Shown in pieces: positions 1 to 33,342 of a DNA stretch of 33,342 nucleotides. The DNA is from Candidatus Sumerlaeales bacterium. GTDB lineage: Bacteria; Sumerlaeota; Sumerlaeia; Sumerlaeales; Sumerlaeaceae. The notes under the pieces are model-generated. The model was given only the letters and a program-made list of their open reading frames with translations, had not been told where the DNA came from and did not search any database. The stretch covers positions 1-33,342 of the forward strand of contig JBBSQY010000037.1 in the NCBI GenBank assembly GCA_038243585.1, written 5' to 3'. How positions within the stretch are numbered: position 1 is the stretch's first letter; each line of letters starts with the position of its first letter. The position numbers and the translations under genes are program-made.

Positions 1-2015
1 CGGACGGCATGTGGCTGGCAGAGGCAGCGGTAAGTGTGGAAACCCTCGAGCTGCTCGCCAACCACGGCATTAAATTTACGGTGCTTGCGCCGAACCAGGC
101 CGCTGGAGTCAGGCCGAAGGCTCAGAATGGCATGAAGCTCCCAGACGTAGGGTGGGAAGATGCCAGCGGAGATCGGGTCGATCCCGCCCGAGCCTACCAG
201 TGCCCCCTGCCCAATGGAAAAAGCATTGCCCTGTTCTTTTATGACGGGCCGATCAGCCAGGCGGTTGCTTTTGAGGGCATTCTGAAAAGCGGTGAAACTT
301 TTGCGGAGCGTCTGCTTTCCGGATTTTCCGACAACCGCGACTACCCGCAGCTACTTCACATCGCCACCGATGGAGAAACTTACGGGCATCATCATAAATT
401 CGGCGATATGGCGCTGGCTTACGCGCTGCATTATATTGAAACGAACAATCTTGCGCAGCTTACGAACTACGCCCAGTTCCTTGAGCTCGAGCCTCCTACG
501 TGGGAAGCGCGCATCGTGAACAATTCAAGTTGGAGCTGCGCTCACGGCATTGAACGCTGGGCGTCGGACTGTGGATGCAGCAGCGGCATGCACCATGGAT
601 GGAGCCAGCAATGGCGCGACCCATTAAGGACTGGCCTTAACTGGCTGCGGGACGCCATCAATCCGGCATTTGAAAAGGCAGCCGGCAGAATTTTCACCGA
701 TCCCTGGAAAGCGCGTGACGCTTATGTGGATGTCATGCTTAATCGTGATCGCCAAAATGTTGAACATTTTATAGCGACGCAAACGAAATCTGCCCTTTCT
801 CAAACCGATCTGACAACGGCGCTTCGCCTGATGGAATTGCAGCGCCAGTTGATGCTGATGTTTACCAGTTGCGGCTGGTTCTTTGACGAAGTCTCGGGAC
901 TGGAAACCGTTCAGATCATGCAGTACGCAAGCCGCGCAATCCAGCTTGCCGAACTATGTCTTGGCCTGCACCTTGAACCGGATTTCATCGCGCGCCTGGG
1001 TACTGCCCGCAGCAACATCCCTGATAATCGCGATGGGGCTTTTGTTTACGAAAAGTTTGTAAAGCCCTCGACGGTGGATATGACCCGGGTCGGCGCGCAT
1101 TATGCGGTCACGAGCCTGTTCAAGCCGGAAGAGCCGTCTGAGCGCATTTATGCATTCACGGTGGAGCGGCACGACTGGCAGCTTTACGAAGCGGGGGGGC
1201 AGCAGTGCCTCGCCATCGGGCGCGCCCGCGTAATCAGCAATATCACCTACAACTGGGAGGACATCACGTTCGGCGTGTTGCGCCTTGGCGACCACAACTT
1301 GACGGCGGGCGTTGCCGGACATATTGAGGATGGGTTGTACACCAGGTTTGTAACGGAAGCAGTGGAAGCTTTTCGACACTCGGATCTGTCCCAGGTGATT
1401 CGCACCATGGACCAGCAACTGGGGGGTCTCACCTATTCGCTGGGCTCTCTCTTCAAAGACGAACGACAAACTATTATTAAAGAAATCCTGCGTAATAATC
1501 TGGAGCAGGCTGAGGCTACGCTGCGCCTTATATATGACAACAATGCCTCGTTCATGCGCTTCCTTACCACTGTGGGCGCGCAACAACCGGAGATTTTCCG
1601 CGCGGTAGGCCGTTTTGTGATAGCAGGTGAACTGCGCAGATTACTGGAAGAGGATGTGACGGACCCAAGCCGGGTTCTGCAGCTCGTCGACGACGCCAAA
1701 GCCTGGAATCTTCCGCTGGACGGCCAGGGTGTACAGCTCGCCCTGGACAAAGCGATCGAACACCGCGCACGCAACCTCATGGACGGGACAGAAGAAGCTG
1801 CGTCGATGCAGGCGTTAATGGCTATGGGTACGCTTGCCGTTCATCTACCTTACAATGTGAACTTCTGGCTCGCGCAGAATGTTATTTTCCGCCTGGCTCC
1901 AACCCGCTACAACGAAAAATTAGCCGCTGCTGCGACAGGTGACAAACAGGCGGCAGACTGGGTTAGTTTATTTAAGCAGCTCGCTCAGCAACAAAAGGTG
2001 AATCTTGATGATTGA
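1..2015 (+). CDS. Glycoside hydrolase family 57 / DUF3536-domain protein (5' truncated by window edge)
   Basis: The frame is open from the window edge (GAC GGC ATG at 3: D-G-M-W-L-A-E), matching the GH57 nucleophile motif G(M/F)WL(P/A)E. Also FFYDGPIS, ATDGETYGHH, SSWSCAHGIERW and MFTSCGWFFDE motifs. Overlaps treY. Confidence 0.9.
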   Translation, partial: DGMWLAEAAVSVETLELLANHGIKFTVLAPNQAAGVRPKAQNGMKLPDVGWEDASGDRVDPARAYQCPLPNGKSIALFFYDGPISQAVAFEGILKSGETFAERLLSGFSDNRDYPQLLHIATDGETYGHHHKFGDMALAYALHYIETNNLAQLTNYAQFLELEPPTWEARIVNNSSWSCAHGIERWASDCGCSSGMHHGWSQQWRDPLRTGLNWLRDAINPAFEKAAGRIFTDPWKARDAYVDVMLNRDRQNVEHFIATQTKSALSQTDLTTALRLMELQRQLMLMFTSCGWFFDEVSGLETVQIMQYASRAIQLAELCLGLHLEPDFIARLGTARSNIPDNRDGAFVYEKFVKPSTVDMTRVGAHYAVTSLFKPEEPSERIYAFTVERHDWQLYEAGGQQCLAIGRARVISNITYNWEDITFGVLRLGDHNLTAGVAGHIEDGLYTRFVTEAVEAFRHSDLSQVIRTMDQQLGGLTYSLGSLFKDERQTIIKEILRNNLEQAEATLRLIYDNNASFMRFLTTVGAQQPEIFRAVGRFVIAGELRRLLEEDVTDPSRVLQLVDDAKAWNLPLDGQGVQLALDKAIEHRARNLMDGTEEAASMQALMAMGTLAVHLPYNVNFWLAQNVIFRLAPTRYNEKLAAAATGDKQAADWVSLFKQLAQQQKVNLDD

Positions 2016-4944
2016 TAATCAAAACGAATCCGGCTCCCGCACAAAACACCAGGTTTACATCCCGACCGCCACATACCGCCTTCAATTTAACCACGACTTC
2101 CGGTTCGATCAAGCGGAGCAATGGGCGGATTATTTCCAGCGCCTCGGCGTCAGCGATATCTATGCGTCCCCCATCTGGACGGCGCGAAAAGGCAGCATGC
2201 ACTGCTACGATGTGACGGACCATTCCCAGGTCAACGCGGACCTCGGTGGTGAAACGGCCTTCAAATCTTTTTCTAACGCCCTTAAAAGCCGAAACCTCGG
2301 CATGGTGGTAGACGTGGTTCCGAACCATATGGGAATTATGGACCCTTCCAATCGGCAATGGTGGGATGTTCTCGAGAACGGCTCCTGCTCTCCTTACGCT
2401 AATTTTTTCGACATCGACTGGAGAGCTTTCAAGGAGGAGCTGCATGATCGTGTAGAACTTCCGACCCTCGGCCAGCAGTTCGGGATTTGTCTCGAAAATG
2501 GTGAGTTCAAAGTTTCCTTTTCCGACGACGGCGAGTTTCTGGTGCATTACTATGAGACCGTCCTGCCGACCGGACCGCGCACATGGGTAAGGATTCTGCA
2601 GATGGTGCTGTCGGAATTGCAAATGAAAGTGACTGGCGACGACGACGACCTGATAGAGCTGGAAAGCGTGGTTACCGCCCTTGGCCACCTGCCGATGCGT
2701 GAGGATACTGACGAATGCCGCATCCGGGAGAGACAGCGGGAGAAAGAGGTTTGCAAACGTCGACTGCGAGCCCTCCTCAAGCAAAACGCGCTGGTCCGAG
2801 ATACAATTCATGCGGTGTTGGACGAGGTAAATGGGATCCCTGGCCAACCGGAATCCTTCGACACGCTGGAACTTTTTCTGGAAGATCAAACATACCGCCT
2901 CTGCTTCTGGCGCGTGGCGGGCGATGAGATTAACTATCGCCGCTTTTTCGACATTAACGAGCTGGCGGCTATTCGGGTTGAAAATCCCAGCGTATTCCAG
3001 CACGTCCATGCCCTTATTTTCAGCCTTATCCAAGCGGGTGATATTCGCGGCTTAAGAATTGATCATCCTGATGGCCTCCTAAACCCACCTCAATATTTTA
3101 CCGACCTTCAGAGAGGATGTCTGAACGCTATTGCCGGACAAGGTTTTGAATCTCCAAACCCAATTCCCGACTGCGAAGAAAGTCCGTGCGCTATGTGGGT
3201 CATCGCAGAAAAAATATTGGAACATAAGGAGCGGATTCGTCCCGACTGGGCTGTCCACGGCACCACAGGATATGAATTCGTAAACCTGGTCAATGGCGTC
3301 TTTGTCGATCAGAGAAAAAACAACGCATTTTTGAGCCTTTACAGCAAGTTTGTGGGCTCCGGTCCCAACTATGCAGAGCTAAAGACCGAGTGTAAAAAAC
3401 TCATCCTGGACAACAGCATGGCGGGCGAACTATACACGTTAGCTCGGAAGCTCGACCGGATTTCTGAAACGAATCGACGCACTCGCGATTTCACCCTCCA
3501 GACTCTGCAAGAAGCGCTGGCGGAGTTTATCGCAGCTTTTCCGGTGTACCGCAGTTACATCAGGCCGGACTCCACGAGCGTGGACGAGGACGACCGGTTT
3601 TATATTGAATCGGCTATTCGTATCGCCAAGCGCAGAAACCAGGCCACCGACCCGACTCTGTTTGACTTCATCGGGTCGATCTTGCTGTTAGACGGTCTTG
3701 ATGAACTACCGTCTAGTCAGAAAAAACAACATCTGGAATTTGTGCTGGCCGTTCAACAGATCACCGGCCCGGTGATGGCGAAAGGGTTGGAAGATACAGC
3801 CTTTTATCGGGATTTCCCTCTTTCATCTCTTAACGAGGTGGGCGGTGAACCGGAGCGTTTTGGAGTGTCTGTCACAGAATTCCACGAACGCTGTTCTGAA
3901 CAGGCGCGCCTGTGGCCTGCCAGCATGATCTCCACTTCGACCCACGACACGAAACGCGGCGAGGATGTGCGGGCGAGGATTAATGTTCTCAGTGAGATGC
4001 CCCGCGAATGGGAGCGGGCGATTTTCCGGTGGCGCCGGCTCAACAGCCGGCGCAAACATCAGGTGGAAGGCCATCACGTACCCACCGGCCGCAACGAGTA
4101 TCTGTTCTACCAAACTCTGTTGGGGATATGGCCACTTACTGAAGAGCCGGATACCAAGGAACTGACAGACCGAATGATTGCCTATATGATTAAGGCGACA
4201 CGCGAAGCCAAGGTGCTGACCAGTTGGGTAAAGGTAAACGAAGAATATGAAGCTGCTCTGAGCCAGTTTATTACGGAAGCGTTAGACCCAGTTAAGTCGT
4301 CTAAATTTCTGAATGATTTCAAAGACATGGCGCGGTTAGTCGCCCTCCGTGGAGCCAACAACTCCCTCAGCCAGGTTCTTATGAAATTGACTGCGCCGGG
4401 CGTTCCCGATTTTTACCAGGGAACTGAACTCTGGCGTTTCGATCTTGTTGATCCGGACAACCGCCGCCCCGTCGACTATGCGTTGCGCTCCCGTTTGCTG
4501 GAAGAAATTATCTCTCGGCAGGACGATCCGACTTATCTTGCAGACTTAATGTCCGGCTGGAAGGATGGGCGCATTAAAATGATGGTCACCCACAAAGGCC
4601 TCGCGTTTCGCCGCGCATACCAGTACCTGTATCAGTCCGGCGTTTATGTGCCTCTGTTTGCGGAGGGGCAGGCTGCCGGGAACGTTCTGGCTTACGCCCA
4701 GACCAAAGAAGATCAGCCATGGGCAATCACCGTGGTTCCACGCCTGCTGGCGGAACAGAACTTTCCGGAAGACCGCCTGATCGATGAAACGTTCTGGGGT
4801 GACACAACCCTGCGCCTGCCGGATAATGCTCCCACCCGGTGGCATAACATCTTCACCGGTGAGAGTTTTGAATCGAACGATCTGAAAATACCGATAAAGA
4901 ATCACTTGGGAGCGTTTCCCGTTGCCCTGCTGGTATCCCAATAG
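2008..4944 (+). CDS. treY: Malto-oligosyltrehalose synthase (GH13)
   Basis: IPTATYRLQF, YASPI, GSMHCYDVTD, DVVPNHM, INYRRFFDI, GLRIDHPDGL, EKIL, GTTGY, STHDTKRGED, PGVPDFYQG and LVDPDNRRPVDY are TreY signatures. ATG at 2008 follows AAAGGTG (ORF track starts at TTG 2005). Confidence 0.95.
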   Translation: MIDNQNESGSRTKHQVYIPTATYRLQFNHDFRFDQAEQWADYFQRLGVSDIYASPIWTARKGSMHCYDVTDHSQVNADLGGETAFKSFSNALKSRNLGMVVDVVPNHMGIMDPSNRQWWDVLENGSCSPYANFFDIDWRAFKEELHDRVELPTLGQQFGICLENGEFKVSFSDDGEFLVHYYETVLPTGPRTWVRILQMVLSELQMKVTGDDDDLIELESVVTALGHLPMREDTDECRIRERQREKEVCKRRLRALLKQNALVRDTIHAVLDEVNGIPGQPESFDTLELFLEDQTYRLCFWRVAGDEINYRRFFDINELAAIRVENPSVFQHVHALIFSLIQAGDIRGLRIDHPDGLLNPPQYFTDLQRGCLNAIAGQGFESPNPIPDCEESPCAMWVIAEKILEHKERIRPDWAVHGTTGYEFVNLVNGVFVDQRKNNAFLSLYSKFVGSGPNYAELKTECKKLILDNSMAGELYTLARKLDRISETNRRTRDFTLQTLQEALAEFIAAFPVYRSYIRPDSTSVDEDDRFYIESAIRIAKRRNQATDPTLFDFIGSILLLDGLDELPSSQKKQHLEFVLAVQQITGPVMAKGLEDTAFYRDFPLSSLNEVGGEPERFGVSVTEFHERCSEQARLWPASMISTSTHDTKRGEDVRARINVLSEMPREWERAIFRWRRLNSRRKHQVEGHHVPTGRNEYLFYQTLLGIWPLTEEPDTKELTDRMIAYMIKATREAKVLTSWVKVNEEYEAALSQFITEALDPVKSSKFLNDFKDMARLVALRGANNSLSQVLMKLTAPGVPDFYQGTELWRFDLVDPDNRRPVDYALRSRLLEEIISRQDDPTYLADLMSGWKDGRIKMMVTHKGLAFRRAYQYLYQSGVYVPLFAEGQAAGNVLAYAQTKEDQPWAITVVPRLLAEQNFPEDRLIDETFWGDTTLRLPDNAPTRWHNIFTGESFESNDLKIPIKNHLGAFPVALLVSQ

Positions 4945-4948
4945 CGCG

Positions 4949-4984
4949 AAAAAACCCGGCTCAGATATCAATCTGAGCCGGGTT
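4949..4984 (-). terminator. Rho-independent terminator between convergent treY and peptidase genes
   Basis: Perfect 14-bp stem AACCCGGCTCAGAT (4953-4966) / ATCTGAGCCGGGTT (4971-4984) with a 4-nt loop. The A-run at 4949-4954 gives a U-tail on the minus strand. Confidence 0.85.
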
Positions 4985-5012
4985 CCAACTTATAAAGTGC
5001 TAGAGTTTCTGA

Positions 5013-6629
5013 TTAAGGCTCTGTCACCTTCACTCCGGAGAACGTAATTCCTCTGCTCCCCTGCCCTGGAGCTGGAGATTCTTTGAAAGCGCCGTTGTAG
5101 AAAACTCCGCAATCGCCGGAGTCATACCCCTTCACGTTTTTTTCCGTATGAAAAGGCTTTCCGTCCAACTCGTAGCTGACTGTTGAGCCGTTGCAGGTGA
5201 TGGCAAACTGGTGCCAGCCGCTTTCTTTTAAACGAAACCGCTTATCTCGGTAATCATCAATACCGCCGTTCAAAATGTTCCCGGCGCGAATGCTTCCATC
5301 GTCCGAGTCGAATGCCATTGCCAGGCTGTACCCTATTTCTACCTCGTCCTTAGTATCCGCAGCATGCTGTCCGTTGTCCCGGGCGAAAAGCCCCACGCGT
5401 TCCCAGCCGTCAGCTTTCTTTCTTTTCCGAAGTTCACACCAGACCCATGCTTCGATTCGATAATCTGTCCAGTCTGGTGATCCCAGCCAGGCGGTATCCG
5501 TCTCCGTGCCAGACGTTAGCAGCCGGAAGACCGGTCCCGCCACTGGAGGCGCAGTGGTAAAGTCGTCGGCAACCTCAACCTTGCCATACCGGGCTTCCCA
5601 CGGCAACGTTGGCTGTCCCGCCTCCGGGCTGGCGATCAGGGGAAGCTTCTGCTCAGGACGGTCTTTCGGCAGCACAATCATTCGCACGCCCATATTCCGG
5701 TGACCGGGACCCGCTAGCCAGTGGGTACCGAACCAGTTGCCGTCTCCGTCCACCAGGTTGTAGTACTCGAGCACGGTGGTGGTCTTGGAAACATCAGGCG
5801 CCTTTACGCGGAAAGTCACCACGCGCGTTGTTTCAGGGGCCAACGCCGACAACGAGTCCGTCACCCGGTCCGGCCCAAGCCATCCCTCGGCCATTATGCT
5901 CTCCAGGGCACGGGTCGGAGAACTATCCGGATCTACGGGCGACAAGAAAAGTTTTTCCGGCCATGCCTGCCGGCCATTGTTTACCAGCGTAAACGAAACT
6001 TCAGCGTCTTCACCCGAAGTCAGTTGCAGGTTGATCGTCTGCTCCAGTGGAAACCCGTCCGGGCCAATGGCAACCCCACTTAGAGGCGGCGGCTCTGGAA
6101 AAGGCTCTGGCCGTAAAATGACGCCGCCGCGCCACAGCAGGTCATCCCAGTCCACCACCTTGTGGTCGCCGCCCAGTTTGGGGCTAAAAGATTCTGCAGT
6201 TGGATTGTTTATAATAACCCGACCATCGTCTGTGTATCCGACTGCCAGAACAAAATGCCCGTGACGCCCTTGGTTGACCCCGAGAATCACGGGCCGCCCC
6301 ATGTCGAGCTCGTGCTTAACAGTGTCATGGGTCCAGCCCAGGTTGTGCCAGCTGGGCAGGGCGTAAAGCCCGTATTGCCTGGCTATCTCCGGCGCGTTGA
6401 AGCGGTTGTATTGACAATACTTATGTAGTTCCTGCACGGTTTCTGGAGAGAAATCATCGATGCGCCCCATAAAATCGAGCGCCATCATAAATGAAGTCGG
6501 AAAGCAGGTCTGGTTGTCCGGTTGAGACATATATGCCACCGGCAAATTGATGCCGGCGTTAATATTTCCAGCCAGGGACAACAAACTTGCAGCGGCAGCA
6601 AAGCATAAAAATTTTGACACGGACGGCAT
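5013..6629 (-). CDS. Secreted C39-like (papain-fold) cysteine peptidase with Ig-like and ConA/DUF1080-like beta-sandwich domains
   Basis: Signal peptide; Q-x5-C (SQPDNQTCFPTSFMMAL), GHFVLAVGY and INNP give a Gln/Cys/His/Asn set; FTLVNNGRQAWP...APETTRVVTFRVKAP resembles an NBR1-type Ig-like domain; C-terminal WTDYRIEA...GWHQFAITCNG...ELDG...FSGVKV. SD GAGAGG. Confidence 0.75.
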   Translation of the reverse strand: MPSVSKFLCFAAAASLLSLAGNINAGINLPVAYMSQPDNQTCFPTSFMMALDFMGRIDDFSPETVQELHKYCQYNRFNAPEIARQYGLYALPSWHNLGWTHDTVKHELDMGRPVILGVNQGRHGHFVLAVGYTDDGRVIINNPTAESFSPKLGGDHKVVDWDDLLWRGGVILRPEPFPEPPPLSGVAIGPDGFPLEQTINLQLTSGEDAEVSFTLVNNGRQAWPEKLFLSPVDPDSSPTRALESIMAEGWLGPDRVTDSLSALAPETTRVVTFRVKAPDVSKTTTVLEYYNLVDGDGNWFGTHWLAGPGHRNMGVRMIVLPKDRPEQKLPLIASPEAGQPTLPWEARYGKVEVADDFTTAPPVAGPVFRLLTSGTETDTAWLGSPDWTDYRIEAWVWCELRKRKKADGWERVGLFARDNGQHAADTKDEVEIGYSLAMAFDSDDGSIRAGNILNGGIDDYRDKRFRLKESGWHQFAITCNGSTVSYELDGKPFHTEKNVKGYDSGDCGVFYNGAFKESPAPGQGSRGITFSGVKVTEP

Positions 6630-6775
6630 TGTTATAGCCTCTCTAATTTTTCCAATTTAAAAATAATTTCGTCATCATGAGGCGGGAGTGTCAAATCCTT
6701 CCTGCTTTCTTCATTACACAGATTGCATTGCAGTCCAACGCACAGAACGACCAGCATCGACCGGGAGAGTAGAAA

Positions 6776-8458
6776 ATAAAAAGCCATTTTAAGCTGCACC
6801 CACGGCTCACTCGACCATCATTCTGGTTCACTGCAGCCCTGATTATCCGCCTGCTCTACCTGCTGGAACAGGGCGGAACGTCTCCCCTGTTTTACCAGCC
6901 CATGCTGGACGAGCGTGAGGCTGTCGATTCTGCCAGATCAATTATCAGCGGCGTGACTGACGGTGAACCCTGGTTTAAGGCGCCTGGCTACTCTTGGATC
7001 ATGGCTGCCATAATGAGCTTAAGCGGCGAGGCATGGCCGTGGACGGTTCGCGCAGTGCAGCACCTGGCGGGCGCCTGGGTGGTTGGCATGGTCGCCTGGC
7101 TCGCTGGCCTACTTTCACCCGCTGGAGGTCGGCGCAAGGTTGCCATTGCTGTCGCCGGATTTCTCGGCGCCGTGTATGCGCCGCTTATCCGGCTTGAAAA
7201 TAATCTATCGCTGGACTTCTGGGCCGTATTTTTTCAATCGGCGATGTTGTGCGCCCTCGCCGCTTTAACGGCCCGATTTCGCTCTCGCCCACGCAGCCGC
7301 GAGGCCGCTTATGCCGGATGCCTCGCCGCCGCTGCCTGGCTGGTCAGACCAACCATTACCGTCGCACTCCCGTTTCTGGCGTTATGGTTGGTTATTATTT
7401 CGTTTAACCCAGCTCAGAAGAAATCACATCGAATCCTTCGCCCGGCCATAATCTTTCTTCTCCCGATCATATTTGCAGCAACCGCAGTTACAATGCGCAA
7501 TTTCACGGTTTCTGGCGAAGTTATGACGATGCCCTGGCAAGGGGGCTACAGCTTTTACTACGCGAACCACCCTGCCGCTACTGGCCGTTATTTTACGCAG
7601 AGCAAGTTAGCGGAAACGTCTGATCCAAACCCAACACACTACCTGGCGATCGAAGGCTACAGGAATAGCTTGAGCGATGCAGACAAAGCTGCTTTTGACC
7701 GCGCACCCCGCTACGGTGCTGTCAACGAGTTCTGGTTCCAGAGTGCCAACGCGGCTATTCGCTCCAACCCTCTCGCATGGGCCAGGCTAATGGCACAAAA
7801 AGGAATTTATCTTTTTAGCGATAAAGAAATTTTTAACTATGAAGAATTCGACCTTCAAAGGGATCTCTCCTCCATCCTCCGCTGGCTTCCCGGGCGGTTT
7901 GGTGTTGTATTTCCTCTCGCGATGGCCTCTTTTGCTACCCTGACTTTTGTTCCATTCCGGCGGCGGCGCATCCATCAGCTGGTGTTTATTTACATGGTCG
8001 CCCTCAGTGCCGGGATCGCTCTTTATTTTGCGAGCGGGCGGATGCGTATGCCGCTGGCTTTCCCGCTGATTGCGCTGGCGGGATATTCGGTTGCCGGATT
8101 TTCTCACCTGAAAATGCCGCGAAAGCTCGTCGCGCTGGTCCTGCTGCTGGCGGGCGTCATATTATCATGGGGAGACTGGTGGGGCGTGCTCAGTGAAAGT
8201 ATGGCTCATGTTGATCTCGGGCGCATGAGCAACGCCGCCTGGCATAAAGGCGACTACAGGCAGGCGCTGGACTTTGCTGTAGACGCGGAAAAGCTTTCTC
8301 CGAATTACCCTGGGCTGCCGCGCTTGAAGGGACAGGCCCTTTACAACCTGGGCCGCTTGGATGAAGCGAGAACGGAATTTCAGCGGTCCGTCGACCTTCT
8401 CGGGGACGAAACATCTCGCAGGAACCTGAAAGTCATTGACGCAGAGCAAGCCCAGTAG
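6776..8458 (+). CDS. GT-C fold membrane glycosyltransferase (ArnT/PMT-like) with C-terminal TPR; start uncertain (ATA 6776 vs ATG 6902)
   Basis: Many hydrophobic helices, DE motif (PMLDE), F-x-x-PGY, VRPT, RMRMP and a TPR tail (KGQALYNLGRLDEARTEFQR). The frame stays open upstream of ATG 6902 and encodes TM1 (FWFTAALIIRLLYLL) back to an in-frame TAG at 6770-6772. Confidence 0.75.
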   Translation: MKSHFKLHPRLTRPSFWFTAALIIRLLYLLEQGGTSPLFYQPMLDEREAVDSARSIISGVTDGEPWFKAPGYSWIMAAIMSLSGEAWPWTVRAVQHLAGAWVVGMVAWLAGLLSPAGGRRKVAIAVAGFLGAVYAPLIRLENNLSLDFWAVFFQSAMLCALAALTARFRSRPRSREAAYAGCLAAAAWLVRPTITVALPFLALWLVIISFNPAQKKSHRILRPAIIFLLPIIFAATAVTMRNFTVSGEVMTMPWQGGYSFYYANHPAATGRYFTQSKLAETSDPNPTHYLAIEGYRNSLSDADKAAFDRAPRYGAVNEFWFQSANAAIRSNPLAWARLMAQKGIYLFSDKEIFNYEEFDLQRDLSSILRWLPGRFGVVFPLAMASFATLTFVPFRRRRIHQLVFIYMVALSAGIALYFASGRMRMPLAFPLIALAGYSVAGFSHLKMPRKLVALVLLLAGVILSWGDWWGVLSESMAHVDLGRMSNAAWHKGDYRQALDFAVDAEKLSPNYPGLPRLKGQALYNLGRLDEARTEFQRSVDLLGDETSRRNLKVIDAEQAQ

Positions 8459-8542
8459 AAGAAAACTTCCATGCAGTCAGGAAACTGTAATTTTCCGGAC
8501 TCGAGATTTTAAAATTTATCCGCACTATCAAAAGGACATTCC

Positions 8543-9541
8543 ATGCGATTCCGTCAGTTATCTCTTCTCTTATGCTTAATGCCTATGGCATGTTTTGCCC
8601 AGGAAACCACGAATACCGATGTTATTAAGTTTGGCATAATCGGAACAGATACTTCTCATGCGATACAGTTTTCAAAAATCCTCAACAGCCCCGACGAGAA
8701 AAACCATGTGGCTGGTGGTCGCGTCACCCATGCATACAAGGGCGGCAGCCCGGACATAAAATCCAGCGCTGAGCGGGTAGATGAAATTGCAGCTAAACTT
8801 AAAGACGAGTTTGGCGTAGAATTTGTCGACACCATTCCTGCCCTGATTGATAACGTGGACGCCGTCTTGCTGGAAAGCGTGGACGGTCGTCCCCATCTTG
8901 AGCAAGTAAAACCCGTATTCGCGGCTAAGAAGCCAGTTTTCATAGACAAACCCCTGGCCGGATCCCTGAAAGACGCCATCGAGATTGCGCGTCTGGCAAA
9001 AGAATCAGGAACCCCCTGTTTTAGTGCATCCAGCCTGCGGTTTTTCCCCGGCGTGACAGAGTTGAAAGACAACCCAAAGATTGGCGACATTACCGGCGTC
9101 TCCGCCTACTCCCCATGCGAATATGAGGAACATCACCCGGATCTTGTCTGGTATGGCATCCATGGCGTAGAGATCCTATTTACTCTGATGGGAACCGGAT
9201 GCGAAAGCGTCAGCCGCACGACTACCGCGGACTACGACCTCGTCACCGGTATCTGGAACGACGGACGGGTCGGAACTTTCCGCGGCATCCGTAAAGGCAA
9301 GAGCACCTATGGCGCCCTTGTTTTCGGAACAAAAGGAATCGAACATACAAAACCCGTCACTGGCGATCTGTACGGTCCACTTGTTCAGGAGATAGTATCG
9401 TTCGTCAAAACTGGCAACCCGCCTGTCGCTATAGATACCACAGTAGAGATGATGGCTTTTATGGAAGCTGCAGACGAAAGCAAACGCCAGGGCGGTCAGT
9501 CTGTGCGGCTGCAGGACGTGATTGAAAAAGCGCAGCGTTAA
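8543..9541 (+). CDS. Exported Gfo/Idh/MocA family NAD-dependent oxidoreductase
   Basis: Signal peptide (…MACFA-QE), variant Rossmann KFGIIGTDTSH, PVFIDKPLA (EKP-type motif), SSLRF, WYGIHGVE. SD AAAGGA. Confidence 0.88.
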   Translation: MRFRQLSLLLCLMPMACFAQETTNTDVIKFGIIGTDTSHAIQFSKILNSPDEKNHVAGGRVTHAYKGGSPDIKSSAERVDEIAAKLKDEFGVEFVDTIPALIDNVDAVLLESVDGRPHLEQVKPVFAAKKPVFIDKPLAGSLKDAIEIARLAKESGTPCFSASSLRFFPGVTELKDNPKIGDITGVSAYSPCEYEEHHPDLVWYGIHGVEILFTLMGTGCESVSRTTTADYDLVTGIWNDGRVGTFRGIRKGKSTYGALVFGTKGIEHTKPVTGDLYGPLVQEIVSFVKTGNPPVAIDTTVEMMAFMEAADESKRQGGQSVRLQDVIEKAQR

Positions 9542-9646
9542 CTTTGAGCAACGCTTGTGCTAATCAGTATGTAATGTTCTGAATTTGCTCTCATTGGTTC
9601 GGCTGGTATCTATCTAAACAGAGTTTAAAACGCAAGGTACTTTTGC

Positions 9647-11260
9647 ATGAACTATATGTCAGTCCTGAGGGGCCTCGTTATCGTTACGCTTTTTGCAATC
9701 GCAAAAATTAGCGATGCTCAAGCGACCATAAATTCTTACCTCAACCCCTTGGACGTCTCTGTTGCAGACCCCTTTATTCTAAAAGATGACGGGACCTACT
9801 ACCTCTATGGGACAACCTATGACTCGAATGGGTTTGCCGTTTACACGTCGACGGACCTAGTACACTGGACCCGCCGCGGCCTATGCTGGCAAAAAACAGC
9901 ATTAACCTGGGGACAAGGCGACTTCTGGGCACCGGAAGTAATGAAGGCCGGCAGCACTTACTACTTCTATTACACAGCTTTTAACCCGGCGTCGAATCAG
10001 CGCAACATATGTGTCGCCACTTCAAGCTCGCCCCTGGGGCCTTTTACAGATGTCAGCACCCCCATTCTCCCCACCACAAGCCCTTACATAGATGGTCATC
10101 CCTACCAGGACCCGGCAACCGGAAAACGGTATCTTTACGCGACACGCGACGGCAGTTCCCCTTCAGCCATTGTTGTAACTGAACTTGCCAACCCACCGAT
10201 CGCCACAACCGGGCCGTTACGAAATATCATGACCGTAAGCCAGCCTTGGGAAGGAAGCTGGGTTGAGGCGCCCTTTATCATCCGACACAACAACTGGTAT
10301 TACATGATGTACTCTGCGCGGTGGTTCTGGGAGAGCGAGTATTCCATAGGCTATGCCACCTCAACCAGCCCGCTGGGGCCGTGGACAAAATCATCTATCA
10401 ACCCCATAATAGCGAAGACGTCAACAGCATCGGGGCCCGGTCATAACAGCGCGATATTGTCTCCGGATAACACGGAATTATTTACCGCCTACCATACCCA
10501 CCTGACTTTCGCGGGCGGCGGGGCTCGACAGTTAGCTATTGATCGCCTGGAGTTTACACCACACCCCACGCCGGGTCAGCCCGCCTTCCTCGCGCTGAAA
10601 GCAGGCTCTCCCACGACTAATTTCCAACCGCTACCCTCGGGGGCTCTACCTCGCGCTGCCGGCGTTAGTGACGATTTTCAAGCTGCTGCTCTTGATAGGA
10701 CCCGCTGGAACACCTTCGGTGAAGACGCCGCCCGGTGGAGCCTTCAGTCCGGACAGCTTGCAATAGAGACGCAGAACGGCGATTTGTATAGCGACCGCAC
10801 AGATGCGCATAACTTATTTTTGCAGTACGCGCCCTTAGATGATTTCAGTATGGAAACTCGCCTTAATTTCGCGCCCACTTCTAACTATGAGCAAGCCTTC
10901 CTGATTTTGTGGGAAGATCAGTCAAATTATATTAAACTGGGCAGCCTGTTCGGAGGAGGATCCGTCATTGAAGCCTCCGTAGAAAAAGCAGGCCAATATT
11001 CTGGAGTGACAATTACCAATACGTGGGGAAACAACGTCCGCTTGAAGATTGAACGCCGCGGCAGTAAATGTTACTGCTATGTGGGCAACGTAAGCGATCA
11101 AAACTGGTTGCCAGTCGGCTCACCGATAACTTTTTCAACGTTGCAACCGCAAGCAGGCATTGGAGCCTTTTCTCCAGTGAGCGGCGCAGTAAGAACCGCC
11201 CGCTTTGATTATTTTAACCTCATCTACACTTCCGCTGTAACTGATTGGCAACTCTATTAA
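9647..11260 (+). CDS. Secreted GH43 glycoside hydrolase with C-terminal ConA-like domain and SAVTDWQLY tail
   Basis: Signal peptide; catalytic set ADPF (Asp base), IDG (Asp pKa modulator) and VEAP (Glu acid); FWAPEV, SPLGPF, GPGHNS; DDF...W start of a beta-sandwich domain. Confidence 0.9.
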   Translation: MNYMSVLRGLVIVTLFAIAKISDAQATINSYLNPLDVSVADPFILKDDGTYYLYGTTYDSNGFAVYTSTDLVHWTRRGLCWQKTALTWGQGDFWAPEVMKAGSTYYFYYTAFNPASNQRNICVATSSSPLGPFTDVSTPILPTTSPYIDGHPYQDPATGKRYLYATRDGSSPSAIVVTELANPPIATTGPLRNIMTVSQPWEGSWVEAPFIIRHNNWYYMMYSARWFWESEYSIGYATSTSPLGPWTKSSINPIIAKTSTASGPGHNSAILSPDNTELFTAYHTHLTFAGGGARQLAIDRLEFTPHPTPGQPAFLALKAGSPTTNFQPLPSGALPRAAGVSDDFQAAALDRTRWNTFGEDAARWSLQSGQLAIETQNGDLYSDRTDAHNLFLQYAPLDDFSMETRLNFAPTSNYEQAFLILWEDQSNYIKLGSLFGGGSVIEASVEKAGQYSGVTITNTWGNNVRLKIERRGSKCYCYVGNVSDQNWLPVGSPITFSTLQPQAGIGAFSPVSGAVRTARFDYFNLIYTSAVTDWQLY

Positions 11261-11401
11261 TACGCACTGAGTCTTGTTTGTTCCCCGCGGTTGACGCCCG
11301 CATAAGGGACGAACGTCGCCCTCAGCTTAGAAATTGAAACCAAGCGATCCGCGAAAGACCTTGCCGTCAGACTTAAAGCCAAAAAAGGTGCAATTCATTT
11401 A

Positions 11402-11430
11402 TTGGGAGAGCGTTATTTCAGGTTTAAACT
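11402..11430 (+). promoter_or_regulatory. Putative sigma70 promoter pointing into a CDS-free structured region
   Basis: TTGGGA (11402-11407) - 17 nt - TAAACT (11425-11430). Predicted TSS near 11437, next to the outer stem of the RNA candidate. Confidence 0.35.
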
Positions 11431-11436
11431 GCTCCC

Positions 11437-11600
11437 CCCGCTACTGGTAATCATATATTAAATAATCCCTCATAGCAGTTCCATCCCGTGCGAAACACAG
11501 GAAATTGCAATTCGTATATTTGCAGTTACTATACATAAATGGGAAAATGGAAATATGAGCGCACTGACCGTACATGACGATCACGTACCAGTAGCCGGCG
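11437..11600 (+). ncRNA. Candidate structured non-coding RNA (long nested hairpin with central bubble, family unassigned)
   Basis: Nested stems: GCTACTGGTA 11440-49 / TACCAGTAGC 11586-95; TCAT 11451-54 / ATGA 11574-77; CTCATA 11469-74 / TATGAG 11554-59; TTCCAT 11479-84 / ATGGAA 11547-52; CCC/GGG; AATTGCAA 11503-10 / TTGCAGTT 11520-27. Lies between convergent genes. Confidence 0.35.
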
Positions 11601-11626
11601 ATCAAATCGTGGTCGAAGAAAGACCT

Positions 11627-13153
11627 TTAATTTTTTTTCTTAAAACCCGGTTTTTCCAAAGCAACCGCGTTGCTTAGCCGCGCATAGGCGCCCATCAGCG
11701 GGTCGTACATCCGTCCGAAATTCTGCACTGCCACGGTATCCAGCGCTGCGCAATGGTCGTCCGACAATTTGAATTGGGTTGGGATGTTGCGAAGCGTATC
11801 CTGCGTTGGCTCATCGTACCCTTCCATACGGACAAACACCACTTCCAACTCTTCCGGATTGTGGTATTCGCCCAATAGGCTGTTATAGTATGCCATCGGC
11901 TTTAAAGTGCCGATATCATACATTCGTGCTATGACCGTCGACGGGCCGAAAATCTTGCCCTCTTTCAGCTTCAGCGTTTCCATCCGTTCACTGCCGTCTA
12001 CGATGATCAGTAGAATTGGCTGATCACGGTCTATCGTCTTTACCAGGCTCAGCAGCGGGTCCACACCCTCGTTTTCATAAAGGCCACCGTCGGCTACATA
12101 TGCGATCCGGCTCTCAAGCAGCTTTCTGTCCACCCGGCCAAGCAGTTCCGGCGGCACCTGGTTTGGATAAACTCGCATCGGAACCGGAGCAAGAACGATG
12201 GGGTAGGCTGCGCTGGCGGCCAGCGCTTTGCTTAGTGGATAGGATCCGATATCACTGCCAAAATCCGCGAAAGTTAGCGGCTGAACGAGGTTACGCAGTA
12301 TCTGCCTGTCAGTTTCAGGCATTGCTACATTTCCCTGCTCGGGGCCCATTAATGAGGGGAATCGCGTGCCTGGTAAATTGGTCATCACAAGCCGCTGACC
12401 GCTGTTATAAACCGTACCGTTAATCAGCAGCGTGGGAGTCGGGTCAACCAAACGCGTTTCCTTCGCCCGCAGGTCGTTGAACGTCAATTTCTGGTCGCCA
12501 ATCAACTTGTCTATTTCATCGGCGAGCAAATCGGTTCGAGTAACCGAGGACGCGAGCAGTTGGAACGCCAAGGGTGGAAACAGCGCCATATGGCCGTAGG
12601 TGCGCCACTGCAGATTGACCGATACCGCCGCTTTCATTTCTTCAAAAAAGCCGGGCTGCTTGCGACGATCAAAGTTGGTCACATACCATGATGACGCAAG
12701 ACCGCCGGCGGATACCGTACTAATGACTTTTACGGTATCAAGCAGGCTGTACATTGGTCTGCCGTCGGAAAGCACCTGGTTCTGCACGCCAGGCATAGGC
12801 ACTTTGGACATCTCTTCCATTACACGGGCCGCATAATAGGCGGATCTGCTCCCGCCGCCGCTAATGGCCATCAGAACAAGGGGCTGGCCAGCCACATATG
12901 GTTGCAACTGGTAATCCCACCGCTGAGTGCCCGGCGATAAAGGATGATTATCCGCATTGGTTCCAAGCGGCAATGGATTATGGCTTGAATTATACTGAGG
13001 CACCGCCTGCGCCACCGGCGGCGGAGAAGAAGCTGGCTGTGCGCCCAAAACTGAAGTAAACAGCGCCAAGGCGCAAGTCGCAGCTGTCCTGTTCAATACA
13101 TTAAATATCCACGAGCGACGGACGGGCGGCGATGACAATTTTCGATTGATCAC
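11627..13153 (-). CDS. Exported patatin-like phospholipase
   Basis: Oxyanion loop AISGGGSRSA, nucleophile elbow STVSAGG, ASAAYP and catalytic DGG (VADGGLYEN). N-terminal signal with RR (VRRSWI); GTG start. Confidence 0.85.
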   Translation of the reverse strand: MINRKLSSPPVRRSWIFNVLNRTAATCALALFTSVLGAQPASSPPPVAQAVPQYNSSHNPLPLGTNADNHPLSPGTQRWDYQLQPYVAGQPLVLMAISGGGSRSAYYAARVMEEMSKVPMPGVQNQVLSDGRPMYSLLDTVKVISTVSAGGLASSWYVTNFDRRKQPGFFEEMKAAVSVNLQWRTYGHMALFPPLAFQLLASSVTRTDLLADEIDKLIGDQKLTFNDLRAKETRLVDPTPTLLINGTVYNSGQRLVMTNLPGTRFPSLMGPEQGNVAMPETDRQILRNLVQPLTFADFGSDIGSYPLSKALAASAAYPIVLAPVPMRVYPNQVPPELLGRVDRKLLESRIAYVADGGLYENEGVDPLLSLVKTIDRDQPILLIIVDGSERMETLKLKEGKIFGPSTVIARMYDIGTLKPMAYYNSLLGEYHNPEELEVVFVRMEGYDEPTQDTLRNIPTQFKLSDDHCAALDTVAVQNFGRMYDPLMGAYARLSNAVALEKPGFKKKN

Positions 13154-13233
13154 AATTTGCAGATTTCTTCACAGAAAGAATAGTGTGTGCAAGGGAAACA
13201 TCTCTCCTCATTTTTTATGAAACGGGTACCGGC

Positions 13234-14058
13234 ATGGAACTGGAATTTACAAAACTCAGTGGCGCAGGTAACGATTTCGTCGTGATTGACAACACGGATG
13301 GCAAATTAGCGGAAGCAGGCCGACGCGAATTGTTCAGTGGGTGGTGCCGTCGGGGGATGGCTATTGGCGCGGATGGTGTGCTTCTTGTGGAGCCTTCAGA
13401 TGCCGACAGCGACTCCCATTTCCGCATGCGATATTACAACGCGGACGGCGGAGAAGCAGAGACATGCGGCAACGGGAGTCGCTGCATTGCGCGGTTTGCA
13501 TTTGTCAAAGGTATTGCTCCGCGCGAAATGACGTTCCAAACTCTGGCCGGAAATTACAGAGCAGAAGTGCTGGAAAATAATGAGGTCCGCGTGCAGATGA
13601 GCGATGCGCACGGTCTGCGGGAGTCCATCGTCATTGCAGATGAGACAGTGAACGCGACAGTCGATTTTCTTAACACCGGAGTGCCACACGTTGTTCTCAT
13701 GCAGGATGACCTCGCCGGGGCCGCCATTGTGTCGATTGGGCGGCATCTTCGTCATCATGCCGAATTTGCTCCTGCGGGAACAAATGTCAATTTTGTCAAG
13801 GTCGTTGGTTCTCATGAGCTCGAGGTGCGAACCTACGAGCGCGGCGTGGAGGATGAAACTCTTGCCTGCGGCACCGGATGTATCGCCTGCTCAATCATTG
13901 CCGTGCGGCACGGCCTGACCCAAGTGCCTGTGCAGGTCAAAACCGCAGGCGGCGAGAGGCTTACAATAGATTTTCAGCTTAGGGATGACGGCGCGACAAA
14001 TGTCACTCTGCAAGGAAGTGCTCACATCGTGTATCGCGGGTATGTCGAACTAGCATAG
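13234..14058 (+). CDS. dapF: Diaminopimelate epimerase
   Basis: FTKLSGAGNDF, IGADG, NADG-x-x-AETCGNG, GVPH, GTNVNF, RTYERGVEDETLACGTG; both catalytic Cys present. ATG at 13234 preferred over GTG 13183. Confidence 0.97.
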   Translation: MELEFTKLSGAGNDFVVIDNTDGKLAEAGRRELFSGWCRRGMAIGADGVLLVEPSDADSDSHFRMRYYNADGGEAETCGNGSRCIARFAFVKGIAPREMTFQTLAGNYRAEVLENNEVRVQMSDAHGLRESIVIADETVNATVDFLNTGVPHVVLMQDDLAGAAIVSIGRHLRHHAEFAPAGTNVNFVKVVGSHELEVRTYERGVEDETLACGTGCIACSIIAVRHGLTQVPVQVKTAGGERLTIDFQLRDDGATNVTLQGSAHIVYRGYVELA

Positions 14059-14180
14059 AAGAATTGAAGCAGCATAAGCGTTCCGCCTGTAGGAACGTTG
14101 TCTACACCAGGTAGTATTGACTTCTAAATTATCGGCCTCCCCCTCTGAAACAGACGACATGCCTATGCTACCTGCAAAAA

Positions 14181-14202
14181 GTTTGTGCAAGATTTCACAA
14201 AC
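14181..14202. promoter_or_regulatory. Palindromic operator (Rex-box / CRP-family-like) upstream of the ctaA operon
   Basis: GTTTGTGCAAGATTTCACAAAC. The core 14183-14200 differs from the Rex consensus TTGTGAANNNNTTCACAA at one position. Confidence 0.65.
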
Positions 14203-14346
14203 TCCCTTCAGATCAATAAATAAGTTAGCCTGCGTTTAAGTATCATTAAGAGGTGAAAGCTCGTCAATTTTGTGATTGTTATACGGCGGGAATTTTATCA
14301 ATAATGATTGGACTTCCCGCATGAAGTCAGAAACTCTTTCCTCTCA

Positions 14347-15360
14347 ATGAAGAATTCCGGAAATCCCTCTGCGGATCTTATATTAACCGGCCAGACGGAA
14401 CGCATTGCCTCCGTATGTCCCTCGACCGTGGTGCGCGTCATGGCCAGGGTCACCGTGGTCGCCACCTTTATTTTGCTTTTAGCCGGGGCCCTTGTGACCG
14501 GAAATAAGGCAGCCATGTCAGATCCCACGTGGCCCACGTTTGTGGGGCACGTGGTGCCTAAGTACTGGGCAGGCGGGCTGAAATATGAAGATAGCCACCG
14601 CCTTATCGCAGGTTCTGTAGGAATTCTTACGCTCATCCTCGCGATTTGTATCCAATTTAAAGACCCGCGCCGTTTCATGATACGGCTTGGCTGGTCAGCC
14701 TTTGCGCTGGTCGTCGTTCAGGCATTGTTTGGCGGCCTCATCATCAAAAGCATGCGTCACCCGGCCATATCCATGATTCACGCATCTTTGGCCCAGGCCT
14801 TTTTTTGTGTTACAATTGCCATCGCCGTGTTGACCAGTACCTCCTGGTTCCGTGATCTGGCCACTTCTCAGGTTTTGCGCCAGTCAAACCGCGGTTACCT
14901 ATCACTGATGAAATTTACGGTCTTAGTAGTTTACCTCCAGGTCATCATGGGCGCGGGTGTTCGCCATTCCAATGATTCCACGGATATGTTTCTCCCCTAT
15001 CTACTCGCACACATCGCTGGAGCCTTTGCGGTAATCTGCACTGTCATCTGGTTTAATCTGCGCACATGGCATATTTACCGCGATGTTACTCCCCTGCGTA
15101 GAACCGCTATATGGGCTGCGTCGATCGTCCTTTATCAGATTGTTTTCGGCATCCTTTCCATTTTCGCGAACCGGGCGAGACTCCAGCCTGAAATGGCGGA
15201 AACTTTTCACGTTCTGGTATCCACTGCCCATCTGCTGGGTGGCGCGACACTGCTGGCGCTGATGCTTGGGTCCACCATTCGCGCCTATCGGATTCTCGAT
15301 CGTTCCACGCCTGGACCTTCCCCGGGTCGGGCCTATCAATCCCAGGAGATGCCCGCATGA
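14347..15360 (+). CDS. ctaA: Heme A synthase (CtaA/COX15 family), lacking the loop cysteine pair; start uncertain
   Basis: About 8 TM; EDSHRLIAG (E-x-x-HR) plus conserved His in IHASLA, LAHIAGA and TAHLLGG; ATGA overlap with ctaB. ORF track starts at TTG 14308; first in-frame ATG is 14347. Confidence 0.85.
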   Translation: MKNSGNPSADLILTGQTERIASVCPSTVVRVMARVTVVATFILLLAGALVTGNKAAMSDPTWPTFVGHVVPKYWAGGLKYEDSHRLIAGSVGILTLILAICIQFKDPRRFMIRLGWSAFALVVVQALFGGLIIKSMRHPAISMIHASLAQAFFCVTIAIAVLTSTSWFRDLATSQVLRQSNRGYLSLMKFTVLVVYLQVIMGAGVRHSNDSTDMFLPYLLAHIAGAFAVICTVIWFNLRTWHIYRDVTPLRRTAIWAASIVLYQIVFGILSIFANRARLQPEMAETFHVLVSTAHLLGGATLLALMLGSTIRAYRILDRSTPGPSPGRAYQSQEMPA

Positions 15361-16268
15361 ATAACGAAGCTCTAGCACCCCAAATCAATGATTCAGCGAC
15401 AGCAATTGCTAAAACATCAGTGCTTCGCGACATAATGGTATTAGTCAAACTCAGGATGGGATTTCTTGCCGCAATAATTGCCCTGGCCGGTTATTACATG
15501 GGATCAGTAGGCGCGGTCAGTTTCACGGGAATGCTCCATGTGTTTTTTGGCACCTGGATCGTTTGCGCAGGTGCCTTCCTTTTAAATATGCACATGGAGC
15601 GAGACATCGATGCGCTCATGAGAAGAACCAGCGACAGGCCTCTGCCGACCGGCCGAATGGCTGCTACCCCAGTATTAATCGCCGGACTGATTACCAGCGT
15701 ATTTGGGCTTGCCTACCTGGCCCTTACCACCAATTTTCTGGCAGCTGCCGCAGGCGCCGTTGCATTATTCGGGTATGTTTACGTCTACACTCCCCTTAAA
15801 CGCGTTACCACATTAAACACAATTGTGGGCTCTTTTCCAGGTGCCATGCCCCCGATTATAGGATGGGCGGCAGCCTCCGGCGAAATTACCAGCGGCGCCA
15901 TTGTCATGTTTATGATCCTGTTCCTGTGGCAGGTTCCTCACTTTCTTGCACTGGCGTGGATGTATAAGGACGACTACCGCGAAGCCGGTTTCGTGATGAT
16001 AACCGCCGACGATGAAGACGGAAGCTTTACAACCCGGCAAAATCTGATCTACGGGATCGCATACATCTTTATGACTTTTCTTCCTGTCGCCTTTGGGCTT
16101 GCCGGTTATTGGTATCTCGCCGCGGCGGGACTCTCTGGAATCGGGTTTATCTGGCTTTGCCTTAAGTGGTATGCCCACCGCGAACGCGCCAACGCTGTTC
16201 ATGTTTTCGTGGCCACGCTTTTTCACTCGCCGTTGATCTACATCATGATGGTCATAGATAAAGTGTAA
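15357..16268 (+). CDS. ctaB: Protoheme IX farnesyltransferase (heme O synthase, CtaB/CyoE)
   Basis: ERDIDALMRRTSDRPLPTG, YTPLKR, GSFPGAMPPIIGW, LWQVPHFLALAW, DDYREAG. SD AGGAG. Confidence 0.96.
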   Translation: MNNEALAPQINDSATAIAKTSVLRDIMVLVKLRMGFLAAIIALAGYYMGSVGAVSFTGMLHVFFGTWIVCAGAFLLNMHMERDIDALMRRTSDRPLPTGRMAATPVLIAGLITSVFGLAYLALTTNFLAAAAGAVALFGYVYVYTPLKRVTTLNTIVGSFPGAMPPIIGWAAASGEITSGAIVMFMILFLWQVPHFLALAWMYKDDYREAGFVMITADDEDGSFTTRQNLIYGIAYIFMTFLPVAFGLAGYWYLAAAGLSGIGFIWLCLKWYAHRERANAVHVFVATLFHSPLIYIMMVIDKV

Positions 16269-16320
16269 TTAACAAATCCCCGCAGACGTCGGCGCGGACA
16301 GAAATATTTCACGCAACATT

Positions 16321-17109
16321 ATGGAAAATAATAATATGTCGTCATCAAATCAGGACCCGTTAAACCCACAGCATAGTCAGGCTGAAAGCACAGAAGCGGA
16401 AAACCAGCGGATTGCCCGGCGTCGATCGATAATGCCTCGCCTTATCGGTGGCTCTCTTATATTTTTTGTATTAATAGCCCTAATCGGCGCGGCGCTGTTT
16501 CAACAATTACGCAAGAAGCAGGTGCCTCCTCCCCCGCCCATTCTGGGTCAGGTAAGCGCACCTACTTTTACGGATGAAACCAATACTTCTTTTTCTATCA
16601 CCCAACTGGACGGTCGCATCTGGGTAGCCGATTTCATCTTCACCCGCTGCGGCACCCAGTGCCCTGTGATGACGTTTAACATGAAGAAGCTGCAAGACTG
16701 GCTTATCGAGAACGAACAGGGAAACGTGAAGTTGGTTTCTCTTACGGTGGATCCAGAAACCGACACTCCGGACGTAATGCGCCAATATGCCCGATCGGTT
16801 AAAGCCGACGAAGGAAGATGGCATTTTTTAACTGGTGACCGCCAGACTATCTATGATTATATTATTAAAGAATTTAAGCTGGGTGCAGACGAAAACGAGG
16901 GCCAGTCTGTGGCTGATATGTTTGTACATAGTGACAGGTTTGTTCTCGTAGATCGCGACCGCAATATCCGCGGCTATTATTCCGGGCAAGACGACGTCGC
17001 TCTTGAAAAACTACGCAACGATATTGTTAGCATTTCACGGGATGGCGAATCTGCCACTGGAAACGTTGGCATACCGCGAATTACCTTCAACGGTCCAATT
17101 ACAAAGTAA
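16321..17109 (+). CDS. SCO1/SenC family copper chaperone
   Basis: N-terminal TM anchor; FIFTRCGTQCP (CxxxC), TVDPETDTP, WHFLTG, conserved His in HSDRFVLVD, IRGYY. Confidence 0.93.
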   Translation: MENNNMSSSNQDPLNPQHSQAESTEAENQRIARRRSIMPRLIGGSLIFFVLIALIGAALFQQLRKKQVPPPPPILGQVSAPTFTDETNTSFSITQLDGRIWVADFIFTRCGTQCPVMTFNMKKLQDWLIENEQGNVKLVSLTVDPETDTPDVMRQYARSVKADEGRWHFLTGDRQTIYDYIIKEFKLGADENEGQSVADMFVHSDRFVLVDRDRNIRGYYSGQDDVALEKLRNDIVSISRDGESATGNVGIPRITFNGPITK

Positions 17110-17540
17110 TGGCATTTTCCCCATCAGACCTCCCTGCTATAAATGCAGTCCTTAACAGCGTCAGTACTGTATTCATTGTCGCCGGTTGGATTAACATCTT
17201 ACGAAATAATAAGCGCACCCATGCCGCCTGCATGATCGCCGCGTTATGTACATCGTCAGTTTTTCTTGTCGGTTACCTGGTGCACAAGTACTATAATGGT
17301 ACCACCAGATTTACCGATCCGGCCTGGGTGCGACCATGGTATTTTTTGCTGTTGTTTACTCATCTGGTGCTGGCTATTGCAATTGTTCCACTTGTGATCA
17401 AAACGGTTTACCACGCCTCGCGGCGTCAGTGGGATAAACACCGGCGCATCGCCCGTTGGACAATGCCAATCTGGCTATATGTCTCCGTAACTGGAGTGCT
17501 TGTCTACTTTACCCTCTATCAGTGGTTTCCTCAGCACTAA
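17109..17540 (+). CDS. DUF420 membrane protein (CtaM/YozB-like oxidase assembly factor)
   Basis: 4 TM; LPAINAVLN, HAACM, FLVGYL, THLVLA, HRRIARWTMPIWLYVSVTG; TAATG overlap with the SCO gene. Confidence 0.92.
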   Translation: MAFSPSDLPAINAVLNSVSTVFIVAGWINILRNNKRTHAACMIAALCTSSVFLVGYLVHKYYNGTTRFTDPAWVRPWYFLLLFTHLVLAIAIVPLVIKTVYHASRRQWDKHRRIARWTMPIWLYVSVTGVLVYFTLYQWFPQH

Positions 17541-17691
17541 TCGAGGAATCCACCCGAGTGAAAAAGAGCTGGTTCAGCATGGGGCTGCGGCGTCTGTCTG
17601 CCCACGAGCCAGCAAACAAGAGCTAACCATGTCGCCACCCTAACCATGACAAACCGCTTAGTGAATGCGGTCATCCGAATTCTCTTTTGGG

Positions 17692-17728
17692 AAAAAAAAT
17701 GCCCTGACGGAAGTTGTTCCGCCAGGGC
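17692..17728 (-). terminator. Rho-independent terminator of the pilM-Q operon
   Basis: Minus strand reads GCCCTGGCGGAA-CAAC-TTCCGTCAGGGC-A-T8: a 12-bp stem with one G-U, 26 nt after the pilQ stop. Confidence 0.85.
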
Positions 17729-17754
17729 TTATAATTTTCGCTATTACTACGATG

Positions 17755-19683
17755 TTATTTTAGTGAGTCGCCGTCCGCAGAAAGACTGCCGATGGTTTCG
17801 AAGGAGCTATCCACTTGACCCTCAACACCGTCGGGAGCAGGGAGCAGAAGATTATTAGGATAGTAATTCCGAGGGTCCATATCCGCCTCGAAGCGGTGAT
17901 GAGATTCCCGCTGATCCACGGAATCATCAAAGAAGTAATCAGGTAAGTCCCAATGTGCGTCGATGCGGGTATACTTGTAGTTCTCAGCGGGCGTCAGCTG
18001 TGGCGCCTTAATGATGTGAGGAGTTACGAACAACATAAGGTCGTTCTTTTCATGGGTCTTATTGTCATTTTTAAAGAACCATCCGAGCACTGGTGCCTTG
18101 GCAAGCCACGGAAACTCCCGCCTTGAATCCGACGCACTGATCTGCCGCAGGCCGCCGAGGACAACCGTGTCTTCATCTTTAACAATTACGTTTGTCTCGG
18201 CTTTTCTCGTGTCGATGATCGGGATATTTAAAAATGAGCCATTCAAAATTTCCTGCATTGGCTCAAGCTTCATGCGCACATAGCCATTATTTGTAATCAC
18301 AGGCAGAACAGCTAAGCGAACGCTGGATTGCTTGAATTCCACATTCTGAATTGTGCTCCCCTGCGTAGGTCCCTGTCCGGTTTCTACATAAGGATTGTCT
18401 CTGATAATTTCGATGTTGGCTTGCATGTTATTAAGCGTAATAACACGTGGATTCGCAATGGTATTGACAACTTTTCTATTCTCCAGGCCATCCAGCGCAA
18501 GACCAATGTTAAAGTCACTGCCAAGAATTGAAAAAACGCCACCAAAACCGAGACTTGGGTTACCGCTGTTGCCTAGCATGCTCATTAGTCCGTCAACCGG
18601 GTTTATGCCTCCGGCTCCGTCAACCTTCAGTATAGGGCTATTTCCGCTGCTATCTAGCTGAGTAACATTGAGATTTGAACCAAGGTCACGACCAACAGTA
18701 AGGAGCAACTCCACCATGCGGGCCTCAATCATTACCTGTTTTTCGGGCACGTCGAGTTGCGCTACAAGGTCGCGGATAACCGCGATATTTGAAGCTGAAT
18801 CGGAAATGATAAGCGTATTGCTTTCGGGATGAGGGTGAATTTTTCCACCCGTGCCACTGACACTGGAAAGGGCCGTTTGAAGCGTAGCAGCCTCTACCCA
18901 ATTCAGCTTGATATAAACGGTACGGAAATCACCGGTGACCCCCGGCTTGACTTCCTGACGCTTGGCAATACGCATAACGTTTTCGCCCTCACGGACGATC
19001 GCCAGATCCTGAGTAGACAGGAGGCTTTGCAGCGCCACGCCCAGGGGAACATCGCGCAGGTTCAGTGTGATTCTACCAGCGATTACGCCTTCACCATAGA
19101 CGAAGTTTAAATCGGCGCGCTCCGCAAGCAAGCGGATCACCTCTTCCACGTCGGTATCGGCGGGAGTGCTGATGTTTACCCGGCGGTTATAAACTTCCTC
19201 GCCGAGAATTCCGATCAACTTGTTATCGGTGCTGGATTGGGCAACATCATTAGTTTCCGTAACAGTAGGCGGTAAAAATGCCCCAAACTCTTGACCACCT
19301 TCTGTGCGGCCGGTTTCGAGGCCAGCGGTATTGGCCCGCAAGTAGGGATTGTTCTGAGCTTCCTGCAAGGACGGTAACGCGTCATCGCCCATGGCAGACA
19401 AGGGAAGCAGCGTATCGGCACCAGGTTGCGGTAACGGAGACGGGACCGCACTGTCGAGATCGGCTGGAATGCCGGCTTCTCCCAGCGGGGCGCCTAGTTC
19501 CTGTGTTCCCGTTGTCGTGGTCGTTGTAGTCGTAACTGCTTCCATGGAGGAGATTGAAGCCTCATCAATGGGTGTTGCCGGCGACAAACTGCTCTGCGCA
19601 AGCGCGACATGCGCATTCAACGCGATCAGGAACGGAGCGGCTACGGCCGCGGCAACGGGGACACTTAACCAATTTTTGCGCAT
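17755..19683 (-). CDS. pilQ: Outer-membrane secretin, PilQ-like
   Basis: ATG 19683 with SD AAAGGAAG; signal peptide; N0 (RITLNLRDVPLGVAL), N3 (ESNTLIISD...LDVPEKQVMIEARMVE), secretin core (NPRVITLNN, DTVVLGGL, PWLAKAPVLGWFFK, LMLFVTPHII). Last gene of the pilMNO operon. Confidence 0.85.
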   Translation of the reverse strand: MRKNWLSVPVAAAVAAPFLIALNAHVALAQSSLSPATPIDEASISSMEAVTTTTTTTTGTQELGAPLGEAGIPADLDSAVPSPLPQPGADTLLPLSAMGDDALPSLQEAQNNPYLRANTAGLETGRTEGGQEFGAFLPPTVTETNDVAQSSTDNKLIGILGEEVYNRRVNISTPADTDVEEVIRLLAERADLNFVYGEGVIAGRITLNLRDVPLGVALQSLLSTQDLAIVREGENVMRIAKRQEVKPGVTGDFRTVYIKLNWVEAATLQTALSSVSGTGGKIHPHPESNTLIISDSASNIAVIRDLVAQLDVPEKQVMIEARMVELLLTVGRDLGSNLNVTQLDSSGNSPILKVDGAGGINPVDGLMSMLGNSGNPSLGFGGVFSILGSDFNIGLALDGLENRKVVNTIANPRVITLNNMQANIEIIRDNPYVETGQGPTQGSTIQNVEFKQSSVRLAVLPVITNNGYVRMKLEPMQEILNGSFLNIPIIDTRKAETNVIVKDEDTVVLGGLRQISASDSRREFPWLAKAPVLGWFFKNDNKTHEKNDLMLFVTPHIIKAPQLTPAENYKYTRIDAHWDLPDYFFDDSVDQRESHHRFEADMDPRNYYPNNLLLPAPDGVEGQVDSSFETIGSLSADGDSLK

Positions 19684-19699
19684 TGGTCTGCTTCCTTTC

Positions 19700-20761
19700 T
19701 TAATTGTTTGCCCCAGAGGGGCGAACGGGTAGATCAAATATTTTTGTTAATCCAGACTGCACTACTTCAATTTGCACTACACTATCAGAGATGCTGATCA
19801 CTCGGTGACCTGCTTCGCTCCGAATTTCTTCTCCCACACGATAGGCTTTTCCGCCTATCATTGCACGGTTTCCCGATGCGTTCGCAGGATCAACAATGAC
19901 GGTACCCACATTAATATTAGGGCTTAACTCGACAGTTACAGTTGTTGCTTCCACCGGGGCGGCAATTACAGGCGCGGGCGCCTTGTTTATGTCATCAAGC
20001 TTGGCCAATATTGCCTTCGCCTGAAGTGCATGGTCACTATCGGGGAAATCCATAATAATGCCCAACATTTCCTGGCGTCCTTCGTCCACCTTGTTCTCGC
20101 CCAGCAAGCTTACTGCTTTGTCGAAGCGTTCCTGAAGGAGTTTGGCCTGGCGAATCCATGGCACGATCATAGGGTCAGGCATAGGGGTGTCATCTACTAT
20201 AACCCGATAGACTACGGTCGGTTCTTCACCTTTTAGTCGCTTAACGGCTTCGACGTCGAACAAGGTGTTAGAGGTATTTTCGTCCAACTCGAGTCCGCCG
20301 GCAACAGCAGTTTTGCTCTCCCTTTGCAGACCCAGCATTCGAAGAAGTTCAACCCCGCTCTTTACAGCCACAGTTTCGGTTGTCTCGCCTTCTTGTAGAA
20401 CCGCCTGATCCTGGTCAATCTTGACCGAAGGTTCAGTTGCCACGGCCTGTTCGGTCTGTAGAGTGCTGTCTTCGGTACTCTTCATTGAGGTTCCGGGGGC
20501 CGGCACTATTCTACGGGCGGCGTCGTCTGCGGATTTGTCCTGTTTTAGACCTGTGGAGCCGGTCTCACCTTCTCCTGATCCAGTTTCTATAGGAGCGGTA
20601 GTCGCCTGAACGCTGGTTTGCGTAGGCGTTGTCAGTACGTCTATTTCAATTTGAGCGACAACGCTTTGCGTATGACAAAAACTCGATATTACCAGCCCGA
20701 AAGCAAGGGCGGAAAATCCTCGCCATGTTTTGGAAGGAGTAGAATGAATTATGTATGACAT
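19700..20761 (-). CDS. Periplasmic PilP/GspC-like protein with TPR-like insert (pilP position)
   Basis: Lies between pilO and the secretin; signal-like N-terminus; PDPM (RDPF-like); helical pair FDKAVSLL...IIMDFPDSDHALQA; C-terminal RAMIGGKAYRVGEEI...RVISISDSVVQIE beta-domain. Start ATG 20761 or TTG 20773. Confidence 0.55.
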   Translation of the reverse strand: MSYIIHSTPSKTWRGFSALAFGLVISSFCHTQSVVAQIEIDVLTTPTQTSVQATTAPIETGSGEGETGSTGLKQDKSADDAARRIVPAPGTSMKSTEDSTLQTEQAVATEPSVKIDQDQAVLQEGETTETVAVKSGVELLRMLGLQRESKTAVAGGLELDENTSNTLFDVEAVKRLKGEEPTVVYRVIVDDTPMPDPMIVPWIRQAKLLQERFDKAVSLLGENKVDEGRQEMLGIIMDFPDSDHALQAKAILAKLDDINKAPAPVIAAPVEATTVTVELSPNINVGTVIVDPANASGNRAMIGGKAYRVGEEIRSEAGHRVISISDSVVQIEVVQSGLTKIFDLPVRPSGANN

Positions 20762-20769
20762 ATGCTCAA

Positions 20770-21336
20770 TCAACCCTTCGTATTAAATTTAAAAGTAGCC
20801 AGCTGCACCTTGACGGGGTGTACACTGGGTCGGGCGTCATCGTTTTCTATAACAAAGGTTTTGACGCGCATAAGACGATTAGGATTTTCCTCAACCAGAT
20901 TAAGGAACTGACCAAAGTCGTGGTATCTGCCGCTGCCAACTATTTGGTAAGGAATTTCCGTGTAAATGGCTCGTTCAAGCAGCGGAAGCTGTGATAGTTC
21001 AGTATAACTCATGCGGGTAATCTTAAGAATTTCTTCTAATGCGCGGTAGAATTCCTGCGGGGCCACAGTGGATGGTAGTTTTGCAGCGACTTCCGCGAGA
21101 AGGCGCTGTTTTTCTTTTAGCTTTTCAACATTTGCTGCAGCTTCATCCATTTCGGTGACCTGGCGATTCAGATCGCCGATCTCCTTGTCAATCGTGGCTA
21201 GAGTTGTTTCGGCGGCTGCAATCTCTGGTTTCGTAAACTTCCACCAGTAGGTCGCAATTCCGCCTAGCAGCACAAACGCGAGGATAAACCCTGCTTTAAT
21301 GGCGTCTTTTTGCTGAGCTGTAAGTTTATCCCACAT
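20770..21336 (-). CDS. pilO: Type IV pilus alignment protein PilO
   Basis: Single N-terminal TM, coiled coil, KLP, YTEIPYQIVGSGRYHDFGQFL, RLMRV; operon position. Confidence 0.88.
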   Translation of the reverse strand: MWDKLTAQQKDAIKAGFILAFVLLGGIATYWWKFTKPEIAAAETTLATIDKEIGDLNRQVTEMDEAAANVEKLKEKQRLLAEVAAKLPSTVAPQEFYRALEEILKITRMSYTELSQLPLLERAIYTEIPYQIVGSGRYHDFGQFLNLVEENPNRLMRVKTFVIENDDARPSVHPVKVQLATFKFNTKG

Positions 21337-22205
21337 TATTTCAGCACCTCCGCTTCCTCATTGCGCTTGGCCTTAATGCTGACGCCGTCCTCGCCACCGT
21401 CTTCAGCCTTAACGACATCAGAGTCGTCCAAATCGGCCGAGGTGCGATCTAGCTGAGGGTCCGCTTTGATCCGGAAGCCAAATCGAATAACGTCCACTCC
21501 GGCCACACGGTCCACTTTCTGTGGGAGCTGTTCAAATTCTGACGCCATTCGGTCGAGAAACTTCGCCTGCGCTCCCGTTTCTCGTTTCCACTGAACAGCG
21601 TTTAAGTTTTCATAGAACGAACGAATCTGGGCTAAACGCTGAGAACTGTCATTGCCATACGCAATCGCGCTTATTACCAGGGTTTGATTAATGATCGGCT
21701 GCTTTACTGGCGAAGGCTCAGGGGTGGCCAGTTTTGCGTCTTTCGCCTTTGCGGCGGCCCACGCTTCGCGGCGCGCAACGCTTTCCGGTGTCTCTCGTTC
21801 GTCGATCTGTTCCTCAAGCTCGAGTTTCGTGACATACACCGCCAGATTCAAGCGAGCCATGGCGATCATGTTGATCTTTTCGCTCCAGAAAATTCGGTTC
21901 TGGGGGCCCAGGGTTTCGACAACTGCGTATTTTTCTTCAATTTCCTGGCTGCGGAGATTGTTTGCTTCGAATTCGGCCTGCCGCTTTTGCACGTCAGCCT
22001 TGAGGGCGTCGCGCTTGGACGTTCTAGCGGCAACTTCAGCTGCCGCAGCGACACTCTCCATATAGACGAAATACCCCCCTGCGGCGGCGGCCATATAAAG
22101 CAGCATTAGCAGAAGATAAAACGGCACAGCGCTTGGACTGGACTGCTTTTTCGCGGCGCTTTGACGTTTTCCGGATTCGGCGGGAAGGAGGTTAACTTTA
22201 ATCAT
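21336..22205 (-). CDS. pilN: PilN-like alignment protein
   Basis: N-terminal MIKVNLLP (PilM-binding INLLP motif), TM, coiled coil, RIFWSEKI; stop/start overlaps with pilM and pilO. Confidence 0.8.
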   Translation of the reverse strand: MIKVNLLPAESGKRQSAAKKQSSPSAVPFYLLLMLLYMAAAAGGYFVYMESVAAAAEVAARTSKRDALKADVQKRQAEFEANNLRSQEIEEKYAVVETLGPQNRIFWSEKINMIAMARLNLAVYVTKLELEEQIDERETPESVARREAWAAAKAKDAKLATPEPSPVKQPIINQTLVISAIAYGNDSSQRLAQIRSFYENLNAVQWKRETGAQAKFLDRMASEFEQLPQKVDRVAGVDVIRFGFRIKADPQLDRTSADLDDSDVVKAEDGGEDGVSIKAKRNEEAEVLK

Positions 22206-23374
22206 CAGTCGAACATCCTAAGGCCGAGACCGACGCTGACGCCCAGCATATGGCGCACACGCTCCAGATTCTTTTTATCGACTGTCGAACCGGCGATGCC
22301 GATGTTACGAAGTGGATCAATGACCTCTACCGGCAGATTCAACTCCTGGCTAAGAAATTTGTCCAGGTTGTTCATAATCGCTGTACCACCGCCGACTGCG
22401 ACACGCTGAACCGGCTTGCCGTTAGGCTGGTTTTCGAAAAACTGTATGCTGCGCTTAACTTCATTTACAATATTGGTCAAAGTAGCGCGAATCACCTGGC
22501 TGGCTACGTACTCGGGAGAGTCTTCAGCGAGATCTTCCCCGGTTATCCGCTCGACGGTTCCACGGATTGTATCGAGCAGTGATGAGCCACCCATTTCTTC
22601 AGATGCAGTTTCTTCTGATGCGGGCGCCGGAGCCCCCTCTTTCAGCTTAAGTTCTTCCGCCCGCTGAACAGAACAGCCGAGTCGCTGCTGAATGCCAGCG
22701 TTAATAGTGTCGCCGGCCACTGTTATATCGCGAGAAAATCTAGAAACGCCGCCCAGGTAGATGTTTATATTGGTAAGTTCAGACCCAATATCAAGTAAAG
22801 CAACCACCTCGGAGGCGCTCGGCATATAGTTTGCCTCAAAACTGTTGAGAAATGCAAAGGAATCCACATCGATTATTGCTGGAGTTAAATCGGTGGCTTT
22901 CAAAAGAGATATGTGTTCGGCAACCAGATCTTTTTTAGCCGCAACGAGCAGTACATCAATCTTTGACGCCCCCCCAACATCACTTTTTCCCAGCACCACG
23001 GAGTCCAGATTCACTTCTTCCAGCGGGAACGGGATGTAATCTTCAGCTTCCCAGCGGATAGCGCCTTTAAGTTCATTCTCCGGCATGTCAGGCAGTTGAA
23101 TATAGCGAACGATGATCGATTCTCCGCTGACTGCTGAGACAGAATGCTTCGCGGTTATGCCCGCTTGGCTCATGGCCTGACGAATGGCCTCGATGCGCGC
23201 GGTACGGCGATCCACCCCGGCGGACTTCTTGTCCACCCCTGGGTATATCTCTGCCACGCCAAACCGCTCCAGTTCAAACCCACGCCCTAACTTGCGGATC
23301 TGAACGGCCTTGACGACGCTTGACCCAATATCAAGCGCGACAGTTCTTTTAGGGTTTAAAGCCAAACCCGCCAC
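22205..23374 (-). CDS. pilM: Type IV pilus assembly protein PilM (actin-like)
   Basis: VALDIGSSVVKAV, EAEDYIPFPLEEVNLD, VLLVAAKK, IIDVDSFA, LLDIGSELTNI, EVKRSIQFF, GGG, VSVGLGLR. Confidence 0.95.
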   Translation of the reverse strand: MAGLALNPKRTVALDIGSSVVKAVQIRKLGRGFELERFGVAEIYPGVDKKSAGVDRRTARIEAIRQAMSQAGITAKHSVSAVSGESIIVRYIQLPDMPENELKGAIRWEAEDYIPFPLEEVNLDSVVLGKSDVGGASKIDVLLVAAKKDLVAEHISLLKATDLTPAIIDVDSFAFLNSFEANYMPSASEVVALLDIGSELTNINIYLGGVSRFSRDITVAGDTINAGIQQRLGCSVQRAEELKLKEGAPAPASEETASEEMGGSSLLDTIRGTVERITGEDLAEDSPEYVASQVIRATLTNIVNEVKRSIQFFENQPNGKPVQRVAVGGGTAIMNNLDKFLSQELNLPVEVIDPLRNIGIAGSTVDKKNLERVRHMLGVSVGLGLRMFD

Positions 23375-23918
23375 TTCCTCTCAAAATCAAATTTCATCCG
23401 CGACCTAATCAATTGTTAACTTCCCTAAAAGCCCAGTGAGACTTCCTTTAAATCATGTAAAGCTTGGAATGCAGCAGCTATTAGGGTTACGTACATGTAG
23501 TTGGTGTAGCGCATGAGCCCTAATAGCAAGCAAAAAATACATAGGCATTGTTTTTGCCTTAATCAGAAACCCGTTTTTCTGCGCTAAAGAGGCAAACAAT
23601 ATTATCGGAATGACTATCGAGTTGGAACTAACGCAACAGTGCAGCCAATGACGGCTGGCTTATAAGGAGGCGCGAAATAACCCGGGTTGCAGGCGCATCC
23701 GCTTAGCAATAGTGCACCTGATATGCTTATGATAACCAGCAGTTTGTTCCTCATCAATTAGAGTTCCTCTCATCTCATGCCTATTACGAAAAAGGGTGCA
23801 CGCCAACTTCGAGCAGCGTACCCACTTAACCGCTAACCACCATTAGACTCTGCTGCTATCAAGAAAAAAGGGACAGGCCGCATAGAGCTATTAATGTGGT
23901 ATTCTGAAAGGAAGTACG

Positions 23919-25283
23919 TTGAACCTGTTATTTGTAGCGCCTCGAGTATGTCGAAACATTACAGTTGGGCTGGTTGCTGTTGCGTGCTGTAGCGCAATTC
24001 CCGACGCAGCAGGGGCCGCCTACACAATACACGACACCGCCCATCAAACCTCTGATTCTGCAACCATTGAGATACGTGGCGTGGGCGCCGGCCAGTTCAA
24101 CCCTGATTATTGGTTAAAGACACCACCAAATCTTGTGCGAGATGTGCGGCACCCCCTTATGGAACCAAAGGCTGGGCGGTTCCGTAATATTTATGCCCCG
24201 TCTGCCGTGGCTCGACCAGAGAAGGGATGGTATGTATACTATGGCGGGTGGGACGGAATCGAGGAGGGGCATGACGCTATTTACGTAACTACAACAAAGG
24301 ACTTCGGCACCTTTGGAGAGCGTAAGACAGTGGTCGCCCCCGGCCCGTTCCAGCATGTTTGCAATGTAAACGCTCAGTTCGCGGCAGCGGGCGGTGGTGC
24401 GATGACTCTTATGTGTACAGTGTATCCTGATTCCGACGGGAAAAACAAACCAGGGATGTTTCACCTGCCGCTTTCGGTTTCAGAAACACCCCTGATCGCC
24501 GCGCCGAGCGCCATCGTTGAAGTACACGGCTACGAAAATTATCCCGATGCTGACATTAACGGTATGAACGTTCTCCTCCAGAACGGCGACCGGAGCTTGT
24601 TATATTTTGGCGACTTTAGCAATTTTGGTCACGTCTACGTAGCGTCAGGGGATGCGGGCTCTACATCAACGTTCCACCTAGAGGGAGTATCGCTGGACGG
24701 GAAGCTGGCTGTGAATGACGTAAAAATCCTACGGGATACGGAGGGTAAAAAGTGGTATCTGATGGGCCTGCACATGAACCATGATTCTCTTTACTATTCG
24801 CTATCACAGGATCCGCTCCGGTTTTCGACTGCAAAGAAACTTCTTCACAGCGCCAGCGATGCAGATAAGTTTATAGTGGCTCTCGGATGGGTAACAGACG
24901 GTAGCACCTCGTTAGGTGGAACTCAAATAGCAGGGCTGTTATATGGGGCTGGCGGCTCGCACAGTTTAGACACGAACCGCATATTTGCCCGTTGGCTACA
25001 AAAGCGGCTGGAGTTTGTCAGCGGTGAGACAACCGGAACCGACGAGCCGCCCCCACCGCAACTTGCCGGTGCCATGGGCCCATCAACTGTCGTACTCTCC
25101 TGTGCGTCTGATTCCTGGAGCGGAGACATCTTAATTGCCGACGAGGGCGGTAAGAGCGAGGGTCTGGTTAGAGGAGTCACGCTGGAGGCAGGGCACGTCT
25201 ATGAACTGCGGGCTAAGGAAACGCCTCGCGGGCCTAAACCTCAGAAAACTTCTTTGAAGGATGCAGCAGCAAACTCGCATTAA
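23919..25283 (+). CDS. Secreted hypothetical protein, possible five-bladed beta-propeller glycoside hydrolase-like
   Basis: TTG start with SD AAAGGAAG; signal-like N-terminus; blade-like motifs NIYAPSAV, WYVYYGGWD, IYVTTTKDF, LLYFGD, WYLMG, YYSLSQD, LLYGAG. Confidence 0.55.
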   Translation: MNLLFVAPRVCRNITVGLVAVACCSAIPDAAGAAYTIHDTAHQTSDSATIEIRGVGAGQFNPDYWLKTPPNLVRDVRHPLMEPKAGRFRNIYAPSAVARPEKGWYVYYGGWDGIEEGHDAIYVTTTKDFGTFGERKTVVAPGPFQHVCNVNAQFAAAGGGAMTLMCTVYPDSDGKNKPGMFHLPLSVSETPLIAAPSAIVEVHGYENYPDADINGMNVLLQNGDRSLLYFGDFSNFGHVYVASGDAGSTSTFHLEGVSLDGKLAVNDVKILRDTEGKKWYLMGLHMNHDSLYYSLSQDPLRFSTAKKLLHSASDADKFIVALGWVTDGSTSLGGTQIAGLLYGAGGSHSLDTNRIFARWLQKRLEFVSGETTGTDEPPPPQLAGAMGPSTVVLSCASDSWSGDILIADEGGKSEGLVRGVTLEAGHVYELRAKETPRGPKPQKTSLKDAAANSH

Positions 25284-25460
25284 ACCGTCGCCGCAGCCGT
25301 AGACGCTTGGCCTTAACTTCTTTTTTTAAGAATCGACCCCGACTTAAATACCAGTCACGGCGCGAGGTGTGCCAGACCACATACCAATAAACATTGGTTG
25401 ACGGAGGCGTTGCTATTTACATCTATCCATTAAATCCTGTCCCAGTCACTTGGAGAAACA

Positions 25461-26954
25461 ATGATCACTTTTATTGTCTGTATCGCGCTGCTCGTCCTTA
25501 GCTACTTCACTTATGCAAAATATGTGGAGCGGGTGTTCGGCGTGCAGGAAACCCGAAAAACTCCCGCCTACACACTGGCCGACGACGTCGACTATGTTCC
25601 CATGGGCAAAAACAGAAACTCGCTTATCCAGCTTTTAAACATTGCGGGAGTCGGGCCCATTTTTGGGCCGATCATGGGAGCGCTGTATGGCCCTGTGGCT
25701 TTTGTCTGGATCGTGGCTGGAGCTATTTTGGCCGGCGGGGTGCATGATTATCTGACGGGCATGATATCGCTTCGCAATCGCGGTGCGCATCTGCCCGATC
25801 TTGCCGGGAAATTCCTAGGCAAAATTTTCAGACATGTTGTTAACGGATTCGCCTTATTGCTGCTGCTTCTAGTAGGCACCGTATTTGTTACTGCTCCAGC
25901 TGACCTGTTGGCTAATTTGACACCCGGCTGGCTCACGGCCAGCGTCTGGATCGCTATTATATTTCTTTATTATATCGCTGCCACAGTCTTTCCAATCCAG
26001 ACGATCATCGGCAAAATCTACCCCTTTTTCGGGGCGTTGCTGTTGTTAAGTGCGGCGGGCATTGGAGTGGTTCTCATTGCAGACAATCACTCAATCCCTG
26101 AGTTGCATTTCACCAACATGCACCCGAAAGGGCTCGCGATCTTCCCCATGCTGTTTCTGACCATTTCCTGCGGTGCATTATCGGGATTTCATGCAACACA
26201 GTCTCCAATAATATCCCGAACTACGCAGAACGAAAATCAGGGCCGCTTTATCTTTTATGGCATGATGATTACGGAAGGCATTATTGCCATGATCTGGGCG
26301 GCCGCGGCCATGTCTCTTTTTCATGATACATCGCTGAGCGCTGTGCTGGCCGAGGCGGGGCCTGCGGGCGTGGTTCAACGCATATCCATGACTACCCTGG
26401 GAGCAATCGGAGGCACCATCGCCGTGCTGGGAGTTATCGTGCTGCCAATTACGTCCGGCGATACTGCCTTTCGCAGTGCAAGAATGATTATTGCTGATTA
26501 TTTCAAGCTGTCTCAGCGAAAAATTGCACCGCGTTTTATGATCGTTATCCCGCTGTTTATGTTATCCATCGCCCTGACCCAAATGGATTTCGGTCTGCTG
26601 TGGAGATATTTTTCCTGGGCCAATCAGTCTCTTGCGATGATCGCGTTGTGGATCGGGGCTATGTATTTGGGGTTGCAACGCAAAAACATGTGGATTGCGG
26701 TACTGCCGGCCATTTTCATAACTATGGTGACGTTCACATATATTTTGAACGCCGACATCGGCTTTGGTATGCCGATATCTTGGGCCTACGCCGGTGCGGG
26801 CATTATTACTCTTCTAATTATCGCGGCGTTCTTTACCGCGCTAAAGCGACGATTAAAAGCGGCGGACGCCGGAACCGACATTATCAGCCTGGATGACGGG
26901 TTGGATGGCCGGACAGATGACATGCGAGAACCAAATCTCAGCGGTAGTTTTTAA
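25461..26954 (+). CDS. cstA: Carbon starvation protein A family transporter (short form)
   Basis: TPAYTLADDVDYVP, NIAGVGPIFGPI, GGVHDY, TISCGALSGFHATQSP, YGMMITEG, ITSGDTAFRSAR, WRYFSWANQ. SD GGAG. Confidence 0.95.
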   Translation: MITFIVCIALLVLSYFTYAKYVERVFGVQETRKTPAYTLADDVDYVPMGKNRNSLIQLLNIAGVGPIFGPIMGALYGPVAFVWIVAGAILAGGVHDYLTGMISLRNRGAHLPDLAGKFLGKIFRHVVNGFALLLLLLVGTVFVTAPADLLANLTPGWLTASVWIAIIFLYYIAATVFPIQTIIGKIYPFFGALLLLSAAGIGVVLIADNHSIPELHFTNMHPKGLAIFPMLFLTISCGALSGFHATQSPIISRTTQNENQGRFIFYGMMITEGIIAMIWAAAAMSLFHDTSLSAVLAEAGPAGVVQRISMTTLGAIGGTIAVLGVIVLPITSGDTAFRSARMIIADYFKLSQRKIAPRFMIVIPLFMLSIALTQMDFGLLWRYFSWANQSLAMIALWIGAMYLGLQRKNMWIAVLPAIFITMVTFTYILNADIGFGMPISWAYAGAGIITLLIIAAFFTALKRRLKAADAGTDIISLDDGLDGRTDDMREPNLSGSF

Positions 26955-26977
26955 AAATTCCACCATATATAGTTTCT

Positions 26978-29278
26978 TTACCTTGAAGCATTCACCAGCC
27001 AGATGCTCGTTCCATCCGTTGTTAAAAGTTTATCTTCACTTATGAACGTCGCTGTTGAATCGTTATAAATAGTTGGAATGTACGAGTAGTTGGTTATCAT
27101 GGATTCAGGTTCCAGCTTGCCGCCTTTAAATCTGACAATGGCCACGTACCCATTCTGAACCACCACCAGCTTTGGCGAGTTATCCCAAACAGTGCCAGGC
27201 CAGTCAGACCCATAAAATGACATATGATTCCGCGGAATAGGGCTTTGAAGGCTCATAGTAGCCGCGGCCGGCCATGGCATGGGTATGGGGATATCAGTCT
27301 TCGTGCCGGTCTCGAGATTAAAAACCATCACGCCGGATTCATAAGGAAAATTCTCATGCAGAATTTTCTCGGCGGCTGAAATCGGGCTGAACTTTCGGTA
27401 ACTGAACCAAATATGCGGATCGCCGGACGGAGTGTTAACTGGCACTTCCCAAAGCCAGCCAATAAGTATGACCGTAGTGCCGTCGTCGCTGCGGCTACTG
27501 TTGAGGATCTCCCATTTCTTTAGAAGTTGAGCGCCAGTTGTTTCCGCCGCCTCGGCCCGCGCCCGGCTCTCCAGCTGGCGATACACCCGTGGACTTCCAT
27601 CATCGGATATGGCGGATCGGTATGACATGGCCCATCCATAGTCGGATGATACCTGGTCCACTTCTCCCCTCACCCATCCGGCGGTTATGTAGACTCCATA
27701 ATTATCAGTGGGCTTGAGTATCGCAGTGGAGGTTGCGCCGGAGTCATTTATTAAAGATACAGTAAAGACGTTATCCATACGCTGCGTCCAATTCAATAGG
27801 AGCTTCTTTCGCTCCGCAGGAGCAAGCTCTTTGCCGCCGTCCTTCCAGATGATCCCACGATCTCCAATGGACACCTCGACATCATCTGGCCCAATGAGAT
27901 AGCTACGATTCACCTTGTCGTTTTTTATTATTTCGAGACGTCCATTGCCGGATTTAAGGACCGGTTCCGTTTTTGGGTTTGCCGGAATAGCCTGTCCGGA
28001 CATGACAAACGTGGATTGTGTCGGTTTAACCATAGAAAAGTTGAAGCTGCTTTGCAAGCGGTAGAACCAGGATTCGGGCATAATAGCTGAACTGATTGCG
28101 AGACCAAAAGGGCCGCAGATAATCTTTCGAGAACGGTCGGAATCCAACCCGAGAATCCACCGGCCGTCGGCCGACCAACCCGTCAGCTCAAGATCCGGCG
28201 ACTGGGTAAACTCATGGATTTCACCATTGTAGTTCACAGCAAACAGGTGCCTGGAAGTATCCTCTGCAGAAGACCAGGTTCTCCAGGAAATGCGGGTAGC
28301 CTCGCCGAAAACCAATTGGGAGTCGTACCGTTTTTTATCAGGAAACAACTCCAGACGAGCGGAGAAATCACGATTATGTTCCGATCGAAGGGTTGCCAGT
28401 TGCATCGCTCTGGAAGTGGAGGTTTTTTCTTCGTCCATTTGCCACATCATAGGTCGACTACCATGATTATAAGATACCGCGTGCTGGATAAGCGATCTCT
28501 CTGTCACCACATTCCACAAGGTCAGCCCAAATGTAATGGCGACCAACGCGACGGCGTGAAATAGTAGCTGCCGTCGGCTGGGCTGTTTGCCCTGGACAAG
28601 AAGCCGTGCTCCTAGCCACGCGAACACGCCGGCGATTATCAGCAGACGAAACGCGAGCGCCCAGTCTTTCCAAATCGCCTGCGAGTAGCCGAAAGGCCCA
28701 GGGAAAACGAGGCGGCTTGGGTCAGCCATGTACATGACCAGGATGAGGGCTGTAACTGGTACGGCGCTGATGAGGAGGCCCTGGTAGTCGTCTCGGGCGA
28801 GGGAACCGGAGTAGAACCCGATTGCGCCGCAAAGGAGCGCGGTCCAGCCGGGCCAGGCGTCGCGGAAAATCCAAAAGATTGAATATTCCCTAGCCGGGAT
28901 CGCCAACTGAAGCAGGTAGGGCAGCGTGCCACCAACAACCGCGCAAAGCAGCGCGACGACCGTGAGCTTAGTCCCAAAGATTCGCCTGCCACTAGCCGGA
29001 AGCGCGGCCTGCCAGGCCAACACGCCCATGGCTTTCTCTGCAGCCGCAGCGGTAGATCCTATCATCAGCGGAAGTATGAAAACGAGCATGGGAAGAAGCC
29101 CCGTCGTGAAAAGCGCAGCGCGTAGTTCATCGGTGGAGAAGCCGGCGAAGTCCTGCCGCGTGACGGCAAGCATCAGCAACACGGCAGCTCCAAGAACGAC
29201 CACCGCAAGCGTTAACAGCATGGGGTTGCGCTGCAGGCGCAGTTCCTTCTGGAAAAGTTCCCGAGTCAATCCTATCAT
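26978..29278 (-). CDS. ABC-2 type permease fused to a roughly 500-aa extramembrane domain
   Basis: LFQKELR start, about 6 TM, AAEKAMGVLAWQAALPASGRRIFGTKL (ABC-2 E-x-x-x-G...LP...K motif); hydrophilic C-terminal part with WSADGRWI / ISDDG / RSDDGTTV repeats. ATGA overlap. Confidence 0.75.
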   Translation of the reverse strand: MIGLTRELFQKELRLQRNPMLLTLAVVVLGAAVLLMLAVTRQDFAGFSTDELRAALFTTGLLPMLVFILPLMIGSTAAAAEKAMGVLAWQAALPASGRRIFGTKLTVVALLCAVVGGTLPYLLQLAIPAREYSIFWIFRDAWPGWTALLCGAIGFYSGSLARDDYQGLLISAVPVTALILVMYMADPSRLVFPGPFGYSQAIWKDWALAFRLLIIAGVFAWLGARLLVQGKQPSRRQLLFHAVALVAITFGLTLWNVVTERSLIQHAVSYNHGSRPMMWQMDEEKTSTSRAMQLATLRSEHNRDFSARLELFPDKKRYDSQLVFGEATRISWRTWSSAEDTSRHLFAVNYNGEIHEFTQSPDLELTGWSADGRWILGLDSDRSRKIICGPFGLAISSAIMPESWFYRLQSSFNFSMVKPTQSTFVMSGQAIPANPKTEPVLKSGNGRLEIIKNDKVNRSYLIGPDDVEVSIGDRGIIWKDGGKELAPAERKKLLLNWTQRMDNVFTVSLINDSGATSTAILKPTDNYGVYITAGWVRGEVDQVSSDYGWAMSYRSAISDDGSPRVYRQLESRARAEAAETTGAQLLKKWEILNSSRSDDGTTVILIGWLWEVPVNTPSGDPHIWFSYRKFSPISAAEKILHENFPYESGVMVFNLETGTKTDIPIPMPWPAAATMSLQSPIPRNHMSFYGSDWPGTVWDNSPKLVVVQNGYVAIVRFKGGKLEPESMITNYSYIPTIYNDSTATFISEDKLLTTDGTSIWLVNASR

Positions 29279-29982
29279 GACCGCACCTCCAGACGAAGCC
29301 AGAGCCGCCAGGCGATGATATAAGCGATCGCTCCAAAGACAAGAACGAACCAGAACTCTGCGTTAACTGGAGACTTAAGCTGATCTCCGGGTTTCAATGC
29401 TAAATCTAAACCAATGATTGCATCGACAAGTACGAACAGCAACAAAACGATCAGAGGTGAAATCAATATGGCAGTCCACACGAGCAAGGGGCGTTTTAAG
29501 AGGATTGCCAGCAGGACGCCGACGGTTGCGTAGCACCAGGCCAATGCTGTTAACGTAACAACTGCTGCAGCCATTAAGAACTGATCCGTGTGTGTCCACG
29601 ACGTCCATGGATGAGGCAAGGGGACGGCGCAAAGCAATACCGGAAGGAAGAGCATCAGGGCTAAACTTCCAGTTCGAACAAACCAGACGGAGGAACGACT
29701 GCGTGGCGATGTCAGCAACGTCGCCATCGTGCTGCTGGCGGAATCTGAACAAAAAACCCGCGCCACAATGGCGGGACCTACGAGACCGACTGTCGCCGCA
29801 ATCCACGGCCATGCATCAATATCTAGCGGTGCGCCAAGTGGTCCCAAGGGTAATAGCCAGAGGCTCATTACAGCCGTCATATATACCACCCACGGCCAGA
29901 ATGCATGGCGAAAATCCACCAGCGCCAGTTCCATCCACCATGGGTGCGGCTTGCGATGGGCAATATTTGAGACGGCGCTCAT
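29275..29982 (-). CDS. ABC-2 type permease
   Basis: About 6 TM; TMATLLTSPRSRSSVWFVR motif; 4-nt overlaps with both neighbours. Confidence 0.75.
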   Translation of the reverse strand: MSAVSNIAHRKPHPWWMELALVDFRHAFWPWVVYMTAVMSLWLLPLGPLGAPLDIDAWPWIAATVGLVGPAIVARVFCSDSASSTMATLLTSPRSRSSVWFVRTGSLALMLFLPVLLCAVPLPHPWTSWTHTDQFLMAAAVVTLTALAWCYATVGVLLAILLKRPLLVWTAILISPLIVLLLFVLVDAIIGLDLALKPGDQLKSPVNAEFWFVLVFGAIAYIIAWRLWLRLEVRS

Positions 29983-30950
29983 AACTCGCGCCGCCCTTCC
30001 TGCTCATTTGGCATAGCGCTAGTGGCGACAAAGATTTCTTCGAGGGTGAGGGGTTCGACTTCCACTGTCTCCGCGCCGAGCGCCCGTAAGTTATCTTCCT
30101 GTTCCGGGGTGTATTTGGTAGTCAGCAGCCGCGCCGCGCCTTCGGTTTCGTCGGGTTCTCTATAGCCCAATTCCGCCGGCAGATCCGGCACCGTGCCGGG
30201 CCAGCGGGCGTGGATTCTTCGGCAATGTTCGCGCGCCTTGTCGGTCTGCATGGTAATGCGTGCCCGGCCTTTCTCCACGATGGTAAATTCATCAATCAGG
30301 CCTTCCCATTCGGCGATAAGGTGGGTGCTGACCAGGACGGTTTTTTGTCCGGGGGCAGAGTCCATGTAGGCACCGATAACAGTTTGGAGGAATTCCCGTC
30401 GGATGATTGGGTCGAGGCCGGAGGTTGGTTCGTCCAGGAGGAGAAGGTCGGGCTCGTGGCAGACAGCGCAGATGAGAGCGAGCTGGCTGCGCATCCCTTT
30501 GCTCATGGCGTCGACGCGTTTTTTTGGGTCGAGGTCGAAGCAGGCAGTTAGCTGGCTTTGCAGGTCGTGGTTCCAGTGGAGTCGAAACGCGGAGTGATAG
30601 CGGAGGACGCGAGCGACGGTCATCCACGGATGGAAACTGACATGCTCGGGCACGTAGCCGACGCGGGATTTGACGGCGACATCATCTTTTTGAGGAGACA
30701 AACCGAAAACTTTTATATCGCCGGATTGGGGCCGGAGCAGATTGAGCAGACATTTGATCGTGGTGCTCTTGCCAGCGCCGTTGCGCCCGAACAAGCCGTA
30801 ACACCGTCCGCCGGGAACGCGGAGATTGAGGCCGCGAACGGCCTCGGTTTTCCCGTATGCGCAGTGGAGGTCATGCACCTCAACAGCAAGGGCAGGGACG
30901 TTTTGAATTGCCGAAGTCAAACTGGGATCTGTTTGTTTTGAGTCATTCAT
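29979..30950 (-). CDS. ABC transporter ATP-binding protein (YtrB-like)
   Basis: Walker A GRNGAGKS, signature MSKGM, Walker B LLLLDEPTSGLDP, H-loop STH. SD GGAGG. Confidence 0.95.
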   Translation of the reverse strand: MNDSKQTDPSLTSAIQNVPALAVEVHDLHCAYGKTEAVRGLNLRVPGGRCYGLFGRNGAGKSTTIKCLLNLLRPQSGDIKVFGLSPQKDDVAVKSRVGYVPEHVSFHPWMTVARVLRYHSAFRLHWNHDLQSQLTACFDLDPKKRVDAMSKGMRSQLALICAVCHEPDLLLLDEPTSGLDPIIRREFLQTVIGAYMDSAPGQKTVLVSTHLIAEWEGLIDEFTIVEKGRARITMQTDKAREHCRRIHARWPGTVPDLPAELGYREPDETEGAARLLTTKYTPEQEDNLRALGAETVEVEPLTLEEIFVATSAMPNEQEGRREL

Positions 30951-30977
30951 AGAAATAGCCTCCGGGTAATTGACGCA

Positions 30978-31376
30978 TCATTTGCTCTCCCCTCTTCGTT
31001 TGTTGAAGCTTATCAGGCTGGCTTCGGCTATGCGCATAAATTCTTCGTCGCTGATGTCCAGATGCCGCGCCTGCACGATGGCGGCGTCGATGGCTTCCTG
31101 AGCGAGCTGCTTTCTCGCGGCAGTGGAAAGCTGGTTTGCAAAGTCGGCGATGAAAACGCCGAGGCCGTGGCGGGTGGCGGTCACGCCGAGATGATCCAGT
31201 TCCGTGTAGGCGCGGGCGACGGTGTTGCGGTTGATGCGAAGCTGCTCCGCCAGATCTCGGATGGACGGCAACTGGTCTCCCGACCTCAGCGTGCCCGAGG
31301 CGGCACTGATCTGCACCTGTTCCACAATCTGGAGGTATGCCGGCTTGCCGGATTTATAATTGATCTCGATATGCAT
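30978..31376 (-). CDS. GntR family transcriptional regulator, YtrA subfamily
   Basis: PAYLQIVEQV...LPSIRDLAEQLRINRNTVARAYTEL...GLGVFI wHTH with a short C-terminal helical domain; first gene of an ABC operon. Confidence 0.95.
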   Translation of the reverse strand: MHIEINYKSGKPAYLQIVEQVQISAASGTLRSGDQLPSIRDLAEQLRINRNTVARAYTELDHLGVTATRHGLGVFIADFANQLSTAARKQLAQEAIDAAIVQARHLDISDEEFMRIAEASLISFNKRRGESK

Positions 31377-31393
31377 AATAAACCTGTCTCGTT

Positions 31394-31423
31394 CTGTCCT
31401 AATACACTATGACAGTTGGTCAA
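31394..31423 (-). promoter_or_regulatory. YtrA-type operator next to a -35 box
   Basis: Imperfect palindrome CTGTCATAGTGTATTAGGACAG (31415-31394; TGT-N2-TA-N6-TA-N2-ACA) directly downstream of TTGACC (31423-31418), 17 nt before the GntR start. Confidence 0.7.
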
Positions 31424-31553
31424 TAGAAATGTTGCATAAATTTAAACTTGGGCCTGGTTTCATAGAAGTCAAAAGCGCGGCAGAACGCAGAATCATACAA
31501 AAAAAAAGAGCTCACTGGTCGTGTCGTCAGAATTGATGCGATAGTGCAATAAC

Positions 31554-31585
31554 AAAAAAAAACCCCGGCCTATAGGGCCGGGGTT
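31554..31585 (-). terminator. Rho-independent terminator of the beta-helix gene
   Basis: AACCCCGGCC (31561-70) / GGCCGGGGTT (31576-85), 5-nt loop; the A-run 31554-31562 is the minus-strand U-tail. Confidence 0.9.
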
Positions 31586-31611
31586 GAGTAACTCATTTTT
31601 TGGCTTAACGC

Positions 31612-33135
31612 TTAGTAGACGCTCCAGTCACTTACGGCTGACCCTACGACTTTAAAGAAATCCGGTGAGAATGGATCCGTCATGTTTACGTATTCGACGG
31701 CTTGGTTTGTCACGGTAGGGTCCAGGTTAATAACACCCGTACCAACGGTTGGCGGAGTACGCAATGCATTGGCACCAGCCGTTGATAAAATGGTGTTGGA
31801 AACATTAACGGTTCCCGTCCCGTTGTTGACGATGCCGTGTTTATCGTTTCCCGTAAATACGCTGTTGGTGATATTCAAAATACGGTTCGACGCCAGAGCT
31901 AGATAAATTCCGCCCGGCGTTGCGCCGCTTCCAGCATTATGAATAACAAGGTTATCCATGGTGATCGTCCCGGACGCTTCGCCATTTGGGGGTAATGCGC
32001 CGCTTGCAGCCAGGCGTATACCATCGTCAAGGCCATTAGCGATCACGGTATTGGTCACAGAATTTACAAACGCGCGGGCAAGGACTTCTGAAATGGCGTT
32101 GCCGGTAATATTAAAGAACCGCGCATAGTTAACGTTGACTGCAGTTGGCTGCGTTGCGCCAGTGGTATCGGAACCGTTGTAAATGGTTTGCGCTCCCAGG
32201 ATTTCCCGAAAGACGACCGGGTTGCTGGCCGTACCATTCACATTAACAATGCCGCCGTAAGGATTCTGAATGGCGCGTCCATCAATATTGGCAAATACAC
32301 ACCCCTCGTTGATATTAACAGTGCAGTTAATCAGATCTGAGGTCGTGCCGTTCATGTATGCAATAATTCCATCGGCGTTGTGACCGGCCGAAACTGAGGA
32401 AAACGACGCGATGACAGTGTTCTTTAAGTTTAGGGTAAGATCGCCTCTTTCAAATCGGGATAAAGCCCAAATTGCATCACCTTTGTCTCCCAGTGTGACT
32501 ACGCCAGACGCATTCAAATCCGGGGCGGGCTCGCGACCGGTAGTAACTATTGGCAAGTTGCTACCATTGTTGGATGTAAGCACACAATTCTCAAGATTAA
32601 CCGTGAGGTCATCGGAACTGGTAGGTGACTTTATAAGCAACAACCCACGCATCGTAGCATCCGTAGGCACAAATGCGATATTTTTGAGAGTTAACACGCC
32701 AGCCTGACGCCAGGCAAAGGACGGCCTCACAGGAGGACTGTTCACTGAATTGGTCTCACGAAGCACCTGTTCGCCGTTCTGCAGAGGCTGACCCGCTAAT
32801 GTAGCCAGACCACCGGCACCCTGAATCGTCATATCGCCCGCGATAGTCATAGCTGCGGTGGGATGTTCGATATCGGCGTTTACTTTATCAATTACGGGTG
32901 TGCCGGGGGCAATATTAATGACGTTAGCCGCAATATTTCCCGCATTAGATCCCGTTCCGGTGGCAAAGCTGGCAACCGCGTCGTGAAGCGTATTAAAAGT
33001 TGTTGTGCCGTTGGGCGAGGCATTGGCCGCGTCGACTGTAACAGTTTGCCCGGATGAAGCGCCTGCAATACAAACTGCCGCAATAGCCCCACCCCACGTG
33101 AGAGCATTGCTTCTAAAAAAATGTTTTGAGATCAT
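31612..33135 (-). CDS. Secreted right-handed beta-helix (pectin-lyase-like fold) protein with SAVSDWSVY tail
   Basis: ATG 33135 after AAGGGG; signal peptide; TVTVD...FNTLHDAV...VINIAPG start typical of beta-helix proteins; Asn/Gly/Thr-rich repeats (LTLKNIAF, VNLENCVL, LNLKNTVI, ININEGCVF-like, NITNSVFTGN). Confidence 0.75.
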   Translation of the reverse strand: MISKHFFRSNALTWGGAIAAVCIAGASSGQTVTVDAANASPNGTTTFNTLHDAVASFATGTGSNAGNIAANVINIAPGTPVIDKVNADIEHPTAAMTIAGDMTIQGAGGLATLAGQPLQNGEQVLRETNSVNSPPVRPSFAWRQAGVLTLKNIAFVPTDATMRGLLLIKSPTSSDDLTVNLENCVLTSNNGSNLPIVTTGREPAPDLNASGVVTLGDKGDAIWALSRFERGDLTLNLKNTVIASFSSVSAGHNADGIIAYMNGTTSDLINCTVNINEGCVFANIDGRAIQNPYGGIVNVNGTASNPVVFREILGAQTIYNGSDTTGATQPTAVNVNYARFFNITGNAISEVLARAFVNSVTNTVIANGLDDGIRLAASGALPPNGEASGTITMDNLVIHNAGSGATPGGIYLALASNRILNITNSVFTGNDKHGIVNNGTGTVNVSNTILSTAGANALRTPPTVGTGVINLDPTVTNQAVEYVNMTDPFSPDFFKVVGSAVSDWSVY

Positions 33136-33267
33136 TACAAGATTCCCCTTACCTTTCAAATTGTGTATCGCTACTAGAGAATACATGCAAATTATATTAC
33201 AAATCTGCATTCCAGTACTCTAGACCACAAACAAGCGCAATTAAATTAACAAATCAAAAAGATAATA

Positions 33268-33342
33268 CTTGAAAGCCTGATTTCACAGTGGTTATGGTTA
33301 GTTATCGAATCAAACTATAATCACAAGAGGCAGGCTTTCAAG
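33268..33342. promoter_or_regulatory. Inverted repeat containing two face-to-face sigma70-like promoters
   Basis: CTTGAAAGCCTG 33268-79 / CAGGCTTTCAAG 33331-42 (perfect). Minus strand TTGAAA-N16-TATAGT; plus strand TTGAAA-N18-TATGGT. Confidence 0.55.

Follow-up and report, generated by a model that had tools for sequence, protein, structure and literature searches.

A short C-terminal tail on unrelated exported proteins of two bacterial phyla is a candidate envelope sorting tag

The window, by which we mean the whole 33,342-nucleotide stretch of Candidatus Sumerlaeales contig JBBSQY010000037.1 that was analysed, encodes two unrelated exported proteins that end in nearly the same short peptide. 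The relevant features are:

9647..11260, + strand: GH43 glycoside hydrolase P0001 (537 aa, PF04616), carrier of tail copy 1
9647..9724, + strand: probable Sec signal peptide of P0001, MNYMSVLRGLVIVTLFAIAKISDAQA, then T (from the translation)
11228..11260, + strand: tail copy 1, T-S-A-V-T-D-W-Q-L-Y and stop codon TAA, a 10-residue add-on
31612..33210, - strand: beta-helix-like exported protein P0002, of no known family, carrier of tail copy 2
33040..33135, - strand: probable signal peptide of P0002, MISKHFFRSNALTWGGAIAAVCIAGASSGQ, then TVTVD (limits approximate)
31612..31644, - strand: tail copy 2, G-S-A-V-S-D-W-S-V-Y and stop codon TAA (from the translation)

Both tails were found where an initial sequence-only reading had placed them, each ending its open reading frame, with the codons TCC GCT GTA ACT GAT TGG CAA CTC TAT TAA at 11231-11260 (+; S-A-V-T-D-W-Q-L-Y-stop) and TCA GCC GTA AGT GAC TGG AGC GTC TAC TAA at 31641-31612 (-; S-A-V-S-D-W-S-V-Y-stop). 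The likeness claimed for the pair also holds, in that six of the nine residues are identical and the T/S and L/V pairs are conservative, and comparison of the codons reproduces the synonymous differences at S, A, D, and Y.

P0001 consists of a GH43 domain followed by a C-terminal ConA-like domain (Pfam matches PF04616, 5.7e-53; PF17851, 2.7e-13; PF07081, 1.2e-10). Its N terminus displays the basic residue, hydrophobic core, and A-x-A-type site of a signal peptide and is positive under our lax heuristic; judged from the translation, cleavage would probably occur after MNYMSVLRGLVIVTLFAIAKISDAQA. Tail copy 1 follows the final strand of the ConA-like domain, and the tail-less relatives, namely a paralogue in the same genome (G000:C74:8798-10426, where G000 denotes the source genome) and database homologues, stop at ...ARFD[YW]F..., just short of the tail. 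Among 120 GH43 database homologues the tail is present on 16, the 11 closest among them, and those that lack it stop right at its start. Two neighbouring genes, for a C39-like peptidase (5013-6629) and a TPR membrane protein (6902-8458), were inspected as well; neither product has the tail or an evident link to it.

P0002 gives zero matches to Pfam and NCBIfam. Its predicted fold is an all-beta repeat (AF2 pLDDT 77.6, pTM 0.82), for which Foldseek returns exclusively right-handed beta-helix carbohydrate enzymes or tailspikes, as weak matches (best E 1.6e-3, TM ~0.3). We place the probable true start of the protein at the Met at 33135, on the grounds that the N termini of aligned homologues lie near Met26. 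The A-x-A-Q-T/VTVD junction of the signal peptide, at which cleavage is probable, is conserved across 10 aligned sequences. At the other end of the protein, W529 and Y532 account for two of only six invariant columns in an alignment with 10 homologues or paralogues that are 24-63% identical to P0002. The invariance of this Trp and Tyr in a family that otherwise diverges so far points to selection on the tail. Residues 525-532 have pLDDT values below 50 (AF2), and the model thus leaves the tail free.

The tail is not confined to the two proteins of the window; such confinement would, according to the sequence-only reading, have spoken against the proposal. Across the source genome, whose assembly is 89.7% complete, the ending [STA]-x-V-x-D-W-x-[LIVM]-Y-stop is found on 47 of ~2,669 genes derived from open reading frames, and 8 further genes carry the tail plus one extra polar residue. 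Written more broadly, the tail is [STA]-x-V-x-[DNE]-W-x-[LIVM]-Y-COOH. The core motif [VI].[DNE]W..[YF] terminates 38 of 22,926 six-frame open reading frames, whereas its internal frequency (43 matches in 2,953,819 positions) would predict 0.33. Of 76 motif matches, 44 lie at the C terminus, 8 lie one residue before the end, and 21 lie at least 30 residues from the end. Hence 44 of the 52 near-terminal motifs finish exactly at the Tyr/Phe; the residue that follows the Tyr in the other 8, and in cases from the S8 family described below, is E, Q, D, N, K, or H. Within the tail, the Val at position -7 and the Asp at -5 are conserved, and the Trp and Tyr are invariant. No Pro/Gly/Ser-rich linker precedes the tail, the composition of positions -20 to -10 being near the average of the proteins. 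The 47 carriers fall into 26 clusters by full-length sequence and 30 clusters by their last 100 residues, and represent at least 26 unrelated families.

The expected association with signal peptides is borne out. With gene calls and signal-peptide calls that are both crude heuristics, 25 of 43 tail proteins are positive under a strict rule, compared with 400 of 2561 others (OR 7.5, p 4e-10), and under the lax rule the counts are 40 of 48 and 994 of 2621. Pfam domains were detected in 28 of 45 carriers scanned and belong mostly to extracellular-type enzymes, largely hydrolases; the families include GH43, S8, trypsin-like, M12, NAGPA, GHL10, amidase, LTD, and nuclease/phosphatase. Binding modules among the carriers are Golvesin_C (in 8 carriers), LTD (in 4), fn3, BACON, and CBM96. 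One carrier, a PIG-L family protein (G000:C65:12821-13591), has no signal peptide in the open reading frame call, and we counted it against a reading of the tail as a sorting device of exported proteins.

A search of 185,579 species genomes yielded 49 in-frame matches, all within two phyla. The tag occurs in 40 of 75 genomes of Sumerlaeota/BRC1, with which the initial reading had correctly linked such endings, and in 33 of 35 genomes of a second phylum, probably OLB16/Hinthialibacterota. Close relatives can differ in it: in family f13, G036 has 8 matches and G041 none, and in family f9 G021 and G022 contrast with G020. Every one of the 31 matches outside these two phyla has an upstream in-frame stop, and the reversed pattern, used as a control, produced 2 matches in the 75 genomes of which the pattern itself marks 40. 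No alternative recurrent ending was seen in a tag-negative relative (G069), in a small sample of 300 kb, 196 open reading frames, and five GH43 loci.

The family of S8 proteases with a P domain offers a second view of how the tail is placed. It is present on 12 of 120 S8/P-domain homologues, directly behind the P domain, with an extra residue beyond the Tyr in 4 of the 12, and other homologues have membrane anchors in its place. Ten of these anchor ends were tested: four pass the PEP-CTERM model TIGR02595 (19-24 bits, cut-off 16), and the remaining six are TM-plus-basic ends that score below the cut-offs. PEP-CTERM and membrane anchors are retention-type signals, so this exchange fits anchoring as well as export.

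The claim that the tail corresponds to no described sorting-signal family stands after a scan against NCBIfam: 21 tail ends compared at E ≤ 10 gave one irrelevant weak match (AcrIF11), no Pfam or NCBIfam model matches the tail, and our literature searches turned up no account of it. The LPXTG-type motif, helix, and basic cluster are absent from the tails, TIGR01167 is unmatched in the 21 tail ends at E ≤ 10, and sortase (PF04203) has no match in the 89.7% complete source genome. PEP-CTERM (TIGR02595) likewise finds none of the 21 tail ends, in a test that evidently works, as it scores four tail-less S8 relatives. Exosortase (PF09721) has no match in the source genome; across the phylum it is encoded in 7 of 7 genomes of family f8 and 2 of 12 other genomes of family f1, 9 of 75 in total. 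The type IX secretion tail PF18962 is absent from the 45 carriers at E ≤ 1e-4 and from the source genome at E ≤ 0.01, the control for the genome search being weak. The Gly-Gly, TM helix, and basic end of GlyGly-CTERM are not found in the tails, and no NCBIfam match points to it. As for two very short catalogued motifs, ultrashort_CTERM (NF053834) has no match in the source genome and sort_motif_YLP (NF050076) has one below its cut-off, off any tail; both are weak discriminators, since their controls match in 10-11 of 14 unrelated genomes.

Several of these systems nevertheless share features with the tail. Like LPXTG/sortase, PEP-CTERM/exosortase, GlyGly-CTERM/rhombosortase, and MYXO-CTERM, it is a lineage-restricted, short C-terminal signature on many unrelated signal-peptide proteins, and like such tripartite signals it swaps with other anchors at the same spot within a protein family; unlike them, it measures 9-10 residues, ends in Tyr, and has neither a hydrophobic helix nor a basic cluster. 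It shares with the T9SS CTD (PF18962/TIGR04183) the role of a C-terminal label on many secreted hydrolases. The T9SS CTD, which directs outer membrane passage and surface attachment, is a folded unit of ~70-100 residues, whereas the tail comprises only 9-10 unstructured ones. NF053834 and NF050076 resemble it as very short motifs proposed to be sorting signals. With the BAM beta-signal and the Y-x-F ends of outer membrane proteins it has an aromatic terminal residue in common, but its carriers are soluble enzymes and not beta-barrels, and its hydrophobic positions (-1, -2, -4, and -7) do not alternate in the manner of a beta-signal.

A further parallel is provided by the TcpF/CofJ signals of type IVb pili, in which a pilin of a type-4-filament machine recognizes the signal, a Tyr being critical, and passage occurs via a secretin. 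Like these, the tail is a short disordered terminal peptide with a Tyr on a Sec-exported, folded protein: a disordered terminal segment of the TcpF type is seen in P0002 (residues 525-532, pLDDT <50), and the tail stands behind 30 unrelated C-terminal regions. In the TcpF/CofJ systems, by contrast, each signal lies at the N terminus, is used by just one cargo, and binds a minor pilin whose gene belongs to the pilus operon; the tag lies at the C terminus of ~50 cargoes, and pilin docking is here proposed by analogy. According to the passages on TcpF in PMC10120004, its disordered terminal segment docks on the minor pilin TcpB, and the export signal is proteolysed upon secretion.

The source genome encodes Omp85, hence a diderm envelope, and a complete type II secretion system (T2SS) operon, GspE-F-pseudopilins-K-L-M-(HR-like)-GspD (G000:C45:11740-24382), with two secretins besides that of the operon. 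In this respect the tagged proteins qualify as candidate T2SS substrates, namely Sec- or Tat-exported folded proteins in an organism with a complete T2SS. GspG-like pseudopilin genes adjoin 7 of 47 tail genes, compared with 9 of the 315 remaining long genes with a signal peptide (OR 5.95, p 0.0018), and all seven belong to one 25-member family; the other 40 tail genes lack a pseudopilin neighbour. The same adjacency was observed for 2 of 20 tail genes in a second genome (G058) and 3 of 17 in a genome of the second phylum (G078), and no neighbour family other than the pseudopilins recurs beside tail genes in all three. Together with the free tail in the P0002 model, this adjacency fits a TcpF-like picture.

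The phyletic profiling suggested for finding a co-occurring gene failed to discriminate among the candidates profiled, because the secretion genes occur throughout the phylum. GspG-like pseudopilins (TIGR01710) occur in 75 of 75 genomes, at 18 to at least 47 matches each, with or without the tag; the globular domain of the tail-adjacent pseudopilin family occurs in 75 of 75, at 12-48 matches each, again irrespective of the tag; and secretin (PF00263) occurs in 75 of 75, if anything in lower numbers in tag-rich families. An anticorrelation of secretin counts with the tag was considered and set aside, as a genome-level rho of -0.42 fails at the family level (rho -0.22, p 0.37).

Other candidates for the reader were examined individually. 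For the minor pseudopilin of the T2SS operon, L139, long matches occur in 36 of 40 tag-positive and 12 of 35 tag-negative genomes of the phylum; the second phylum shows no more of it than the N-terminal helix, in 11 of 35 genomes. For now we dropped it as a shared reader, the association being confounded by phylogeny, which it may reflect exclusively, and the globular part being undetected in the second phylum. A complex prediction for the globular part of pseudopilin L134 (residues 38-239) with the last 60 residues of its tail-bearing neighbour L018 scored 0.00, below the mark, in a run without controls, and so speaks neither way on binding. A PDZ-bearing GspC was discarded: the protein at the GspC position is built from a TM segment, linker, and small HR-like domain and lacks a PDZ domain. 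Four PDZ proteins are encoded in the source genome, all ordinary-looking.

Taken together, the tail is C-terminal and under selection, is carried by exported proteins of unrelated families in just two phyla, and corresponds to none of the catalogued signals. From these properties we infer that it is an envelope sorting signal and, more weakly, that its reader is part of the type II secretion apparatus. Our tentative leading reading is a sorting tag on Sec-exported proteins that would most likely be read by a type II secretion/type-4-filament machine. The tagged proteins would already have crossed the inner membrane via Sec, exposing the tail as an unstructured peptide placed directly behind whatever domain comes last; a component of the cell envelope would then read it and send the folded cargo, hydrolases and binding proteins alike, to the cell surface or into the medium. 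The likeliest route would have the tail dock on the pseudopilus (endopilus) apparatus of that machine and the docked cargo pushed through the secretin, akin to TcpF on TcpB. In its more specific form, as a linear, portable export signal for ~50 cargoes read by the T2SS, probably via a pseudopilin, the proposal is possible but doubtful.

Alternatively, the tail could act after a general export step, holding proteins non-covalently at a surface receptor, scaffold, or glycan, an explanation that we consider credible if rather unlikely. It is favoured by the tail standing where S8/P-domain relatives have PEP-CTERM or TM-plus-basic anchors, and for secretion genes that do not track the tag; many carriers, moreover, are polymer-degrading enzymes with binding modules that would gain from staying cell-bound. 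The presence of exosortase in all seven genomes of the tag-poor family f8 hints that anchoring systems replace one another, a complementarity that is only partial because exosortase is missing from most other tag-negative families. Against surface retention, no receptor or scaffold candidate was found, pseudopilins being the only genes that recur beside tail genes, and nine residues with neither lipid nor covalent chemistry would hold a protein only weakly if there were no dedicated receptor.

The confinement of the motif to the extreme C terminus and its hydrophobic-Tyr end would also suit a ligand of a periplasmic PDZ protease or C-terminal processing peptidase (HtrA/DegP, Ctp/Prc), which would trim or activate the protein, or degrade it if it lingered in the periplasm. 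PDZ domains such as those of DegS, DegP, and Prc bind hydrophobic C-terminal ends of this type. The four PDZ proteins of the source genome could supply the enzyme, and the proteolysis of the TcpF signal on secretion (PMC10120004) offers a precedent. Nevertheless, we regard such processing or quality control as improbable: the extra residue tolerated in 8 source-genome carriers and 4 of 12 S8 proteins argues against strict recognition of the Tyr carboxylate, PDZ proteases are near-universal and the tag is restricted to two phyla, and the conserved Val at -7 and Asp at -5 exceed what a generic hydrophobic-end degron needs.

It is very improbable that the Trp/Tyr pair itself binds a glycan or the membrane interface with no need for a reader. 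Contacts with carbohydrates and with the membrane interface typically involve aromatic residues, both residues are invariant, and many carriers act on glycans; such binding, however, would require neither the strict C-terminal position nor the conserved Val and Asp, proteases, nucleases/phosphatases, and proteins whose fold is unknown are also among the carriers, and restriction to two phyla would be odd for a generic binding trick. That the tail is functionless, whether as a chance likeness, a DNA repeat, or the last strand of one shared domain, is favoured by nothing except the shortness of the motif and is practically negligible in view of the 38 observed against 0.33 expected endings, the synonymous codon differences, the 30 unrelated clusters in the 100 residues ahead of the tail, the reversed-pattern control (2 matches in 75 genomes), and the upstream in-frame stops in all 31 outside matches.

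More than once, a C-terminal sorting tag has opened the way to a new envelope machine, as with the sortases, exosortases, rhombosortase, and the type IX system. To our knowledge, all catalogued tags consist of either a motif plus membrane helix or a folded domain; the tail has neither, being a peptide of nine residues, and its reader must therefore operate in another way. Should the preferred reading of a type II secretion tag be correct, the T2SS would gain its first linear signal shared by many cargoes; its recognition of substrates is otherwise regarded as conformational, and its choice of folded substrates is a long-standing open question. The T2SS mechanism is called elusive or poorly understood in statements within PMC7949064 and PMC10120004. 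If the reader belongs to this system, the tag would provide a pull-down peptide and a transferable reporter tag with which to study substrate choice. The tag also allows the enzymes that two uncultured, polymer-degrading phyla probably secrete or display at the surface to be picked out directly from sequence, and it could become an annotation model.

Translation places both C-terminal tails exactly where the sequence-only reading had put them, each at the very end of a long open reading frame:

11231-11260, + strand: tail copy 1, S-A-V-T-D-W-Q-L-Y-stop, end of the 537-aa ORF 9647-11260
31641-31612, - strand: tail copy 2, S-A-V-S-D-W-S-V-Y-stop, end of the ORF 31612-33210

Because the two copies use different synonymous codons for S, A, D and Y, the likeness reflects conservation at the peptide level rather than a DNA repeat, as had been proposed, and plausible Sec signal peptides can indeed be read from both translations. 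The first protein (P0001) is a GH43 hydrolase whose C-terminal domain is ConA-like according to Pfam. For the second (P0002), searches of Pfam and NCBIfam found no family, and its homologues suggest Met26 as the likely start. An AlphaFold2 model of P0002 from a 10-row alignment (pLDDT 77.6, pTM 0.82) is an all-beta repeat, and its Foldseek matches are weak (best E 1.6e-3, TM about 0.3) and all to right-handed beta-helix carbohydrate enzymes or tailspikes.

Upstream of the GH43 gene, an exported cysteine peptidase of C39-like type, bearing Ig-like and ConA-like domains (5013-6629, -), and the multi-pass membrane protein beside it, whose C-terminal part has TPR repeats (6902-8458, +), both lack the tail. 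A GntR regulator, an ABC ATPase and two ABC-2-type membrane proteins (26978-31376, -) lie directly downstream of the P0002 gene on the same strand. The window also holds GH57/DUF3536 and alpha-amylase-family genes (1-4944) and a haem A/cytochrome oxidase assembly set (CtaA, UbiA-type CtaB, SCO1 and DUF420; 14308-17540).

The source genome (3.43 Mb in 99 contigs, 89.7% complete, the window being contig C37) contains far more copies than chance would supply. The pattern [VI].[DNE]W..[YF] ends 38 of 22,926 six-frame ORFs of at least 60 aa, against 0.33 endings predicted from its 43 internal matches in 2,953,819 positions; chance is excluded as the source of the tail. A crude gene set was made by greedily choosing ORFs that do not overlap; its 2,669 genes cover 90% of the DNA, and 47 of them end in the tail, bearing out the expectation that more than two proteins would carry it. 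Counted from the end, these 47 have S, A or T at position -9 without exception, mostly V (38) or I (6) at -7, mostly D (32), N (5) or E (3) at -5, an invariant W at -4, mostly L (26), I (8) or V (7) at -2, and Y (46) or F (1) at -1. The gene set has 76 motif matches in all. Of these, 44 are exactly C-terminal and 8 are followed by a single residue (E, D, Q, N, N, E, K or H), with 3 lying 4-12 residues from the end and 21 at least 30 residues from it; the tag is therefore bound to the C-terminus, and the terminal Tyr carboxylate is not strictly needed. The tail genes stop at TAA more often than others do (36/47 vs 1,201/2,622; OR 3.9, p 2.5e-5), which may reflect selection against read-through of an obligately terminal tag, or high expression.

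The carriers are diverse. Full-length BLAST sorts the 47 into 26 clusters, and the 100 residues preceding the tail into 30, of which 23 are singletons; hence the tail is not the end of a common domain. Pfam families were matched in 28 of the 45 carriers scanned and in none of the other 17. They include 2 GH43 (the window's among them), 2 subtilases, a trypsin-like protease, an M12 metalloprotease, 4 NAGPA phosphodiester glycosidases, 2 GHL10, 2 Amidase_3, 4 LTD proteins, 2 Exo_endo_phos and a single representative each of BNR, ice-binding-like, Metallophos, FAD oxidoreductase, CBM96 and PIG-L; a Golvesin_C domain occurs in 8 carriers. As anticipated, the tail is enriched on proteins with signal peptides: 25/43 vs 400/2561 others by a strict heuristic (OR 7.5, p 3.8e-10) that overlooks several plain signal peptides legible in its output, and 37/44 plus 3/4 vs 994/2621 by a lax one. 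The PIG-L/LmbE-type deacetylase (L040, C65:12821-13591) has a canonical tail, TTDVTDWELY, and no signal peptide in its ORF call; it lies two genes away from another tailed protein. Four other carriers are truncated by contig ends.

Comparison within families presents the tail as a discrete addition. A third GH43 paralogue in the genome (C74:8798-10426), which starts with a signal peptide, ends ...TARFDWFRVK; in P0001 the ConA-like domain finishes at precisely this point (...ARFDYFNLIY), and TSAVTDWQLY follows. Among the best 120 homologues of P0001, itself counted, 16 carry the tail, including the 11 closest (52-100% identity), and those without it break off no more than a few residues from the corresponding ConA-like strand. 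All six database homologues of P0002 have the tail or a near variant, and across P0002, its homologues and three paralogues (24-63% identity to P0002), only six alignment columns are invariant, W529 and Y532 among them. Residues 525-532 of P0002 fall below a pLDDT of 50, so that in the model the tail is predicted not to pack on the fold. The tail is a C-terminal peptide, exposed, portable and under selection, that many families of Sec-exported proteins share.

Swapping of C-terminal anchors within one protein family is how sorting signals have been recognized, as in the NCBIfam "choice-of-anchor" families. A comparable swap is seen in homologues of a tagged subtilase (L007, S8 plus P domain): 12 of the best 120 have the tail immediately behind the P domain, 4 of these with an extra E or Q, and many of the next relatives have a hydrophobic stretch and basic residues in its place. 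When ten such anchor-type ends were compared with NCBIfam, four passed the PEP-CTERM model TIGR02595 (19.0-24.2 bits, cut-off 16), and the other six gave sub-threshold MYXO-, IPTL- or PVV-CTERM matches, or none. Distant S8/P-domain relatives from other phyla (P0060-P0123) recurrently end in ...RFYR[VI]xxP or ...RF[IL]RL[RK]V[ST]R, which may be the ends of further C-terminal sorting domains.

A 24-base pattern (GTNNNNGAYTGGNNNNTNTAYTRA), with 27 matches in the source genome, occurs in 40 of 75 species genomes of its phylum; the reversed-pattern control gave 2 matches in all. With the source genome left out, the positive genomes fall in families f1 (11/12), f9 (2/3), f10 (3/3), f11 (4/4), f12 (1/1), f13 (6/11), f15 (9/11), f17 (1/1, with 9 matches), f8 and f16 (1/7 each), and no matches were found in f2-f7, f14 and f18. 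Scanned over 185,579 species, one genome each, a stricter 30-base pattern gave 82 stretches. Among the 80 matches listed, 49 are preceded by at least 99 codons of open frame; the records that contain them are labelled Candidatus Sumerlaeota, Sumerlaeales or BRC1 (29), Omnitrophota (4) or only "bacterium" (16). The other 31, from named Bacillota, Bacteroidota, Proteobacteria and others, are read as chance, since every one meets an in-frame stop within 91 codons. Five Sumerlaeota/BRC1-labelled records share match coordinates with genomes of the source phylum (G058, G044, G064, G061 and G029), which identifies it as Sumerlaeota and substantiates the earlier suggestion of a link to that lineage. 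The 20 remaining open-frame matches come from 14 genomes, all in one second phylum, six of these matches being placed by identical isolate label. That phylum has 35 genomes of 4.1-8.4 Mb, 33 with the pattern and one control match; judging from a label, it is probably OLB16, formerly in Omnitrophota and described as Candidatus Hinthialibacterota, specialized in degrading complex organic matter (PMC9324843).

The tail is confined to these two phyla and absent from catalogues, in agreement with the earlier claim that it fits no described sorting-signal family. Against NCBIfam at E<=10, 21 tail ends matched no sorting-signal model and gave a single irrelevant weak match; whole carriers likewise had no sorting-signal match, and the tail does not conform to the short NCBIfam motifs NF053834 and NF050076. 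Supplements aside, literature searches on Sumerlaeota secretion, choice-of-anchor, ultrashort CTERM and C-terminal sorting signals yielded no such tag, and in a Sumerlaeota comparative paper (PMC8092238) "C-terminal" is absent and "secretion" appears once.

Searches of the 89.7% complete source genome for sortase, exosortase and T9SS tail domains were negative. The genome encodes two Omp85 proteins, four long GspE/PilB ATPases and three secretins:

window 17755-19737, - strand: PilQ-type secretin with PilM/N/O/P-like genes alongside
C45:11740-24382: complete T2SS-like operon (L143, L144) including a GspD-type secretin
C32, around 28562-29182: secretin domain within an open frame of 1,692 aa, an unusual size for a secretin in being so large

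The window cluster (17755-23374, -) comprises PilM (22205-23374), an unnamed 289-aa protein, PilO (20770-21336), an unnamed 357-aa protein and the secretin; the PilP position is taken by a protein of roughly double the usual length, for which Pfam gave no match even at E<=0.1. The C45 operon encodes GspE, GspF, three pseudopilins, a GspK-like, a PilM/PilN-fused GspL-like and a GspM-like protein, and a GspD that has three Secretin_N domains. It also encodes a 222-aa protein in which a TM segment is followed by a Pro/Thr-rich linker and a small HR-like domain, and which lacks a PDZ domain; C45 has a second ATPase/platform set at 4030-7922. This T2SS/type-4-filament apparatus is the only route for folded-protein export across the outer membrane found in the genome.

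When the genes beside tail genes were surveyed without bias, a single family recurred: GspG-like pseudopilins, 200-260 aa long, which are adjacent to 7/47 tail genes vs 9/315 other long signal-peptide genes (OR 5.95, p 0.0018) and 49/2,182 of the remaining genes. All seven belong to one 25-member family, two further members of which adjoin genes with tail-like ends bearing one or two extra residues. The adjacency recurs for 2/20 tail genes in the relative G058 and 3/17 in G078, of the second phylum; across these three genomes no other neighbour family was recurrent, save generic regulators and ABC ATPases. The phylum shows a strong expansion of GspG-like pseudopilins whose globular domain is enlarged and has the conserved residues LTTPxSYL ... 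GPD ... YDATNGTxSxG; there are 25 members here and 12-48 matches in each relative, and their presence or absence does not follow that of the tag.

In presence/absence profiling, GspG-like genes, the globular domain of the adjacent family and secretins occurred in 75/75 genomes, tag or no tag. Long matches to the minor pseudopilin of the T2SS operon were found in 36/40 tag-positive vs 12/35 tag-negative genomes, an association that phylogeny alone could produce; in the second phylum this protein is detectable by its N-terminal helix only. Exosortase (PF09721) is present in 7/7 genomes of tag-poor f8 (G013-G019) and otherwise only in 2 of 12 other f1 genomes, a complementarity with the tag that is partial at best. 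The tag-negative genome G069 revealed no substitute tail in a 300-kb sample and five GH43 loci. Secretin matches range from 1 to 13 per genome (about 3 in f1, 7-13 in f4, f7, f8 and f16), and their number is inverse to that of the tag, significantly per genome (rho -0.42) and not significantly per family (rho -0.22, p 0.37).

That the tail is a sorting signal follows by analogy with other many-to-one tags and with choice of anchor. Less likely, it would be a protease ligand or an intrinsic binding element of its carriers. The main rival is a tag for surface retention or docking, which the anchor-type relatives favour equally. We read the tail as an envelope address tag, and its carriers would most likely travel through the T2SS/type-4-filament apparatus. 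This route is favoured because no other for folded proteins was found, because pseudopilin genes are the only recurrent neighbours, and because the proven export signal of TcpF is described as a terminal disordered peptide read by a pilin (PMC10120004). The tail resembles it as a terminal, disordered peptide on exported proteins, and a component of the filament apparatus may read the tail as an address.

Follow-up and report, generated by a model that had tools for sequence, protein, structure and literature searches.

The window, by which we mean the whole 33,342-nucleotide stretch of DNA that was analyzed, encodes two proteins that end in copies of the same nine-residue tail, a predicted beta-helix protein and a GH43 protein (Table 1). 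The first-pass annotation had described the former as an N/G/T-rich protein bearing the second tail copy, and translation bears this out (N 10.7%, G 10.3%, T 10.5%). Its gene starts with the ATG at position 33135, immediately downstream of a purine-rich stretch, and because relatives of the protein align from QTV, after the leader, the mature chain is taken to start at position 33048. The gene had also been credited with a terminator of its own. A hairpin of 10 pairs, 8 of them G-C, does follow the stop codon and is succeeded by a T run; the same scan, however, returned 2 terminator-like sites against 2.0 in shuffled sequence, so the hairpin is typical in form but statistically not special. 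Directly downstream of it, at positions 26978-31376 of the reverse strand, lie genes for a GntR regulator, an ABC ATPase and two permease-like proteins, apparently a separate unit.

Table 1. Positions in the window of the two tail-bearing proteins and their associated features.
Feature	Position	Strand	Basis
C-terminal tag SAVSDWSVY and stop codon (copy 2)	31612..31641	(-)	Translation; profile; unfolded in AF2 model
507-aa protein, predicted right-handed beta-helix	31612..33135	(-)	ORF, AF2, Foldseek, Atlas
Predicted Sec signal peptide, 29 residues, mature start QTV	33049..33135	(-)	Sequence heuristic without SignalP; relatives aligned from QTV
Intrinsic-terminator-like hairpin, then T run	31561..31585	(-)	27 nt past the stop codon; consensus match only
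C-terminal tag SAVTDWQLY and stop codon (copy 1)	11231..11260	(+)	Translation
GH43 with GH43_C2 domain, second cargo of the window	9647..11260	(+)	Pfam PF04616 and PF17851

When the beta-helix protein was compared with the GH43, the tail itself was the best BLASTP segment (E 0.068) and nothing else was found in common, as the annotation had held. An AF2 model of the protein, built on a 10-row alignment, is all-beta with a mean pLDDT of 86.6, and the tail (model residues 471-478) is unfolded with a pLDDT under 50, which argues that it is not a strand of the fold. Foldseek searches with the model gave weak matches to GH110, dextranase and AlgE4 (E 4e-4 to 9e-4, TM 0.32-0.38), and the neighbours of the protein in the Atlas bear PF13229; since the former are beta-helix enzymes, both results point to a right-handed beta-helix as the predicted fold. 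Searches of Pfam and NCBIfam returned no match at E 0.1. The leader and the predicted fold thus agree with the earlier picture of a secreted beta-helix protein, whereas the extracellular location and the adhesin or polysaccharide-active role that had been added to it remain putative.

Three paralogues in the genome are likewise tagged, and all 7 of its 7 database relatives end in the tail or a near variant. Among 11 relatives in other genomes, 10 carry the tail with its tryptophan (hereafter the W tail) and one ends in PVELSVFTAH. Two other proteins of the window are without the tail: an exported C39-like peptidase with lectin-like domains (5013-6629, reverse strand) and a patatin-like protein (11627-13153, reverse strand).

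The tail in the source genome

A profile of the tail, applied with a minimum score of 12 and a minimum length of 200 aa, was searched against 5867 ORFs of at least 100 aa from the source genome (G000). Seventy-six ORFs, belonging to 42 BLAST clusters, end in the tail, about 3% of the ~2770 gene-like ORFs. Their consensus is [STA]-small-[VAI]-x-D-W-x-[LIV]-[YF], and the chain stops at the Y/F in 47 of them, one residue further in 27 and four or six residues further in the other 2. Because the profile was trained on its own members, the test rests not on the scores but on the gap that separates the tail ORFs from the rest (16.7 down to 10.6) and on an internal control, in which 3 of 1,404,382 internal positions scored at least 12 and 0.09 terminal matches were expected by chance.

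The tagged proteins, or cargo, were scanned for known families with Pfam (69 of 76) and NCBIfam (44 of 76). They include GH43, GH18, GHL10, S8, M12, M23, trypsin, sulfatase, phosphodiesterase, LTD, BNR, kelch and ice-binding proteins, and in those scans no sorting model appeared among the matches. Two crude leader tests were passed by 67/72 and 60/72 of the complete tail members; as they were also passed by 785/1491 (53%) and 798/1952 (41%) of other ORFs, the enrichment of the tail set for export is suggestive only. A membrane segment after residue 70 occurs in a single tail ORF, and one cargo, a DUF1501 protein, has a twin-arginine leader. At the lower extreme of size, a 95-aa exported protein (C46:6969-7256) is hardly more than the tail joined to a leader by a short Gly-rich segment. 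The evidence as a whole gives good support to the view that exported proteins carry the tail as a sorting or docking tag, and we consider it very probably correct.

Spread and portability of the tail

A clear tail signal was present in 66 of 75 Sumerlaeota genomes, a genome being scored as positive if it had at least 2 strict matches or if its loose matches exceeded the control by at least 5. Across the 75 genomes, two strict DNA patterns gave 341 and 213 matches (554 together) and their reversed controls 11 and 3 (14 together), while a loose pattern gave 702 against 201 for its reversed control. The first two DNA patterns gave zero in 13 genomes; a looser one exposed divergent tails in G018, G019, G023, G024, G025, G043 and G047, so that a zero obtained with a single pattern is not to be taken as absence. 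Families f7 and f8 have R, N or H where the consensus has Asp. In the closed genome G021, no tail rose above background with four patterns and 237 sampled ORFs.

The tail had been suspected of being a portable module, and the relatives of the GH43 confirm it, since they come both with and without it: in 16 of 120 the tail is appended behind the last conserved segment, and the others end without it. Named relatives from Planctomycetota, Lentisphaerae, Armatimonadetes, Dictyoglomaceae and Niastella were without it. It had been further suggested that homologues might carry a known sorting domain in its place, and no such exchange was seen in the Pfam assignments of the 120 relatives. One of these, P0108, ends by eye in a dockerin-like repeat. 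Another, P0040, ends in S-R-V-D-E-W followed by ~25 residues, a possible link to a longer signal.

No description of the tail was found in the literature, in a search confined largely to the main texts of freely accessible journals, nor were papers found that pair Sumerlaeota with type II secretion or with sortase; the terms 'C-terminal', 'pilin' and 'extracellular' are not used in the available part of PMC8092238. The tag is likely uncatalogued.

Possible readers of the tail

We weighed four readers for the tail and rank them, in falling order of confidence, as a C25 protease that cuts and anchors, a pilin that docks, an acceptor domain that takes up the tail as a strand, and some other envelope partner. 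Our leading proposal, which we hold tentatively, is that the nine-residue tag is read by a PorU-like C25 cysteine protease, which would remove it and attach the protein to an anchor in the envelope. Such a pathway could proceed in three steps. First, Sec or Tat would take the cargo across the inner membrane. Second, the folded cargo would pass the outer membrane through a secretin system or be kept in the periplasm, and the tag itself would not serve as the export signal. Finally, the C25 protease would bind the W-x-(L/I/V)-Y end, cut between S/T/A and the next small residue, and resolve the acyl-enzyme on an amine carried by an envelope polymer, a glycolipid for example, much as PorU does with A-LPS.

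C25 proteases (PF01364) are encoded in 73 of the 75 genomes, with three copies in G000, on contigs C8, C5 and C49. For all three, the PorU model is the best or second-best match, over 550-730 residues, with scores of 160-185 bits (up to 282 in a relative) against the NF033707 PorU cut-off of 420. In an alignment of 28 relatives of the C8 copy, the catalytic His and Cys never vary, and they align with those of gingipain R. Used as a query at 1e-25, this copy matches 69 of the 75 genomes and spans classes of 1500 and 1800 residues. Of the 66 tail-positive genomes, 65 have a large C25, the sole miss being 71% complete; of the 9 genomes without a clear tail signal, 4 have one. The five genomes that have neither the large C25 nor the tail are G021 and G035, which belong to one genus, and three that are 58-72% complete. 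G021 keeps one weak PF01364 match. It also has 27 matches to the pilin family and a giant secretin, and its GspD and GspK score above cut-off. The first-pass annotation had suggested that the tail might set the route across the outer membrane; this is a conjecture, and G021, which retains GspD and GspK yet has no tail, is easier to square with a tag for attachment than with a signal that export would require.

The start of the tail also resembles a PorU site. Published PorU cuts follow X/(GSA)(VLI) (PMC4560394; PMC11969387), and by our hand count of the 17 sites in one table (PMC4560394, Table 2), the first place is G/S/A in 16, the second V/L/I in 14 and the fourth D/E in 7. With the tail placed in the PorU-matching register, which was of our own choosing, 52, 58 and 54 of the 76 tails agree at the first, second and fourth place, and all three agree in 24/76, compared with 0.48% in cargo bodies. 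Both residues of X/(GSA)(VLI) are found in 36/76 tails against a background of 5%, for what is a low-information motif in a chosen register. LpxC, an LpxA-like gene and BamA are encoded in G000. There are two BamA genes (C2:113547 and C95:389) with the same type of upstream neighbour, which reflects either duplication or contamination (3.6%).

Several observations speak against a C25 reader. The invariant W and Y of the tail have no counterpart in PorU sites, in which V/I occupies the W position, and the Asp is lost in f7 and f8. The joint loss of C25 and tail rests on the single genus of G021 and G035, the 1500-residue class, taken by itself, was not found in G002, G053 and G054, all of which are tailed, and no C25 gene lies near any tail gene in G000, though pilin genes often do. 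The C25 proteins could instead serve a second tail (PVxLSxF), or could be ordinary proteases.

The gene neighbourhood of the pilins is one of the points that favour a different reading, which we consider rather unlikely: that a type IV filament machine takes up the tail as a docking strand and so selects folded cargo for export or display. By analogy with the last ~10 residues of PilC/PilY1, it might be added as a beta-strand to a minor pilin or might bind the head of a pseudopilin, and the terminal strand of PilC/PilY1 offers a precedent (PMC13533445). In G000, 10 of the 28 GspG-like paralogues have a tail gene within 500 nt, compared with 146/2694 other genes (p about 1e-6), one cargo (C47:7635) combines a pilin-like head, a cleavable leader and the tail, and both Sec and Tat cargo bear the tail. 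The machinery is present as well: besides a full E/F/H/I/J/K/L/M/C/D-like cluster on C45 of type II secretion-like character, G000 has three secretins, namely a PilQ-like one in the window, a GspD-like one in the C45 cluster and a 1692-aa TPR-bearing one on C32. Against this, 8 of 129 pilins in six other genomes had a pattern-matched tail within 4 kb where 4.3 were expected (p 0.07), and the number of pilins tracks the number of strict tails weakly (rho 0.24), for which reason pilin count was dropped as a predictor of tail count. Pilins, GspD and GspK persist in G021 where the tail is absent, GspK of G000 seemingly ends, by eye, in a strand of its own, and a site at the filament tip would admit one cargo per filament, whereas there are 76 types of cargo.

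With regard to the filament genes themselves, the GspG-like pilin family was matched in 75/75 genomes, with 1 to 124 matches per genome and 28 genes in G000; the first 30 residues are nearly invariant and the heads variable. The window contains a pilM-N-O-P-Q-like cluster (17755-23374, reverse strand) in which PilM scores above cut-off and the secretin is nearest PilQ. The protein at C47:7635-8516 has a pseudopilin-like head, a TIG domain and the tail; where the pilin helix would be, it has a cleavable-looking leader. By eye it resembles the pilins at C40:29822-31532 and C76:7053-9396.

A third and more doubtful reading has the tail act as the donor strand that completes a small exported FnIII-like protein devoid of strand 1 (G000 C43:928-1464); the resulting anchor would be non-covalent and would serve the PVxLSxFxLE tail as well. 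This second tail ends 4 ORFs of G000, and its motif is one that opens FnIII-like domains outside the phylum; C43:928-1464 was picked out by a motif scan as one small exported protein with the rest of such a domain. The two tails share phylum, position and an aliphatic(-7), aromatic(-4), aliphatic(-2) register, hybrids of them occur, and one swap between relatives is known, in that the exception among the 11 beta-helix relatives carries the second tail at the same place as the W tail of the other 10. The acceptor protein is conserved as a standalone protein, often with a lipobox and sometimes beside C25 genes. In the model of a natural protein that has the domain entire, the PVEL-like stretch forms strand 1, at a pLDDT near 92. 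Foldseek searches with the FnIII-like domain model gave weak Ig/Fn3 matches only. The tails differ, however, in that PVxLSxFxLE matches strand 1 of the domain, whereas in some proteins the W tail follows a complete FnIII-like domain and is unfolded in the model (pLDDT 46). The acceptor alignment matches 62/75 genomes when internal domains are counted, yet the W tail is common where no acceptor was found: G018 and G024, with 32 and 18 tails at 95% and 94% completeness, gave no match to the alignment, and neither did G041, G068, G029 and G025. We accordingly downgraded the standalone FnIII-like protein as a universal reader, and the acceptor strand suits the second tail better than it does the W tail.

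Two arrangements of acceptor-type genes may be recorded here. A C25 protease frame on C33 of G019 also contains an acceptor-like FnIII domain, a possible fusion of both parts, and in families f9 and f14 a divergent small acceptor-type lipoprotein is encoded between a GspE-N-like gene and a gene for a 500-aa exported protein.

Somewhat less probable still is binding of the tail to some other component of the envelope, for instance the TPR part of the giant secretin, a periplasmic or surface protein, or, by way of its W and Y, a membrane interface. TPR domains bind C-terminal peptides, and the 1692-aa secretin of G000 has TPR, STN and Secretin_N parts, with secretin frames of 1300-1700 aa found in 5 of 5 genomes searched; but the giant secretin is kept in the tail-less G021, and the chain ends in a fixed V-x-x-W-x-L-Y register, which points more readily to a pocket on a protein than to lipid. 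In that secretin (C32:28553-33631), TPR repeats and a long charged stretch precede the STN domain. Lastly, we find it scarcely credible that the tail has no function and is a leftover that gene duplication or recombination has spread: 34 of the 76 cargo do fold into larger clusters of relatives, but the tail spans 42 clusters, varied codons, genomes of very different base composition and 66/75 genomes, and its conservation at the protein level largely excludes such an origin.

Implications

The shared signal on ~3% of the proteome singles out the enzymes exported by a phylum that is widespread and uncultured, and annotation can use it now. If the tail is indeed read by a C25 protease, sortase anchoring would be separable from the type IX translocon. 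A fuller scheme, which we regard as less certain than the C25 reader itself and on the whole doubtful, is a sortase route without type IX secretion: the nine residues would be the whole signal, a PorU-like protease would exchange it for an envelope anchor, a secretin would carry the protein to the surface, and the second tail of the same register would act through a split fibronectin-like domain, giving two minimal peptide tags for an enzyme coat. Were this so, the attachment step of type IX secretion could stand alone, and the tag would be a very short one for ligation. To our knowledge, no linear cargo signal is known for type II secretion-like machines, and a pilin reader would provide one.

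Comparison with known sorting systems

The tag fails the defining tests for type IX CTDs, tripartite CTERM signals and barrel signals. LPXTG/sortase, PEP-CTERM/exosortase and GlyGly-CTERM/rhombosortase use a tripartite signal made up of a motif, a membrane helix and basic residues. Like these, the tag is a portable C-terminal element on many unrelated exported proteins and is presumably processed by a dedicated enzyme; unlike them, it has no membrane helix or basic cluster, and its motif is the very end of the chain. The test for tripartite signals thus failed, with one membrane segment after residue 70 among the 76 cargo and chains that end at most 6 residues past the Y. The test for an autotransporter or BAM beta-signal failed likewise: in agreement with the earlier statement that no autotransporter barrel is present, the model of the beta-helix protein has no barrel, its tail is unfolded, and no barrel family occurs among the scanned cargo.

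The system is also not type IX secretion, given that PorV (NF033709) was found in 0/75 genomes with a positive Bacteroides control; PF19572 gave 0/5. SprA/Sov (PF14349) was found in 0/5 genomes and in no control, and the CTD model TIGR04183 exceeded its cut-off in 0/5 genomes and in 0/14 controls, which makes this a weak search. Among the cargo matches (Pfam 69/76, NCBIfam 44/76), the CTD families TIGR04183 and PF18962 did not appear. A split CTD, with its remainder encoded as a separate gene, was sought by TIGR04183, PF13860 and motif scans and yielded no convincing candidate; the weak matches were Cys-rich or carboxypeptidase-regulatory-like repeats.

Two further systems share features with the tag. 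The strand that PilC/PilY1 places on PilK (PMC13533445) likewise comprises about ten residues at the extreme C-terminus that are unfolded alone, and the present genome is rich in type IV filament genes. It belongs there to one or two dedicated beta-propeller tip adhesins, whereas the tail is borne by 76 proteins in 42 clusters; the PilC/PilY1 family was not among the matches of the 69/76 cargo scanned, and the carrier in the window is a predicted beta-helix. As for PorU and the CTD of Porphyromonas gingivalis (NF033707, TIGR04183), the CTD is a folded domain of 40-82 residues (PMC4560394; PMC11969387), whereas the tag has nine to ten. The C25 proteins here fall below the PorU cut-off, two of them have CARDB domains, and the W-x-L-Y end is absent from PorU sites. 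The two systems are nonetheless alike in placing a C-terminal signal on unrelated Sec cargo and in encoding C25 proteases with the catalytic His and Cys; in the chosen register, the start of the tag may also correspond to X/(GSA)(VLI).
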